NCBI GenBank assembly: GCA_964469155.1
Contig: CAYXXU010000009.1
Span: 2,494-66,493, forward strand
Length of the DNA stretch: 64,000 nucleotides
Direction: 5' to 3'
DNA from: an uncultured Bacteroidales bacterium
Lineage (GTDB): Bacteria > Bacteroidota > Bacteroidia > Bacteroidales > CAIWKO01
Shown: positions 1 through 64,000 of the stretch, piece by piece
Layout: every line of letters begins with the position of its first letter
Numbering within the stretch: the first letter of the stretch is position 1
Position numbers and translations under genes: made by a program
The notes under the pieces: model-generated
Told to the model about the DNA's origin: nothing
What the model saw: only the letters and a program-made list of their open reading frames with translations
Databases searched by the model: none

Positions 1-232
1 TAACCACCACAGATAATATTTTATTAACCCTTAAACAAAGGAGGCAACGGCAAAGATATAAAAAACACACACAAGGAAAAGAAAATTAAAACTTTTTAAC
101 TTTCTATCACACCCTTCCATATTTTAAGAACCCTGCCAGGGTAATTCAAAAATATTTATGCGTCAAATGTTTTGCAGCAAGAATGCTGGTGACATTGGAG
201 AAAAATAAGTCATAAATTTAAAATTTAAAAAA

Positions 233-1168
233 ATGAAATATCAAATAGAAAATAAAATAAATCAGATCGATGTAACGTTGTCGGTCGAAGAAAAGTTCCA
301 TACCGAGATGTCAAGCATTCAGGCATTGGAAGACGGTTTTACAGCCCTTAGAAGTATTCGCAGTGGCATAGATGATGCCCTGGAAGTACATTTGGCTGTT
401 ATTACCGGTATTGCCACCAACAAAAAGCTTTCGAAGCTGGCACTGGTTGAGCACGGAATGCTTGTTTCGGAAGCAATTTCGTCGTATGGGCACAGTATAG
501 GCGATCAGGAACTGAAAGAATCCATGATGTTTTCACGATCGAAGCTGAAACGTTGTCGTGACGAAGCTTTAGTGGGTATTGTGTTGGTGATTTTGGCAAA
601 GGCGACAGAGTATTCAACCCAGTTGGTTGATTATGGAGTGGATGCGGCTGAAATAACCGCGCTTGAAACTGCCAACACAGATTTCAAGAAAAGGATACCA
701 AAACCCAAGGAAGCTCGTGATTCGCGTAAGGAATGTACTGCAAAACTGGACCTTTTATGCAAAGAAGCTTCAGTGCTACAGAAGAATGTGTTGGACAAAC
801 TGGTTGACAGGCTTCCGGATTCTTATGCCGAAGCCAAGGCTGCTTACAAAAATTCGTGTATGATCATTGACAATCGCGGAAAAAGAAAAAAAGCGGCAAA
901 GTTGGCCGGCATGGGAATTCTCTTAGGAACCGTTAACAATAGTGAGGATAGTGGTGTTATTGAAGATGCCACTATTATGATAGTTGAACTGAATATGAGT
1001 GTTACTACGGATGAAGACGGAACTTATTATTTCGAGCAGGTTCCGGCCGGTGTTTATACACTTAAGGTTAGTGCGGCTACTTATGTTAGCGAAACTATCC
1101 CGAATGTTGAAATAGTAAAAGACAGTGAAGTTACACTGGATGTTGCATTAAATTCGGATGAGGGATAA
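233..1168 (+). CDS. hypothetical protein with C-terminal CarboxypepD_reg-like beta-sandwich domain
   Basis: 311-aa ORF with ATG start. The helical N-terminal two thirds has no motif I recognise. The C-terminal ~75 aa (GTVNNSEDSGVIEDATIMIVELNMSVTTDEDGTYYFEQVPAGVYTLKVSAATYVSETIPNVEI) shows the DGxYxF...GxYxL pattern of carboxypeptidase-regulatory-like domains. A strong terminator follows. Confidence 0.6.
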   Translation: MKYQIENKINQIDVTLSVEEKFHTEMSSIQALEDGFTALRSIRSGIDDALEVHLAVITGIATNKKLSKLALVEHGMLVSEAISSYGHSIGDQELKESMMFSRSKLKRCRDEALVGIVLVILAKATEYSTQLVDYGVDAAEITALETANTDFKKRIPKPKEARDSRKECTAKLDLLCKEASVLQKNVLDKLVDRLPDSYAEAKAAYKNSCMIIDNRGKRKKAAKLAGMGILLGTVNNSEDSGVIEDATIMIVELNMSVTTDEDGTYYFEQVPAGVYTLKVSAATYVSETIPNVEIVKDSEVTLDVALNSDEG

Positions 1169-1197
1169 GATGTAGTAATTGTGGTGGTTATGGAAAA

Positions 1198-1227
1198 AGC
1201 CTGTTCTATTTGAACGGGCTTTTTTTT
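1198..1227 (+). terminator. rho-independent terminator
   Basis: 9-bp stem AGCCTGTTC (1198-1206) / GAACGGGCT (1212-1220, one G-U pair), 5-nt loop, then a T7 run at 1221-1227. It lies 30 nt after the stop of 233..1168. Confidence 0.7.
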
Positions 1228-1364
1228 ATTGGAGTCAGGTGTTGACAATATAAACAACAGATTTTTCTCTGTCGGAACTGTTAGTTAGTCAGACTTAACC
1301 ACGACGGACCTTTTTTCTTAAACTTGCACCAGTGTCTGGTTAAAATCTATCACCCAATAATATA

Positions 1365-1432
1365 GTACCTACGGCACTTAGTGTTTTTTCGTAATTATCT
1401 ATTCTGCCAACATTTCGTACCTACGGCACTTA
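1365..1432. repeat. 16-bp perfect direct repeat GTACCTACGGCACTTA (1365-1380 and 1417-1432)
   Basis: Two identical 16-mers read directly from the sequence, 52 bp start to start, in the non-coding gap between the terminator and the ATPase pseudogene. Confidence 0.8.
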
Positions 1433-1581
1433 TCTTTAGCATCGTTTGAAGCGATCCTCCAATTGGCGGACATCAGTTCACGAACTACTAATGCTTAATT
1501 GGGGATTAATAATTATCATTGCATATAATTAGTTCTGATTATGTGAAATTTCACACGTTTATATAACCAATCATGTGAATT

Positions 1582-2908
1582 ATGGATTTTAAAAGAAATA
1601 TTACTGCCCAATTAATATCATGGAAAGAGTCTAAAAACCGTAAACCTCTCCTATTAATTAAAAGGAGCGCGCCAGGTTGGGAAAACATGATTGTTGAAAG
1701 ATTTCGGTAAAACAAATTTTTCAGGGGTTACCTATTTTAATTTTGAGGAACAACCTGAATTAGCTCAGTTTTTTGAACATTCAAAGGATGTATCGCGAAT
1801 TATCCGAAATTTGTCAATAGTTTACGGGTCGGCTATTATGCCTGAAAAAACTTTAATTGTTTTTGATGAAATTCAGGAATGCCTTCCTGCATTGAATTCG
1901 TTAAAATATTTTTGTGAAAACCATCCGGAATATCCCGTTGCCTGCGCCGGTTCATTGTTAGGAATAACATTAGGAAAAGAATCTTCATTCCCTGTCGGTA
2001 AAGTTGAATTTCTCGAAGTTTATCCATTAACTTTTTCTGAATTTTTATACGGATTAGATTCTTCCCTTGCGGATTATCTTCATAGTTTACAAGAAATTGA
2101 ACCTATTCCCGATTTGTTTTTTAATGCGTTGGTTGATAAATTTAAAATGTATTTTATTTCCGGAGGACTTCCGGAAGCTGCGAAAAGCCTTGTTTTTGAA
2201 AACGACATTCAACTTACCGAAAAAGTACTTTCAAATATTTTAAGTTCTTATGCATTTGATTTTTCGAAACATGCAACAGCCAAATATTTCCCTAAAATAA
2301 GTTTGGTTTGGGAGTCTCTTCCTTCGCAATTGTCACGTGAAAATAAAAAGTTTTTATATCAATTAATCAAAGAAGGGGCCAGGGCAAGGGAGTATGAAGA
2401 TGCTATAAAATGGTTAATTGCATCAGGCCTAATAAATAGAATATATTGCTGTAAGAAACCCGGCTTGCCACTTTCTGCCTATGTCGATCTTTCGGCATTT
2501 AAATTGTACATGCTTGATGTAGGAATTTTAAGAAGGCTTTCCAGATTAGATTCCAGTGCATTTCAAGAAGGAAACCCCTTGTTTGTAGAGTTTAAGGGAG
2601 CTCTGACCGAGAATTATATTTTACAAAGCTTGCTTCCGCAATTCGAGGTAATTCCGCGTTATTGGACATCTGAAGGCAAAGCTGAAGTCGATTTTCTGAT
2701 TCAATATAAAAATCAAATTATACCGATAGAAGTTAAATCAGATGAGAATATAAGAAGTAAGAGTCTTACCTATTATCACAATACTTTTCAACCTCCTTTA
2801 CGGATAAGATTTTCGCTAAAAAACCTGGCTCTAAATGATGGTTTATTAAATATTCCCTTGTTTATGGCAGACTATACGAACAAATTAATACATGGAATAA
2901 TATCCTGA
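1582..2908 (+). pseudogene. AAA+ ATPase (DUF4143-type ATP-binding protein), disrupted in the P-loop
   Basis: ATG at 1582 gives MDFKRNITAQLISWKESKNRKPLLLIK, then runs out of frame to a TAA at 1708. The +1 frame reads GARQVGKT-TGA-LLKDFGK and continues as the 405-aa track ORF 1691..2908. This implies an extra A in the A4 run 1660-1663 plus an in-frame TGA at 1688-1690 directly after the Walker A GKT. Confidence 0.75.
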
Positions 2909-2963
2909 ATTCTCAGTGTGAAAACCAATAATTACCATCAGAAGGAGCAAACCATAAAAAAAT

Positions 2964-2971
2964 TATCTTTG
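2964..2971 (+). promoter_or_regulatory. candidate Bacteroidota -7 box TATCTTTG (TAnnTTTG)
   Basis: Exact match to TAnnTTTG, 10 nt upstream of the ATG at 2982. Confidence 0.35.
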
Positions 2972-2981
2972 CTGTAACATT

Positions 2982-4145
2982 ATGGAACTGCTGATACTGA
3001 ATTATGAATATCCGCCATTGGGAGGCGGAGCGGGTGTTATTACGCAGACCCTTGCTGAAGGGCTTGCCGGGTTTGGACATAATGTTACCGTGGTTAGCAC
3101 CTGGTTTGAGGGAGAAAATGAAATATCGGAGGATGAAAACCTGAAAATAATACGATTAAGGTCGAGGCGGAAGTTCACTTATCGCTCCAACCCACGAGAA
3201 ATGTTGTCGTGGATAGTACATTCAAAAAAATTTCTGAAAAATTATTGCACGGATCATCCTTTTGATCTTTGTTTCGCGAATTTCTCAATCCCCGGGGGTG
3301 AAACCGCGCTTTTTCTGAAGAAGAAATTCAATATTCCCTATATCGTGATCTCACACGGACATGATATCCCCTGGTTTTTTCCGAAACAAATGTTTTGGTA
3401 TCATTTGTTTACCTATTTCCGGATACGGAAAATCTGCTACAATTCCGAAAAACTCGTGCTTCTTTCGGAGCCTATGAAGGCCAATGCAGATAGGTTTATG
3501 GGTAAAAAACATAAGGTTAAGAATTATATCATCTCCAATGCCTTTGATAATAGTTTGTTCTATCCTGATTATACAAAACGTAACAAAGTTTTCACTATAG
3601 TTTTCTCCGGAAGGCTTGTAGAGCAAAAAGACCCTATGACCTTTTTAAAAGCCATGCTTTTATTGGCAGAGCAAAATGTAACTTTCAGGGTGGAAATTTG
3701 TGGTGATGGGGTTTTACGCAACAAAATGGAGAACTTTGTTGTCAGGAATCAATTACAGGAAATTGTACAATTTAAGGGTTGGTTAAAAAAAGAAGAATTG
3801 GCTGATTCCTACCGGAAAGCACATGTTTTTGTATCCTCCTCACTTGAGGAAGGTATGTCAGTAGCGATACTTGAGGCCATGGCTTCGGGCTTGTATGCTT
3901 TTGTGACCCCCATCAGTAATAATATTAGAGTTATTACTGATTGTCATAGTGGTGAAATTTTTAATTGCAGCGATGCTCAAACATTATCACAAAAATTGCA
4001 GGATTTTTACGAGAATAAATTCTCACAAAATTATCAGATACCTAATAAAATACTTGAAGAATTCGGTGATTTTTTTCATAATAAAGTGATGGTGGAGGGG
4101 TATCAATCGATTGCAAAAAAAACGTATAGTTCTGAAAATCATTAA
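2982..4145 (+). CDS. glycosyltransferase family 4 (GT-B fold)
   Basis: 387 aa. N-terminal EYPPLGGGAG glycine loop and C-terminal EEGMSVAILEAMASG (E-x7-E), both typical of GT4 enzymes. Confidence 0.85.
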   Translation: MELLILNYEYPPLGGGAGVITQTLAEGLAGFGHNVTVVSTWFEGENEISEDENLKIIRLRSRRKFTYRSNPREMLSWIVHSKKFLKNYCTDHPFDLCFANFSIPGGETALFLKKKFNIPYIVISHGHDIPWFFPKQMFWYHLFTYFRIRKICYNSEKLVLLSEPMKANADRFMGKKHKVKNYIISNAFDNSLFYPDYTKRNKVFTIVFSGRLVEQKDPMTFLKAMLLLAEQNVTFRVEICGDGVLRNKMENFVVRNQLQEIVQFKGWLKKEELADSYRKAHVFVSSSLEEGMSVAILEAMASGLYAFVTPISNNIRVITDCHSGEIFNCSDAQTLSQKLQDFYENKFSQNYQIPNKILEEFGDFFHNKVMVEGYQSIAKKTYSSENH

Positions 4146-4181
4146 GACATTTATTGTAAAAGTACGTATCGGCAAATGAAA

Positions 4182-4214
4182 TTGACAATATTAACGGCAT
4201 ATGATTATTGTCAA
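4182..4214. promoter_or_regulatory. perfect 9-bp inverted repeat TTGACAATA-N15-TATTGTCAA
   Basis: 4182-4190 and 4206-4214 are exact reverse complements. The repeat lies in the GT4-wzm intergenic region. No T-run follows, so an operator-like site is more likely than a terminator. Confidence 0.3.
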
Positions 4215-4240
4215 TTATTAAAAGACTGACTTAAAAGCCA

Positions 4241-4248
4241 TAAATTTG
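4241..4248 (+). promoter_or_regulatory. candidate -7 box TAAATTTG
   Basis: TAnnTTTG match 40 nt upstream of the ATG at 4288. Confidence 0.35.
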
Positions 4249-4287
4249 CGAAATCAAAGTTGAAATTTTTTGCTTGAAGTAAATACA

Positions 4288-5106
4288 ATGAAGGAAAGAA
4301 AAATAATTGATTCGTATAATAAAACACCATTTTTTTCTTACTTAAAACAAATTTGGAAATTCCGATATTTTTCTTTTTCTATCGGTTTTGGCGAACTAAA
4401 AAACAAACATGCCAAAACGTATACCGGTATTTTTATGAGTTTTATTCAAACTCTAATTACCTTATGTATTTACTGGTTTGTTTTTGGAATCATTATTAAA
4501 GTAAAAACCGGCAGCATACCCTATCCTTTGTTTGTACTCAGTGGTTTGATATTATGGCAGTATTTTTCCAATACCGTTAATACGATAACCTGGGCATTAA
4601 TCAGTTCTGAGAATTTAATTTCGAAACTTTATTTTCCCAGAATAAATATCATTTTTTCAAAAATGATACCAGGAACCATAGATTTTTTAATCGGTAGTTG
4701 TATATTTATTATCCTGTTTATTTTATATTCTCAACCATTGTCGCTTTCATTGCTTTTGGTTCCATTTGTTCTGATGATCCTAATAATTAACACCCTATCC
4801 ATAGGGCTTTGGACAAGCATTATTTCATTATATTACAATGATTTGAGCCATATACTGGTTCAATTGATAACTTTCTTTATTTTTATCACTCCCGTATTTT
4901 ATCCCAGTACCATTATTCCAGAACAATATAAGATACTTTTATATATAAACCCCATTGCAGGAACCATAGAATTGTTCAGATCACTTTTTTTTAATTACTC
5001 TTTTGAACAGGGATATATCACAGGTTTTTTCATTTCAGGCCTCTTATTTATTTCTGCCCTGTATTTTCATAAAAAAATTGATAAAAAAATTACTGACTTG
5101 CTTTAA
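4288..5106 (+). CDS. wzm: ABC-2 type polysaccharide export permease
   Basis: I prefer the ATG at 4288 to the track TTG at 4270. 272 aa with about six hydrophobic segments, matching the ABC-2 permease pattern of O-antigen/teichoic-acid exporters. The stop is 2 nt before the partner ATPase gene. Confidence 0.8.
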   Translation: MKERKIIDSYNKTPFFSYLKQIWKFRYFSFSIGFGELKNKHAKTYTGIFMSFIQTLITLCIYWFVFGIIIKVKTGSIPYPLFVLSGLILWQYFSNTVNTITWALISSENLISKLYFPRINIIFSKMIPGTIDFLIGSCIFIILFILYSQPLSLSLLLVPFVLMILIINTLSIGLWTSIISLYYNDLSHILVQLITFFIFITPVFYPSTIIPEQYKILLYINPIAGTIELFRSLFFNYSFEQGYITGFFISGLLFISALYFHKKIDKKITDLL

Positions 5107-5108
5107 TA

Positions 5109-6329
5109 ATGAAAGATATCGTAATACGTATTTCGGATTTAAATAAAGATTATTTTATAAACGACCTTAGACAAACTACAAGGCATCCAAATCCTTTTCA
5201 GAGCAAAAAAGAATCGCACGTATTTCATGCTTTAAAAGATATCAATCTGGAAATAGAAAAGGGAGAAGTTATAGGAATTATCGGGCCAAATGGAGCCGGT
5301 AAATCTACTTTATTAAAACTGATTAGCGAGGTTACTATCCCAACATCCGGGAATATTGAAATTCAAGGAAGTGTTGCTTCCATATTGGAAATAGGGATAG
5401 GATTTCAACCGGATCTGACCGGCTTTGAAAATATTTTTTTATCTGGAAGCTTGTATGGATTAACAAAGAATCAAATTAAAAAAAAGACATGTGAAATAAT
5501 TGACATGTTTGGCTTTCCTGATTTCATACATACAGCCGTTAAATATTACTCGTCTGGGATGTACATGCGATTAGCATTCTCAATAATAACTCATATTGAT
5601 GCAGATATTTATTTATTTGATGAAGTACTTAATGTTGGTGATTTAAATTTTAAAAATAAAGGGGTTTCAAAAATAAAAGAATTGAAGAATAAGGGGAAAA
5701 CAGTTCTAATTATAACTCATGCAGCACAATCACTAATTAAATTATTTGACAGGGTATTAATACTTGATAGCGGAGAAATTAAATTCTATGGCAATCCGGA
5801 CCTTGCAATAAAAATTGATTATGGATTGTTAACAAACAATAGTAAATTAGTTTCAAAGCAAATCAATCAGATAAATCAAAATGAACTCCTTCAAAAACAA
5901 AACCTCTTCAACATTGATTTTCAATCAAAATTATGGTTGAATTTTTTAAAAATATATAATTCTAAAACAAATGATTTTCTATGTACTGATTATGAAATCA
6001 TTATAGAAACCATTTTTCATGTTAATTGTAAAATAAATTTCAGAATGGGAGTTATCATTAAAGATTATAATGATAATGTTATTGCTAATTGTTTTTCGGA
6101 TGAGATTGACACAATTGAGAATAAGGGGGAGTACAATATTAAAGCAATATTCCCTCCCAATACTTTCAGGTCAAATTTTTTTATGATTGATATTGTAATT
6201 GTCTCCATGGATTCAATAATAATGTCATATACAAATGCTTTAAAATTTCGTTTGAGTTCTTCTGACAATCAAAGTTCGTTTGAAATTTTTGGATATATTA
6301 ACCCAACAGTCTGTTTTGAAATAAATTAA
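5109..6329 (+). CDS. wzt: polysaccharide ABC exporter ATP-binding protein with extra C-terminal domain
   Basis: Walker A GPNGAGKST, signature-like YSSGMYMRLAF, Walker B IYLFDEVL. About 160 aa extend beyond the nucleotide-binding domain. Confidence 0.85.
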   Translation: MKDIVIRISDLNKDYFINDLRQTTRHPNPFQSKKESHVFHALKDINLEIEKGEVIGIIGPNGAGKSTLLKLISEVTIPTSGNIEIQGSVASILEIGIGFQPDLTGFENIFLSGSLYGLTKNQIKKKTCEIIDMFGFPDFIHTAVKYYSSGMYMRLAFSIITHIDADIYLFDEVLNVGDLNFKNKGVSKIKELKNKGKTVLIITHAAQSLIKLFDRVLILDSGEIKFYGNPDLAIKIDYGLLTNNSKLVSKQINQINQNELLQKQNLFNIDFQSKLWLNFLKIYNSKTNDFLCTDYEIIIETIFHVNCKINFRMGVIIKDYNDNVIANCFSDEIDTIENKGEYNIKAIFPPNTFRSNFFMIDIVIVSMDSIIMSYTNALKFRLSSSDNQSSFEIFGYINPTVCFEIN

Positions 6330-6337
6330 ACTAATAA

Positions 6338-7861
6338 ATGAGTCCCAAGAAAAAAATAGTATTGTTTTATCCGATTGCAACGAATTTCAAACAAGGTCCA
6401 CCCTATTCTTTGCTTTTTCTGGAACGTATGGTTAGAGATGTTGAAGTTGAGGTTGCGATTTTTGATGAAAAACATGATAAGGGTCTTTTTGAATTTATTA
6501 AGATTAATCAGGAGGACATAATTCTTTTGGGAATTAGTGTTATGCTAAGTAACCAAATAATCAGTGCACGAATTGTTGCCGAATTTACCAAAACACACAC
6601 AAATATTCCTGTATTATATGGAGGATGGTTCCCGACAACATTTCCGGAAATTGTTTTATCTGAAGAATTTATTGATTTTATAATAGTAAAGCAGGGAGAA
6701 ATACCTTTCCGGGAATTAATATTAAAATTGCAAAGTGATAATAATGATTATGAAACTATTAAAGGATTGGGATTTAAAAAAGAGGGATCATTAATTTTAA
6801 ATGAAGAGAATAAATGGGCAAATATTTTTGAATTCCCAAGAGTTGATTTTAACAAAATAGATATCACTAAATATTTAGAAAATGGCAATCTCATACAGTA
6901 TATAGCTTCGCAAGGATGTAATTGCCAGTGTAATTTTTGTACTTTTTCCATTATTAAAGATATCCGTCATTTAACGAACAAACCAGAGAATATAATTGAA
7001 GACATTGTTTCCCTTAAAAATAAAATCCCAGGATTAACTCATATAAGCTTTATTGATGACAATTTCTTTTCAAACAGGCACTTCGTTATGCAACTATGCA
7101 ACTTATTCATTGAGCATAAAATTAATATTACCTGGAATGGCAGCGCTCACATAAAACAATTCTTAACATTTTACAATGAAGATGATATAAAATTCATTAA
7201 AAAAAGTGGTTGTATTATGATCTGGTGTGGAGCTGAATCAGCTGATGATTCTGTCCTTAAGAAAATTAATAAAAATTATAAGAAAAATGACACAATAAAC
7301 ATATTACGTATATTTAAAAGAAATCAAATTAGTGCTTCTTTTAATTTCATGGTTGCATTTCCGATAAATCCACAGATTGACTTTAAAAGAACTTTAAAGT
7401 TTATTATGAAAATATTACTATTAAACAGAAATTTAGAGATTGCTGTCAATTTTTACATGCCATTTACTAAAAACGAATATTATTATGAAGCCAGAAAATT
7501 GGGCTTCTCACTTCCTAATTCATATAAGGAATTTGAGAATGTTATAATGAATGGTTCTGAGATGAACTGGGTAACACCTGAAATGAAAAGACAAATAGGG
7601 TATCTGGGTGAATTTTATTTGCCAATATTGAAACTCAAATATCCACTAAATACGCAAGACGTATTAAAGCAAAAGTGGAACTTATTATTTGCAATATTTT
7701 ATCCTCTTATTTATTTACGTTTTGCCACACGCTTTTACAGATTAAATATTGACGCATATTTAGGACTGAAATATTTAAATTATTTCAGAAAAAAGAAAGG
7801 AATTGAAGTATCAAATCTTAATAATTTTATGACGGGCTTTGATAGGTATGTTGATGAATAA
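6338..7861 (+). CDS. B12-binding domain radical SAM protein (class B)
   Basis: 507 aa. N-terminal Rossmann-like cobalamin-binding-type region (KKIVLFYP...LLGISVM...VLYGGWFPT) followed by CNCQCNFC (CX3CX2C). Confidence 0.85.
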   Translation: MSPKKKIVLFYPIATNFKQGPPYSLLFLERMVRDVEVEVAIFDEKHDKGLFEFIKINQEDIILLGISVMLSNQIISARIVAEFTKTHTNIPVLYGGWFPTTFPEIVLSEEFIDFIIVKQGEIPFRELILKLQSDNNDYETIKGLGFKKEGSLILNEENKWANIFEFPRVDFNKIDITKYLENGNLIQYIASQGCNCQCNFCTFSIIKDIRHLTNKPENIIEDIVSLKNKIPGLTHISFIDDNFFSNRHFVMQLCNLFIEHKINITWNGSAHIKQFLTFYNEDDIKFIKKSGCIMIWCGAESADDSVLKKINKNYKKNDTINILRIFKRNQISASFNFMVAFPINPQIDFKRTLKFIMKILLLNRNLEIAVNFYMPFTKNEYYYEARKLGFSLPNSYKEFENVIMNGSEMNWVTPEMKRQIGYLGEFYLPILKLKYPLNTQDVLKQKWNLLFAIFYPLIYLRFATRFYRLNIDAYLGLKYLNYFRKKKGIEVSNLNNFMTGFDRYVDE

Positions 7862-7880
7862 AAACTAATTTAAGAATAAA

Positions 7881-9635
7881 ATGAAATCTTTTCTTGGAGT
7901 ATATTATAAACGGGAGTTAATAAGCAGGCAAGCCACTCAAATCGTAATTGATCATTTTTTAAATGGTAAAAATAAACAAAAGATTACAGAACATAAATAT
8001 GACCATTTATATTTAGCGCAACATAATTATAGTTCATCTCCAGAGTCCGAACTAGTAATTGGAAAATCTCTGTATGGATTTAACGGTATTATGTATCCTC
8101 CATTTCCACCTGCTTCTAATGGGATAGATTTAAGTGAGCAGATTTTACATTATTTTGAAGCTGGTTATAATAAAACCGGATACGACTCATTCAAACAATT
8201 AAAGGGAAAATACAATGCCTATATTTACAATACTGAAAGGCATGAACTAATTCTGGTTAATGACCCATTGGGAATGAATCCTTTATTTTATTATGAAGAT
8301 GAAGAAGTTTTTATTTTTTGTACCGAATATGAAGCTCTTTCAGAATTTGCACAAGCGAAACAAGAACTGGATATTGATGCCATTTTTGAGTATTTTATTT
8401 TTGGAGCACCACAAAATAACAATACATTTTTCCAGAAGATTAAATTATTGCCGCCCGGAAGTTTATTTACTTTTTGCGGCGAAAAAAAACTGGTTACACC
8501 CATTTACGAACGTATTAATATTCAACCAAATCAATCGGATATTGAAGAAATTGCAGATCGGTATTTTATAACATTTAAAGCAGAATTAAAATTATTACTG
8601 AAATGGTATCCCGATCTACCGGTTACGCTTACAGGCGGTACCGATACACGGATTATTTTAGGAGCAATGGATGAGGACCAAAGAAGAAAGCGAAAGTTCT
8701 TTACGTTTACAAGCAGAGTGGTTGAAAACTTTGAAAATCAGGATGTTTTAATTTCAAACATGCTTGCAAAAGAATTCGGACTACAACATAGTATCCTGGA
8801 AAAAGAGTTTTATGCCATAACTACTTTAGATGATGACTATTTTAATAATGTTCGTAACAATTCGGATTTTTTTGTTTCAGGGTTTCTTGGCTCAGAAACA
8901 CTGAGATTTTCTCCTTCTTATCCAAATAATATTTCTGAAATTTCAAGGAGTATTATATCTTCTACATATAATAAATATGATGATGCGCATGATTTTCTTT
9001 TTCCAATGAAAAAGGGTTTTACAAATTCAAAAAAAATATCCTTTGCAGAAAAGAGTTTGAGGGAATTCTTTAATAAAACCTATAGGAAAAATGTGAAAAT
9101 TACACCTAGCAATCTTTTTAAGTCTATAGAACATGCATCCGGACCTTATCCGGAAATTATTTATACTGATAATTATTTGATTCGTTGTTTCTTTTCCCGT
9201 CATTGCGGAGGTGCCAAGAGTAATGTAATTATGCCAGTTCACAATAGTCAGCATTTTGTTTCACCCTTTGCTATTAAAGAATTGCTTCAAATCATCTGGA
9301 GCATAAATCCCCAATATTTATACAGTAACAAAGATGGCATCTCGAATCGTATATTAAAGGATCACTTGCCTGAATTCTGTAAAGTAGAAAGCAATTCACA
9401 TCTGACAGATTATGATGGGACAATTTTAAAAAAATTCACAAGCGGACGACATACTGTCGATTATAACGCCATAAAATATCCTTCCTTCAACGATATCTGC
9501 AAAGACAATTTTGATTATCTATATAGCATATTTGATCTGAAAAAAGTAAAACGGCATTTTTTCGACAAAAATAATCCTTACATGTTTGTATGGGCGGACC
9601 TGTTCATATGGATAAATTATTTACATACCATATAA
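7881..9635 (+). CDS. asparagine synthetase B family protein lacking the N-terminal Cys nucleophile
   Basis: 584 aa. LILVNDPLGMNPLFYY parallels LLIARDRFGIKPLYY of the bona fide AsnB at 30351. LTGGTDTRIILGAM resembles the SGGxDS PP-loop. The protein begins MKS rather than MCG. Confidence 0.6.
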   Translation: MKSFLGVYYKRELISRQATQIVIDHFLNGKNKQKITEHKYDHLYLAQHNYSSSPESELVIGKSLYGFNGIMYPPFPPASNGIDLSEQILHYFEAGYNKTGYDSFKQLKGKYNAYIYNTERHELILVNDPLGMNPLFYYEDEEVFIFCTEYEALSEFAQAKQELDIDAIFEYFIFGAPQNNNTFFQKIKLLPPGSLFTFCGEKKLVTPIYERINIQPNQSDIEEIADRYFITFKAELKLLLKWYPDLPVTLTGGTDTRIILGAMDEDQRRKRKFFTFTSRVVENFENQDVLISNMLAKEFGLQHSILEKEFYAITTLDDDYFNNVRNNSDFFVSGFLGSETLRFSPSYPNNISEISRSIISSTYNKYDDAHDFLFPMKKGFTNSKKISFAEKSLREFFNKTYRKNVKITPSNLFKSIEHASGPYPEIIYTDNYLIRCFFSRHCGGAKSNVIMPVHNSQHFVSPFAIKELLQIIWSINPQYLYSNKDGISNRILKDHLPEFCKVESNSHLTDYDGTILKKFTSGRHTVDYNAIKYPSFNDICKDNFDYLYSIFDLKKVKRHFFDKNNPYMFVWADLFIWINYLHTI

Positions 9636-9672
9636 TCGAATCGGTTGCCAAATTGAATCTAATAATAACCAC

Positions 9673-11043
9673 ATGAAAAGAAAACTATTATTGATATTCC
9701 CGGTAGATAAATCCTGCATTAGATTTCAGGCACAAGCCCCCCCCTTGTCTTTGGGAATTATAGCCGCTTTAACACCCACAAACTGGGATATTGAAATTAT
9801 TGACGAAAATTGGGAAGATTTTGTTTATAAAGAGGCTGACCTGGTTGGAATTACTTCCTGGACATTTTATATTAACCGAGCATATAAAATTGCCGGCCAA
9901 TATAAAAAAGCAGGAATACCGGTTGTTATGGGAGGGATGCATGTTTCTGCAGTCCCCCATGAAGCAATAAATTATTGCAATTCTGTAGTTGTTGGAATTG
10001 CAGAGGAAATATGGCCCAAAGTGATCCATGATTTTGAAAATGGAAACTTAAAGCAATTTTATCATGGCCAACCGACACGGATTTTTATCAAACCAAGGCG
10101 CGATTTATTCGACAATAGATATATGTGGGGTGTGTTACAGACATCAAGAGGATGTCCAATGAGTTGCGAGTTTTGTTCTATAACACAATTTCATGGCAAT
10201 AGATATATTAAGAGACCCATTGAAGAAGTAATAGATGACATTAACGAAATTCAACAAAAATTCTTATTTATTGTTGACGAAAATATTTTGGGATTTACAA
10301 AAAGAGATGAAGAAAAGACTTTAGATTTATTTATAAAAATGTCACAAAATACTGATAAAAAATATTGGTATGGATTTTCCTCAATAAATATTGCCTACGA
10401 CAATGAGTTGCTAAAAAAAGCTAGTGACAGTGGCTGCGGTATGTTGTTTATTGGAATTGAGTCTGAAGATGAAGATGCTTTAAAATCAATGAACAAAAAA
10501 GTCAATCAAAAAATAAGTTTATCAGAATATGATAATCTTATAAAAAAGTTCCATAAAAATGGAATTGGTGTATTTGCGGGAATGATTTATTGCGCAGAAA
10601 CAGACCGGGTTTCCTCTATAAATAAAAGAGCTAAATTTATCCATAACAGTAAATTCGATGCAATTCATTCGAGTATTTTAACACCATTTCCAGGTACAAA
10701 AATGTTCGAGAGGATGAAAGATACTGAACGATTAATTAAAAATAATTACCCGGAAGACTGGAAATATTATAACTGGAAGTCAATTGTTGTAAAACCTGAT
10801 TTTGAAGTGGATTTTGAGAGTTATACAAAAGATGTGCAAAAAGGAATATTAAGTGTTTACAAGCCGTATAGGATTATTCTTAGGGCGATTAAAACATACA
10901 TATGGACTAAAAGCCTGACAATAGCAATACATGGTTTTTCATCAAATATTAATTATAGAGACTATTTTTTAAATAAAACTAATTCCAGATTGAAAAGAAT
11001 ACACAATTTCCTTAGTACTAAGATATTTAAAAATTTCAGATAA
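9673..11043 (+). CDS. B12-binding domain radical SAM protein (class B)
   Basis: 456 aa. N-terminal LLLIFP...DLVGITS...VVMGGMH region, then TSRGCPMSCEFCS (CX3CX2C). Close paralog of 15149..16510. Confidence 0.85.
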   Translation: MKRKLLLIFPVDKSCIRFQAQAPPLSLGIIAALTPTNWDIEIIDENWEDFVYKEADLVGITSWTFYINRAYKIAGQYKKAGIPVVMGGMHVSAVPHEAINYCNSVVVGIAEEIWPKVIHDFENGNLKQFYHGQPTRIFIKPRRDLFDNRYMWGVLQTSRGCPMSCEFCSITQFHGNRYIKRPIEEVIDDINEIQQKFLFIVDENILGFTKRDEEKTLDLFIKMSQNTDKKYWYGFSSINIAYDNELLKKASDSGCGMLFIGIESEDEDALKSMNKKVNQKISLSEYDNLIKKFHKNGIGVFAGMIYCAETDRVSSINKRAKFIHNSKFDAIHSSILTPFPGTKMFERMKDTERLIKNNYPEDWKYYNWKSIVVKPDFEVDFESYTKDVQKGILSVYKPYRIILRAIKTYIWTKSLTIAIHGFSSNINYRDYFLNKTNSRLKRIHNFLSTKIFKNFR

Positions 11044-11125
11044 CGATTAAATGGCTTCAGAAAAATAAAACACAAGCGGAAATAATGTGTTCATATTGCA
11101 TATCTATGTTTTAATCGGACCAGAG

Positions 11126-12487
11126 TTAATTGACAAAAACAGATTCAATTTCAGCTAGTAATGATTCTTCATCAGCATTGTTAAGAACTTCTAAAAGTTT
11201 TTCACCGGCAAAGGTTTGTATCAACAGTTTGAAATAATAATAGGCTTTTTGGTGATGATAATTCAGCATCAGGTTAAGTTTTTCATTTATGGCATTATTT
11301 TTCACTTCACTTTCAGGATCAAATAAAGAAATGAAATTTTGAATTTCAATCCAAAGTTTATTTTTCAATTTTTCGGCTTCATGCTTAAAGTTTAATGAAA
11401 GTGTCTCCCTGATTATAGCAGATCTTAAATTACTATTTAATACAGTCATCAATCCATTAAAGTGTTCCAGATTACCCGATGTGCTTTCAGAAATATCGTC
11501 AAAATGTTCTGCAGATAGAATTGAAATTATTTCTGAGAGGCTCTTCGAAGATAAAGTCCATAAACCATACCGGGCAGGAAAATAGTATTTATTAAACCAG
11601 ACAGCATTGTTTGTTTTGTTATAAATACGTATAAAATCAGGGATCTCCTGCCAATTCATTCTCATTGGGGTAAAACAAGAAGAGAACAGTGTTTTTTTTA
11701 TTGAACAATAATTGCGAAAAAACTCGATGTTTTCCAGAACTTTGTCGAAATCAGAATTTACCCTGATCGATTCAAAAAGTGATTTATTAACCGAATCAAT
11801 GGATACATTGATATCAAAATTTCCTTTCTGCAGTATATTCTTTATTCGATCATTCAATATAGTTCCGTTAGTTTGTACCGAAATTTTGCATTCAGGATTC
11901 GTTTTTGTAATCATTTCCCATAATGTATAGTTCAATGGTTCTATAAAAGGATCCCCTCCCAGAAAAAAAGTATATTTAAGATGAGGAATAAACAACTCCA
12001 TTTGTTTAAAGAATGAATCATCGTATACCATTGCCGGATCGTTAACATTACATCCACGCGTAAAACTATTGGACAGACACATGACACATTTTAAATTACA
12101 AACATCAGAAAAGCGAAAACCCATAACAGTGGGCATTGGCTGATCCTTAAATATACTCCAATAATCGTATCTTAATGCATTTATTGCATGATAATTTCCA
12201 AGATTCAGGTCTTTGCTGCATTGCAGGCATCCGATTTCATTTAGCTGATTTTTCTTTAAGTGTTTTCGGTAAGTTTTGATATTCTGAGAATTCCATATTT
12301 CAAGAATTGATTGTTTGGAAATATTCCCCAAGGGCCAAGTGTTATTGTTGTGACAAGGAAAAATATTGCCGTTAAAAGAAAAATAAAGAGAAACAAAAGG
12401 AGCATAACAAAAACTTTCTTTTCTGTTTATTTTTCTTATCCTGTAATATTTTTTAAGGTGCTTATTCTGAAAAAAAAGGTATGTCAT
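11126..12487 (-). CDS. radical SAM protein with N-terminal twitch/SPASM-like Cys motif (family copy 1 of 9)
   Basis: 453 aa. CYAPFVSLYFSFNGNIFPC, GCLQC, then SDVCNLKCVMC (CX3CX2C), GGDPFI, QTNGT, VSIDS, GLWTLS. Confidence 0.9.
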   Translation of the reverse strand: MTYLFFQNKHLKKYYRIRKINRKESFCYAPFVSLYFSFNGNIFPCHNNNTWPLGNISKQSILEIWNSQNIKTYRKHLKKNQLNEIGCLQCSKDLNLGNYHAINALRYDYWSIFKDQPMPTVMGFRFSDVCNLKCVMCLSNSFTRGCNVNDPAMVYDDSFFKQMELFIPHLKYTFFLGGDPFIEPLNYTLWEMITKTNPECKISVQTNGTILNDRIKNILQKGNFDINVSIDSVNKSLFESIRVNSDFDKVLENIEFFRNYCSIKKTLFSSCFTPMRMNWQEIPDFIRIYNKTNNAVWFNKYYFPARYGLWTLSSKSLSEIISILSAEHFDDISESTSGNLEHFNGLMTVLNSNLRSAIIRETLSLNFKHEAEKLKNKLWIEIQNFISLFDPESEVKNNAINEKLNLMLNYHHQKAYYYFKLLIQTFAGEKLLEVLNNADEESLLAEIESVFVN

Positions 12488-14747
12488 TTCGTATTTTAAT
12501 AATGTTAATTATAAGGTTCAGTAAGCAAAGAAAGAAATATCCGGAACAAAGAAAAACAGGGAAAATATAGTAACATGCATATCGTGAAACGCCCACCATA
12601 AGTATGGGGATAATTAGAATGTTTAAAATAATAAAAATAAATTGGATTGGAATAACAAGACGTACCCGTTTGAAGAGATAACTAAAAGTTACAATTAACG
12701 GGAATACTACAACGTTTATATCACCCCAAAATAATAAAATTAAAGAGAAAGAAAAACAGGTAATTGATCCGAACATATAGGACGGTTTTTTCTTGTTTGT
12801 TGAAAAAATAAAAAAACAAAATAATAAATTAACAAACAGAAAGTCAAATAATCTTATACTGTATATTTGATCAAAAATTTTTTTAAGTTTTTGAAATGAA
12901 AGTGTAAATATTTTACCGGGATTATGTGTATAAAAATTCAATATTCGTAATGAGGTTTTTTTATCATTCATCCGGTCATTATTATAAAAGCTTTTGCTGT
13001 CCTTAATCCAGGCATCAGAATACATACCATCCTTAATATACTCATTATGACAGTATAGTCCCTCTTTTTCTGGTAAAATCATGATCATAAAAAAAAGATC
13101 AGAGTGCTGCAAAATCATTTCAAAATAAGCCAAATATAAACTTTTGGGTCTATAAATGTTTAAGAGGAACATGCTGGGAGAACCAGTAGTTTCTACTTCC
13201 TGATAAATTGTGTCCTTAAATTGGATTATATCCCTATCTGTAATTCCTGAAATTTTTTGCTTAATTATGCCCCCATAAAATCCCTGATTAATATTCTGGT
13301 TGAGTTGTACTAAGTCAGGTTTGTTTTTAATTGTCTCAATCAACAAACCGGCACTTCTTTTTGTTTCTTTTAGAATATTAATACCCCATAAATTATAGGG
13401 TAACCAGCAAATAATAAAAACACTTCCAATAATAATTAGCTGCCTGAATTTAATAATATTTCTCTCGCGAAAAATAATTATTAAAAGATCCAAAAACATG
13501 AATAGTATGAAAAACATGAGGCTGGATTTTATTAAAAAACTGAAACCACATAATAATCCCAAAACGACACCATTTGACATATTAAACGTTTTACGATATC
13601 TCATATATGCCCATGTAATAAAAAAATTAATAACTATTGTAACCAAATCCGGACTAAAACTTGAGGTCAGAGGAATGATAAGAAATAAAAAAAAAGGAGC
13701 AGTAATTACCCCTGCCCAAAACCCCCTGATATTCCATAGTTCATAGCCTAATAAAGGAAAACAAAAAACAACCATTAAGAGAAGAAATAATTGCAGAAAT
13801 TTTATGAGGAGTGGGCATACTCCGGTAATTTTATATATTAACCCCAGCAATAAGGGATAGCCAGGAAACCTGTGCAAACAAACCAGGCCTTTGTAGAAGT
13901 GAACAGCATTAAAATTTAATTTATTTATTATACTATCTCCAGCATTGTCAACATAAATATTATAATCCACATCATTATTAATCATTCCGTTAACCATAAA
14001 CAGATTGTTTTCAGCAAAATTTACGGCGATAGTTTGATAATCGGCTTGATCGGGATTATCATTAATATGAACATAATTATCAAAATTAAGAAAATTATCA
14101 AATTTTTTTGAAAAATGAATTGTCAAAAGACTAATAATAAAGAGTATTGAAAACAATAAAAGATTTATTAAAATCCTTTTTTTAAAAACAATAAGCTGTA
14201 TGTTAATAATATTGATTCTCTGAATTACTTTGTAAATAAAATGTTTGATTTTTGCACGAAACAATATTAGGTTTAAAGCTATTGACAAAATTAAAAAGGC
14301 AGTAAAACCGCTTTTTAACCATTTAATATTGTAAACAAAAGATGCTAAATAGCCAAGTTTTTCAATAAAGGGTTGATGAATTGAATTTTTAAAAGAGAAG
14401 TCCTGATATATTACACCTGGAGGAACCGAAACTTTTACTAAATGGTTATCATTAAGAAATACATTAATTTTTATACTATCGGCTGAGGCCGTTGTTAATC
14501 GAATTATTGCTTTTTTATAGAATCTATTGTATTTATAAAACAGAGTGTTTTTATTTGATTCTAAAGTAAGTAGGTTACCAAGAGGACTGATTCCAAGAAA
14601 ATTAATTTGACCAGAATACTTGGCATTGTATGAAATTAAAAGTTTTCCATAATAATTGGCGTTTTTCAGATAAATGACAGACGAAATTACAGTGCAAATT
14701 ATTAAAAAACAAATGAATACCAAAATATATTTCAATGACTTTTTCAT
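12462..14747 (-). CDS. large polytopic membrane protein, GT-C (PMT_2/ArnT-like) glycosyltransferase candidate
   Basis: I prefer the ATG at 14747 to the TTG at 14762. 761 aa with more than 12 hydrophobic segments. The loop DQADYQTIAVNFAENN followed by HRFPGYPLLLGLIY resembles the DExxYxxxA...hPPl signature of ArnT/PMT family enzymes. Its 3' end overlaps the downstream rSAM gene by 26 nt. Confidence 0.5.
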   Translation of the reverse strand: MKKSLKYILVFICFLIICTVISSVIYLKNANYYGKLLISYNAKYSGQINFLGISPLGNLLTLESNKNTLFYKYNRFYKKAIIRLTTASADSIKINVFLNDNHLVKVSVPPGVIYQDFSFKNSIHQPFIEKLGYLASFVYNIKWLKSGFTAFLILSIALNLILFRAKIKHFIYKVIQRINIINIQLIVFKKRILINLLLFSILFIISLLTIHFSKKFDNFLNFDNYVHINDNPDQADYQTIAVNFAENNLFMVNGMINNDVDYNIYVDNAGDSIINKLNFNAVHFYKGLVCLHRFPGYPLLLGLIYKITGVCPLLIKFLQLFLLLMVVFCFPLLGYELWNIRGFWAGVITAPFFLFLIIPLTSSFSPDLVTIVINFFITWAYMRYRKTFNMSNGVVLGLLCGFSFLIKSSLMFFILFMFLDLLIIIFRERNIIKFRQLIIIGSVFIICWLPYNLWGINILKETKRSAGLLIETIKNKPDLVQLNQNINQGFYGGIIKQKISGITDRDIIQFKDTIYQEVETTGSPSMFLLNIYRPKSLYLAYFEMILQHSDLFFMIMILPEKEGLYCHNEYIKDGMYSDAWIKDSKSFYNNDRMNDKKTSLRILNFYTHNPGKIFTLSFQKLKKIFDQIYSIRLFDFLFVNLLFCFFIFSTNKKKPSYMFGSITCFSFSLILLFWGDINVVVFPLIVTFSYLFKRVRLVIPIQFIFIILNILIIPILMVGVSRYACYYIFPVFLCSGYFFLCLLNLIINIIKIRNDIPFFSE

Positions 14748-14856
14748 AAAATAACCATTCAAAAATAGTATTAAGAGTCGATTTTAAATAAACTGGCTAA
14801 AATTTTATTTCCGTTTTTTTATTTCTACTATCATTTTATCATTGTCAACTTAATGA

Positions 14857-14895
14857 ATGATTTTTATTGGGGGATACTTATTGATTAAAAATCAT
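14857..14895. promoter_or_regulatory. 10-bp perfect inverted repeat ATGATTTTTA-N19-TAAAAATCAT
   Basis: 14857-14866 and 14886-14895 are reverse complements. They lie in the 400-bp divergent region between the GT-C gene and the B12-rSAM gene. The context is AT-rich, so a chance match is plausible. Confidence 0.2.
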
Positions 14896-15148
14896 ATTCG
14901 CAAAATTTTAGTAAAGTGTGGAAATCCTATCTATTTTTTATAAAACTAGATCTGTGTTAATTGCAACAAATACTATAAAAAAACTGTTATAAATACAAGA
15001 TTAAAATCATGAATTAAATATTAGTGTGAGTAAAATTATGCCCTGAAAATACTTGTGCAAATTTAGGCAAATTATTCCCTGGTGAACAAAATAAGTATTG
15101 CTCGGATAATTTAAATTGTTAATTTTACATAACAGATAGCATTAAATC

Positions 15149-16510
15149 ATGAAAAGATTAGTTTTAATTTTTGCAGTCGACCCAAATATCAAAAAATTAG
15201 AGTCTGTTCTTCCGCCATTGTCTCTTGGAATAATTGCAGCTCTTACGCCAAAAAATTGGGAAATTGTTATTGGAGATGAAAATATTGAAAAGTTTTCTTA
15301 TATGCCGGCTGATTTGGTAGGTATTTCATCGTGGACTTTAAATATTAACAGGGCATATCAGATAGCTGACGAGTATAAAGAAAACAAGACAAAGGTTATA
15401 ATGGGGGGGCAGCATGTTACTGCATTACCTGAAGAGGCTTTGATTCATGCCGATTCTGTCGTTAAAGGCATAGCTGAAGATATTTGGCCCAATGTCATTA
15501 CAGATTTTGAAAATGGAGAATTGAAATCTATTTATTATGGCAAGCCTACAAATACTTTTGTAAAGCCCCGCTACGATTTGTTTCATGAGTCTTACAAACT
15601 TGGAGCAATTCAAACGAGCAGAGGTTGTCCCATGGGTTGTAATTATTGTTCTGTTTCAAATATTACCGGGCACACATATTTTCGAAAGCCTTTGAAAATG
15701 ATAATAGAAGAATTAAGGGAGATGCCACAAAAATACATCTTCTTTACTGACGATAATTTGATCGGGATTACTAATAAACAAAGAAATGAAGCATTAGAGC
15801 TTTTTGAAACAATGATAAATAACAATATTAAAAAGCATTGGATAGGTCAAACAAGCCTTTTAATTGCCGAAGATGATTTACTTATAAAGGCGGCAAAACG
15901 AAGTGGTTGTTATATGGTTTTCATTGGAATTGAAACAGAAAACAAAGCGGGACTCACTATGCTGAATAAGGAAATAAATTTACATGTTGCTCCAAATAAT
16001 TATTCTAATTATATTAAAAAAATTCAAAAAGCAGGTATTGGAGTATTTGCAGGTATAATTTACGGATTAACTACTGATAAAATTGAAAGTTTTCAGGCAC
16101 GATCACAATTTGTAAGAAAACTTAATTTGGCTTGCTTTGGTTCTTTTATTCTCACTCCTTTGCCAGGTACTAAATTTTTCTCAACATTGACCGACAATAA
16201 AAAAATATTATGTAAAGATTTTCCTACAGATTGGAAGTACTTCGATTATAATCATTTATTAGTGGATCTTGAACTAAATGTTTCGCCAGAAATTTTATAC
16301 TCGGAAATAAATAAACAGATACTGAAAACATATACAATGTATCAAATAGCATATAGGGCATTTCGAACCCTATATCAGACAAAAAGCATTTTAGCTACCT
16401 TACATGGGTTATGGACTAATTTAAAATATAAAATGTTTTTATCCAAAAGCTCATCATTAATTAAATTCATGAATTTTGTAAGCCAGATAAAAACTTTTTT
16501 TCTTAAATAA
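15149..16510 (+). CDS. B12-binding domain radical SAM protein (class B)
   Basis: 453 aa. TSRGCPMGCNYCS. Collinear with 9673..11043; more than half of the residues are identical by eye (e.g. PPLSLGIIAALTP, NINRAYQIA, DFENGELK). Confidence 0.85.
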   Translation: MKRLVLIFAVDPNIKKLESVLPPLSLGIIAALTPKNWEIVIGDENIEKFSYMPADLVGISSWTLNINRAYQIADEYKENKTKVIMGGQHVTALPEEALIHADSVVKGIAEDIWPNVITDFENGELKSIYYGKPTNTFVKPRYDLFHESYKLGAIQTSRGCPMGCNYCSVSNITGHTYFRKPLKMIIEELREMPQKYIFFTDDNLIGITNKQRNEALELFETMINNNIKKHWIGQTSLLIAEDDLLIKAAKRSGCYMVFIGIETENKAGLTMLNKEINLHVAPNNYSNYIKKIQKAGIGVFAGIIYGLTTDKIESFQARSQFVRKLNLACFGSFILTPLPGTKFFSTLTDNKKILCKDFPTDWKYFDYNHLLVDLELNVSPEILYSEINKQILKTYTMYQIAYRAFRTLYQTKSILATLHGLWTNLKYKMFLSKSSSLIKFMNFVSQIKTFFLK

Positions 16511-16993
16511 AATCATTTACCTTATTGAAATCATTGATGTTAATAATTCTTAAGAAGCATGTTTAATTTAATGATGTGTGAATACTAGATACGTTTATTC
16601 TTAAGTCCCTAAAAATAATATCAAAAATCACTAATAGAGAATAGTATTGATTTGAAAACATACAATACCGATGATATAAGAATGACAATTATTAATATTG
16701 TTTTAAAAGCAAGTGAATTTTAAACAAATTATAACATTATTCTTTATTTATATGAATGGCAGTCATGAAAATATATAAAGAGAATAAAAACCACATATCA
16801 ACAGCTCTACATTATTATACAGGTTGTTTGATAAAAACTTAATAAAATAATTTAGAATAAAAAGATATTATTATAAGATTTCTTTTATCAGGATATGAAA
16901 AAGACAAATTAAGAGAATATGAATAATATTGTATGAGCATAGTGCGCAATTTGTAATAATTCATAATTTAATAAAAAATAGTTAACAGCATAA

Positions 16994-18436
16994 ATGAAAA
17001 CGTATATAATAAAAGATACATTTTGCTTATTTGTCGCTCCTAAATTCAATGCTGGGAAAGCTAATTTATTGATGATGATTCGTGAGAAGGATCCACCACT
17101 GAACCTTGCTATGCTAGCCAGCTGGATAAGGACTAAAGGAAGCAAGACTGCAATTCTTGATTGTGATATTGATGCCCATAATTACTCCATTTTTAAAAGA
17201 AAAATAAATTATTTTCGGAAAAAGTATCCATTAGAAAAATTTTATATTGGGTTTTATGTTTGTACTCCGACGGCTTATGAGTGTTATCATTTAGCAAAAA
17301 TTGTGAAGGATTGCATTCCGGAAAGCATCCTTATTGCCGGAGGGCCACATGCTACTTTTTTACCGGAGGAAGTGTTAAATAGCTCCCCTATGGATATTGT
17401 TGTAATAGGAGAAGGCGAAATTACACTTGAGGAAATATTGTTACAGCGCGATCTAAATGATGTAAATGGCATTGCATTTCTCAATCCAAAAAACAAAAAG
17501 GAAATCATAAAAACAAAGCCCAGAGAAAGATTTACTAATCTGGATATTTTGCCAATTCCTGCTTATGATTTATTAAATATTAAAAAATACCGATCGCCAA
17601 TTGGTGCTTTCAAACGACTTCCTTCCTTTTTAGTTAGCTTCTCTAGAGGGTGTCCTAATTATTGTTTTTTTTGTACAAAAACATTAGGTACGAGTTTTTT
17701 TCAAAAATCTGCCGTAAAAATGTTTGAAGAAATAAAATACCTTAAAGTAAATTTTGGAATTATCGACTTTGTTATTGTTGACGACACATTTACTGCAGAT
17801 CGTGAGAATGTACTGCGATTTTGTAATATTTTACTGCAAACAAATATGAATATTACCTGGCATTGTTATACACGGGCAAATAATATCGATACCGAATTAT
17901 TAGTAGAAATGAAAAGAGCCGGATGCCACCAGCTAATGTTTGGTATTGAATCTTTTGATGACGATGTCCTAGAAAAAGTAAATAAAGGAATTAACTCCAG
18001 CATTGCAATCGAAGCAATTCAGAAAACACAGGCAACAGGTATTTCATGCAGACTTTCAATGATGGTGGGTAATATTGGTGATACCCCAAAAACATTAAAC
18101 CACAGCATCGATGAAATAATAAGATTAAAACCTGATTTTATTAATATTTTAATAGCTACCCCTGGCCCTGGCACACCTTTTTTTTCCTGGGCAGACAAAA
18201 ACGGCAGGATAATTACTAAAGATTGGGATAAATATACCGGAGGAACAGCAGTTGTAAAACTTGACGACATTTCAATTAATGAAATAAATAAATATTATAA
18301 AAGATTCTGGATAAAATTTTATTTTCATCCTAGGATAATTCTGAGGCATTTGCTCAAGATCACTAATAGATATCAATTAAAGAATTTCCTTGTTGCAATT
18401 ACTAGAATTTTAAAATTTTTGATTTATAGACACTAA
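16994..18436 (+). CDS. B12-binding domain radical SAM protein (class B)
   Basis: 480 aa. N-terminal PPLNLAMLASW...LIAGGPHATF region, then FSRGCPNYCFFCT (CX3CX2C). Confidence 0.85.
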   Translation: MKTYIIKDTFCLFVAPKFNAGKANLLMMIREKDPPLNLAMLASWIRTKGSKTAILDCDIDAHNYSIFKRKINYFRKKYPLEKFYIGFYVCTPTAYECYHLAKIVKDCIPESILIAGGPHATFLPEEVLNSSPMDIVVIGEGEITLEEILLQRDLNDVNGIAFLNPKNKKEIIKTKPRERFTNLDILPIPAYDLLNIKKYRSPIGAFKRLPSFLVSFSRGCPNYCFFCTKTLGTSFFQKSAVKMFEEIKYLKVNFGIIDFVIVDDTFTADRENVLRFCNILLQTNMNITWHCYTRANNIDTELLVEMKRAGCHQLMFGIESFDDDVLEKVNKGINSSIAIEAIQKTQATGISCRLSMMVGNIGDTPKTLNHSIDEIIRLKPDFINILIATPGPGTPFFSWADKNGRIITKDWDKYTGGTAVVKLDDISINEINKYYKRFWIKFYFHPRIILRHLLKITNRYQLKNFLVAITRILKFLIYRH

Positions 18437-18440
18437 TAAA

Positions 18441-19340
18441 TTATTTTTTTAAAAGGAAAACCAATGGGCTTAAATTTGCTTCTGCAAAATGTCCACAATT
18501 TTGACAATCTAAATTTTTACAACTCAAGCGTTCTTCTAATTGGGAATTAAAGTGTTTTACAGCTTGTTTCCAATAGCATGGTTTGTTTTTATGATCTTCT
18601 TTTTGAAACCATTGTATTGCACTATTGCTCATAAGAAAGTGAGCAGGGTACTTTCTTTTCAAACGATACATCTCAGAAATGATTTTATTTCGCAGATCAG
18701 AATGAACAAAGAAGGGGTCCTTTTCAGGATTTACCGGAGAAGGAGTATAGATATCACAGGATACGCCAAGCATATTATTTTGAATAGCCAATTCAACCAC
18801 TGATTCCATCTGATTCCAGTTTTGTGGTGTAACAGTCATACTAATTACCACCCTCCTGTCATTTTTATAGTTTAATAGCACTTTTTCATATGTGCCGGAA
18901 CCTCTGATATTATCATGCGTCTCCCTATTACCATCAATGGATACAAATATTTTTTGATTATAAAATTCACCTATTTTAATGGTGCCATTTGAACAGATAT
19001 CTATAAATTCGAAATGTTTAGAGGCTTCTGATATAATATCCTGTCTCAAGGCCGGTTCACCTCCTATTAACAAAACCCTTCTTATGCCCTGAGCTTTTAG
19101 TTTCAAAAATTCAGATTTCCAACGTTCAATCGGAAGATCCGAAAAGTTTAACTGATTTTTAAAATTAAAATGATAACAATGTTCACAATTTAAATTACAT
19201 TTATCTGTTATGTCGAATTCGGCAATATAAATTGTGCCAAAAATCAATCTTTTTAGTTCATAAAAAAATATCTTTCCGAATCGAATTAGCTTTTGCGACA
19301 TACTCCCCGGCCATTGTCTTGAAAAATAAAAAAATTCCAT
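18441..19340 (-). CDS. radical SAM protein with C-terminal Cys cluster
   Basis: 299 aa. ITDKCNLNCEHCY (CX3CX2C), IGGEPAL. C-terminal cysteines PCYWKQ...SCKNLDCQNCGHF. Starts 17 nt downstream of the UbiA gene stop on the same strand. Confidence 0.85.
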   Translation of the reverse strand: MEFFYFSRQWPGSMSQKLIRFGKIFFYELKRLIFGTIYIAEFDITDKCNLNCEHCYHFNFKNQLNFSDLPIERWKSEFLKLKAQGIRRVLLIGGEPALRQDIISEASKHFEFIDICSNGTIKIGEFYNQKIFVSIDGNRETHDNIRGSGTYEKVLLNYKNDRRVVISMTVTPQNWNQMESVVELAIQNNMLGVSCDIYTPSPVNPEKDPFFVHSDLRNKIISEMYRLKRKYPAHFLMSNSAIQWFQKEDHKNKPCYWKQAVKHFNSQLEERLSCKNLDCQNCGHFAEANLSPLVFLLKK

Positions 19341-19357
19341 TTTCTGTATTTTGGTAT

Positions 19358-20209
19358 TTATATCCTGCTTAATAGAATGATTAATCCACCAATTCCATAA
19401 AAAATTCTGTATATTAACCTGTATCGTGTCCTCTCTTTAATATTATTAATTTTTTTCCTGAAAAATAGCCATACCATAAGCTGAAGAACAAAGGCAAGGA
19501 TAAAACACAAAAATTCTATAAATGAAACAATTTTTATATAGAAAAGAAAAGACCAATATATAGCAGCTATCGTAAAAATAAGAATAACGATGTCCTGAGA
19601 TAATCTGAACCCCATAAAAATTGCTCCGGTTTTCAGACCTGATTCTTTATCAGGCTCATAATCTATTATTTCATGAAATAAATGGCCGGCTGCAAAAATA
19701 AGTGAAAAATAGATAGAAATTAAAACTGCTTTTTGATCAATTGAAACAAATAGCGAATATATCATTAAAAAATGCAAGATCTCAGCAGTAAAATGCAATA
19801 GAGTTCCAATAAAGGGCTTATGTTTAAATCCCCATTCAGGAAAAGAATAAAGCATCCAAATAAAATATATAAGTAGGGCGAAAATGCCGGTATTCAAGTT
19901 GAGAAAAAAACCAAAAAAAGCTGCAAAAATGATAAATATAATAGATGAAAACAGATATTGTTTTTTATTTAAGGCCATATGATCAAGTCTATCATTCAAT
20001 ACATCATAGCCAAATCCACCAAATGCGTTATAGGCGTATATAGACAATATGAGCATAATGGATAAAAAGAATGCTAATATAAATAATATTATATTGTCTG
20101 TATTAATGGCATGTGTCGCAAATACGCCACCGATGAGAAAAAAGCCACTCATTGCTATGGATTCACCAACCCGAAGCGATTTGATATATTGATGCAGTAA
20201 CCGTTTCAA
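19358..20209 (-). CDS. UbiA family prenyltransferase
   Basis: 283 aa with about 8 TM segments. Asp-rich motifs VLNDRLD and IIDYEPDKESGLKTGAIFMG match the two UbiA-superfamily motifs. Confidence 0.8.
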   Translation of the reverse strand: MKRLLHQYIKSLRVGESIAMSGFFLIGGVFATHAINTDNIILFILAFFLSIMLILSIYAYNAFGGFGYDVLNDRLDHMALNKKQYLFSSIIFIIFAAFFGFFLNLNTGIFALLIYFIWMLYSFPEWGFKHKPFIGTLLHFTAEILHFLMIYSLFVSIDQKAVLISIYFSLIFAAGHLFHEIIDYEPDKESGLKTGAIFMGFRLSQDIVILIFTIAAIYWSFLFYIKIVSFIEFLCFILAFVLQLMVWLFFRKKINNIKERTRYRLIYRIFYGIGGLIILLSRI

Positions 20210-20239
20210 ATTTCTCTAAACTCTTATCATTATTCATAA

Positions 20240-20275
20240 AAATCAAAAGTACGAATTTTGTTAAATCAAAAGTAC
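20240..20275. promoter_or_regulatory. 13-bp direct repeat AAATCAAAAGTAC x2
   Basis: 20240-20252 and 20263-20275 are identical, 23 bp start to start. They lie 31-66 bp upstream of the UbiA start codon (minus strand) in the divergent intergenic region. Confidence 0.3.
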
Positions 20276-20451
20276 TATTAATTGGTCTTGGTATTGACCA
20301 CTTAAGAAATATTTTATAGAATTTGAGTGGCTTGCTTAGTAAAATTCTTACTTAAAGGGAACTAAGAAGAAATGTAAAACGAAAAAAAATTCATGAATCC
20401 ACCAGATTGTTAAAGGAAAATGCAAATTTATGAAAAACAAGAAGAATGTAA

Positions 20452-20459
20452 TATCTTTG
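20452..20459 (+). promoter_or_regulatory. candidate -7 box TATCTTTG
   Basis: TAnnTTTG match 26 nt upstream of the ATG at 20486. Confidence 0.35.
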
Positions 20460-20485
20460 CAAAGAATAACTAATAAATACAGTTT

Positions 20486-21076
20486 ATGGTAATTGCTGGT
20501 GCCGGTGCCGCAGGAAAGGAGACTTTTAGGGTTCTTACCCATAATTTAAAGAATAAGGTTTAGATATTTTTTTATGATGATGATGAAAATGCCCCGAATG
20601 TATTTTTTGATAAAATCAGGGTAATTAAGGATAAAGGAGAATTGAAAAAACAATTATTAAGTGATCCGTTTTTTTGTGTTGCTATCGGAAATTCGCGGAT
20701 GCGGGAAAAGGTTTATTGTAATTTGATGAAATGGGGAGGGCAGCCTGTGAATATTATCTCGCCCAATGCATTTTGTTTATCCCTGATAGAAAATAACGGT
20801 ACCATTATTCAGCCGGGAGTTGCATTGTCATTTGATGTAACCATTGGCACATCATGCATGATACATGTCAATAGTACTATAGGGCATAAAACAAAAATAG
20901 GAAATTTTGTTAACATCAGCCCGTTGGTTTCAATAATAGGTCCAATAACAATCAGTGACCACTGTTTTATTGGTGCAGGCTCTGTAATATTGCCCAATAT
21001 TAACATTGGCAAACAGGTTATTATTTCTGCCGGAATTGTTGTTAACCGGAATCTGAGTGATTATGAAACGTTTTAA
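20486..21076 (+). pseudogene. NeuD/PglD-family hexapeptide acetyltransferase with in-frame TAG
   Basis: ATG at 20486 gives MVIAGAGAAGKETFRVLTHNLKNKV, then TAG at 20561-20563. The same frame continues IFFYDDDEN... into the track ORF 20642..21076. It is collinear with the intact paralog at 24182 (MIIIGAGNLGK...DEIFFFDEN). Confidence 0.7.
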
Positions 21077-21361
21077 CTTATAGTCTCATTTTCAAATCAC
21101 TAAATCGGGATCGACCTCACGACACTTCTTATGGGACAGGCTGTTAAGATATGCCCACGCACCTTTTTTTCTGCGAAAAAAATCAGTTTTGACAGCCAAG
21201 TCTTATCCATTCACATTTTGAATTTATTGAAAATTACGCATTGTAAAAGAACAGCCAATTTAAATGTTTTATTCTACTTTTTCGAAGTATTCAAATTTGG
21301 GATAATTGGAAACCACCGATTGCAAAATGAAATCCGAGTTAAATGTTTTACTTTACTTTTT

Positions 21362-22810
21362 TTATGTATTGGAATCCAGTTTAAATTCAACGTTTTGGGT
21401 GAGTTCTGATAATAGAGAATTAAACCCCATAATTGTTAAATGATCTGATATTGTATCCGCATCATTGTTCACAAATTCCTGTCTCATTAAATCATTGTTT
21501 TGGGAAGATAAAATTTGCTTTAGTAGGGAGCCCGTGAATAACATATCGGGTATTTTATCCAATACATGATTAACTTTAGTAATTAGTTCCGGATGATTAT
21601 TTGTATTTGAAAACAATTGTATCAGTTGCTCATAAACAGGGGTTTTAAAATTTTTAGACAATCCCTGAGATTCTGTTGATTGTTTATTGAAGAATTTAAT
21701 AATAATCTTATACCAGGAACTGTATAACTCAATTAGAGCTTTATATTTCTCAATGTTATTATTTTTGCCAGAACTCACAAAATCATTAAACACAAATTGA
21801 TCGTACAGTATAATAATATTATTAAGTTCGTCTGGTGATAGCGACCATAAGGCCAAATTCCAAGGTTTTAAAACAATATTGTAAGAAAAATTCCAGTTTT
21901 CGCGATTACAGGCATCCACAATCCGGGGGATTTCCATGGCATTGATTTGCATGGGGCATGTGGTAATAGTGAATTGTGTCCCCATGGATCTGCAATAATC
22001 CGAAAATTTTGCGATATTTCCCATGGTTTTTTCAAAATTTGCTCCAACCCTTATTTTTTCGTAAACCTCCCTTGTAAAACTGTCAATAGAAACCGTAATA
22101 TTAAAACGTCCACTGTTCAACAAATCCTGAACACGTTTGTTATATATCGTGCCATTTGTGGTTATATAGATGTCCATTTCAGGGTTGGTGCTGACCATTT
22201 TCTCCCACAAACCATAATAGGTATTTATTAAGAATGGTTCTCCTCCGGTGAAAACAGCACCTTTTAAATATGGAATAAATTCGTCAAGTTGTTGGATAAA
22301 TTGTTCGTCATATTGAAACTGATTTTCTCCGGATTGTATGTTTTTGTTTTTTTGAATGGTTGAAGAGAGACTAGCGTCGCACATGATACAGGCCAGATTG
22401 CATGTGTTATCAATAGAAAAATCCATAAAAACCGGGTAGCCTGATTTTAATGGTGCGTAATGATCGAATGACAAGGCATTTACATTGGAGAAGTTGTGAT
22501 TATAAAAATTTGAATTGCAAAAATTACATGAGGCAGGGGCTTTGAAATCTGACATCTGTTTTCTCATAAGCTGTAATTCTTCGCCAAACCAAATCTGTTT
22601 AAGGCTCCTTTCTTTCAATGAAAAGAAATCGAAATGATGACAACAAACCTGAACGTTTCCATTGCGGTGAAAGCGCAGTGAAGTGAACGGTGCCCAACAA
22701 AAAGCGCCATGTTTGTTTGCCGGACGAATTGAGTTATAATCGGAAATCAAATTCTTTTTAAATTTGTCCTTGGGAGATTTACGGGGAAAATGATTTGAAA
22801 ATAACTTCAT
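21362..22810 (-). CDS. radical SAM protein with N-terminal twitch/SPASM-like Cys motif (family copy 2 of 9)
   Basis: I prefer the ATG at 22810 (MKLFSNHF) to the track start at 22888. CWAPFTSLRFHRNGNVQVCC, SCNFC, IDNTCNLACIMC, TGGEPFL, TTNGT, VSIDS, LALWSLS. Confidence 0.9.
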   Translation of the reverse strand: MKLFSNHFPRKSPKDKFKKNLISDYNSIRPANKHGAFCWAPFTSLRFHRNGNVQVCCHHFDFFSLKERSLKQIWFGEELQLMRKQMSDFKAPASCNFCNSNFYNHNFSNVNALSFDHYAPLKSGYPVFMDFSIDNTCNLACIMCDASLSSTIQKNKNIQSGENQFQYDEQFIQQLDEFIPYLKGAVFTGGEPFLINTYYGLWEKMVSTNPEMDIYITTNGTIYNKRVQDLLNSGRFNITVSIDSFTREVYEKIRVGANFEKTMGNIAKFSDYCRSMGTQFTITTCPMQINAMEIPRIVDACNRENWNFSYNIVLKPWNLALWSLSPDELNNIIILYDQFVFNDFVSSGKNNNIEKYKALIELYSSWYKIIIKFFNKQSTESQGLSKNFKTPVYEQLIQLFSNTNNHPELITKVNHVLDKIPDMLFTGSLLKQILSSQNNDLMRQEFVNNDADTISDHLTIMGFNSLLSELTQNVEFKLDSNT

Positions 22811-22995
22811 ATTATTATACTCCAAATGGAATAATGTATTAATTAATCTCCCAAAATGGAAGGATAAATACAAAGGTATAAAAAACAATTGTCACTCTAC
22901 TTTTTCCCCTTGTAACCGATTTCTTATCAGAAATAAAATTGGACGAAAACACATCGTCACCTTCAATAAAAAACATTTGTTCTCGGCAGAATCAT

Positions 22996-23003
22996 TAATT
23001 TTG
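22996..23003 (+). promoter_or_regulatory. candidate -7 box TAATTTTG
   Basis: TAnnTTTG match 73 nt upstream of the ATG at 23076. Confidence 0.3.
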
Positions 23004-23075
23004 TGTAAACAATATTTAATGACTTTCAAAAAATAATTTTTTAAACGAATCAACAGATTATGATAACTGTCTTTT

Positions 23076-24185
23076 ATGAAGTCTGAAACCCCCATTCCAT
23101 TTATTGACATAGGCAGGTTCTATGGTAAACATAAGGAGGCAATAACAGCTATTGGCATTAAGGTATTTTCTTCCGGCAGGTTAATGGATGGTGAAAATAC
23201 AAAAGCCTGCGAACTAAAGCTTGCTGAATTATATTCATATACCGATGCTGTAATGACAGGAAGCTGCACCGATGCTTTATACTTTGCGCTTATTGCTAAT
23301 GGAATTTCGCCCGGAGATGAGGTCATCATCACTTCATTTTCTTTTATTGGCAGTGTCACACCCATAATAAGAGCCGGAGGCATTCCTGTTTTTGTTGATG
23401 TGGATCCATTTACCGGGCTGATGAATATTGATAAGCTCGAAACCAAAATCGGCGAAAAAACCAGAGCCATTATTGCTGTGCATATCTACGGACAACTTTT
23501 GGATATGGAAAGGATCAATCAAATTGCCGGAAGACATCATTTGATAGTTGTTGAGGATGCAGCACAATCCATTGGAGCGATACCCGATTATGATAAATCA
23601 AAAAAATCAGAATGCATTTGTATTAGTTTTGATCCGACAAAAGTTGTACATGCAATTGGCAGCGGAGGTGCTGTAATATGTGATAAAAATGAGGTTGCAG
23701 AAAGGATCAGAGAGATACGGTATCACGGCAAAAGCGGAAAGGATTTTCTCATTAATGGTTTCAATTCAAGAATAAGTGAGCATCAGGCTGCTCTAATATT
23801 ATATCAGTTAAATCTACTTGATAGCCTGATCGAAGAGAGGAAAAGAATTGCCAAGAGATATATTGGGCTTTTGTCAGATTTGGATCAAATCTCCCTCCCG
23901 AAATCTAATTCATTAACTAATTTTCACAAATTTGTCATTCAATCTCCAGAAAGGGACAATCTGAAACAATATTTATCTGATTGTGGAATCCAAACTATGA
24001 TACATTATCAATCTCCATTATTTGAATATTCTGTGGTTAAAAATGCTTTATATAAAGCAGATGGAATAATTTTAACACCGATTTTTTGTTTAAAAGTTTT
24101 ATCGTTACCGATGTATAACTACATGACAGATGATGATATTGAATATATTTGTGAAAGTATTAAATTCTTTTATTTGGCAAAATGA
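23076..24185 (+). CDS. DegT/DnrJ/EryC1/StrS family sugar aminotransferase (PLP-dependent)
   Basis: 369 aa. Family-typical blocks TGSCTDALYFAL, DEVIITSFSF, VVEDAAQSIGA, SFDPTKVV (PLP lysine context). Confidence 0.85.
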   Translation: MKSETPIPFIDIGRFYGKHKEAITAIGIKVFSSGRLMDGENTKACELKLAELYSYTDAVMTGSCTDALYFALIANGISPGDEVIITSFSFIGSVTPIIRAGGIPVFVDVDPFTGLMNIDKLETKIGEKTRAIIAVHIYGQLLDMERINQIAGRHHLIVVEDAAQSIGAIPDYDKSKKSECICISFDPTKVVHAIGSGGAVICDKNEVAERIREIRYHGKSGKDFLINGFNSRISEHQAALILYQLNLLDSLIEERKRIAKRYIGLLSDLDQISLPKSNSLTNFHKFVIQSPERDNLKQYLSDCGIQTMIHYQSPLFEYSVVKNALYKADGIILTPIFCLKVLSLPMYNYMTDDDIEYICESIKFFYLAK

Positions 24186-24781
24186 TAATTATAGGGGCAG
24201 GAAACTTAGGCAAACATGTTTTGGATCAATTGATACTAGACCATTATACAGATGAAATATTTTTTTTTGATGAAAACATTTCGCCTGGAAAAAAAATTTA
24301 TTCTATCTATCCCGTAATCACGAATTTTGAAACTCTTTTGGAACATTTTTCCAAGCATGGGAAAACTTTTATCGCAGCAATTGGTCACCCGCGAAAACGA
24401 AAGAACATTTTCGAAAAAATTGTTTCCCTTGGTGGGGTCCCTTCAACCATGGTTTCATCAAGAGTTGCCGTTTTTTCAGGGTTTTCAAAAATTGGAAAAG
24501 GGAGCGTCGTTCAACCAGGTTGTGCCGTTTCGCATAATGTTGCCATTGGGAAATCAGTTATAATCCATGCGGGAACCCTTATCGGACATGATGTAAAAAT
24601 TTCTGACTTTACATCAATAGGATCAAATGTAAACATATTAAAAAATGTCGCTATCGGGAAGCTGTGTAATATTAATCCCAATGTTCTGATATTAAATGAC
24701 ATTAAAATAGGGAACAATGTTTATGTTGGACCCGGAGTGACAATTAATCATAATCTGGAGGATAACTCAACATTAGTTTAA
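24182..24781 (+). CDS. NeuD/PglD-family sugar N-acetyltransferase (left-handed beta-helix)
   Basis: 199 aa. N-terminal IIIGAGNLGK Rossmann-like region, C-terminal hexapeptide repeats. ATGA overlap with the aminotransferase gene. Confidence 0.8.
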   Translation: MIIIGAGNLGKHVLDQLILDHYTDEIFFFDENISPGKKIYSIYPVITNFETLLEHFSKHGKTFIAAIGHPRKRKNIFEKIVSLGGVPSTMVSSRVAVFSGFSKIGKGSVVQPGCAVSHNVAIGKSVIIHAGTLIGHDVKISDFTSIGSNVNILKNVAIGKLCNINPNVLILNDIKIGNNVYVGPGVTINHNLEDNSTLV

Positions 24782-25890
24782 CTGGTTTTAAACAAGTTTC
24801 CAAAACGTGTCATTCTGTGATAATTTTTAAAATTTTTTCCTGTTTCTTTCTCTATAGATAAAATTTCTGATTCACTTATTTCGTCTATAAAACAGGTGGG
24901 GTCTTCGGCAAATACATCGCCTGATTGATAATAAGCCATAACCCGGCATCCACCACAGGTATAATTATATCTGCATTTTCCGCATTTTCCCCCAAGGTTT
25001 CCGCGTTGTATGATGTTTTTAAATAAATCACTTTCGAAAAGAATATTCTTAAGAGAGGTCTTTTGGATGTTTCCGCCAGAAATATGATCAAGCAAAAGCG
25101 GACAGGGTGCTACCTCGCCTTCAGCGTTAATTCCATAAAATGAACCGACCCAACAACCCACAGATGGGTTAGTGGGAACAATTGAGTTCTTTTCATCCTG
25201 GCCAGTAGCAGTTTTATATGTTGTTTGTGAAAGAAAAAAGGGGGTATAGCTGACATATCCTCTAAAGTACTTTCTTAAAACAGGATGTATTATAGTTTTC
25301 ATTGTCTCTTTGTCGAACATTTGCTCCTTACAATATTTATTTCGTGGGGAAAATGGAATTCTGTTATATGCTATACCCAATTTATCGATAGATTCAATAG
25401 TTTCCCCAAAAGTATCAGCATTAAACTTTCCAACCGTGACGCAAAGATTCATTGTAATATAGTATTCTTCCAAAAGATTAATAAGCGATAGAATTTTTTC
25501 AGCTTCATAATCTCTTGTCTCCTTGTTTTTATCACTAAAATCATTTATTCCCAGTGATATAAGAAGGTTTTCACCAGTAATTGTTTTTATTTTTTCAATT
25601 GTTTTTCGATTTAAAGTTGTTCCATTTGAAACAATTGAAAGTTTAAATCCTATTTTATTTGCCTCGTCCAGTATATCAAGCGCATCTTTTCTCAATAAAA
25701 ATTCACCACCAGAAAGGTCAAGTTGTCTGGTTCCCAATTCCCATGCGGGTTCAAAGATTTTCTTAATAATTATATTAATAGAAAGATCGGGATTGTTTTT
25801 TTTTATATTAGATGACGTTGAACAACTTGGACAAGAGAGGTTGCAGTTTCTTGTCGCTTCAAAATAGAGTGTATGGTAGAGAGAAAGCAT
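24778..25890 (-). CDS. radical SAM/SPASM domain protein (canonical C-terminal SPASM)
   Basis: 370 aa. EATRNCNLSCPSC (CX3CX2C). C-terminal CWVGSFYGINAEGEVAPC (C-x11-G-x4-C), then CGKCRYNYTCGGC and DPTC. Confidence 0.9.
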   Translation of the reverse strand: MLSLYHTLYFEATRNCNLSCPSCSTSSNIKKNNPDLSINIIIKKIFEPAWELGTRQLDLSGGEFLLRKDALDILDEANKIGFKLSIVSNGTTLNRKTIEKIKTITGENLLISLGINDFSDKNKETRDYEAEKILSLINLLEEYYITMNLCVTVGKFNADTFGETIESIDKLGIAYNRIPFSPRNKYCKEQMFDKETMKTIIHPVLRKYFRGYVSYTPFFLSQTTYKTATGQDEKNSIVPTNPSVGCWVGSFYGINAEGEVAPCPLLLDHISGGNIQKTSLKNILFESDLFKNIIQRGNLGGKCGKCRYNYTCGGCRVMAYYQSGDVFAEDPTCFIDEISESEILSIEKETGKNFKNYHRMTRFGNLFKTS

Positions 25891-25917
25891 TTTTCAACAA
25901 AATTACGAAAATTTAAT

Positions 25918-25925
25918 TATATTTG
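25918..25925 (+). promoter_or_regulatory. candidate -7 box TATATTTG for the long plus-strand operon
   Basis: TAnnTTTG match 18 nt upstream of the ATG at 25943, inside a 52-bp divergent gap. Confidence 0.4.
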
Positions 25926-25942
25926 CCAGAGATTAATTATGT

Positions 25943-26755
25943 ATGGGTATGTATAAAAACTCAGGCACATGGGCATTGATTTTGGGGGGGTCGGGAGGTT
26001 TTGGTCTTGCCAGCGCGAAGTACCTCGCAGAAAAAGGCATGAATATTTTTGTTGTTCACAGAGACACTCGCAATGCTATGGCCAGCATTTCTGTTGAATT
26101 TGACAAAATTCTAAAGGCAGGTGTAAACTTTCACTCGATAAATATAAACGCCAATAATTCAGATAATGCTGATAAAATAATAAATAAGCTAATTAATGTC
26201 ATGGCACCACATGAATCATTAAAATTGTTCATTCATTCAATATCAGATGGAAATATTAAGCCGTTTGTGAAAAACGGGACTAATAGATTTAATTTATTAA
26301 CGGATGATGATTTTCAACATACTATAAATGCCATGGGTCTAAGCTTTGTTTTTTGGTCCAGGATTTTACTTGAAAAGAAAATACTGAAAAAAAACTCCAG
26401 AATTATAGGATTTACCAGCGAGGGCAGTTTGAAAGTTTTACCCGGATACACGGCAATTTCTGCAGCTAAAGGCGTTGTTGAGGCATTTTGCAGAAATTTA
26501 GCGGTAGAATTAGCCCCTTATCAGATTACTGTAAATTTAATTAATGCCGGAATTACAGATACAAAAGCATTAAGGGCCTTTCCTGATCATGCGTTATTAT
26601 TAAAAAATGCATTAAGAAGAAATCCTTCTGGCCGTCTTACACAACCTGAAGATATTGCAAAAGTTGTATATTTGCTAACTCTGGATGAAGCAGAATGGAT
26701 AACCGGAGATATTATCAGAGTGGATGGCGGTGAGCAATTAATAGGCTTTTTATAA
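25943..26755 (+). CDS. SDR family enoyl-ACP reductase, FabL-like
   Basis: 270 aa. GGSGGFGLA cofactor loop. YTAISAAK has the Y-x6-K spacing of enoyl reductases. The C-terminal half (LAVELAPYQITVNLINAGITDTKALRAFP...RVDGG) closely parallels B. subtilis FabL as I remember it. Confidence 0.7.
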   Translation: MGMYKNSGTWALILGGSGGFGLASAKYLAEKGMNIFVVHRDTRNAMASISVEFDKILKAGVNFHSININANNSDNADKIINKLINVMAPHESLKLFIHSISDGNIKPFVKNGTNRFNLLTDDDFQHTINAMGLSFVFWSRILLEKKILKKNSRIIGFTSEGSLKVLPGYTAISAAKGVVEAFCRNLAVELAPYQITVNLINAGITDTKALRAFPDHALLLKNALRRNPSGRLTQPEDIAKVVYLLTLDEAEWITGDIIRVDGGEQLIGFL

Positions 26756-26760
26756 AAAGA

Positions 26761-27210
26761 ATGATAGACAACTTAGTAAAGTATAATATTTTAAATTCAC
26801 TACCTTATGGTAAGGCATTTCATTTTGTCAATGATATTCTGAGTATTGACGATAACTCAATAACATCTGTTACTGAGTTTAATAAAAATCACTTCTATTA
26901 TAATTCTCATTTTATTGATTTCCCGATTATCCCTGGAGTAATTATGATTGAAGCTATGGGTCAAGCGGGCATGATATGTCATCTGATTTTTTTGGAAAAA
27001 ATTCATGAAACCAAAAAAAAATTTATACCGGTCTTATCAAATTTAGATGTCGAATTCTATAAAAGTCCAGATTATGATAAAAGCTATTTTGTCGTTGCAA
27101 AAAAAAAATATTTTAGAAATAAAACCCTTCGTTCAGAAATTAAACTCATAGATGACAACAATGAAGTATATGTTTTATTGTCTGCAACAGTTAAAATAAA
27201 ATATTTCTAA
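26761..27210 (+). CDS. FabZ/FabA-like hot-dog fold 3-hydroxyacyl-ACP dehydratase
   Basis: 149 aa. HFIDFPIIPGVIMIEAMGQ matches the catalytic His / PGV..EA.AQ block of FabZ. Confidence 0.75.
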   Translation: MIDNLVKYNILNSLPYGKAFHFVNDILSIDDNSITSVTEFNKNHFYYNSHFIDFPIIPGVIMIEAMGQAGMICHLIFLEKIHETKKKFIPVLSNLDVEFYKSPDYDKSYFVVAKKKYFRNKTLRSEIKLIDDNNEVYVLLSATVKIKYF

Positions 27211-28496
27211 TGGGGAAAAAGCGTGTTGTAATAACCGGATTAGGGATTGTTGCATCAAATGCAACTGGTATAGATAATTTTACAATTGCCCTTCGAAAAG
27301 GGCAGTCTGGTATAAAAAAAATTCAATGGTTAGAAGATCTGAATTTCGGATGTCAGATCGGCGGTATTCCAGATATTTCAGAAAATAAATACGCTGATTT
27401 TCTAACGGATAAACATCTGGAAGAAGCTGGTGACAATGTAAAATATATATCCATTGCAGGAAAGGAAGCCTGGGAGGATGCCGGATTTAGCCTGCCAGAT
27501 TTTGACAGTTGCGATGTTGATTATGATACCGGTGTTGTTATTGGAAGTGGCGTGGGAAGCATAGATGTTTTCAGTGATAAAATTTTTCCCCATATAAACG
27601 AAGGGCATGTGCGAAAGTTGAGAAGTAATATAGCTGAATTTACCATGTTTAGTGCGCCCGGCGCCAATCTGTCCGGATTATTTGCACTCGGTAATCAGGT
27701 TACAGCAAATTCATCGGCCTGTTCAACCGGTAATGAGTCCATTATTAATGCATTTGACAGGATTCGTGAAGGGAAGGCCCAAAGAATGCTTGCAGGAAGT
27801 TGTGAAATTGCATCACCCTATGTTTGGGGTTGTTTTGATTCCATGAGGTTATTATCGCGTAAATCAAATAATGAACCTGAAAAGGGGAGTCGCCCAATGA
27901 GTGCAACAGCAAGTGGTTTTGTACCAGGTTCGGGTGCGGGTATTATTGTCCTTGAAGAATTGAATTCGGCCTTGTCCCGTAATGCAAAAATTTATGGTGA
28001 AATATTAGGAGGGTTTTTAAATAGCGGGGGTCAGCGAAATGGAGGGACTATGCAAGCTCCCGGTCCTAATGGTATTCAGAATTGTATCACAAATGCCTTA
28101 AAAGACGCATCCGTAAATCCTTATGATATAGATTATATTTCAGGTCATCTTAGCTCAACTATGGCTGATCCACTTGAGATAAAAAACTGGTGTGGAGCAT
28201 TGAATCGTTATGGAAAGGATTTTCCTTATATCAATTCACTGAAATCACTCACCGGACATGGTCTTGGAGCCGCTGGTACACTTGAAACTATTGCTGCTAT
28301 TTTGGAAATGTATCATGGATTTTTATTCCCCAGCATAAACTGTGAAGACCCACACCCTAATATTATACAATTAATAAGTCCAGATAAAATCCCTCATAAT
28401 ACTATGGAAAATATCAATATTGAAATATTTGCGAAAGCCAGTTTTGGTTTCGGCGATATTAATTCATGTATTATTATTGGTAAATATAAAAACTAA
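27210..28496 (+). CDS. beta-ketoacyl-ACP synthase (KAS I/II type, Cys-His-His)
   Basis: 428 aa. Active-site SSACSTG, SGHLSST, LTGHGLGAAG. TAATG overlap with the dehydratase gene. Confidence 0.85.
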   Translation: MGKKRVVITGLGIVASNATGIDNFTIALRKGQSGIKKIQWLEDLNFGCQIGGIPDISENKYADFLTDKHLEEAGDNVKYISIAGKEAWEDAGFSLPDFDSCDVDYDTGVVIGSGVGSIDVFSDKIFPHINEGHVRKLRSNIAEFTMFSAPGANLSGLFALGNQVTANSSACSTGNESIINAFDRIREGKAQRMLAGSCEIASPYVWGCFDSMRLLSRKSNNEPEKGSRPMSATASGFVPGSGAGIIVLEELNSALSRNAKIYGEILGGFLNSGGQRNGGTMQAPGPNGIQNCITNALKDASVNPYDIDYISGHLSSTMADPLEIKNWCGALNRYGKDFPYINSLKSLTGHGLGAAGTLETIAAILEMYHGFLFPSINCEDPHPNIIQLISPDKIPHNTMENINIEIFAKASFGFGDINSCIIIGKYKN

Positions 28497-28500
28497 AACG

Positions 28501-28755
28501 ATGGAAGATTATAAAGCAATTAAATTGAAAGTGCTTACTATTATTGAAAAATATGCTTTTAACAAAGAACTTGTGCGCAATGCTGTGGATGAATCCAGAA
28601 TTGTTGCAGATCTAAAAATAAATTCAGCCCGAATTGTTGACATTATTTTGGATGTGGAAGAAATGTTTGATATTACCATAGATGATAATCATATTGAGAA
28701 AATGATCACCGTGAAAGATTCAGTGAACATTATTATATCTGCCAAGAAAGGCTGA
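28501..28755 (+). CDS. acyl carrier protein
   Basis: I prefer the ATG at 28501 (MEDYKAIKLK); the track start at 28420 lies inside the KAS gene. 84 aa. DLKINSARIVDIILDVEEMF places Ser at the DSL-equivalent phosphopantetheine site. Confidence 0.8.
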   Translation: MEDYKAIKLKVLTIIEKYAFNKELVRNAVDESRIVADLKINSARIVDIILDVEEMFDITIDDNHIEKMITVKDSVNIIISAKKG

Positions 28756-29393
28756 TGGCAATGAATGTTTTTATTGGGAATGATATTATTTGCATTAATA
28801 AAGAATCATATGAGAATAATTTTCAAAACTCTCTGCAATATTACAATAGGATTTCATCCAGTAAGGAACGGCTGTTAATGTCTTCCAAATACAATATTCT
28901 TATAAGGACACACATCATTTTTTCCATCAAAGAAGCCGCTTACAAAGTTATGTTAAAACTTGGATTTCAAAAAGCATTTTCACCCCGAAAATTCTTAATA
29001 GAGTCGATAGAAACTACAAATCATGATGGACACTTGATAGCAAGAGGGGTAATAAAATATGGAATCCAGGAACTTTTTTTTCAGTCTTTCTGTAATAAGT
29101 CTTATTCACACAGTATAGCATCCTCTCGAAAAATCTCATTTGACAAGGTAGATGTTGATATCCAAACATATAAAAATCTTAATCCAGACAATCAGACACA
29201 AACTGCAAAAGGACAACTCATCAAGCATTTACATAGTATCATTCCAGATTGTAGAGGAATAAATGTTATTAAAGACAATGTTGGCATACCGGTTCCGGTT
29301 CTTGGAAAACAAATAATACCTATTGAAGTGTCGTTAAGTCATGACGGGAATTATATTGCAAGCGTTGTTTATAATTCTAAAGAAAGTGAGTAA
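28755..29393 (+). CDS. 4'-phosphopantetheinyl transferase (AcpS-like)
   Basis: 212 aa. IGNDIICI, FSIKEAAYK, VSLSHDGNYIASV blocks. TGATG overlap with the ACP gene. Confidence 0.7.
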   Translation: MAMNVFIGNDIICINKESYENNFQNSLQYYNRISSSKERLLMSSKYNILIRTHIIFSIKEAAYKVMLKLGFQKAFSPRKFLIESIETTNHDGHLIARGVIKYGIQELFFQSFCNKSYSHSIASSRKISFDKVDVDIQTYKNLNPDNQTQTAKGQLIKHLHSIIPDCRGINVIKDNVGIPVPVLGKQIIPIEVSLSHDGNYIASVVYNSKESE

Positions 29394-30348
29394 GCCAGAA
29401 TTAAGCATTGGAATAATAACTTATAATCAGGGAGTTTTTTTAAAAAGAACTATCGATTCCGTTCTGGAACAACAGACAACATACTCCATAGAAATTATTA
29501 TTTGTGATGATGCTTCAGAAGATAATACAGAAGCAATAGTACAAATTTTTCAGAGAGAACATCCCAAAATCATACAGTATTATAAAAACAACACCCGCCA
29601 GGGCCCACTTTTAAATGGAAAACAGTTATGGAGCCATGCAGGGGGAAAATACTTATGCTGGATTGATGCAGACGATTATTGGTGTTATTATGGTAAAATA
29701 CAAACTCAACTTGATTTTCTGGAAAATAATCCTGAATATGCCGGATGTTTTCACGATGCCCAAATCTTAAGCGATATTGATTCTGAGGCAAACATCGCGG
29801 AACAATTAAAAATTCAAACACACGGTCAATGGAAAAGCTATTCGCAGTTCAATACTTATTCCGCCGATTTTTTCCCATGGGACGTATTACAAAGGAAAAT
29901 CATTCCAACCGCTTCATTGGTTTTCCGAAGAAAAAATTTCGAAGCCTTTTTTGAACTTTTTTCCAATGTTGGTCTTTCTATCAGTTGGGCCCTGCATCTG
30001 GAGATCATTAAAAACAGTAAGTTCAAATATTTTAATGAGGCGTGGTCGGTGTATTTTGATCATGAAAAAGGATTTTCTAAAAGCGTAGATCTGTTGACTT
30101 TTAAACTCAATAATATCCGGATTTTACTGAAACTGCTTGATGATGATTATTATAAAACTATCGTTAAGGATGTATATAAAGCAATAGCCAATGAGTACTT
30201 TTACCTGTTGCATTGCAGCGATTCGAAAAGATTAAGCAAAAAAGAATACTATTCATATTGCAAAGCTTATAAAAAATGGATGGAAAAAGCGATAGAAGCA
30301 GAAATTATTAGTTTTAAAGAGTCGATTATTAATCACCGGGAACAATAG
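29386..30348 (+). CDS. glycosyltransferase family 2
   Basis: The start is uncertain: GTG at 29386, or the track ATG at 29341 which overlaps the PPTase gene. LSIGIITYNQG...ICDDASEDNT and WIDADDYW (DxD) are typical of GT-A/GT2. Confidence 0.8.
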   Translation: MSKPELSIGIITYNQGVFLKRTIDSVLEQQTTYSIEIIICDDASEDNTEAIVQIFQREHPKIIQYYKNNTRQGPLLNGKQLWSHAGGKYLCWIDADDYWCYYGKIQTQLDFLENNPEYAGCFHDAQILSDIDSEANIAEQLKIQTHGQWKSYSQFNTYSADFFPWDVLQRKIIPTASLVFRRKNFEAFFELFSNVGLSISWALHLEIIKNSKFKYFNEAWSVYFDHEKGFSKSVDLLTFKLNNIRILLKLLDDDYYKTIVKDVYKAIANEYFYLLHCSDSKRLSKKEYYSYCKAYKKWMEKAIEAEIISFKESIINHREQ

Positions 30349-30350
30349 GC

Positions 30351-32138
30351 ATGTGTGGAATCATAGGGAAGATAGATCACCGGCACGGGGTTCAAATTGA
30401 AGAATTTGTTTTACAAAGGGATTCAATGTTTTTACGTGGTCCTGATGATAAAGGGTTTTACTTTGATGCGGATAAAAAAATAGCTTTAGGCTATCGCAGG
30501 CTTTCGATAGTAGATCTGAGTCCCCAGGCTAACCAGCCGATGTCAAACGAAGATGAAACTCTTTTTCTGGTTTGCAACGGAGAAATATATAATTCGCCTG
30601 TTATACGGCAAATGCTTTTACATGCCGGACATACTTTTAAAAGCAAATCGGATTGCGAGGTAATATTGCATGGTTATGAAGAATGGGGCGTTGATGTTTT
30701 GAAAAGAATTGATGGCATGTTTGCTATGGGATTATGGGATGCTACGAAACAGGAATTATTGATCGCCCGCGACCGGTTTGGAATTAAACCCCTCTATTAT
30801 GAAAACAATGATGGATGCTTTACTTTTGCCTCCTCCTTGCAGGCAATTGGCTGCAGATCGGGCCATGGTAAAGAACTTTCATTGGATGCGATCTGCGATT
30901 ATCTCACATATCGTTACGTCCCCTCTCCGAAAACAATTTACAAAAATGTCGAAAAGCTTGAACCTGCTCATTATTTAATTTACGATAGAAACTCTAAAAC
31001 CAGGATCGGATGTTATTGGAATCTGCAATATAATCCCGTCATAGCAGATGATGAGGAGATACAAAAGGAATGTCAGATTTTGCTAAACAAATCTATTCAA
31101 TCACATTTACGAAGTGATGTGCCGGTGGGTTGTTTTTTAAGCGGAGGATATGATTCTACAGTGCTGGCTATGCTTATGAGAAAGCAAGACTACAATCCAA
31201 TTACCTTTAGTATTGGATTTGAGGGGTGGGAAGGCAGCGAGCTCAATCAGGCAATAATTACAGCCCAACAGCTGGATCTTTCAAATCAGTGTTCAATTTT
31301 AAACAAGGAAGACTTTATCACAGACGATATTATTTCTGCTTATGATGAGCCCATAGCAGATATCTCAATAATCCCCACTTTTGCTATAAGCCATTTAGCT
31401 TCCAGGAGTGTTAAAACAGTTTTTTCAGGTGAAGGAGCTGATGAACTTTTTGGAGGTTATGATTGGCATCATGAACTCTTTAAACAATATTCGAACAAAA
31501 CATTTATTGCTAAAGTCCTGACTCAAAAAAGAAAACTATCTCTTGGGGTTTATTCACAATTTATGGCGATGGGAGCGTTTGAAACGAATTCGCTTCGTCA
31601 ATTATTCCATACTCAATTCCATAATCACATTCCCGGTGATAGTTTTTGGTTCTATAAAAGACACTTTAACTCTGATCTGCCCATACCCAAATGTTTACAA
31701 TACCTGGATATAAAAACCTTTATGACGGAATTGGTTCTGACAAAAGTCGACAGGGCCTCCATGGCAAATTCGCTTGAAGTAAGAGTCCCTTATCTTGACA
31801 AAACGCTGTTTGAATTTGTTTTCAATCTTCCTCCTGAAAAATATTTTGATCCGCAATCCCAAAAACCATTGTTGGCAAATATATTGAGACCCATTTTGGG
31901 TGATGATTTTCTGAATCGCAAAAAGCAGGGCTTTGTTGGTCCTGATGCTTTTTATGATCATTTTGAGATGTATAAACTCATAATGGACGATTCGGTTTTA
32001 ATTGACCAGGGGATTATGAATCGAAAATATATTGACACCCTATTAACCTGTAAAGACCGCTGGCGACTATGGAAAATTGTAATTTTGGAGTTATGGGTTC
32101 AAAAAAACCGGAACAATATTAATCTTCCCACAGCATGA
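30351..32138 (+). CDS. asnB: asparagine synthase (glutamine-hydrolysing)
   Basis: 595 aa. MCGIIG N-terminal Cys nucleophile, LSGGYDST PP-loop, FSGEGADELFGGY. Confidence 0.9.
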   Translation: MCGIIGKIDHRHGVQIEEFVLQRDSMFLRGPDDKGFYFDADKKIALGYRRLSIVDLSPQANQPMSNEDETLFLVCNGEIYNSPVIRQMLLHAGHTFKSKSDCEVILHGYEEWGVDVLKRIDGMFAMGLWDATKQELLIARDRFGIKPLYYENNDGCFTFASSLQAIGCRSGHGKELSLDAICDYLTYRYVPSPKTIYKNVEKLEPAHYLIYDRNSKTRIGCYWNLQYNPVIADDEEIQKECQILLNKSIQSHLRSDVPVGCFLSGGYDSTVLAMLMRKQDYNPITFSIGFEGWEGSELNQAIITAQQLDLSNQCSILNKEDFITDDIISAYDEPIADISIIPTFAISHLASRSVKTVFSGEGADELFGGYDWHHELFKQYSNKTFIAKVLTQKRKLSLGVYSQFMAMGAFETNSLRQLFHTQFHNHIPGDSFWFYKRHFNSDLPIPKCLQYLDIKTFMTELVLTKVDRASMANSLEVRVPYLDKTLFEFVFNLPPEKYFDPQSQKPLLANILRPILGDDFLNRKKQGFVGPDAFYDHFEMYKLIMDDSVLIDQGIMNRKYIDTLLTCKDRWRLWKIVILELWVQKNRNNINLPTA

Positions 32139-33547
32139 ATACTTTTTCGCTGAAAGCGCTGATGAGAAAAAGAGGATACAGGAAATTTAACCTGAGCAGG
32201 ACTATTGTTCAATCCGAAAGGCTCTGTCATGCGCCTTTTAAAAGTCTGTTGTTTACCCAAAGCGGTGCTATAATGGTCTGTCATTTCAACAGAGGATATG
32301 TATTGGGAAATTATCCGGCGAATTCAATAAATGAAATTTTAGAGAGTGCGTCATTACAAAAACTGCAAAAACAACACAATTTCTATAACTTTCCGGAAAG
32401 CTGTCAATATTGCAAGATTGAAATTGAGAACCAACGTTATTATAACGCAGGGTGCAAAAAATATGATTATTTGGCAGAATATGGTAAACCGGAGGAAATT
32501 GTATCGCTGGAATTTCAGACGTCAAATGCCTGTAATCTCGAATGCATTATGTGCAGCGGAGAGTATTCCTCACTTATCAGAAAAAACAGAGAATGCGGAG
32601 TGGAATATCCGGATCCATATGATGATGTCTTTATTGAACAAATTAAACCTCTTTTAAGGTCAGTTAAATTTGCCAGCTTCACGGGTGGTGAGCCTTTTTT
32701 AAATCCTTTGTACTACAAAATATGGAAATTGATTGTTGAAATTAACCCACAAATAAAAATTACTATTTCGACCAATGGAACCCTATTAAATGATAAAATT
32801 AAAGAACTCTTTAATGCGCTTACTATTGATCTCACGCTTTCAATCGATTCTCTTGACAAAAAAACCTATGGTCAAATTCGAAAAAATGCCGATTTTGATA
32901 AGACCTTTGAAAATATCCAATATTTTATTGAAGTATCTAAGGCAAAACAAAGACTTTTTTCGATAAAATTTGTCATCATGAAGGGAAACATACAAGATGT
33001 TCCTGAACTTTTTGAATACTTTAATGAACAGAATGTTCAGATATATCCCAAGCTGGTATGGGTTCCTGTTGACCTGTCTCTTCGTTATGGAACTTCAGAG
33101 GAATTGAAGGAATGGATATATATATTGAAGCGGTGTCATTTAAACCGGAAACTGGAATATCAAAAGTTTAATTGTGAACGCTATTCTGAAATAATTTCTA
33201 CTTTGGAAAAATGGGAAGAAGAGCTGGCCCTGTTCACAAAAGAAAAACTAATACTTCTCACAACAGAGGATCTTACCGGTAAATTACATGAATTGTTGTG
33301 CAATTTTGTAAACAATGATTCCATGATTGAATACGACAAAAGAATTAAGTTGTTGAATTTTGCAGAGGAACTACTACATTTTATTACCCGTAGTAATATA
33401 CCAGAAAAAGAAATGCAAAATTTTCTAGCCTATTTACTCAGTCTTCCCAGATATTTGCTGGTGAACGAATTTTACAGAATGAATGCGGAAAAATTCGTGA
33501 ACAGGTTAAAAGTTAAAAAGTCTTTCAATAAGAACAGAACATGTTAA
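32135..33547 (+). CDS. radical SAM protein with N-terminal twitch/SPASM-like Cys motif (family copy 3 of 9)
   Basis: 470 aa. CHAPFKSLLFTQSGAIMVC, SCQYC, TSNACNLECIMC, TGGEPFL, STNGT, LSIDS. ATGA overlap with asnB. Confidence 0.9.
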   Translation: MNTFSLKALMRKRGYRKFNLSRTIVQSERLCHAPFKSLLFTQSGAIMVCHFNRGYVLGNYPANSINEILESASLQKLQKQHNFYNFPESCQYCKIEIENQRYYNAGCKKYDYLAEYGKPEEIVSLEFQTSNACNLECIMCSGEYSSLIRKNRECGVEYPDPYDDVFIEQIKPLLRSVKFASFTGGEPFLNPLYYKIWKLIVEINPQIKITISTNGTLLNDKIKELFNALTIDLTLSIDSLDKKTYGQIRKNADFDKTFENIQYFIEVSKAKQRLFSIKFVIMKGNIQDVPELFEYFNEQNVQIYPKLVWVPVDLSLRYGTSEELKEWIYILKRCHLNRKLEYQKFNCERYSEIISTLEKWEEELALFTKEKLILLTTEDLTGKLHELLCNFVNNDSMIEYDKRIKLLNFAEELLHFITRSNIPEKEMQNFLAYLLSLPRYLLVNEFYRMNAEKFVNRLKVKKSFNKNRTC

Positions 33548-34863
33548 AAATAAAAGACATATTCCACTTTGGACAAAACAAGGCTTATATAAAATGTAAT
33601 GCGGCCGAAAAAAGTTTGCGTTTTGGCATTGGGGGAAGAGTTTCTGTCTGTTGTCATAACCACAAGGACATTGTTGGGAGTATTCCACAAAATTCCATTA
33701 TGGAAATATGGCATGGACCCGCAATAAAATCTTTGAGACATACACTTCAAAAAAAATATTCTCAGGGTTGTACCTATTGCATTCATGAAGGGCAATCAGT
33801 ACATTCTTCGGGAAGTTCGGCCCTTTACGAACGTTATGAATCAAATCCCGTTCATCCTGTCATCTTGGATTTCAAGGCCGACAACTCATGCAATTTAGCC
33901 TGTATTATGTGTTCCGGGCTTTCTTCAACAGGTTTGAGAGCAAAGGAAAGCAAGTGCACTATGAACCCATACGACAACAATAAATTTCTCAGTGAACTTC
34001 AGGAAATCATACCCTTTATTAATGAAGCCCGTTTCAGTGGCGGAGAGCCGTTCTTATCAGAATTGTACTTTAAGATATGGGAAAGCATTATTCAGAAGAA
34101 TCCCCAATGCAAAATTGTTGTACAAACCAATGGGACAATTCTTAACCCAAAAGTCAGGGATATAATGGAAAGAGGGAATTTCAATATCAATTTATCTATT
34201 GATTCATTTCAAAAAGACACTTACGAAAAAATAAGACGCGGCGGTTCATTTGATATCATTTTAAAAAACATCAGCTATTTTAAAGAATATTGTCTGGGCC
34301 AATCCAGATTCTGGGGTATGACCAGTTGTGCAATGATTGAAAATAGTGCCGAATTTTCAGATATCATAAATAACTGGAATCTTCACCAGGCAAACGGATG
34401 GTTTAGCGTGGTGTGGTTTCCACCAAAAAACGCAATATGGACATTAAGCGAAATGGAAATTGAAAAAATTTCAGAACAGCTCAATAATATTAGTTTTATT
34501 GGTGATGCCGAATACTTAATCAACAATTCGCGGGCGTTGGAGATACTGAAAACCATGATGAAGCAGCAATTGAAGCTTTCGAAACTTCATCATGATCCAC
34601 CTGTATCAATTGATGGCGAGGCTTTTTATACAACGGTAACAGATTATTTTTCGAAAGTGCTAAAACAAACAATAGAATTTCAGCAAATCGAAACTAAGCT
34701 TCAACAATACTTTTCACAAAATGGAGATTCCTTATATAACGCGACGAGTTTTAAAAAAATTCGTAACTTTACCTCAGAAGAACATTTTTTCGACTTATTA
34801 TCAATGATTGATAAAGAAAGTATATCCGAATTGTTCTTTCCTTTTGTAACAAAACATAAATGA
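33541..34863 (+). CDS. radical SAM protein with N-terminal twitch/SPASM-like Cys motif (family copy 4 of 9)
   Basis: 440 aa. CNAAEKSLRFGIGGRVSVCC, GCTYC, ADNSCNLACIMC, SGGEPFL, QTNGT, LSIDS, AIWTLS. 7-nt overlap with the upstream gene. Confidence 0.9.
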   Translation: MLKIKDIFHFGQNKAYIKCNAAEKSLRFGIGGRVSVCCHNHKDIVGSIPQNSIMEIWHGPAIKSLRHTLQKKYSQGCTYCIHEGQSVHSSGSSALYERYESNPVHPVILDFKADNSCNLACIMCSGLSSTGLRAKESKCTMNPYDNNKFLSELQEIIPFINEARFSGGEPFLSELYFKIWESIIQKNPQCKIVVQTNGTILNPKVRDIMERGNFNINLSIDSFQKDTYEKIRRGGSFDIILKNISYFKEYCLGQSRFWGMTSCAMIENSAEFSDIINNWNLHQANGWFSVVWFPPKNAIWTLSEMEIEKISEQLNNISFIGDAEYLINNSRALEILKTMMKQQLKLSKLHHDPPVSIDGEAFYTTVTDYFSKVLKQTIEFQQIETKLQQYFSQNGDSLYNATSFKKIRNFTSEEHFFDLLSMIDKESISELFFPFVTKHK

Positions 34864-36329
34864 ATACCGGCATAAAACATTTCGCGGCAAAAGCCATAGG
34901 TATCCTCAACAGATTTCGTTTTATGGCATCCCATGGTATAAAGGATGATGGAACTTATAACCCGCTTCCCGGCAAAGTAATTCACGATTTTAACAAAACC
35001 CGTATGCTGGGTCCTCAAAAATGGTTATGCTATGCTCCGTTTAATATGATCTACTTTGCATTTAACGGAGAAATGATTGCCTGTTGTCACAACCGCAAAC
35101 ATATTATGGGCAGATACCCTGAACAAAGCATTGAAGACATATGGGGTGGTGCCAAATATGAAATACTTCGGGAACACATTCGTCATAACGATCTGTCATA
35201 TGGTTGTGATGTTTGTAAAAACGCACTGATTGCAGGGAATTACGATGGCGCTAAAAATGGTCTCTATGACAGATATGGTAGTCGTAGCTATCCTCAAATC
35301 ATGGAATTCGAACTTGACAACCTATGCAACCTTGCCTGCGTTATTTGCAATGATAATTTTAGTTCCGGCATAAAACCACTGGAATTAAAGACTCAGAACC
35401 CATCTCCCTATGATGCTGAGTTTGTAAAACAAATTACTCCTTACATTCCAAAATTGAAAGAAGCAAAATTTTATGGTGGCGAACCGTTTTTAATTAATTT
35501 ATATTATAACATCTGGGAGAAGATGCTGGAAATGAATCCTAAAATAGAAATTCTTATCCAGACAAATGGAACCGTTCTTAACGAAAAAGTAATAAAATTA
35601 CTTGAAAGAGGAAGATTTAATATAAACATATCGATAGACTCATTACATAAAGAGAATTTTGAAAAGATCCGTAAAAATGCCAATTTTGAAGAGACAATGG
35701 AAAATGTTGCTTTTTTCATAGATTACTGTAAACAGAAGGGGACTCACCTAGGGATCATTCCCACTCCCAACCGATTAAACTGGCAGGATATACCTGAAAT
35801 AACGAATTGGGCAACTTCAATTGGTGCCAAAGTCTATTTCAATACGCTGATCACCCCTCTTGAATTGGCATTATGGAACCTTCCACAGAAAGATATTGAA
35901 ACCATTTACAGCCAATTATCCGCTAAAGATATCCAAACCATAGGACTGGCTGGAAAAGAAAATGCCAGACATTATAAGGATTTTTTACATCAAATACAGG
36001 GGTGGAAGGTAAACAAAACCATCACAGAAAACGCTAAAACGAAAATTAGTCTTTTTGATCTTAAACAAATGAAAGATAAGTTTATTCTGGAACTCAGCAA
36101 AACCTTACATGAGAAAGAAAGGGATGAACTCATGCTGCTTTTTGAACAAACACTTTCTTCATTTGACGAAAATATAAACCATGATCTGTTTTTTGCTGTT
36201 ATCAGAAAAGTACCCATTGAAATTGTAGTTAAAGAAATTCAAAAAAGAGATCTTGAACACTTAAAAAAAAATATGGGAAAAAAAATATATGAAGGTAGTG
36301 TGGAATATGAAATAATTCGGGTTAATTAA
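34860..36329 (+). CDS. radical SAM protein with N-terminal twitch/SPASM-like Cys motif (family copy 5 of 9)
   Basis: 489 aa. C57-x12-G-x4-C75 (CYAPFNMIYFAFNGEMIAC), C116-x2-C119, then C156-x3-C160-x2-C163 (CNLACVIC), YGGEPFL, QTNGT, ISIDS, LALWNL. Confidence 0.9.
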   Translation: MNTGIKHFAAKAIGILNRFRFMASHGIKDDGTYNPLPGKVIHDFNKTRMLGPQKWLCYAPFNMIYFAFNGEMIACCHNRKHIMGRYPEQSIEDIWGGAKYEILREHIRHNDLSYGCDVCKNALIAGNYDGAKNGLYDRYGSRSYPQIMEFELDNLCNLACVICNDNFSSGIKPLELKTQNPSPYDAEFVKQITPYIPKLKEAKFYGGEPFLINLYYNIWEKMLEMNPKIEILIQTNGTVLNEKVIKLLERGRFNINISIDSLHKENFEKIRKNANFEETMENVAFFIDYCKQKGTHLGIIPTPNRLNWQDIPEITNWATSIGAKVYFNTLITPLELALWNLPQKDIETIYSQLSAKDIQTIGLAGKENARHYKDFLHQIQGWKVNKTITENAKTKISLFDLKQMKDKFILELSKTLHEKERDELMLLFEQTLSSFDENINHDLFFAVIRKVPIEIVVKEIQKRDLEHLKKNMGKKIYEGSVEYEIIRVN

Positions 36330-36330
36330 T

Positions 36331-37716
36331 ATGAACGCATTTGCAACAAAAATTGATAACTGGGTTAACCAAATAGCACGATGGTCCAATCCCTTTCATA
36401 AGGATATATTTTGCAAAGCTCCTTTCAATACCCTTTTTTTTTCAATGACAGGTGATGTATATTTTTGCTTAAGTAATCGTATTCAAATTGCAGGTAAATA
36501 TCCCCAAAATTCTATCAAGGATATTATTGAAGGGCAAATGGTTCAGGACCTAAGAAAATATTTTACAGAACACAATGGAATGCCCGGCTGTGAGTATTGT
36601 AAAGAACAAATTGATCTGGGGAATTATGACGCAGCATTCAATCATTACAGCAATGTCAGAAGCAAAAAGGGAGAGATTTCTGTAATAGAGTTTGAATTAT
36701 CTAACCGTTGCAACCTTCAATGTATGATGTGCAGTGAACAATATTCTTCAATACACCAGGGGAATAGCAAAAACGTAAAGATCCCCTACGATGATCAATT
36801 TATATTTCAGATTGCCCCATACCTTAAAAACCTGAAAAAAGCCAGTTTTAGAGGAGGAGAACCCTTCCTTATTCCAATTTATTACAAATTATGGGATAAG
36901 TTATTAGAGCAGAATAAAAGCGTAGCCATTGGAATTACTACTAACGGAACCATTTATAATTCGAAGATAGAAACCTATCTCCAAAGCCGTCAATTTCAAA
37001 TCAACATATCTGTTGATACTTTGCAAAAAGAGTCCTTCCAGGCAATTAGGGTTAATGGAGAATTTGATCAATATTTAAAAAATATTATGACCTTTCTTGA
37101 GTTGTCAAAAAAAGGAGTTTGCGGTCTGAGTATCTGTACATGCCTTATGGTTAACAACTGGAAAGAAATACCTTCCATATTTAGTTTTTGCAATGAAAAC
37201 AGATTGACAATCCATATTAATTATGTAGAATATCCTTTAAATGTTTCTATACAGAGTTTGCTGCCAAATGAGATTGAAGCTATTATATCATATTTGAAGG
37301 ACCATAAAAATATTAATGATTACAACATTACAATTTACGATTCGATATTGTCTATTTTGAAGTCATGGGTAAATAACAGAAAACCAAACACAAAAACAAA
37401 TATAAGTGATATTGTCAATTCAATTTTACCAATGACCATTAGCCTTTCAGAACTTCACCAACAAAAGCAAAGTTTTTTTAATAAAATTGAATTATATTCT
37501 CATTCACAACAGTCAGTTGATTTGTTAGAAAAATTTGAAAAACTCGAAAAACATTTTAAAAACGCTAATGACATTTTTTTTCTTTATTTCATATTGGATC
37601 ATATCCCTGAAAAAATTGTAATCGACAACATCAGTCATTTTTCAGTTGAAAACCTAATAATTGAATCTGAAGAGTTGATTGAAATCAGCAAACAAAAATT
37701 TTCAATAAATGGCTAA
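36331..37716 (+). CDS. radical SAM protein with N-terminal twitch/SPASM-like Cys motif (family copy 6 of 9)
   Basis: 461 aa. CKAPFNTLFFSMTGDVYFC, GCEYC, SNRCNLQCMMC, RGGEPFL, TTNGT, ISVDT. Confidence 0.9.
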   Translation: MNAFATKIDNWVNQIARWSNPFHKDIFCKAPFNTLFFSMTGDVYFCLSNRIQIAGKYPQNSIKDIIEGQMVQDLRKYFTEHNGMPGCEYCKEQIDLGNYDAAFNHYSNVRSKKGEISVIEFELSNRCNLQCMMCSEQYSSIHQGNSKNVKIPYDDQFIFQIAPYLKNLKKASFRGGEPFLIPIYYKLWDKLLEQNKSVAIGITTNGTIYNSKIETYLQSRQFQINISVDTLQKESFQAIRVNGEFDQYLKNIMTFLELSKKGVCGLSICTCLMVNNWKEIPSIFSFCNENRLTIHINYVEYPLNVSIQSLLPNEIEAIISYLKDHKNINDYNITIYDSILSILKSWVNNRKPNTKTNISDIVNSILPMTISLSELHQQKQSFFNKIELYSHSQQSVDLLEKFEKLEKHFKNANDIFFLYFILDHIPEKIVIDNISHFSVENLIIESEELIEISKQKFSING

Positions 37717-39160
37717 AAAGATAGTAGAAAAGATATCGCATTTATTTAATTCAAAAACAAAACGTCCCTTGCCTCTCTGTTATGCTCCGTTCAATAATTT
37801 ATTGATCGATCAGCAAGGCTGTATAAAAATTTGCTGTCATAACATATCATATATTTTAGGTAGATTTCCTATTGACAGAATTAATGATGTCTGGTTTGGC
37901 AAAATGCGACAATCTATAACAAATCAATTCCTTTTTGATGAAACTCCCGATTCGTGTAATAGTTGCATAAAGAACGGTTTAAATATTGACTTGTTGAGCA
38001 CCAAAACAGCATACTCAAAAAGAAAAAATTTAATCAATTTCAATCAATATCCTTATCAAATTGATTTTTTACTTGACAATAATTGCAATCTGGATTGTAT
38101 AATGTGTTCTTCAAACATATCCACTTCTTCAACTAATACTGATGTATATGCTCTTGAAAAAGTTAATTTCAATGAAGATTTTTTCACTCAAATAAAACCA
38201 TTTCTTGAAAAAGGACGTTTTTTCGTTTTTGGGGGTGGCGAACCTTTTCTCATTCAAATCTATTCAAAGATGTGGAAGTATATTTATGAAAAAAATTCTT
38301 CTGCAACGATCTATGTTCAAACCAATGGAACTATTCTAACTGACCAAATAAAGAAAACCATTGAAAAATATAAAATAAATATTGGAATCTCTATTGATTC
38401 GGTTAATAAGGAAAATTATGAAAAGATAAGAAGAAATGCTTCTTTTGAGAAAACGTTCGAAAATATCGAATATTTCATACAATACTCTGATTCGCAAAAG
38501 AAAAACATGACTCTAATGGTCACACCTATGATCATAAATGCAGATGAAATACCACATATTTTTGAATATGCCAACAATAATAACCTTCATTTCTCATTAA
38601 GTATACTAGACAGGCCTGTTCATTTGGCCATATGGTCACTGCCTTCAAAAGAGATTTTTAAACTGATAGATAAATACAAATCTTTTAAGTTTTTGACTGA
38701 TAGTTCTCAGAATCTGATAAAAAACAATATTAAGGCATTTCAGATTTTTATTTTACTTGTTGAAAAATATGCCCGGCGAAAAGTTTTCATTGAACAACAT
38801 CAACAAAAGATATTATCGCAAATCATTAAACTATCAGAGTATTTTGCTGAAAATTATGAGACAATACTTAAATTCAGTATTGAAAATTCATCCATTGAAA
38901 AATATAAAAAAGAGGCTTTTCATAATCGCGCCAAAGATTTAATTAATCAATTGATTGAAAAAAACGCCACCCTATTCGATAACAAACTCTATTTGTATTC
39001 ATATTTTATCAACAAAGAAATGAGTTCGTTTGTCAACAATCTTATTAATTTTGACGACTATACTATAAGCCAATTTTTTCAGGAAAAAATTTATGAGCAT
39101 AAGATATTTTTTGACACCCTTTCCTATGATCATATAATTGATTTGGATTATTATGAGTGA
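37709..39160 (+). CDS. radical SAM protein with N-terminal twitch/SPASM-like Cys motif (family copy 7 of 9)
   Basis: 483 aa. CYAPFNNLLIDQQGCIKICC, SCNSC, DNNCNLDCIMC, GGGEPFL, QTNGT, ISIDS, LAIWSL. 8-nt overlap with the upstream gene. Confidence 0.9.
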   Translation: MAKKIVEKISHLFNSKTKRPLPLCYAPFNNLLIDQQGCIKICCHNISYILGRFPIDRINDVWFGKMRQSITNQFLFDETPDSCNSCIKNGLNIDLLSTKTAYSKRKNLINFNQYPYQIDFLLDNNCNLDCIMCSSNISTSSTNTDVYALEKVNFNEDFFTQIKPFLEKGRFFVFGGGEPFLIQIYSKMWKYIYEKNSSATIYVQTNGTILTDQIKKTIEKYKINIGISIDSVNKENYEKIRRNASFEKTFENIEYFIQYSDSQKKNMTLMVTPMIINADEIPHIFEYANNNNLHFSLSILDRPVHLAIWSLPSKEIFKLIDKYKSFKFLTDSSQNLIKNNIKAFQIFILLVEKYARRKVFIEQHQQKILSQIIKLSEYFAENYETILKFSIENSSIEKYKKEAFHNRAKDLINQLIEKNATLFDNKLYLYSYFINKEMSSFVNNLINFDDYTISQFFQEKIYEHKIFFDTLSYDHIIDLDYYE

Positions 39161-40640
39161 ACTGTTATCCTCCTTTAAAAAATGGTTACTGGTTGTTATT
39201 CGCTTCTATAGAAAAAGTGCTGTCACACCTACAAATATTATAGAGGAATCTTTACAAAGACAATACAGTGAATATAATGTACAACGCTTTTATGGCCCTC
39301 AAAAATATTTTTGTTATGCTCCTTTTGGGAGTATGTTCATTAGCTATAGTGGCAGGGTGTCACCATGTTATGCCTGTAAAAATGAGGAATCGCTTCAAAG
39401 CAGGTCTTTAGATGAAATCTGGAATGGCCCTGTTTTTTCTGAACTGAGAAATCAATTTAAAACCGGAATCGTTCCGGAAGCCTGTTCTTTCTGCAAGGAC
39501 CATCTGCTTCAAAAAAACTATGGAAGTATTTTAGCCAACAAATATGACCACTATCTTTTATCGGCCGTTGGCAATCCGGTAATTGCCGAACTGGAATTAT
39601 CAAACCTATGCAACCTGGAATGCATTATGTGTTCTGGAAACCTTTCATCGGGCATACGGAAAAACAGGGAACAGTTGCCCCCTGTTATAAACCAACTCCC
39701 CGCAGATTTTATTCATCAGTTCGAAAAGTTTATTCCCAAACTAAAAACCATTGAATTGACAGGGGGCGACCCCTTCCTTATAGATGAATACTACCAGATA
39801 TTAAATGAAATTGAGCGATCAAATCCCAAAATTGAGGTGTTAATAACTACCAATGCAAATACCATAACCCCGAAAACGGAGGCATTATTAAAAAAAAGAC
39901 TCCTTTTAAGCTTTAATATATCCATCGATTCCCTGGATGAAATCATTTATGCCGAAATCCGCCGCAAAGGATCACTCAAAACCGTCATGAGAAACATTGA
40001 GTATTTTTCGGAATACACAAAAAAGAATAACACATCACTTGGGTTTTTAGTATGTCCGCTGAAACAGAACTGGAAAGAACTTCCATCGTTTGTTGATTTT
40101 GCCAATAAATATCATGCGACACTTAGTTATCATGTAGTTTTCAAACCTTCAGAGCATGCTTTATGGTCATATTCTTCAGCAACATTACATGAAATTTATC
40201 TCTACTTAGCGTCCTTTTCATTTATAGGTAATGATTTTAACAGCAATATCAATGCCCGCAGTTATAATGCACTGGTAATTTTAATAGAATCATGGTATAA
40301 GAAGGCGATTACACGGGAAGCAAAATATCAAAATCTGATATTTGATTTGCAAAAACAGGTTGAGGGAGCTAAAAGATCTTTGCGAACCAACTTAAACGAT
40401 GATTACCTGTTCCATAAAATCGAAAAGACTATAGGCTTATTAAATATTTCTGAATTCCCCGAATTGGTTTTTCTTGAATTATATAAGAAAACAAAAACGG
40501 AAATAGAAGAGGGATTAAGGCAATTTTCGGATGAAGAATTAATTCGAAAACTGCAACTTTATCATCAGGAGCAATATTCTGCTTACTTTTATGACTTACA
40601 ACTGAGTGATAACGATAAATATTTAAACAATTCCCTGTAA
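39153..40640 (+). CDS. radical SAM protein with N-terminal twitch/SPASM-like Cys motif (family copy 8 of 9)
   Basis: I prefer the ATG at 39153 (MSELLSSF) to the track start at 39138. CYAPFGSMFISYSGRVSPC, ACSFC, SNLCNLECIMC, TGGDPFL, TTNAN, ISIDS, HALWSY. Confidence 0.9.
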   Translation: MSELLSSFKKWLLVVIRFYRKSAVTPTNIIEESLQRQYSEYNVQRFYGPQKYFCYAPFGSMFISYSGRVSPCYACKNEESLQSRSLDEIWNGPVFSELRNQFKTGIVPEACSFCKDHLLQKNYGSILANKYDHYLLSAVGNPVIAELELSNLCNLECIMCSGNLSSGIRKNREQLPPVINQLPADFIHQFEKFIPKLKTIELTGGDPFLIDEYYQILNEIERSNPKIEVLITTNANTITPKTEALLKKRLLLSFNISIDSLDEIIYAEIRRKGSLKTVMRNIEYFSEYTKKNNTSLGFLVCPLKQNWKELPSFVDFANKYHATLSYHVVFKPSEHALWSYSSATLHEIYLYLASFSFIGNDFNSNINARSYNALVILIESWYKKAITREAKYQNLIFDLQKQVEGAKRSLRTNLNDDYLFHKIEKTIGLLNISEFPELVFLELYKKTKTEIEEGLRQFSDEELIRKLQLYHQEQYSAYFYDLQLSDNDKYLNNSL

Positions 40641-40644
40641 GTCC

Positions 40645-41847
40645 ATGAAAAAGGAAAATGGATTCGTATATGTTGTTTGCGGAGGCGATAAACACATCAA
40701 TACTCTTAATACGTCAATAAAATATCTAAAGAGATTTTCGAAAAATAAAATAATCGTTATTACTGATTCTTCCCGAAACCAAATCAAAATAGCACATGAT
40801 TTAATTATTGACATTAAAACCGATTCGAAATACACCCACCATCAGGCGGCTATTTTTCTGAAAACATCGGTTCACAAATATCTTGACATGGATAATGCCT
40901 TGTATTGTTATCTGGATTCTGATGTGATCGCTTTATCAGAAGAAGTGGATGAAGTTTTTAACCAGACTTTTGACACCATAGGATTTTGTCCGGACAATAT
41001 TACTTTTGATTATTTTAGTCCTTATGCCATGAATTGCAGCTGCATTGATGAAAGTATCCAAAACCGGGAAAAATTGATGCGCACCTCTGAAGAATATGAT
41101 AAATTGCATGGGGAATGGTCCTCGTTTATAAAAGAAAATGGTGGAACTGTTTTAAATGACAAACTTGAAAAAATAAAAAAACCGTTGCCTGAAAACTGGG
41201 GGAAACTTGTCTGGTTCCAAATTCAGAAAACATTGCCATTTTGTAAAACCATCCGTCTGTTTGATCATCTTATGGATAAAAAAAGTAAACAATGGAAAAA
41301 CAAAGAGGGAAAGGTGGTTCTTTATCCTGTTGAATCGTATGAAAGTTTTATCCATAGCCACACCGGGTTTGTTTATCACAAAAATGATAACTTTTGGAGC
41401 AAGGCAGACGACCCATATGATGTTACCATTCCGCGTTGTGGGCATTTGCATAAAGCCATCAGCGAGACATTTGGGGTAAATATTTCTCCTGTATACTGGC
41501 AACATCCTAATGGGGGGGTATTTTTATTTGATGCAGGGTCGTCTGATTTTCTGAACTTTTGGCATGAAAATACCATAGAGATATTCAGTAACTCAACATG
41601 GAAAATCAGGGATCAGGGAACATTAGCTTATGCTTTCTGGAATTTTTCGCTTCAAAAAAGATCATATCTCCCCAAAGAATTTAATTTTATTGCGGACTAT
41701 TATTCGAAAAACTCAGTTCTTGATTATGATGGAACTTTTAATATTAATGGGAGAAAAATCAAACCCCATTTTATTCACATATTTCATCACTGGGACGACA
41801 AAGATTGGCCTGTATGGAACTCTATTCTTTCATTTTTACATAAATAG
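40645..41847 (+). CDS. hypothetical protein, possible GT-A fold nucleotide-sugar transferase
   Basis: 400 aa. N-terminal FVYVVCGGDKHINTLNTSIKYLKRFS...IIVITD and YCYLDSDVIAL (DxD-like) resemble GT8-like/GT-A enzymes. The rest is unrecognised. It sits inside the rSAM array with 4-nt and 1-nt gaps. Confidence 0.35.
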   Translation: MKKENGFVYVVCGGDKHINTLNTSIKYLKRFSKNKIIVITDSSRNQIKIAHDLIIDIKTDSKYTHHQAAIFLKTSVHKYLDMDNALYCYLDSDVIALSEEVDEVFNQTFDTIGFCPDNITFDYFSPYAMNCSCIDESIQNREKLMRTSEEYDKLHGEWSSFIKENGGTVLNDKLEKIKKPLPENWGKLVWFQIQKTLPFCKTIRLFDHLMDKKSKQWKNKEGKVVLYPVESYESFIHSHTGFVYHKNDNFWSKADDPYDVTIPRCGHLHKAISETFGVNISPVYWQHPNGGVFLFDAGSSDFLNFWHENTIEIFSNSTWKIRDQGTLAYAFWNFSLQKRSYLPKEFNFIADYYSKNSVLDYDGTFNINGRKIKPHFIHIFHHWDDKDWPVWNSILSFLHK

Positions 41848-41848
41848 A

Positions 41849-43372
41849 ATGAACAATATCTCGGGAAAAATACTTTACTCATCGGCAAAGGCCGTGAATC
41901 ATTTCAGAAGTGTCTTTTATAAAAAATACAGCCCAATTGGTGAAAATAAATCCCTTGAAAAAGAACGCATCCATTACTACAATAAACATCGGCCTTTTGG
42001 TCCATTACCCAAATTATGTTATGCTCCCTGGACCAATCTGTTTTTTAATACCGATGGCAAAGCATCTGTATGCTGCAAGAACACCAAAGTGCTTATGGGA
42101 GAATATCCAGCTTCTTCGATTCACGATATCTGGTTTAATTCGGGAGTGAATGATCTCAGAAAAAAAATTCAATGTAATGACGTTTCTTTTGGTTGTTATA
42201 AATGCAGGGATTCTATTACTCAGAAGAATTTTAGCACCTTAACTTCAACACAATTCGACAAATATGGATTATTTCCTCTGTCGAAATACCCTCGTATTAT
42301 TGAATTTGAACTAAGCAACCGTTGTAATTTGGAATGCATTATGTGTTCTGAAAGAGTTTCCTCGGCTATTGCATTGGCCAAGAACCAAAATCCTAATATC
42401 GAATCAAGATATGATCAGTCATTTATTCACCAACTTAAAGAGTTCATACCACATCTAGATAAAGCAAAGTTTTCAGGTGGTGAACCATTTTTAATACCTA
42501 TTTATTATAAAATTTGGGAAGAAATCATAAAACTGAATCCTTCAACAAAAATATTTGTGCAGACAAATGGTACGATCTTAAATGAAGAAATCAAAAAAAT
42601 GGTGCGTAAGCTTCATTTTCGTATAAATATATCACTTGATTCTGTCGATAAGAACAATTATGAATTTATTCGTAAAAATGCTAGTTTCGAATTAACCATG
42701 AGTAACATTGCCTGGTATGGAAAAAACACAACCCAACTTGGTATCCTTACAACTCCATTCCGGCAAAACTGGCATGACGTTCCTGATATTATCCGTTTTT
42801 GCAATAAAAACCAATATCATTTCAATATTAGTCCTGTTTATCAACCTAAAGAGTTGGCACTATGGAGTCTCGATATCAGATCACAAGACGAGATTATAAA
42901 TTTTTATCAATCAGAATCATTATCCTCAGGAAACTGGCTTGAAAAGAAGAATAAACAAGTTTTTCAGGAGTTAATCAATTCAATCAAAGATTGGAGAACC
43001 CGAAAAGTTCAGAATGATAACTTTGATCAGGATTTCACAAACAATATTGTTGAACAGGAAAAAGCAGAAGGTTTGCTTGTCAAGAAAAAATTCTCATTAC
43101 AAGCTATTAATCTTCTCATGAATGAATGTATTGAAAACTTAATAAAGACAGGTCTCTCATCTGAAGAAATAAATACATTAACATGTATGAGTGAAAATGT
43201 AAGAAAAGAACAATATCCGTCATTACCATCATTCTCCATCTACTTAAAGCTAAAAGAAATCAAGCCCACTGATATTTTGAATGTAATACGGACTACAGCT
43301 TCTGAGGGTATTTATAAGAAAATAGGATTGTTATATGAGTCAATAATTGAAGATTATGAAATTGACTATTAA
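41849..43372 (+). CDS. radical SAM protein with N-terminal twitch/SPASM-like Cys motif (family copy 9 of 9)
   Basis: I prefer the ATG at 41849 (MNNISGK); the track start at 41630 overlaps the upstream gene by 218 nt. CYAPWTNLFFNTDGKASVCC, GCYKC, SNRCNLECIMC, SGGEPFL, QTNGT, ISLDS, LALWSL. Confidence 0.9.
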   Translation: MNNISGKILYSSAKAVNHFRSVFYKKYSPIGENKSLEKERIHYYNKHRPFGPLPKLCYAPWTNLFFNTDGKASVCCKNTKVLMGEYPASSIHDIWFNSGVNDLRKKIQCNDVSFGCYKCRDSITQKNFSTLTSTQFDKYGLFPLSKYPRIIEFELSNRCNLECIMCSERVSSAIALAKNQNPNIESRYDQSFIHQLKEFIPHLDKAKFSGGEPFLIPIYYKIWEEIIKLNPSTKIFVQTNGTILNEEIKKMVRKLHFRINISLDSVDKNNYEFIRKNASFELTMSNIAWYGKNTTQLGILTTPFRQNWHDVPDIIRFCNKNQYHFNISPVYQPKELALWSLDIRSQDEIINFYQSESLSSGNWLEKKNKQVFQELINSIKDWRTRKVQNDNFDQDFTNNIVEQEKAEGLLVKKKFSLQAINLLMNECIENLIKTGLSSEEINTLTCMSENVRKEQYPSLPSFSIYLKLKEIKPTDILNVIRTTASEGIYKKIGLLYESIIEDYEIDY

Positions 43373-43420
43373 TTACTTGTGGTTATTATTTCCCCCAGAA
43401 CCAATTCTAAAATTATAAAG

Positions 43421-43930
43421 ATGAATATTATACTTATTGATGAAAAAGACAACATTACCGGATACAATGAAAAGTCATTGGTACATAGAGAGGGACTATT
43501 GCATAGGGCATTTTCCATTTTTATTCTTAATTCAAAAAAGGAGTTGTTGATTCAGCAAAGAAAACATGATAAATACCATTCCGGGGGATTATGGTCCAAT
43601 ACATGCTGCGGACATTTTACTTCAGGAATAGATATGGTAAAACAGGCCGAAAAACGTTTGCATGAAGAAATGGGAATTCATTGTCAGTTGAATTGGATTT
43701 TTAATTACAGATATTCCGTATTGCTTAATAATGGACTGAAAGAGAATGAACTTGTTTATGCTTATTCAGGATTTTGTGATGAAAATCCACTCCCTGATCG
43801 GGAGGAAGTTAATGATTGGAGGTGGGTGAATTTAATTAGTTTGAAGGAAGATCAGAATCAGAATCCCCAACAATATACATTTTGGTTTACCTACTCTTTT
43901 AATGATCTTTACAGTAATATTTATAAATAA
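43421..43930 (+). CDS. idi: isopentenyl-diphosphate delta-isomerase, type 1 (Nudix fold)
   Basis: I prefer the ATG at 43421 (MNIILIDEKD). LHRAFSIFILNSKKELLIQQRKHDKYHSGGLWSNTCCGH is the hallmark IDI-1 block, including the catalytic Cys context. Confidence 0.85.
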   Translation: MNIILIDEKDNITGYNEKSLVHREGLLHRAFSIFILNSKKELLIQQRKHDKYHSGGLWSNTCCGHFTSGIDMVKQAEKRLHEEMGIHCQLNWIFNYRYSVLLNNGLKENELVYAYSGFCDENPLPDREEVNDWRWVNLISLKEDQNQNPQQYTFWFTYSFNDLYSNIYK

Positions 43931-43952
43931 TAGGGGATATTATCCGGCACCA

Positions 43953-45176
43953 ATGATCTTTAAAAAAAAGAATACACATTTCATAGTTTTCAGTTCTCTA
44001 CTGATAATTTGTATTATAGCCCATGTGTTGTTTTTTATTATTTCCGGATCGTATTTGATCACCTCAGGTTTGTTTGTTATTATACTTATTTCTCTGTTAA
44101 TATATTATCTTATTGGTTTTTTATCATCCGTTTTTGGGTTGAAAAGGAAACTAAATGAAACGCGTCTTATTGTTTTTACGACAGCCATTTGTTTATGTAT
44201 TATTGAATTATTATTTGTGCTTACCGGTTATAAAAGCACTAGTGTGGAAAAAAGAAATCTTTTTTACTATTCTTCACAATATGATCCTGTTAAAACAAAA
44301 CGTTTTCATTTATGGAAAGAAGACCATCCCTTAAAGACAGCAGAATATTGCTATTACCGGACTTTAAATTCAGACAGCTTGTCAGATAAAGAACATGTTG
44401 TTGAAAAAAATATAAATGAATATAGAATTATAGGGTTAGGCGATTCATTTACTGAGGGAGATGGGACTGATGCTGATTCTACCTGGCTTAAATTTCTGGA
44501 AAGAAATGTTGCAATAAAATATCCTTTAAAAAAGCAGCTCACTTATTTTAATGCAGGTGTTTGTGGAAGTGACCCTTGTTTTGAATATATCCTACTAAGA
44601 GAAAGATTGTTGAAATATAATCCGGATTTGGTGATATTGGCCATTAATATTTCAGATATTAATGATGTTATTATACGCGGCGGAATGGAACGTTTTAAAC
44701 CGGATGGTAGTGTTCATTATAAGAATGCCCCCTGGTGGGAACCCCTTTATGCCATGAGCCATATTTCGCGTTTGTTTTTTTCAGGACTAGGCTATAACGA
44801 ACTTCTTTTTAAAGAAAATGAAAGTAATTTTAATAAGGCCAAACAGAAAATCACAGAGATAATTCTTATTTTTAAAGAATTTTCCGAAAGAAATCACTTT
44901 AAGCTAATTGTAATATTTCATCCTTATCAGGGGGAAATTAACACGAACCATTTGGAATTACATAATGTAATGGAAAAAGTTTCAGAAGAATACAAAATTG
45001 ATGTTTTGAACATGCCGGAATATTTCAAAGAAAAAGAAAAAATAAATTCTGCTAACAGTAGTGAATATTTCTGGAAGTATGATGGCCACCACAATGCAAA
45101 AGGTTATGCTGCCTTTGCCCGTGGCGTGGAGTGGAAATTAAAACAAATGGGAGTTATTGACTCCTTATCGAAATGA
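43953..45176 (+). CDS. membrane-anchored SGNH/GDSL hydrolase family protein
   Basis: I prefer the ATG at 43953. Three N-terminal TM segments, block I IIGLGDSFTEGDG, block V YDGHHNAKGY. Confidence 0.7.
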   Translation: MIFKKKNTHFIVFSSLLIICIIAHVLFFIISGSYLITSGLFVIILISLLIYYLIGFLSSVFGLKRKLNETRLIVFTTAICLCIIELLFVLTGYKSTSVEKRNLFYYSSQYDPVKTKRFHLWKEDHPLKTAEYCYYRTLNSDSLSDKEHVVEKNINEYRIIGLGDSFTEGDGTDADSTWLKFLERNVAIKYPLKKQLTYFNAGVCGSDPCFEYILLRERLLKYNPDLVILAINISDINDVIIRGGMERFKPDGSVHYKNAPWWEPLYAMSHISRLFFSGLGYNELLFKENESNFNKAKQKITEIILIFKEFSERNHFKLIVIFHPYQGEINTNHLELHNVMEKVSEEYKIDVLNMPEYFKEKEKINSANSSEYFWKYDGHHNAKGYAAFARGVEWKLKQMGVIDSLSK

Positions 45177-45256
45177 TCAAAAACATCTGGTTCAATATTC
45201 TTTTTTATCATAAATGTAAAATTTTTACTAATTTTAATGGCAAAAAAAACAGGACT

Positions 45257-45264
45257 TATGTTTG
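45257..45264 (+). promoter_or_regulatory. candidate -7 box TATGTTTG
   Basis: TAnnTTTG match 62 nt upstream of the ATG at 45326. Confidence 0.3.
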
Positions 45265-45325
45265 ATAATAAATCAAAATATCCTAACCCCCGTCTTCTTC
45301 TATAATAACACCTGATAATCTTCAG

Positions 45326-46555
45326 ATGAGTCCACGGCAAATAAAATATTTGGATTATTGGTTTGGTGTTCCTTTTGTATTTATGCTCACTCTGTGTAGG
45401 TACTTTTTTTTAATGTTCACATCAAAGAATCATTTTCCTTGTAAACCTGAAAAAATAATTTTCATTAAACTCATAGAGCAGGGTGCCACCGTATTGGCAT
45501 ATTCCAGTATACAAAAAGCAGTAGATCTGGTAGGGGCAAAAAATGTTTATTTTCTGGTTTTCGAGGAAAACAAGCCGATTTTGGAGATTATTGACATCAT
45601 CCCTGAAGAAAATATCCTCACCTTAAGGAATAAGGGACTCTTTCAGTTTTCACTGGATATCATAAAATCGTTGTTGAGCATTAACAGGATCAGGATCGAC
45701 ACGGCAATTGACATGGAATTTTTCTCCAGGTTCTCAGCCATTCTTACTTATTTAAGCGGTGCAAAAAACAGGGTGGGCAATCATCGTTATTTAAGCGAAC
45801 TGCCCTATAGGGGGGATTTAATGACCCATAAAATACAGTACAATCCTTTTCTTCATGTTTCTGTAGCCTACCAATTAATGGTTGAGTCACTAAACTCAAT
45901 ACGTAAAGATGTTCCTTTGCCCAAAATTAACATTGAAAATGTAATAACTACTGCAAAGAAATATTGGCCACCGGATCAGGAAATAGAAAATATTAAGGAT
46001 GTCATAAAGTCCGAATTAAAAGGTGAAATCATATTTCCTGTAATTATTTTAAATCCCAACACCAGCGATATGATTCCAATAAGAAAATGGGCCAAAGAGA
46101 ATTTTATTAGTCTGGCCCAAAAACTTTTGAATTATTTTGAAAATAAAACCACTATTGTCATTACAGGTAGCAATCGTGAAGGTGCAGAAGGAGAAAACAT
46201 TTGTCAGAAAATCGGGTCCAACTGCGTAGTAAATCTGGCCGGGAAAACCACTCTTAAGGAATTAATGGCTCTGTATTCAGTGAGTGATGCTTTGATAACC
46301 AATGATAGTGGCCCCGGTCATTTTGCCTCTATGACTGATATAACCGACCTGGTTTTGTTTGGTCCGGAAACCCCCAAATTGTATGGGCCTATCGGGAAAA
46401 ATGTTGTTTGCATTGAATCGCATTTAGGTTGCAGCCCCTGTGTGAATCCGTTTAATCACAGGTTTTCACCCTGCAATAATAATCTTTGTATGCAATCTAT
46501 TACAGTTGAAATAGTTCTTAATAAATTAATCGAAGCATTTGCTTGTAAAACATAA
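45326..46555 (+). CDS. glycosyltransferase family 9 (heptosyltransferase-like)
   Basis: 409 aa. NLAGKTTLKELMALYSVSDALITNDSGPGHFAS matches the GKTSL.EL.AL...A.L.I.NDSGPMH block of GT9. Confidence 0.8.
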   Translation: MSPRQIKYLDYWFGVPFVFMLTLCRYFFLMFTSKNHFPCKPEKIIFIKLIEQGATVLAYSSIQKAVDLVGAKNVYFLVFEENKPILEIIDIIPEENILTLRNKGLFQFSLDIIKSLLSINRIRIDTAIDMEFFSRFSAILTYLSGAKNRVGNHRYLSELPYRGDLMTHKIQYNPFLHVSVAYQLMVESLNSIRKDVPLPKINIENVITTAKKYWPPDQEIENIKDVIKSELKGEIIFPVIILNPNTSDMIPIRKWAKENFISLAQKLLNYFENKTTIVITGSNREGAEGENICQKIGSNCVVNLAGKTTLKELMALYSVSDALITNDSGPGHFASMTDITDLVLFGPETPKLYGPIGKNVVCIESHLGCSPCVNPFNHRFSPCNNNLCMQSITVEIVLNKLIEAFACKT

Positions 46556-46686
46556 GATCAATATGATAACGTTTATAATAAATAAAACGAAAATAATTAA
46601 TCAGCTTTTCTTACATTTTATAAAGCATTTAAATTGTTTATAATTGTGTCAATTTCATTGCATTTTATTCTTTACCCTGTATTTTT

Positions 46687-48555
46687 ATGAAAATTTTAGG
46701 AATATCGGCTTATTATCATGATTCGGCGGCAGCAATAATCAGCGATGGCAAGATATTGGCGGCAGCCCAGGAAGAAAGGTTTACGCGCATCAAACAAGAT
46801 GAATCATTCCCTACTCAAGCGATTAAATACTGTCTTGAGGTTTCGGGATTCTCATTATCCCAACTGGATGCTATAGTGTTTTACGACAAACCCCTGCTGA
46901 AATTCGAAAGACTGTTGGAAACGTTTTATACCAACGCTCCCAAAGGATTAAAAACGTTTATCACTTCTATGCCGGTTTGGATAAAAGAAAAGATCTTTCT
47001 GAAGAAATTGCTGCTTGACGAACTGTATAAGATTGAAAAATGCAAAAGATCGAAATTGAAACTGCTTTTCACCGAACATCATTTGTCACATGCGGCCTCA
47101 GCTTTTTATCCTTCGGGTATGCAAGAGGCAGCCATTGTAACTTTGGATGGGGTGGGCGAATGGGCCACAGCTTCTATTTGCCATGGAAAAGGGAATTCGA
47201 TAGAAATATTAAAAGAACTGCGTTTTCCTCATTCCCTGGGGTTGTTGTATTCAGCTTTTACCTACTTTCTGGGATTTAAAGTAAATTCGGGGGAGTACAA
47301 ACTGATGGGGCTGGCCCCATACGGAAATGCAAGGTCTGAGAACACCCTGAAATATATTAAGATTATACGCGAAAAGCTGGTTGGTATAAAAGAAGACGGC
47401 TCCATAGTATTGGATCTGAGCTATTTTAATTATGAGACTGGGCTTCGCATGATACACGAAAAAAAGTGGGAAGCGCTATTTGGGTTCAAAACAAGATCGC
47501 CGGAATCGGAGACCCTTCAGGAGCATTGCGACCTAGCTTATGCCATTCAGCATATCACCAATGAGATCGTTCTTAAAATCGCCCAAACCGCCCAACGCCT
47601 TACGGGATCTGAAAATCTATGTCTTGCTGGAGGCGTTGCGCTAAATTGTGTGGCAAACGGTCATCTGTTACGATCAGAATTGTTTAAGAACATCTTTATC
47701 CAGCCGGCAGCAGGCGATGCAGGTGGAGCATTGGGTGCTACTTTGGCTGCATATTATATTTATTTTGGCAGGGAAAGAATTACCCATACAGAAAAGGTTG
47801 TTGACAGTATGCAAGGTGCATACCTCGGACCGGAGTATTCGGATACGACCATAGAGGCCATGGCGAGAAAACATGATGCCGTATTTGTAAAACAGCAACA
47901 CTTTGATGAGGTTGCCGAAATAACGGCTCGTTTACTCAACGACGGAAATGTCGTTGGATGGTTTCAGGGCAGGATGGAATTTGGCCCCCGGGCATTGGGC
48001 AACCGAAGCATTCTGGGCGATGCCAGAAACCCCGAAATGCAGAAAAAGCTGAACCTTAAGATTAAATATAGGGAGGGTTTTCGCCCTTTTGCCCCCTCAG
48101 TCCTTGCTGAAGAGGTGAGCGATTATTTCGAAATAAAAGATTCATCGCCTTATATGCTTTTGGTTGCAGACGTGGTTTCAGAACGAAGAAAATCCTTACC
48201 GGATAATTATTCCCAAATGCCCCTGATGCAAAAACTATACATTCAGCGTTCCGATATTCCGGCAATAACTCATGTGGATTTTTCGGCAAGGGTGCAGACG
48301 GTTCAAAAGGAAACCAATGAAAGATACTGGACCCTGATCAATAAATTTAAGGCGTTGACCGGTTACGGAGTTATCGTAAATACCAGTTTCAATGTAAGAG
48401 GCGAACCTATAGTCTGTTCTCCCGAAGATGCTTATATTTGCTTCATGAATACTGAAATGGATTACCTGGTGATGGGAAACTATATCTTTGACAAAAAATT
48501 GCAATTGAAAAAAGAGAACAACGAACAATTTGTTTCACAAATAAAACCGGATTAA
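46687..48555 (+). CDS. carbamoyltransferase (NodU/CmcH family)
   Basis: 622 aa. MKILGISAYYHDSAAAIISDGKILAAAQEERFTRIKQDESFP is the family-typical N-terminus. C-terminal NTSFNVRGEPIVCSPEDA. Confidence 0.9.
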   Translation: MKILGISAYYHDSAAAIISDGKILAAAQEERFTRIKQDESFPTQAIKYCLEVSGFSLSQLDAIVFYDKPLLKFERLLETFYTNAPKGLKTFITSMPVWIKEKIFLKKLLLDELYKIEKCKRSKLKLLFTEHHLSHAASAFYPSGMQEAAIVTLDGVGEWATASICHGKGNSIEILKELRFPHSLGLLYSAFTYFLGFKVNSGEYKLMGLAPYGNARSENTLKYIKIIREKLVGIKEDGSIVLDLSYFNYETGLRMIHEKKWEALFGFKTRSPESETLQEHCDLAYAIQHITNEIVLKIAQTAQRLTGSENLCLAGGVALNCVANGHLLRSELFKNIFIQPAAGDAGGALGATLAAYYIYFGRERITHTEKVVDSMQGAYLGPEYSDTTIEAMARKHDAVFVKQQHFDEVAEITARLLNDGNVVGWFQGRMEFGPRALGNRSILGDARNPEMQKKLNLKIKYREGFRPFAPSVLAEEVSDYFEIKDSSPYMLLVADVVSERRKSLPDNYSQMPLMQKLYIQRSDIPAITHVDFSARVQTVQKETNERYWTLINKFKALTGYGVIVNTSFNVRGEPIVCSPEDAYICFMNTEMDYLVMGNYIFDKKLQLKKENNEQFVSQIKPD

Positions 48556-48561
48556 AATATT

Positions 48562-48711
48562 ATGGGCGCTTTAAAAGACTTATGGGATTTTCTGAAAGTA
48601 CGCAAGAAATGGTGGCTTGTGCCAATCATCATTGTGTTACTGTTGGTAGGAGTACTAATTGTTTTTGGGAGCGGATCGGCTGTTGCTCCTTTTGTTTATA
48701 CCTTATTCTAA
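48562..48711 (+). CDS. small membrane protein, DUF5989-like (not in the ORF track, 49 aa)
   Basis: ATG at 48562 to TAA at 48709-48711: MGALKDLWDFLKVRKKWWLVPIIIVLLLVGVLIVFGSGSAVAPFVYTLF. It starts 6 nt after the carbamoyltransferase stop. As I recall, the sequence pattern and this position match the small protein usually found after NodU-type carbamoyltransferases. Confidence 0.65.
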   Translation: MGALKDLWDFLKVRKKWWLVPIIIVLLLVGVLIVFGSGSAVAPFVYTLF

Positions 48712-48863
48712 TTGTGTCTGTATGAAAGCCTCAGCTACTTCGTTGTTCTTGTCTTTCAAATCAGTCATTTACAATAGTAAACTCCTGATCTTCAATCCTA
48801 CGAAGCGCCTCATATTTGAGCCTTTCATTTCAGCCACAGAATAATGTTCTCAACAAAAAACCC

Positions 48864-49217
48864 ATGAAAAAGGACAATCCAAAAGATGCAATAATAGCCA
48901 TTACAGGCGGCCTGTTGATTTTTTATCTGATCTATAAATTAATCGCCTTGCTGATCATAGCTATGTGTTTATTAGCCATTGGTTTGTTTTCGACTTTTCT
49001 TTCTGCAAAAATTTCATGGTTGTGGATGGGATTGGCAAAAATGTTGGGTTATATAAATTCACGAATATTGCTGGGTCTTATCTTTTTCCTGATACTGACA
49101 CCTTTGGCTGCCCTCAGAAGATTGTTCAGACCCAAAGAAAAAAGAACTGAAAAAAGTAGTTCTTTTTTTTACAGAAACCACGAATATGTCTCAAGCGATT
49201 TCGAAAAACCTTTTTAA
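48864..49217 (+). CDS. SxtJ-like small membrane protein
   Basis: I prefer the ATG at 48864 (MKKDNPKD). 117 aa with 3 TM segments. GYINSRILLGLIFFLILTPLAALRRLF resembles the conserved SxtJ-family block. Third member of the carbamoyltransferase trio. Confidence 0.6.
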   Translation: MKKDNPKDAIIAITGGLLIFYLIYKLIALLIIAMCLLAIGLFSTFLSAKISWLWMGLAKMLGYINSRILLGLIFFLILTPLAALRRLFRPKEKRTEKSSSFFYRNHEYVSSDFEKPF

Positions 49218-49297
49218 AAAACCTGTTTACACAATCTGTTTTATAGTCTCTTTTCTAACACCTCCTCAACACATGCAGTCCGCACAATTACATTGCT

Positions 49298-49486
49298 GTC
49301 ACGCATCATTGTTAAGGTGTCACTCATCATTGTCAGACCGTCACGCATCATTGTTAAGCTGGCACGCATCAATGTTAAGGTGGCACGCATCATTGTCAGA
49401 CCGTCACGCATCATTGTTAAGGTGACACGCATCATTGTCAGACCGTCAAGCATCAATGATAAGGTGGCACGCATCGTTACTGAAAA
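49298..49486. repeat. 21-bp tandem repeat, 8 good units plus 1 degenerate
   Basis: Units start at 49298, 49319, 49340, 49361, 49382, 49403, 49424, 49445 and 49466. There are two sub-types: GTCACGCATCATTGTTAAGGT and GTCACTCATCATTGTCAGACC. A possible degenerate unit lies at 49277-49297. Confidence 0.9.
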
Positions 49487-49585
49487 TTTCTTTAGCATTT
49501 CATAAGGGTCTATTCCCATTTCAGAGAACTCCCGCGGCATTTCAATAAATTAACTAATTTCGTAACTCCTTTAATTTAGTACCAT

Positions 49586-50443
49586 TTGGAAAGTCAAAAT
49601 AAAATAATACACGGCTTGTGGATAGGAAAAACCCTTTCCCCCATAGAACTTCTGTGTATAAAGTCGTTTTTGTTCCATGGCCACGAATTCCACTTGTGGG
49701 CTTACGATGTGATTGAAACATCCTTGCCGGAAGGAGTGATTTTAGAAGATGCGTGTCTCATCATTCCAAGTGAAAAGGTATTCTATTATAAGAACAAAAA
49801 CCAGTTCGGCCATGGAAAAGGAAGCTTTGCCGGGTTTTCCGACATCTTTCGTTACAAATTACTCTATGAAAAAGGAGGCTGGTGGGTGGATATGGATGTT
49901 TGTTGCCTGAAGCCTTTTGATTTTGCGCAAGAATATGTTTTTCGAAGTCATCATGATTTTCCCGTGGTAGGCAATATCATGAAATGTCCCAAAGGAAGTG
50001 AACTTATGAAGGTATGTTATGAGGAAGCCATGACCCAAGTGAATTCAGAAAACAGGGATTGGAACAAACCTATTGTGATTCTGAACAACAATATAAAGAA
50101 TCTTGGATTAGAAAATTTCACGATCACTTTATCCAATGCTGATAGCTGGCTGGTGGTAAGAAAACTGATCAATTCTGTTCAACCCCTTCCCGACACATGG
50201 TATGCCATACATTGGATCAATGAAGAGTGGCGGGCCAATGCGGTCAATAAAAAAGCCTTGAGCAGTAAAAGCACGATGGGCTTTTTATTAAAAAGCTATG
50301 GACTTTACGAAAAACCCGCATTTCTAAAATTATTAGTAAATAATTATAAACTTAGCTGGTTCGGATTTTTTATCAAAAAGGCACCCCTATATTTCTACCA
50401 GTATATTAAGAACTTTGTGATGTTCCATTCAAAAAAATGTTAA
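49586..50443 (+). CDS. glycosyltransferase, GT32-like (Gly_transf_sug / DXD)
   Basis: 285 aa. TTG is the only start candidate after the upstream in-frame TAG. IIHGLWIG... and FAGFSDIFRYKLLYEKGGWWVDMDV match the GT32 sugar-transferase motif. Confidence 0.7.
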   Translation: MESQNKIIHGLWIGKTLSPIELLCIKSFLFHGHEFHLWAYDVIETSLPEGVILEDACLIIPSEKVFYYKNKNQFGHGKGSFAGFSDIFRYKLLYEKGGWWVDMDVCCLKPFDFAQEYVFRSHHDFPVVGNIMKCPKGSELMKVCYEEAMTQVNSENRDWNKPIVILNNNIKNLGLENFTITLSNADSWLVVRKLINSVQPLPDTWYAIHWINEEWRANAVNKKALSSKSTMGFLLKSYGLYEKPAFLKLLVNNYKLSWFGFFIKKAPLYFYQYIKNFVMFHSKKC

Positions 50444-50475
50444 GAAAAAAGCAAGAATAAAAGACAATATAAAAA

Positions 50476-50675
50476 TACAAAATAGGTTATTTCATGTTTT
50501 TTTGCCACTAAGGCACCAAGTCACCAAGAAACACAAAATGGTATTAACAAGAGTGTTTTTTATATGTCCACCAGATTGGCGAATTGTGTCTTTGAATCCT
50601 TGCATGAGGTCAGGCAGGTTTGTGGCATTTTAAAAACCACCTTGTGTTTATAATTATCAATTTTTAAACAGCCTC
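50476..50675. repeat. intergenic repeat element, intact copy (~200 bp)
   Basis: TACAAAATAGGTT...TTTTTTGCCACTAAG...CACCAAGAAACACAAAATGGTATTAACAAGAGTG...TTTGTGGCATTTTAAAAA...TTAAACAGCCTC. A second, interrupted copy lies at 52348-52836. Confidence 0.75.
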
Positions 50676-50680
50676 AAAGA

Positions 50681-52210
50681 CTAGGCCATCTTAAAAGAGA
50701 ATTTTTCGCGGAAATAAACCGTTAGGTTTTCCACCGCTATTCTATCCTGCACCATAGTATCCCTGAAACGAACCGTAACCGTATTTTCTGTTAGTGTTTC
50801 GTTGTCGATGGTGATACAATAAGGCGTTCCGATGGCATCCTGACGACGGTATCTTCTTCCAATGGCGTCCTTTTCGTCATACTGACACATATAGTCGTAT
50901 TTCAACAAATCAAAAACCTGACGGGCCTTCTCAGGGAAGCCATCCTTTTTAACCAGAGGAAGCACAGCTATTTTCAAAGGAGCCAGAATGGGTGGAATAT
51001 TTAATAATTCCCTTACGGAACCGTCTTCCAGCTTTTCTTCTTTATAGGAGTTGCTAAGTATAGCAAGGAACATGCGGTCCAGTCCTATAGAGGTTTCAAC
51101 CACAAAAGGAACATAACTTTCGTTGGTTTCCGGATCAAAATACTGAAGTTTTTTACCGGAGAATTTCTGGTGAGCATTCAAATCGAAATCGGTACGGGAA
51201 TGTATGCCCTCGAGTTCTTTGAAACCAATAGGAAATTCAAACTCAATATCGCTGGCAGCATTGGCATAATGAGCCAGTTTTTCATGTTTGTGAAAGCGGT
51301 ATTTGGAAGGAGAAATGCCCAGGGATAAATGCCATTTCATGCGAAGGTCTTTCCAGTATTCGTACCATTTCAATTCTTCGCCCGGGCGGACAAAGAATTG
51401 CATTTCCATTTGCTCGAATTCGCGCATACGGAAAATGAACTGACGGGCCACGATCTCATTACGAAAAGCCTTACCGGTTTGGGCAATGCCGAAAGGAACC
51501 TTCATACGGCCCGATTTCATTACGTTCAGGAAGTTCACAAAGATACCCTGGGCTGTTTCCGGTCGCAGGTATAAGGTATTAGAATCATCTGTCACCGAAC
51601 CCATCTGGGTAGAAAACATCAGATTGAATTGACGCACCTCGGTCCAGTTCTTGGAACCCGAAACGGGACAAACGATGCCCAGTTCTTCGATCAATGATTT
51701 AACCCCTGACAGATCACCCTGTTCCAACATGGAATAGAAACGTGATGTGATATCGTTGATCTTATTCTGATATTCCGTCACACGGGGATTGGTCTCGCGA
51801 TAAAGTTTTTCATCGAAGGTTTCTCCGAATCTTTGTGCGGCCTTAATAACTTCTTTTTCTATCTTGTCTTCAATTTTGGCAATATAGTCTTCCACCAAAA
51901 CATCTGCTCGATAGCGTTTTTTGGAATCCTTGTTATCAATCATGGGATCATTAAAAGCATCCACATGTCCGGAAGCTTTCCAGATGGTGGGGTGCATAAA
52001 AATAGCGGAATCAATTCCCACAATGTTTTCATTATACTGAACCATCCATTTCCACCAATAAGTGCGAATGTTGTTTTTCAGCTCCACACCATACTGACCG
52101 TAATCATAAACAGCACTCAGGCCGTCGTAGATCTCACTCGAAGGAAATACAAACCCGTACTCCTTGGCATGTGAGATGATCTTCCTAAATAATTCTTCGT
52201 TATTTGCCAT
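50681..52210 (-). CDS. glyQS: glycine--tRNA ligase (class II, homodimeric type)
   Basis: I prefer the ATG at 52210 (MANNEELFRKII). SEIYDGLSAVYDYGQYGVELKNN, FRNEI..R.FIFRMREFEQMEMQFF (motif 2), ETSIGLDR. Confidence 0.95.
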   Translation of the reverse strand: MANNEELFRKIISHAKEYGFVFPSSEIYDGLSAVYDYGQYGVELKNNIRTYWWKWMVQYNENIVGIDSAIFMHPTIWKASGHVDAFNDPMIDNKDSKKRYRADVLVEDYIAKIEDKIEKEVIKAAQRFGETFDEKLYRETNPRVTEYQNKINDITSRFYSMLEQGDLSGVKSLIEELGIVCPVSGSKNWTEVRQFNLMFSTQMGSVTDDSNTLYLRPETAQGIFVNFLNVMKSGRMKVPFGIAQTGKAFRNEIVARQFIFRMREFEQMEMQFFVRPGEELKWYEYWKDLRMKWHLSLGISPSKYRFHKHEKLAHYANAASDIEFEFPIGFKELEGIHSRTDFDLNAHQKFSGKKLQYFDPETNESYVPFVVETSIGLDRMFLAILSNSYKEEKLEDGSVRELLNIPPILAPLKIAVLPLVKKDGFPEKARQVFDLLKYDYMCQYDEKDAIGRRYRRQDAIGTPYCITIDNETLTENTVTVRFRDTMVQDRIAVENLTVYFREKFSFKMA

Positions 52211-52347
52211 GTTGCAAAAGTAACACAAATTTCAATTTTATGCTACGTTGGTTTCTGATTGAATTCCAAATTAGGCGAATCAATTCTATAATTATGATAT
52301 CGTCTCATAATAGAATCAAGAATCCGGACTTAGAGACTATTTAAATT

Positions 52348-52386
52348 TACAAAATAGGTTTATTACTTGTTTTTTTTGCCACTAAG
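52348..52386. repeat. intergenic repeat element, left part of the interrupted copy
   Basis: TACAAAATAGGTTTATTACTTGTTTTTTTTGCCACTAAG aligns with 50476-50512. Confidence 0.7.
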
Positions 52387-52701
52387 TCCTCACTGCTTTA
52401 AAAACCGAACCTCAAAACAGATAACCTGAATTGGCAGCCATTTTTATTTCCCTTTGATCTCGCTGAATTACGAAGATAAATTAACCACAAAGCGCACAAA
52501 GGTTTTTCACAAAGGACACAATGATTTCTATGTGAACATTGTGTTCTTTTCCTTGTGAGCATTGTGGTTTCCTTTTTTTGTTTCCTGCTGATTTACGCAG
52601 ATTATTTATCTTGCTTTTTTTCATCAGCGATTATCTGCGGAATCTGCGGGAACTCCTTAAAAAACATACTTGAATTAAAGTAACTTCCAGTTTGTTATAA
52701 T
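52387..52701. repeat. nested insertion of a second, hairpin-forming repeat type (~315 bp)
   Basis: This segment is absent from the copy at 50476-50675. It contains the imperfect inverted repeat AACCACAAAGCGCACAAAGG (52483-52502) / CCTTGTGAGCATTGTGGTT (52551-69) and the inner ACACAATG/CATTGTGT pair. It also contains CTGCTGATTTACGCAGATTA...CAGCGATTATCTGCGGAATCTGCGGGAA blocks, which resemble REP/MITE-like Bacteroidota intergenic repeats. Confidence 0.6.
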
Positions 52702-52836
52702 AGGCACCATCCGCCGCAGCGGACACCAAGAAACACAAAATGCTATTAACAAGAGTGTTTCCTTTGTGAAACTTTAAGTCTTTGTGGCATATTAAAAAGC
52801 ATTTTGTATTTATTGTTATCGGTTTTAAACAGACTC
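52702..52836. repeat. intergenic repeat element, right part of the interrupted copy
   Basis: AGGCACCA...CACCAAGAAACACAAAATGCTATTAACAAGAGTG...CTTTGTGGCATATTAAAAA...TTAAACAGACTC aligns with 50512-50675. Confidence 0.7.
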
Positions 52837-52863
52837 TTATTTCTTTACAGATGACAATCGGGT

Positions 52864-53121
52864 TTAATCGTAATGAAACCTGTATTTGGCAATAAGTATA
52901 GCATCGTCAGTAGCCTGATAAATCAAACGGTGTTCTCCATCAATTCTGCGCGACCAAAACCCGCTGTACTTATATTTTAATGGTTCCGGTTTCCCCTTAC
53001 CTGAAAAAGGATTACGTGCAATATCTTTCAACAAATCGTTAATCTTGGTGAGAATTTTTTTGTCGGTTTTTTGCCAATACAAATAGTCTTCCCAGGATTC
53101 GTCAACGAATATGTACTTCAT
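52864..53121 (-). CDS. yoeB: type II toxin, YoeB/Txe family
   Basis: 85 aa. WEDYLYWQKTDKKILTKINDLLKDIARNPFSGKGKPEPLKYKYSGFWSRRIDGEHRLIY is a near-textbook YoeB sequence. Confidence 0.9.
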   Translation of the reverse strand: MKYIFVDESWEDYLYWQKTDKKILTKINDLLKDIARNPFSGKGKPEPLKYKYSGFWSRRIDGEHRLIYQATDDAILIAKYRFHYD

Positions 53122-53372
53122 TTTACTACAAGGTCTTTTGGAAATGATGATCCCTTTTTCAGTTTTTCAATAGCAGAATCTAATCTGTCCTCATTCTTTT
53201 TGGAGGACAACTCATGATGAGTGGCCTTCAATGAATTATATTCGTCCAAGGATATGACCACAACGCCGTTATCCTTACCCCTGTTGATTATCAGTGTTTC
53301 AAAATTATCGGTCACACGATCAAGATATCTTTTAATATCTTTTCGAAAATCGGAAATGGTGGTTGTAAACAT
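53118..53372 (-). CDS. yefM: type II antitoxin, Phd/YefM family
   Basis: 84 aa. FRKDIKRYLDRV...ETLIINRGKDNGVVVISLDEYNSLKAT. ATGA overlap with yoeB. Confidence 0.9.
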   Translation of the reverse strand: MFTTTISDFRKDIKRYLDRVTDNFETLIINRGKDNGVVVISLDEYNSLKATHHELSSKKNEDRLDSAIEKLKKGSSFPKDLVVK

Positions 53373-53384
53373 GATCTTTCTTTT

Positions 53385-53414
53385 TGTACATTATTTTGTA
53401 CAAAATTAAGTACA
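53385..53414. promoter_or_regulatory. candidate YefM-YoeB operator: TGTACA, TGTACA, aGTACA at 12-bp phasing
   Basis: Hexamers at 53385-53390, 53397-53402 and 53409-53414, lying 13-42 nt upstream of the yefM start. As I recall, the E. coli yefM-yoeB operator uses TGTACA cores 12 bp apart. Confidence 0.55.
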
Positions 53415-53471
53415 AATTTTGAACTTTTAGTATTTTTTCAAAAGTATTATTTAACAGATCAGAAATTCTAC

Positions 53472-54467
53472 TCATTCATTACAATTCCTGCAAATCTCAA
53501 TATCCTTTCTTTGGGTAAAAACTTTTGTCCGAAAATCATTGTACGCCTGACTTTCCCAAATGTCATTCAGGCTTTGGTTATGGATATTCCCGAAAGCATG
53601 GTCTGCGTTTTTATCAAAACAGCAGGGAACCACATCTCCGTTCCAGGTGATCACGCATGAATTCCACATGCGGAAACAGAAATTGTAAAGTTCTTTTTTG
53701 ATGCTTACATTTCCGTCGGTTGATACTTTGTACCTCGACTGCTCATCAGGCAACCATTCGGCAGCCTGCTCAAAATGTATCAGCTGCATGGATTTGATAG
53801 CAACCTTATCCACCCCCAGGGTTTTCTTAAAAGCCTTAATTTGTTTTAGCTGGACTTGGTTCTTTTTATGCAGTAGGAATTGTAGTTCAATGAAAGGATG
53901 ATTCCTTCTCATCTGTTTTTTTGCCGCCACCAGTGCTTTGATCCCCTCTATCACTTTATCGAAATCACCGCCTTTTCGGTATTGCTGATAGGTTTCTGCA
54001 TCGGTACCATCCAGCGAAACTATGATTTTATCCAATCCGGAATCGATAACAGCATTGATATTGTCAGCAGACAAATAATGCGCATTCGTCGAAATGGCCA
54101 CATAAAATTTTGCCTGTTTTGCTTGGCCAATAAAGCTCCCCAGATCTTTATTCAGAAAGGGTTCGCCCTGAAAATACAAATTCAGATAGAAGGCAAAAGG
54201 TGAGGCTTGTTGAAGTATCTTTTCAAAAGTTTCACTGTCAAGCATGCCCTTGGGACGGGTAAACCCTTTATCCGTAGTGAAGCATTGGGGGCATTTTAAA
54301 TTGCATTGAGTGGTGGGTTCAACCGATATGAAACCCGGCAGTCCTTTATGGATTATCTTTTTAGTGACTTTTGTCCTGTGAAAACTCCATTTGATTAACA
54401 GATAATTTATTATTCTCGCAATAGAAAGTACCCGCAACAATCTAAGAAGATCACAGATGAAAGCCAT
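53472..54467 (-). CDS. radical SAM protein with C-terminal twitch/SPASM-type Cys motif
   Basis: 331 aa. PTTQCNLKCPQC (CX3CX2C), FQGEPFL. C-terminal CFRMWNSCVITWNGDVVPCC and CRNC. Confidence 0.85.
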   Translation of the reverse strand: MAFICDLLRLLRVLSIARIINYLLIKWSFHRTKVTKKIIHKGLPGFISVEPTTQCNLKCPQCFTTDKGFTRPKGMLDSETFEKILQQASPFAFYLNLYFQGEPFLNKDLGSFIGQAKQAKFYVAISTNAHYLSADNINAVIDSGLDKIIVSLDGTDAETYQQYRKGGDFDKVIEGIKALVAAKKQMRRNHPFIELQFLLHKKNQVQLKQIKAFKKTLGVDKVAIKSMQLIHFEQAAEWLPDEQSRYKVSTDGNVSIKKELYNFCFRMWNSCVITWNGDVVPCCFDKNADHAFGNIHNQSLNDIWESQAYNDFRTKVFTQRKDIEICRNCNE

Positions 54468-54476
54468 TTTTCCCTG

Positions 54477-55571
54477 TTAAATATTTCGCGTGAACCTATT
54501 CACAATAGGATATTGATTGAGAAACTCCTTGGCAATGATACGCAAAACTGTGTAAGCCGGAATAGCCAATATCATTCCGGGAATTCCCGCCAGGCTGCCG
54601 GCAAGCAATATTACCAGAAATATTTCAAGCGGATGGGCCTTGACCACATTGGAGTAAATGGTTGGTTGAAGTATAAACGCATCCAACAGATTTATTAAAA
54701 TCAGGGTTCCGCTAATCTTTATGGATACCTGAAAAAGATCCAGAGTTTGTCCGGAGTCAATAATACCGGTTATCGCAAATAACATGGCTAAACCCCATCC
54801 TATAAAAGGACCAATATAGGGTACTATGTTCATAATCCCGGCAAAGAAACCTATCATCAACGCATTTTTAAATCCGAAAAGCCAGGTAGACAAAGTGATT
54901 AGTGTCATTACAATGATCAGATCAAGACACAATCCTAAAAAGTATTTTGAGAGCATGCGGATGACCTTCAGATAGATGTGTTTGATCTCAGATTGCAGCC
55001 TGACAGGGGTTAATGCCATGATACCGTTGATGAGCATACGATCTTGTTTCAGAAAAAAGAATGTGATAAACCCTATGGCAAATATAGCAATGAAAAGGCT
55101 TCCCGCCAGGCTGACAGCCGAATTGGCAATATCCGATGCATTGGTTATGTTGACATAAGCCATAACTTTATTGGTAACCAGAAGTTCAACACTCTCATTG
55201 GGAAGTATCATTTGATGGCTGATCAGAAAATGATTGAGCCATCCCAGAGGTTCTTTGATACTGTTCATTAGTACAACCGGATTCAATGAGGCTAAGGATT
55301 GCACCTGTGAAAAAAGCAAGGGAACAACCACGGCAAAAAAACCGCCGATAAGGCCATAAATTACCAAAAGCGTCAGGATGGCACTCAGCGTATGGGGCAT
55401 TTTAAATTCCCCGATTTTTATTTTATCAAGCAGTATCAATAAAGGCCGGCCCATGATGGATAATACTGCTGATATAAGAATATATATCACAATATTGGAA
55501 AAAAACCAGATCAGATAGCCTGCTATTACTAGTCCTGCTATTAAAATGATCCATTTGTTTCGGGTTGCCAT
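54477..55571 (-). CDS. AI-2E family transporter (PerM/UPF0118)
   Basis: 364 aa with about 8 TM segments. Family-like block NIVPYIGPFIGWGLAMLFA...LILINLLDAFILQP. Confidence 0.75.
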   Translation of the reverse strand: MATRNKWIILIAGLVIAGYLIWFFSNIVIYILISAVLSIMGRPLLILLDKIKIGEFKMPHTLSAILTLLVIYGLIGGFFAVVVPLLFSQVQSLASLNPVVLMNSIKEPLGWLNHFLISHQMILPNESVELLVTNKVMAYVNITNASDIANSAVSLAGSLFIAIFAIGFITFFFLKQDRMLINGIMALTPVRLQSEIKHIYLKVIRMLSKYFLGLCLDLIIVMTLITLSTWLFGFKNALMIGFFAGIMNIVPYIGPFIGWGLAMLFAITGIIDSGQTLDLFQVSIKISGTLILINLLDAFILQPTIYSNVVKAHPLEIFLVILLAGSLAGIPGMILAIPAYTVLRIIAKEFLNQYPIVNRFTRNI

Positions 55572-55608
55572 TAGAAAGGTTTTGTCAAAATTAATGAAAA
55601 TAGTGCAG

Positions 55609-56685
55609 TTAAGAAATACTTTCTAAAATTACTCTTTCTAACTTTTCATCATTTGCCGGACAAAGAATTCCAATTGTATTCCTAACCTCCATCAATGCTT
55701 GCTGCAGATCAAAACTGTCCTGCTGAGGACAATAAAAGATGTTTTTTTCCGAAAGATATTTGGCCAGATATTCCTGCTCAGTTTGTCCCGGTGTTGGGAT
55801 CAATATGGCTTTCTTCCCCAGAGTTGCAAGATCCATAATGGTGGAATATCCTGAACGGGCCACAACAAATTCCGACTTATGAATATAATTCTGAATTTGA
55901 TCAGGCAACAAACTGGAAAAGACATGAATTCTTTCGTCAATCACCGTTTTTATATTCCGGGAAGGCTGACCCAATATTACTATAGCCTTATAATTCGCTT
56001 TCTTCAATTGTGCCAGCAAATTTTCTTCAAAAATGGAGCGTTGTGGTTCAGGGCCTGACAATAATACGCACAAATCGAATTCTTTTTTTACCTCCATTTG
56101 AGGGTGTCCGAATCGTGACAAAATTCCAATATATTCTGCATTTTCAGGCAAATTATCAGTTCCGGAAAGTGTTCCTGCCAACTTAAATTCACCAGAAAAA
56201 TCAGGGATCCAGCAAACATTATACTTTTTTATGAAATACCGATGAAGTTTATATAAAAACTGTTCAATTCTTCTGTTTTCTCCCGGAGCTTTAATACGGA
56301 TCTGATGTGTGATATAAACCGTTTTTACTTTTTTATTCCATAAGCCAAAGCGGTTGTCAGAAATAACAATATCAATATCCAACTCCCGGATAAGTTTCTT
56401 TAGTCTTTTATGTTCCCTCAGGATGTTAAGAAAAATTCCGGGTGTCTGAAAAAATATCTTACATAACTGGTTTTTCCCTCTTGAGTATTTTATGTTATAA
56501 TCTTCAAACCAGATAAGAGGCAGATGGGGAAAGGTTTCTTCCAGCAAATGGTAAGTGCTTCCGCTGGCAGCTAAAAACACATTATAGTGATTCTTCTCCA
56601 GAATTCTGATAATAGGAATACAGCGACTGGCATGACCCAAGCCCCAGTTGAGCGGACAAATGAGAATATTTTCCCGCTCTTTCAC
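55609..56685 (-). CDS. GT-B fold glycosyltransferase (MurG/GT28-C-like, TIGR00661-like)
   Basis: 358 aa. N-terminal ILICPLNWGLGHASRCIPIIRIL, C-terminal ARSGYSTIMDLATLGKKAILIPTPGQTEQEYLA. Confidence 0.65.
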   Translation of the reverse strand: MKERENILICPLNWGLGHASRCIPIIRILEKNHYNVFLAASGSTYHLLEETFPHLPLIWFEDYNIKYSRGKNQLCKIFFQTPGIFLNILREHKRLKKLIRELDIDIVISDNRFGLWNKKVKTVYITHQIRIKAPGENRRIEQFLYKLHRYFIKKYNVCWIPDFSGEFKLAGTLSGTDNLPENAEYIGILSRFGHPQMEVKKEFDLCVLLSGPEPQRSIFEENLLAQLKKANYKAIVILGQPSRNIKTVIDERIHVFSSLLPDQIQNYIHKSEFVVARSGYSTIMDLATLGKKAILIPTPGQTEQEYLAKYLSEKNIFYCPQQDSFDLQQALMEVRNTIGILCPANDEKLERVILESIS

Positions 56686-56691
56686 TCTTAG

Positions 56692-59091
56692 TTAAAATGC
56701 AAGGTAATATTGAATGGCAATATTTCTGGGAGCTTCAATAAATCCGGGTCGTGTCATATATTCAGTATTAAATACATTATTTACGAACAGCCCAATTCTT
56801 TGTGTTTCGGTGATATCAAAGAGTCCTCTTATATTAAACAAACTATACCCTTTGTTATGTTTGTCGCGATATTCCTTTACACCCGGAAGCAAATTTGATG
56901 AGGGGATACCCGTGATCAGTTCAGCTTCAAAAGCTTTGTCAATATTGATCATATTGCTGTTGTATATATAGCCTATTCCCAAAGTGAAAAAAGCAAAAGT
57001 GACTTCAAAATCGGCTTTTACAGAATGTAAAAAACGATATTTCAAATATTTATTGTTTTCCGTCTTGGTTGTGTCTGTATCTGGATCATAATTCAGGTCA
57101 ATAGGGTTTGTAAAAGTGTATCCGGCAAGTATTGAGGCCGGAAATCCAAAAAGAGTTCCCTGTCCTGTAAAGGTAATATCAACACCGTTTATTCTGGCAT
57201 GTCCTACATTGAGAGATTTAAACCCTACATCATTCAGGGTGGGATATTCTGCTGTATCCGGTTTGTAAATTCCAAACGTAAACTCTATCATGTCGGTATA
57301 TTCTGTCCAGAATCCGGCTACATCAAGATAGCCATTCCAACGACCCAGTTTTACCCCTTGTTTCACTCCCAGTTCTGCACTCCACCCTGTCTCAGGTTTC
57401 AAAAGTTTGTTTGGAAAAATATTTAATCCCCCCAGACTTGTTTTGACAAATTTCTCGGCAATGGACGGGAAACGATATCCCTGACCAAATGAAGCCCTGA
57501 TAAAAGTATATTTTGTCGCCTGATAATTTAACCCCGCTCTGAAAACCGGCATAAAAGGAAGTGTGTGGTTTTTTCCTTTTATTTTATAGGAGAATGTTGA
57601 TTCAGACTGGGCCGTATCAATTCTGAAGTACTCTCCCCTGATACCCAGAGAAACTGTTAGTTTTTTCCAAAACTTTGCATCATATTGGGCATATAGGGAA
57701 ATATTAAGTCCGTCGTGATCACCAAACAACTGAGCCTGTGAGTTTGAATAACTTCCCGATAGACCTGCTGTCAGATTATGTTTGCCTTTAAAATTGTGTT
57801 GATACTGATAATCGCCATAATAAATATCAGCCACATTATTTTTATCCGGTTCATTCTTAAAAAGATTAGAGGTGCGAAAATACCTTAGTTTTAAACTATA
57901 CTTACTTCCTCTTTTATTAAAATACATAAAGTATGGATCAACATTTATCCGATAGCCCTGATTATGTGTTGTTGCGGCAGGGTTCTGTTTCCATGCACCT
58001 GAATCAGCATCCTGCCACAGAAAAAAATCTGATTTTTCGGCAAGCATATAATTGGTGTTCAACCCAAACGAAAGTCCTTCAATTTTTTTCACACGATACC
58101 TGAGGTTGGCATTCGCACGCACACGTCTTTCCTCGTTGGGCAAGCGAAATCCCTGATCTTCAAAAAAATTGCCTCCTACCGTCACATCAAATTGGCGTAT
58201 CTTGCGCGAATGAGAAAAGTTTATGCCACCAAATCCCGGATTTTTTATACCAAAGTTTGACAAGGGGAATAAAAATACACCCTCACTATTATTGGATAAA
58301 TCGGGCGTTGTTTCATCCCACCATATTAATTCTTTCCTTTTAGGATTCATGTAAACCCCGTTATTGATTGCGATTTTTGTTTGTGGCTTATCAGTTGGAT
58401 AGGCAGTGCGTAAATTTATCACTCCATTAAGTGCAGATGAACCAAAAAGAGCCGAAGAAGCCCCTTTAATAACTTCTATCTGTGAAATGTTTTCGATAGG
58501 CATAAAGTTCCATTTTGCATCTCCTGCATCGGGTGAAAGCATGGGAATGTCATCAACCATTACCAATACACGGCTTCCGGCGCCGTAACTATAACCGCTT
58601 CCGGCCCTGATGCTGGGCTGACCATCGTAAATATCCACTCCCGGCAATTTATTGATTGCTTCGTTGATTACATTTGTATTTTGATTGGTAACTTGTTCCG
58701 GTTTTAATACCGACATAGATATGGTTACATCTGAAAGTTTTTGTTCAAATTTTCCGGCACTGACCACTACACCCTCAATCATCATCGATTCTTCAAACAA
58801 ACTGATATCTTCAGTTATCACTTGCCCGGCTTTCAGCACATAGCTTTTCACTACGGTGCTAAAACCTATGTATTTAAATGTAACCTTGATATTTCCCGCA
58901 TTCACTTTAAGGATGTAATTCCCATCAATATCAGAAACAACTCCGGTTTTTTCATCCAAAATAACATTAACCCCGGGTATGGTTTCTTTTGTTTTTCCGT
59001 TAACTATTTTCCCTTTAATTTGAGCCTGTTGAGCCCATAAAGAAACGGAAGCTAAAAAAATGATAAGGGTCAGAATAAATGTTTTTCTCAT
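56692..59091 (-). CDS. TonB-dependent receptor with N-terminal CarboxypepD_reg domain
   Basis: 799 aa. Signal peptide, IKGKIVNGKTKETIPGVNV, plug region GASSALFGSSALNGVINLRTA, C-terminal beta-barrel ending QYYLAF. Confidence 0.9.
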   Translation of the reverse strand: MRKTFILTLIIFLASVSLWAQQAQIKGKIVNGKTKETIPGVNVILDEKTGVVSDIDGNYILKVNAGNIKVTFKYIGFSTVVKSYVLKAGQVITEDISLFEESMMIEGVVVSAGKFEQKLSDVTISMSVLKPEQVTNQNTNVINEAINKLPGVDIYDGQPSIRAGSGYSYGAGSRVLVMVDDIPMLSPDAGDAKWNFMPIENISQIEVIKGASSALFGSSALNGVINLRTAYPTDKPQTKIAINNGVYMNPKRKELIWWDETTPDLSNNSEGVFLFPLSNFGIKNPGFGGINFSHSRKIRQFDVTVGGNFFEDQGFRLPNEERRVRANANLRYRVKKIEGLSFGLNTNYMLAEKSDFFLWQDADSGAWKQNPAATTHNQGYRINVDPYFMYFNKRGSKYSLKLRYFRTSNLFKNEPDKNNVADIYYGDYQYQHNFKGKHNLTAGLSGSYSNSQAQLFGDHDGLNISLYAQYDAKFWKKLTVSLGIRGEYFRIDTAQSESTFSYKIKGKNHTLPFMPVFRAGLNYQATKYTFIRASFGQGYRFPSIAEKFVKTSLGGLNIFPNKLLKPETGWSAELGVKQGVKLGRWNGYLDVAGFWTEYTDMIEFTFGIYKPDTAEYPTLNDVGFKSLNVGHARINGVDITFTGQGTLFGFPASILAGYTFTNPIDLNYDPDTDTTKTENNKYLKYRFLHSVKADFEVTFAFFTLGIGYIYNSNMINIDKAFEAELITGIPSSNLLPGVKEYRDKHNKGYSLFNIRGLFDITETQRIGLFVNNVFNTEYMTRPGFIEAPRNIAIQYYLAF

Positions 59092-59390
59092 AGGAAGAGT
59101 TTTGGTGGGTGCAAATTTATGAAATATTTTATAACCCCAACTTTCTTTATAATATTGAATTTCAACAACATATAAATACCGGGAAGTTTAACCTATCTGA
59201 CACACTCTTTGTATCACCTGTTTTTATTGACTTTCTTACATTACAAGCCATTTATTTGGAGTGCAGTTTGTGCTCAATTTATTTTGTTAAAAAAACTTAA
59301 AAGTCAGCTTTTACGGACTTAAAATGATATAAATCATGTAAAAAGTGCTTTTGACAAAAGAATTCAACCAAAACTTCCTATTGGCTCTGT

Positions 59391-61811
59391 CTATAATTTT
59401 AAAGAATATTGAAGGGCAATATTTCTCGGAGCCTCAATAAAGCCGGGACGTGTCATATATTCTGTATTCAGCACATTGTTTACAAACAAACCTATTTTCT
59501 GATGCTCGGTAATGTCAACCCACAAACGCAGATTCAGCACATGATAGCCCTTGTTGTGCTCAGCACGATATTGCTTTAACCCCGGCAGCAATTCAGACGA
59601 CGGTATCCCCTCAATCAGGGGGGCTTCAAATGCATGGTCAATATTAATTGTATTACTGCTAAAGGTGTAGGATGCCCCAATAGTAACAATGCTAAAAGTT
59701 ATTTCAAAATCGGCTTTTACAGAATGAAAATACCGGTATTTTAAATACTTATTACCGGTTACGGTGTCAACAGTTGGATCATAGTCCAGATTTACCGGAT
59801 TCATATAGGTATATCCTGCCAGAAAAGAAGCCGGGAAACCGAAAATTGTCCCTTTGGCTGCTAAGGAAAAGTCTATCCCGCTAATACGGGCATGCCCCAC
59901 GTTTATTGACTTAAATCCCACATCATTCAGGGTTGGATACAATGCTGTGTCGGGCTTATAGATGCCGAACGTAAACTCCATCATGTTTTTATATTGGGTC
60001 CAGAAACCGGCGAGGTCGACATACCCTGACCATGTACCCACCTTAAAGGCCTGTTTGATACCCAGTTCTGCACTCCACCCGGTTTCAGGCTTAAGCTCGG
60101 GATTGGGGAATATGTTTAATCCGCCAATGCTGGTTTTTATATATTTTTCAGCAATGGTGGGAAACCGGTAACCCTGTCCGAAAGAAGCCCTTATAAATGT
60201 GTATTTCGCAGCATTATAATTTATCCCGGCCCTGAATACCGGCTGTATAGGTAAGGTAATGGTGTCCTTTTTTGTGCGAATAGAAAATGTGGAAACAGAT
60301 TCTGACTTATCTATTTTGAAATACTCGCCCCTTATACCCAATGAGAAAGTGAACTTTTTCCATACATTTGCATCCAATTGGGCATAAAATGAGGCATTCA
60401 CTCCGGTGTGATGACCAAACAGGGCGGCCGTGGATTCGGTATAACTCCCCGACAAACCAGTAGTAAAATTATAGCGGTCTTTGAATTTGTGCTGATATTG
60501 ATAATCGCCATACACCACATTGCCATTGTTATTTTTTGAAGGGTCTTCGGTAAAAGTATTCGTATGCCTGAAATACCTCATTTTAAAAGAGTATTTGCTC
60601 GCCCTTTTGTTGAAATACAATATATAGGGGTCGACATTAAAGCGCGATCCCTTATTATAATTAATGGTCGCCGGATTCTGCCTGTAGGCACCCGAATCAG
60701 CGTCGACCCATAGGAAAAAATTGGTTTTGTCCTGATACATATAGTTGCCGTTGATACCGAATGACAATCCCTCCACTTTTTTTGCACGATATCGCAGGTT
60801 AACATTAAGCCGGCTGCGCGATTCACTTTCGCCCTGCCTGAAACTTTGATTCTTATAGGTATTTCCACCCACCACCAGGTCTAACTGCCCTATTTTTCTC
60901 GAGTGAAAAAAATTCATCCCGCCAAATCCGGGGTTCTTAATACCAAAATTTGATAAGGGGAAGAAAAATACACCGGCACTGCCCTTTGAATAACTGAGTT
61001 CGTCATTATCCCACCATATCATTTCTTTGCGTTGAGGATTCAAATAGACGCCGTTATTTATGCTGATACGGGTTTCGGGTTTATCCTTCGGGAAAGCAGT
61101 GCGCAAATTGATAACACCATTTAAAGCCGATGATCCAAAAAGCGCTGATGATGCACCCTTAAGAACTTCGACCTGTGAAAGATTTTCGATGGGTAAATAG
61201 TTCCATTTAACATCACCGGCATCGGGCGACAGCATGGGCATATCGTCCACCATCAGCAAAACACGGCTTCCGGCGCCATAGCTATATCCACTACCTCCGC
61301 GAATACTGGGCTGGGAATCGTAGATATCAACACCCGCCACTTTATTGAGCGACTCCATAATGTTGTTCGCATTCTGGTTGGCGATCCGGTCGGCTTTGAT
61401 AACCTCCATGGAAATGGTTACGTCAGAAAGTTTTTGCTCGAATTTTCCGGCACTCACAACTATGCCTTCCAGTGCCTGGCTTTGTTCAGTCATCTGAATA
61501 TCCAGCGTAATGGTTTCTCCAGGTTTGACATCCAACATTTTGGTGACATTGGCAAACCCTATGTATTTAAACACCAATCTGTTTTTCCCCTGACGAACCG
61601 TAATGCTGTATTTTCCGTCAATATCAGATGCTACACCTGTTTTTTCCTCGGTAAGCACATTAACGCCCGGTATGGTTTCGCTATTGGTCGCGTTTGTAAT
61701 AGTCCCTTTCACCGTAGAGTTTTGGGCAAAAAGCGAAGAGTTGGATATTATTATTACAATAAAAGTGAGTAAAAAGTATTGGTGTTTCATTTTAAATTTT
61801 TTACTTAGCAT
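59391..61811 (-). CDS. TonB-dependent receptor with N-terminal CarboxypepD_reg domain (tandem paralog)
   Basis: 806 aa; an alternative start lies at 61790 (MKHQYF). Collinear with 56692..59091, sharing long identical blocks (GKFEQKLSDVTISM, FPLSNFGIKNPGFGG, TEYMTRPGFIEAPRNIA). Confidence 0.9.
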   Translation of the reverse strand: MLSKKFKMKHQYFLLTFIVIIISNSSLFAQNSTVKGTITNATNSETIPGVNVLTEEKTGVASDIDGKYSITVRQGKNRLVFKYIGFANVTKMLDVKPGETITLDIQMTEQSQALEGIVVSAGKFEQKLSDVTISMEVIKADRIANQNANNIMESLNKVAGVDIYDSQPSIRGGSGYSYGAGSRVLLMVDDMPMLSPDAGDVKWNYLPIENLSQVEVLKGASSALFGSSALNGVINLRTAFPKDKPETRISINNGVYLNPQRKEMIWWDNDELSYSKGSAGVFFFPLSNFGIKNPGFGGMNFFHSRKIGQLDLVVGGNTYKNQSFRQGESESRSRLNVNLRYRAKKVEGLSFGINGNYMYQDKTNFFLWVDADSGAYRQNPATINYNKGSRFNVDPYILYFNKRASKYSFKMRYFRHTNTFTEDPSKNNNGNVVYGDYQYQHKFKDRYNFTTGLSGSYTESTAALFGHHTGVNASFYAQLDANVWKKFTFSLGIRGEYFKIDKSESVSTFSIRTKKDTITLPIQPVFRAGINYNAAKYTFIRASFGQGYRFPTIAEKYIKTSIGGLNIFPNPELKPETGWSAELGIKQAFKVGTWSGYVDLAGFWTQYKNMMEFTFGIYKPDTALYPTLNDVGFKSINVGHARISGIDFSLAAKGTIFGFPASFLAGYTYMNPVNLDYDPTVDTVTGNKYLKYRYFHSVKADFEITFSIVTIGASYTFSSNTINIDHAFEAPLIEGIPSSELLPGLKQYRAEHNKGYHVLNLRLWVDITEHQKIGLFVNNVLNTEYMTRPGFIEAPRNIALQYSLKL

Positions 61812-61884
61812 AAATTTTATCGAAGCAAAAATAAGAATTATTACTATTCAGAATGTGTAATTTAGTGTTGATACTTAATATTAC

Positions 61885-63009
61885 ATGCAAAATTTAGAGC
61901 AGATCAATAATATGTTATTAAACCGTATAGCGATCACACTGATTCCGGGAATTGGCGATATTACAGGAAAAAAACTTATTGAGTTCTGCGGAGGCGTTGA
62001 AGCTGTTTTTACCGAAAAGAAGCAGAACCTTAAGAAAATTCCGGGTATTGGCGATGTTTTAGTGGCTGCAATTATCAATGGACGCAGAGAGGCTTTGCTG
62101 AGGGCTGAAAAGGAAATTGCTTTTATTGAAAAATATAAGATCGATTGTTTATTCTATACTGAAGAAACATATCCTTACCGGTTGAAGAACTGTATAGATG
62201 CCCCCATGATGCTCTATTTTAAAGGCAAATGCGACCTGAACCAGGCAAAGATACTTAGTATTGTCGGCACCCGCAGCGCTACTGAATACGGAAAGAATTG
62301 CTGTAAAACGATAGTGGATGGATTTGCCGGCAGCGAGGTGCTTATTGTTAGCGGACTGGCTCATGGCATCGACACTTGTGCACACAAAGAAGCCATGAAA
62401 AACAAACTTGAAACTGTTGCGGTTTTGGCTCATGGACTGGACCGGATCTATCCGGCCGTTAACCGCCCGCTGGCCGAAAAAATGCTGGATTCAGGCGGAT
62501 TATTGACCGACTTTATCAGTGAGACTACCCCCGACCGCGAAAACTTCCCCAAAAGGAACCGTATCATTGCCGGGCTTGCCGATGCCACGGTGGTGGTTGA
62601 GGCGGCCAAACGTGGCGGGGCATTGATTACTGCCGAAATGGCCAACTCGTATAATCGGGATGTTTTCGCGGTTCCCGGTAAAATTACAGATCAATATTCA
62701 GAAGGCTGCAATTACTTTATAAAGATCAATAAAGCAGCCCTGGTGCAATCAGCCGATGATATTAAGTACATTATGCGATGGAAAACAGATGACACGAAAA
62801 ATGAAAGTATTCAGCGCAAGCTTTTCATTAATCTGACACCTGACGAAGAAGCCATAGTTACAATGCTGACCGATACTCCCGAACTGAGCATAGATGCCAT
62901 TTGCTATAGCATGCAGGCTACCATGAGCCGTGTGGCTACCGCCCTGTTGAATATGGAATTTGAAGGCATTATCAAACGATTGCCGGGAAAGATGTATAAA
63001 TTACAATAA
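61885..63009 (+). CDS. dprA: DNA-processing protein DprA
   Basis: 374 aa. IVGTRSATEYG, SGLAHGIDTCAHKEA, NFPKRNRIIAGLADATVVVEA..RGGALITA. Confidence 0.9.
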   Translation: MQNLEQINNMLLNRIAITLIPGIGDITGKKLIEFCGGVEAVFTEKKQNLKKIPGIGDVLVAAIINGRREALLRAEKEIAFIEKYKIDCLFYTEETYPYRLKNCIDAPMMLYFKGKCDLNQAKILSIVGTRSATEYGKNCCKTIVDGFAGSEVLIVSGLAHGIDTCAHKEAMKNKLETVAVLAHGLDRIYPAVNRPLAEKMLDSGGLLTDFISETTPDRENFPKRNRIIAGLADATVVVEAAKRGGALITAEMANSYNRDVFAVPGKITDQYSEGCNYFIKINKAALVQSADDIKYIMRWKTDDTKNESIQRKLFINLTPDEEAIVTMLTDTPELSIDAICYSMQATMSRVATALLNMEFEGIIKRLPGKMYKLQ

Positions 63010-63025
63010 TTCCTGTTTTTCAGCT

Positions 63026-64000
63026 TTATTTTATCACCACCACTTTGCCCGTTTCAATAGAAACATCCTCAGATACCAATCTATACATATAAACCCCTCT
63101 GCTCAGATAAGTGGCAGAAATATCTGTCCTACCCGTGGATTGTGTGAGTTGAATACTGTAAACCTTTCTTCCGGTATAATCATATATTTCAAATTCTGCG
63201 GGCTGAATGTCAGCAAGAATATACACAAGTTGCATGCTGCCGTCATTCGGATTCGGAAACAGTTTTACATTAGTTTCTGTTACTTTTTCTTCGGTTTTAT
63301 TATCCGATGTTGATTTCAAGCTGGCTGTTGCATTGCACTGGGCATATTTTGACGAAAACGATTCAAAGCCATATTCACCAGTACCATTTTTCCCATTACA
63401 GTAAATATTAGCATTTTCCGATATCGTATAATCAAACAAGTGAGTATTCTCAACCGATTGCTCCCATAATTTTTCTCCCTTAAAATGAAATTTATACAAG
63501 TAAGACAGGAATTTAACATTATTTTCTTCATTACTGGCTAATAATATGTAATGATCTCCATTTATATCAGTTTTTAACGCCAGTTTTTTAATAATAGCAA
63601 ACCAATTACCATTTTCAGTAATATTCCAATTATCATGCCCTTCAAAATCAAATGAAGTAATGGAAAACCCCAAATTATCATAACACAAAACAGTAACATT
63701 TCCTGCTGTGTCACGGGTCATACAATCTGGTGTAATACTGATTATCTCCGATTCAATCTCGTTATACCATTCGGTTGAATTATTATAATTGTTGTACTTC
63801 ATTACTATCACCCTATCTCCCATGTAATAATTCCCTGCCATCAAGTAATTGTTTTGATTATCTACAATTAAATTGTTTAGATAAACTTCCGCCAAAACTA
63901 TATCCGAAATTAGTTCGCCATTATCTCTGTTTATCACCGAAATGCGCGATTCATTGCTCAATGAATCAATTCTGATGACAACAATATTTGTGTCAAGGTC
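63026..64000 (-). CDS. T9SS C-terminal sorting domain protein (5' end beyond the window)
   Basis: The C-terminal KLFPNPNDGSMQLVYIL...IYDYTGRKVYS...GVYMYRLVSEDVSIETGKVVVIK is a type A Por/T9SS CTD. The reading frame stays open from the track TTG at 63961 to the window edge, so the gene is probably truncated. Confidence 0.8.
   Translation of the reverse strand, partial: DLDTNIVVIRIDSLSNESRISVINRDNGELISDIVLAEVYLNNLIVDNQNNYLMAGNYYMGDRVIVMKYNNYNNSTEWYNEIESEIISITPDCMTRDTAGNVTVLCYDNLGFSITSFDFEGHDNWNITENGNWFAIIKKLALKTDINGDHYILLASNEENNVKFLSYLYKFHFKGEKLWEQSVENTHLFDYTISENANIYCNGKNGTGEYGFESFSSKYAQCNATASLKSTSDNKTEEKVTETNVKLFPNPNDGSMQLVYILADIQPAEFEIYDYTGRKVYSIQLTQSTGRTDISATYLSRGVYMYRLVSEDVSIETGKVVVIK

Follow-up and report, generated by a model that had tools for sequence, protein, structure and literature searches.

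The locus analysed here raises the question of why nine radical SAM paralogs carry, ahead of their catalytic core, a set of cysteines of the kind that auxiliary-cluster domains place behind it, and of what such enzymes might do. The window, a 64,000-nucleotide stretch of a contig from an uncultured Bacteroidales bacterium, holds 16 radical SAM genes. Nine of them are paralogs of a single family, with 27-34% identity to the exemplar and at most 38% between any pair; seven form a tandem array, while 11126-12487 and 21362-22888 are dispersed (Table 1). A sequence-only reading of this DNA had proposed that these nine proteins bear an auxiliary-cluster domain of the SPASM/twitch type on the N-terminal side of the radical SAM core, in what would effectively be a permuted arrangement.

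Table 1. Coordinates of the features discussed, numbered from the first letter of the window (NF, match to NCBIfam NF033640).
Feature	Coordinates	Strand	Description
Exemplar N-terminal-twitch radical SAM gene	34860..36329	+	489 aa; NF E 2.8e-48, 165 bits (cut-off 170)
Exemplar twitch domain	35022..35231	+	About residues 55-124; from secondary structure (model), phmmer to BtrN and domain-only model
Exemplar SAM-cluster motif C156-x3-C160-x2-C163	35325..35348	+	Invariant in 124/124 aligned homologs
Paralog	32135..33547	+	470 aa; twitch segment 32198-32458; NF E 4.6e-44; collinear ortholog in loci L029, L002
Paralog	33541..34863	+	440 aa; twitch segment 33577-33822; NF E 2.5e-39; ortholog in loci L029, L002
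Paralog	36331..37716	+	461 aa; twitch segment 36388-36636; NF E 7.7e-46; ortholog in loci L002, L003, L019
Paralog	37709..39160	+	483 aa; twitch segment 37763-38011; NF E 8.1e-42
Paralog	39138..40640	+	500 aa from TTG; twitch segment 39285-39539; NF E 1e-43
Paralog	41630..43372	+	ORF listed as 580 aa; twitch segment 41990-42250; NF E 1.8e-48
Dispersed paralog	11126..12487	-	453 aa; twitch segment 12173-12436; NF E 7.1e-40; Pfam SPASM residues 27-90, 46.7 bits
Dispersed paralog	21362..22888	-	508 aa as listed ORF; twitch segment 22472-22726; NF 173 bits
Conserved protein of unknown family inside the array	40645..41847	+	400 aa; in 29/79 related loci, same position in orthologous arrays
Comparator outside the array, conventional radical SAM enzyme	53472..54467	-	Pfam Radical_SAM 49-182, SPASM 264-330

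The cysteine layout that had been read from the exemplar was reproduced, at the same coordinates, in the translation of its open reading frame: C57-x12-G70-x4-C75(C76), C116-x2-C119 and then C156-x3-C160-x2-C163, nucleotides 35028-35348 corresponding to codons 57 to 163. In this protein Pfam matched SPASM to residues 57-119 and Radical_SAM to residues 155-317, and the AlphaFold model of the full-length chain (pLDDT 93.8, pTM 0.89) gave the same order, with the twitch (55-124) ahead of the core (147-354). In the model, C57 precedes a beta-hairpin (63-66/71-73) with G70 at its turn, followed by C75 and by helices at 91-95, 98-108 and 117-124, C116-x2-C119 lying at the start of the last. From the twitch, about 70 residues long, a linker of about 25 residues leads to a full (beta/alpha)6 core, which is predicted to comprise six beta strands; a strand at 201-204 stands just ahead of the SAM-binding GGE motif (206-208), of which G206 and G207 were found in 124/124 aligned homologs and E208 in 122/124. 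A variable helical domain of about 130 residues is predicted after the core. PF04055 (Radical_SAM) scored 48.8-72.9 bits in all nine paralogs, against a gathering score of 29.5.

Several gene boundaries deserve comment. The start of paralog 41630-43372 is probably the ATG at 41849, which would give a protein of 507 aa, since the 5' part of the listed frame overlaps 40645-41847 and its orthologs are 507-509 aa long. An alternative ATG start is available at 39153 for paralog 39138-40640. The public protein collection (sources NCBI, Logan) gives the dispersed paralog 21362-22888 a length of 482 aa, and the start of the other one, 11126-12487, overlaps the end of 12462-14762, the gene of a 766-aa membrane protein.

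The N-terminal cysteines are a constant feature of this family. The sequence-only reading had stated that all nine paralogs keep the four of them and, indeed, the invariant columns of the nine-paralog alignment include C57, G70, C75, C116, C119, C156, C160 and C163. When database homologs were aligned with them, the seven cysteines and G70 were present in 124/124 sequences and C76 was a cysteine in 97/124, while none of the remaining columns exceeded 63% Cys and no conserved cysteine was found downstream of the SAM motif. The spacing, which had likewise been expected to hold in homologs, was kept as well: of the 120 best homologs, 118 had the cysteine motif with its spacing and the remaining two were N-terminally truncated fragments on contigs shorter than 1.5 kb, and the gap from C75 to C116 was 40 residues in 109 of the 118 motif-bearing homologs. 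At an overall identity of about 30%, such conservation is, as judged from these alignments, far beyond chance. The family is also a large one, with about 1,800 representative clusters (50% identity groups) at E<=1e-30.

Both homology and modelling show the N-terminal module to be a genuine twitch domain, homologous to SPASM/twitch domains, as its opening CX9-15GX4C signature had suggested. PF13186 (SPASM) scored above its gathering threshold at the N-terminus of eight of the nine paralogs; 37709-39160, the sole paralog with no Pfam SPASM match at E<=0.01, keeps all four N-terminal cysteines. In a phmmer comparison, exemplar residues 55-122 were aligned to residues 167-235 of BtrN, pairing C57 with C169, G70 with G182, C75 with C187 and C119 with C232; in the HMMER alignment the CxxC stands three residues out of register with BtrN C232/C235. 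Foldseek aligned the core alone when it was given the full-length model, with BlsE, SkfB, viperin, SuiB, anSME and MoaA as neighbours; such a comparison cannot show permutation, and the twitch domain was therefore modelled alone (pLDDT 93). The best PDB matches of this twitch-only model were the BtrN structures 4m7s and 4m7t (probability 1.0, rmsd 2.0-2.6 Å, query-normalised TM-score 0.60-0.63), followed by the auxiliary domains of PqqE, SuiB and CteB.

These same matches bear on the idea that the cysteine quartet binds zinc or only stabilises the fold, in the manner of a zinc ribbon, with no second Fe-S cluster, an idea that we regard as very improbable. Two pairs of cysteines could in principle coordinate Zn, but 17 residues lie between C57 and C75, which flank a hairpin and form no CxxC knuckle, and the homologous BtrN twitch has the identical C-x12-G-x4-C spacing. 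The Pfam SPASM matches above the gathering threshold argue in the same direction. A zinc ribbon had been named beforehand as the finding that would overturn the cluster assignment; none was listed among the Foldseek matches of the twitch-only model, the only confident ones being radical SAM auxiliary-cluster domains. The zinc-ribbon reading was thus rejected, because sequence homology to BtrN and fold both point to a twitch domain.

More precisely, the alignments identify the domain as a twitch, with four cysteines for one predicted cluster, and not as a full SPASM domain. Upstream of the SAM motif, the 124-sequence alignment has C57, C75, C116 and C119 as its only invariant cysteines, and the CX2CX5CX3C element of SPASM is absent from it. 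The PF13186 match is nevertheless explained, since a twitch shares the first half of the SPASM domain. Four invariant cysteines, with no other conserved cysteine, fit a single auxiliary cluster.

Two other radical SAM proteins of the window, 24778-25890 (Pfam Radical_SAM residues 12-167, SPASM 246-306) and 53472-54467, do have Radical_SAM ahead of SPASM, which is the usual order that had been claimed for them. The C-terminal twitch-like domain of the latter (C264, C283/C284, C327-x2-C330, plus an extra C271) matched positions 3-70 of the NF033640 profile with an E-value of 4.4e-15, and a twitch-to-twitch BLASTP of the exemplar against it gave an E-value of 4e-9. Compared with the whole 53472-54467 protein, the native exemplar produced two order-swapped HSPs, residues 56-122 aligning to 263-329 and residues 142-292 to 41-185. 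After its domains had been exchanged in silico, a single collinear HSP was obtained (8-285 to 41-328, E 1.3e-13), spanning 299 columns. Because the swap turns two HSPs into one collinear alignment, the permuted arrangement proposed earlier holds at the sequence level, at which the family is a circular-permutation-type rearrangement of the core-then-twitch architecture.

The N-terminal twitch might also be homologous but independently recruited, docking elsewhere on the barrel without any structural permutation and giving its cluster a different role, such as intermolecular electron entry. The core-only alignment of the full model by Foldseek and the extra C-terminal helical domain, absent from classical twitch enzymes, would be compatible with this, which we nonetheless consider rather unlikely. 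For the core as for the twitch, the closest conventional relatives belong to one enzyme type: the core matches TIGR04317, TIGR04311 and MoaA, and 53472-54467 is itself TIGR04317/TIGR04311-like. The collinearity of the domain-swapped sequence over its 299 columns argues against independent recruitment too, as does the tightly kept linker length (36-39 residues in most members). In addition, the pTM of the full-length model and a pLDDT above 90 across twitch, linker and core indicate that the placement of the twitch is predicted with confidence.

Regarding what was already recorded on such proteins, the sequence-only reading had pointed, with some hesitation, to an NCBIfam family of radical SAM proteins with an N-terminal twitch and knew of no function assigned to it. 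That pointer proved right: each of the nine paralogs had NF033640 (N_Twi_rSAM, named 'twitch domain-containing radical SAM protein') as its top match, at E 1e-39 to 1e-50, and they cover about positions 2-370 of its 398, twitch first and core second. Its curated cut-off of 170 bits was reached by one paralog of the nine (21362-22888, 173.0 bits), the exemplar scoring 165.0 and the others 135.5-165.6. The profile has the same domain order as the window proteins, and NCBI gives the family name to homologs including one 56% identical to 21362-22888. The window proteins differ from it in running about 80-110 residues past its end as the helical C-terminal domain. The architecture is thus already catalogued by NCBIfam and the family is uncharacterised: NF033640 has no assigned function, and a literature search returned no paper on the N-terminal-twitch or N_Twi_rSAM family, nor any on the combination of UbiA, radical SAM, O-antigen and carbamoyltransferase genes. 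The members are nearly all from MAGs of uncultured organisms, which is why no known glycan or lipid could be matched to the cluster.

The gene neighbourhood offers the main clue to the substrate. The array belongs to an operon (29341-45176) with intergenic gaps of -53 to +6 nt, and each tandem paralog, although at most 38% identical to the other paralogs, has a collinear ortholog, 36-61% identical, in other Bacteroidales MAGs, which speaks for non-redundant copies; for 39138-40640, identity reaches 58-61% in loci L002, L003, L019 and L048 and is 48% in L029. Among 79 related loci, the partners included a CMAS-like methyltransferase in 21, an AsnB-like amidotransferase in 20, a DXD glycosyltransferase in 19, a 2OG oxygenase in 19 (best NCBIfam match 'sporadic carbohydrate cluster', far below the cut-off of that family), a GDSL protein in 18, Wzt in 17 and Wzm in 12, a carbamoyltransferase in 11, the WbuX sugar amidotransferase in eight and a PMT_2/TPR GT-C glycosyltransferase in seven. 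The Wzm/Wzt pair also accompanies family members outside Bacteroidota. The 766-aa membrane protein of the window was considered as a relative of the PMT_2/TPR GT-C proteins and set aside, having no similarity to those of the related loci.

Of note, the 400-aa protein lying within the array gave no Pfam or NCBIfam match. The search for a PDB relative by profile yielded only a chance-level acyl-carrier-protein match, which was discarded, and a GT8-like reading has as its basis only the DxD and NGG motifs.

Taken together, these data lead us to favour, as fairly probable, the proposal that the paralogs are N-terminal-twitch radical SAM enzymes of the clade that NF033640 represents, with an electron-relay auxiliary cluster, tailoring a lipid-linked glycoconjugate. 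From a mechanistic point of view, the N-terminal cysteine quartet would fully ligate one auxiliary [4Fe-4S] cluster. Abstraction of a hydrogen atom by the 5'-deoxyadenosyl radical would generate a substrate radical, and the auxiliary cluster would take or return an electron, as proposed for BtrN. The outcome may be a redox-type tailoring, for example an alcohol-to-ketone oxidation or an epimerisation. As suggested by gene context, the substrates would be lipid-linked glycoconjugate intermediates built by the surrounding glycosyltransferases, the product would be exported through the Wzm/Wzt-type ABC-2 transporter, and each of the paralogs, anciently diverged and collinearly conserved, would perform one distinct step. 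Against this proposal stand the three-residue offset of the CxxC from that of BtrN and the scores of eight of the nine paralogs, which lie under the NF033640 cut-off.

The glycoconjugate is assigned here by guilt by association, and an isoprenoid moiety is indicated just as much by the UbiA fusions, the IDI gene and the CMAS-like methyltransferases. The auxiliary cluster could then be as described above while the substrate is an isoprenoid or prenylated lipid supplied by a UbiA-family prenyltransferase; cyclisation, cross-linking or desaturation of the prenyl chain would be possible, and the glycosyl part would be handled by other genes. This alternative, which we judge unlikely though not remote, draws on four independent UbiA::N-twitch-rSAM fusions (P0055, P0166, P0211, P0335), on UbiA genes in 27 of the 79 related loci, on the presence in the window of both UbiA (19358-20209) and, at 43379-43930, a type-1 IPP isomerase scoring above its NCBIfam cut-off, and on the co-occurrence with the family of PhyH-type oxygenases, B12-rSAM methylases and CMAS-like methyltransferases, the latter with weak matches to GPP C-methyltransferase and cyclopropane synthase. 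It is weakened by the 52/79 related loci with no UbiA within ±10 kb and by the commonest partners overall, which are glycan-type genes and Wzm/Wzt. The UbiA domains, moreover, match no characterised subfamily, DPPR synthase included, their best NCBIfam scores being 26-36 bits. UbiA enzymes can make polyprenyl-phospho-sugar donors, as the mycobacterial DPPR synthase does, so that the isoprenoid alternative would merge into the glycoconjugate explanation.

Most characterised SPASM/twitch enzymes are maturases of ribosomal peptides, and the paralogs could be thought to act likewise on a RiPP precursor. Many sub-threshold NCBIfam matches to peptide maturases (WgkB, GggB, YhhB) were indeed obtained, and the AsnB-like protein 7881-9635 weakly matches a lasso-peptide cyclase, but glycan-assembly and export genes dominate the context. 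No precursor-like small ORF family (25-99 aa) was found to be conserved across the 79 related loci, and Pfam detected no RRE/PqqD-like domain in the nine paralogs. Since neither was found, the RiPP maturase reading was rejected, its probability appearing slight.

The role of the auxiliary cluster in SPASM/twitch enzymes is still debated, and a widespread twitch-first family provides an independent test of which inter-cluster geometry is essential. The collinear seven-gene array, together with the UbiA fusions and the glycan-export neighbours, suggests a radical tailoring pathway of several steps that is so far unexplored and whose product, as the setting suggests, may be a cell-surface glycoconjugate or glycolipid of uncultured Bacteroidota. 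More speculatively, the collinear arrays of five to nine N-terminal-twitch radical SAM genes, with UbiA (in some cases fused to the rSAM), B12-rSAM methylases, glycosyltransferases and Wzm/Wzt, might specify an undescribed glycolipid or glycan of these bacteria, linked to a prenyl or polyprenyl chain and heavily modified by radical chemistry, in which case the paralogs would be distinct, possibly new C-H functionalisation enzymes and the permuted twitch an adaptation to a membrane-anchored substrate; we put this forward tentatively and would sooner expect it to need revision than to stand as worded.

Among known systems, the SPASM enzymes anSME, PqqE, SuiB and CteB have in common with this family the opening CX9-15GX4C hairpin and the PF13186 match. 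Their domains differ in containing seven or eight cysteines and two auxiliary clusters, C-terminal to the barrel (PMC9477430), SPASM and twitch domains being described in general as C-terminal extensions (PMC9477430, PMC9012708), whereas the present family has four invariant cysteines, no CX2CX5CX3C and an N-terminal domain. MoaA (GTP 3',8-cyclase), also made of a core and a single-cluster twitch, ranks with the best matches to the core in both sequence and fold. Its twitch is C-terminal, and three cysteines ligate its auxiliary cluster, leaving an open Fe site to which the substrate binds (PMC9012708); the four invariant cysteines of the family therefore argue against substrate ligation by the auxiliary cluster. 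As to the core, BlsE was the best Foldseek match (7vob, E 6e-8), and the top ten also held viperins (E 3e-7 to 1.4e-6) and two peptide maturases, SkfB and SuiB. The substrates of BlsE and viperins are sugars or nucleotides, in keeping with the glycan context, their 13-17% identity to the exemplar being confined to the core and uninformative on twitch placement or specificity.

The TIGR04317/TIGR04311-like enzymes, such as 53472-54467, have both domains homologous to those of the exemplar in the opposite order, at about 22% identity; 53472-54467 lies outside the gene cluster, and its protein ends straight after the CxxC. The closest likeness of the twitch itself is to BtrN, the 2-deoxy-scyllo-inosamine dehydrogenase of butirosin (4M7S/4M7T), which has the same C-x12-G-x4-C followed by CxxC, with 25-31% identity and an rmsd of 2.0-2.6 Å over 64-69 columns, and a carbohydrate-derived substrate. 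The BtrN twitch comes after the core, that of the N-terminal-twitch family before it. The BtrN barrel is reportedly abridged, a description ascribed to Goldman et al. in 2013; the family differs from BtrN in its six predicted core strands and its extra C-terminal helical domain. Four cysteines ligate the auxiliary cluster of BtrN, and this cluster is proposed to act as electron acceptor in a two-electron oxidation (PMC9012708).

Translation of the exemplar placed codons 57 to 163 exactly at 35028-35348 and returned the cysteine order described by the sequence-only reading, namely C57-x12-G70-x4-C75(C76), C116-x2-C119, followed by the radical SAM motif C156-x3-C160-x2-C163. The four N-terminal cysteines had also been claimed for all nine paralogs of the window; these share just 27-34% identity with the exemplar, and C57, G70, C75, C116, C119, C156, C160 and C163 were indeed invariant in their alignment. 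When database homologs were included, the seven cysteines and G70 were kept in 124/124 sequences, C76 was a cysteine in 97 of these, and every other column was at most 63% Cys. The full motif was found in 118 of the 120 best homologs, the two exceptions being N-terminally truncated fragments, with a C75-to-C116 gap of 40 residues in 109 of the 118 motif-bearing homologs. The gap from CxxC to the SAM motif was 36-39 residues in the best homologs, and a longer linker (56-66 residues) occurred in one subgroup of related loci. Behind the four-cysteine twitch, the radical SAM core is intact and carries a GGE motif. Because motif and spacing are kept across paralogs and homologs, the N-terminal cysteine observation is confirmed, far beyond chance.

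Regarding the nature of this element, Pfam placed SPASM (PF13186) at the N-terminus, above the gathering score, in eight of the nine paralogs (exemplar residues 57-119, 34.8 bits versus 21.5), followed by Radical_SAM (PF04055). The best phmmer match of the exemplar among PDB sequences was BtrN (E 4.5e-8), residues 55-122 being aligned to BtrN 167-235 with C57/C169, G70/G182 and C75/C187 paired and identical x12/x4 spacing; C119 was paired with C232, so that the CxxC lies one turn out of register at the alignment end. The BtrN auxiliary [4Fe-4S] ligands are, reportedly from the 2013 work of Goldman et al., these paired cysteines (C169, C187, C232) together with C235. Four-cysteine ligation is described for this cluster (PMC9012708). 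A whole-protein AlphaFold2 model built on the 124-sequence alignment (pLDDT 93.8) had a pTM of 0.89, indicating a confident predicted twitch placement and nothing more. It comprised a hairpin (63-66/71-73) turning at G70, helices 91-95 and 98-108, C116/C119 opening helix 117-124, a six-stranded (beta/alpha)6 core (strands 147-150, 201-204, 230-235, 252-257, 297-299 and 323-324) and a helical C-terminal domain, about 130 residues long. As Foldseek matched only the core of this model (BlsE, SkfB, viperins, SuiB, anSME, MoaA, GDGT-MAS), residues 48-134 were modelled separately (pLDDT 93, pTM 0.80). Their top PDB matches were BtrN 4m7s and 4m7t (probability 1.0, query-normalised TM-score 0.60-0.63, rmsd 2.0-2.6 Å, 64-69 columns, 25-31% identity), with the PqqE, SuiB and CteB auxiliary domains matching weakly after them. 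A zinc ribbon, which the sequence-only reading had given as a refuting outcome, is unsupported, none being listed among these matches. On the basis of the Pfam, BtrN and domain-only fold matches, the element is a twitch domain whose four cysteines would suffice for one cluster; the twitch half of the proposed SPASM/twitch-like identity thus stands, and a full SPASM domain is rejected.

The family had further been regarded as permuted relative to characterised SPASM/twitch enzymes, with two other window radical SAM genes showing the usual order, and Pfam coordinates agree on the latter (24778-25890, Radical_SAM 12-167 and SPASM 246-306; 53472-54467, Radical_SAM 49-182 and SPASM 264-330). In the 53472-54467 protein, C-terminal residues 262-330 matched N-terminal profile positions 3-70 of the NCBIfam family NF033640 (E 4.4e-15), and the exemplar twitch aligned by BLASTP to residues 263-328 (E 4e-9). 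Against this protein, the native exemplar gave two order-swapped HSPs (56-122/263-329 and 142-292/41-185); a construct swapped in silico (exemplar core 135-345, then twitch 48-134) gave one collinear HSP over residues 41-328 (299 columns, E 1.3e-13). The next-best NCBIfam matches of the exemplar core were TIGR04311, TIGR04317 and MoaA, the families that the 53472-54467 enzyme itself most resembles. The single HSP and the domain-wise matches bear out the permuted arrangement at sequence level, where the relationship is of circular-permutation type. Four database proteins of 870-981 aa (P0121, P0122, P0126, P0128) contain two complete units in tandem (twitch-core-twitch-core). Such fusions are classical intermediates in permutation by duplication; these could be read-through or assembly artefacts.

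The tentative pointer to an NCBIfam family of this architecture was correct: NF033640 (N_Twi_rSAM, "twitch domain-containing radical SAM protein") was the top NCBIfam match of all nine paralogs (E 1e-39 to 1e-50, profile positions about 2-370 of 398). Its curated cut-off of 170 bits was reached only by 21362-22888 (173 bits), the exemplar scoring 165 bits and the other below-cut-off paralogs 135.5-165.6. The NCBI product name is already borne by homologs, one of them 56% identical to 21362-22888. In reviews, both SPASM and twitch domains are presented as extensions at the C-terminus (PMC9012708; PMC9477430). Since NCBIfam names the architecture while full-text searches turned up no publication on NF033640 or on a twitch or SPASM domain at the N-terminus, it is catalogued, not characterised. 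The window family is thus a rediscovery, its paralogs being new, somewhat divergent members, and the earlier interpretation was essentially right. At E<=1e-30, a profile of the nine paralogs run against 1.84 billion proteins retrieved 1,826 representatives of 50%-identity clusters, and at least 454 relatives were among 600 pattern matches listed from a one-genome-per-species collection. The best 78 loci all came from metagenome-assembled genomes (MAGs) of uncultured organisms, nearly all Bacteroidota (Bacteroidales, Chitinophagales, Saprospiraceae, Flavobacteriales), with a few from Thermodesulfobacteriota, Planctomycetota, Bdellovibrionales/Pseudobdellovibrionaceae, Acidobacteria and Candidatus Delongbacteria. 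To the catalogue entry, the analysis adds confirmation at fold level, an explicit permutation test, collinear conservation of the array and its repeated association with UbiA prenyltransferases and Wzm/Wzt glycan clusters.

Seven paralogs, the exemplar among them, are co-directional in one operon (29341-45176, intergenic gaps -53 to +6 nt), the other two lying on the minus strand. Two listed ORFs are overextended 5' (39138-39152 and 41630-41848): the first may start at ATG 39153, the second probably at ATG 41849, one nucleotide past the upstream stop, its orthologs being 507-509 aa long. In other Bacteroidales MAGs, each tandem paralog is matched one-to-one by a collinear ortholog at 36-61% identity, versus at most 38% between paralogs, so the array is old and its members non-redundant. 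The polytopic membrane protein 12462-14762 had no family match and did not resemble the PMT_2/TPR GT-C proteins of related loci.

Genes of the window discussed in the text
Feature	Position	Strand	Remark
B12-binding radical SAM	6338-7861	+	class-B methylase-like
B12-binding radical SAM	9673-11043	+	class-B methylase-like
N-twitch paralog, dispersed	11126-12487	-	
Membrane protein	12462-14762	-	766 aa; 3' end overlaps start of 11126-12487 by 26 nt
B12-binding radical SAM	15149-16510	+	class-B methylase-like
B12-binding radical SAM	16994-18436	+	class-B methylase-like
Small conventional radical SAM	18441-19340	-	
UbiA-family prenyltransferase	19358-20209	-	18 nt upstream of 18441-19340
Hexapeptide-repeat (LbH) acyltransferase ORF	20642-21076	+	144 aa; alone in 1.1-kb gap between UbiA gene and 21362-22888
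N-twitch paralog, dispersed	21362-22888	-	
PglD-like acetyltransferase	24182-24781		
Conventional radical SAM	24778-25890		
N-twitch paralog, tandem	32135-33547	+	
N-twitch paralog, tandem	33541-34863	+	
N-twitch exemplar	34860-36329	+	489 residues
N-twitch paralog, tandem	36331-37716	+	
N-twitch paralog, tandem	37709-39160	+	
N-twitch paralog, tandem	39138-40640	+	
400-aa protein	40645-41847	+	inside array in every orthologous locus
N-twitch paralog, tandem	41630-43372	+	
Type-1 isopentenyl-diphosphate (IPP) isomerase	43379-43930	+	NCBIfam 137 bits, cut-off 127
Carbamoyltransferase, NodU/CmcH-type	46687-48555	+	
Small membrane protein, Pfam SxtJ match	48816-49217	+	after carbamoyltransferase
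Conventional radical SAM	53472-54467		
TonB-dependent receptor, CarboxypepD_reg N-terminal domain	56692-59091	-	tandem paralogous pair
TonB-dependent receptor, CarboxypepD_reg N-terminal domain	59391-61811	-	tandem paralogous pair
Protein with T9SS C-terminal sorting domain	63026-63961	-	

The window is a large glycoconjugate-type cluster, with 16 radical SAM genes in 64 kb (nine N-twitch, four B12-binding and three others, including one small rSAM and one rSAM/SPASM). The B12-binding genes gave sub-threshold matches to BchE, PhpK, HpnJ and TIGR04072 ("lipid biosynthesis B12/rSAM"). Assembly and export are represented by GT4, GT2, GT9 and DXD glycosyltransferases and a Wzm/Wzt-type ABC-2 permease and ATPase, sugar amination and acylation by a DegT aminotransferase, the PglD-like acetyltransferase, of which the LbH ORF may be a truncated second copy, and an SDR/FabA-like/KAS/ACP cassette. 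An unassigned 212-aa ORF follows this cassette; its ortholog at the related locus L080 weakly matched ACPS (phosphopantetheinyl transferase). Amidation and prenylation genes comprise two AsnB-like genes and the UbiA gene, and further tailoring genes the IPP isomerase, GDSL and the carbamoyltransferase with its SxtJ-like partner, SxtJ being the companion of the SxtI carbamoyltransferase in the saxitoxin operon. The isomerase lies inside the operon directly after the last N-twitch gene, a place taken by a DXD glycosyltransferase at L080, the one locus compared gene by gene. The TonB-dependent receptors and T9SS protein, typical Bacteroidota markers, lie outside the biosynthetic cluster and fit the taxonomic origin of the related loci.

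Similar neighbours recurred within ±10 kb at 79 related loci, which hold one to nine family copies each: the 400-aa protein embedded in the array (29 loci), UbiA (27), a CMAS-like methyltransferase (21), AsnB-like (20), DXD glycosyltransferase (19), a 2OG oxygenase (19; best NCBIfam match "sporadic carbohydrate cluster", sub-threshold), GDSL (18), Wzt (17), B12-rSAM (14), Wzm (12), carbamoyltransferase (11), WbuX sugar amidotransferase (8), PMT_2/TPR GT-C glycosyltransferase (7) and sulfotransferase (7). The Wzm/Wzt pair was found also beside non-Bacteroidota members. The 400-aa protein had no Pfam, NCBIfam or PDB match; its invariant CYxDxD and NGGxFxF motifs may point to a GT-A/GT8 glycosyltransferase. 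Four distinct UbiA::N-twitch-rSAM fusion proteins of 800-872 aa came from other metagenomes (P0055, P0166, P0211, P0335), such a fusion lying at the related locus L001 (10001-12550); the UbiA domains, that of the window included, matched no characterised subfamily. No small ORF family was conserved beside the arrays at the 79 loci, which argues against a RiPP substrate.

From this gene context, the substrates may be intermediates of a lipid-linked glycoconjugate, and, judging by the UbiA fusions, some members at least may act on a prenyl-linked species anchored in the membrane; the radical chemistry may target either its sugar or its isoprenoid portion. The twitch would bind one fully Cys-ligated auxiliary [4Fe-4S] cluster. 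In MoaA the auxiliary cluster binds the substrate, whereas such binding would be unlikely in the N-twitch family because four cysteine ligands are expected to leave no open Fe site. The more probable role is electron relay between the cluster and the substrate radical, in either direction, as has been proposed for BtrN, SuiB and PqqE (PMC9012708); oxidation or epimerisation would be consistent with such a relay. With BtrN, the family shares a BtrN-type twitch with four invariant cysteines, but carries it ahead of the radical SAM core.
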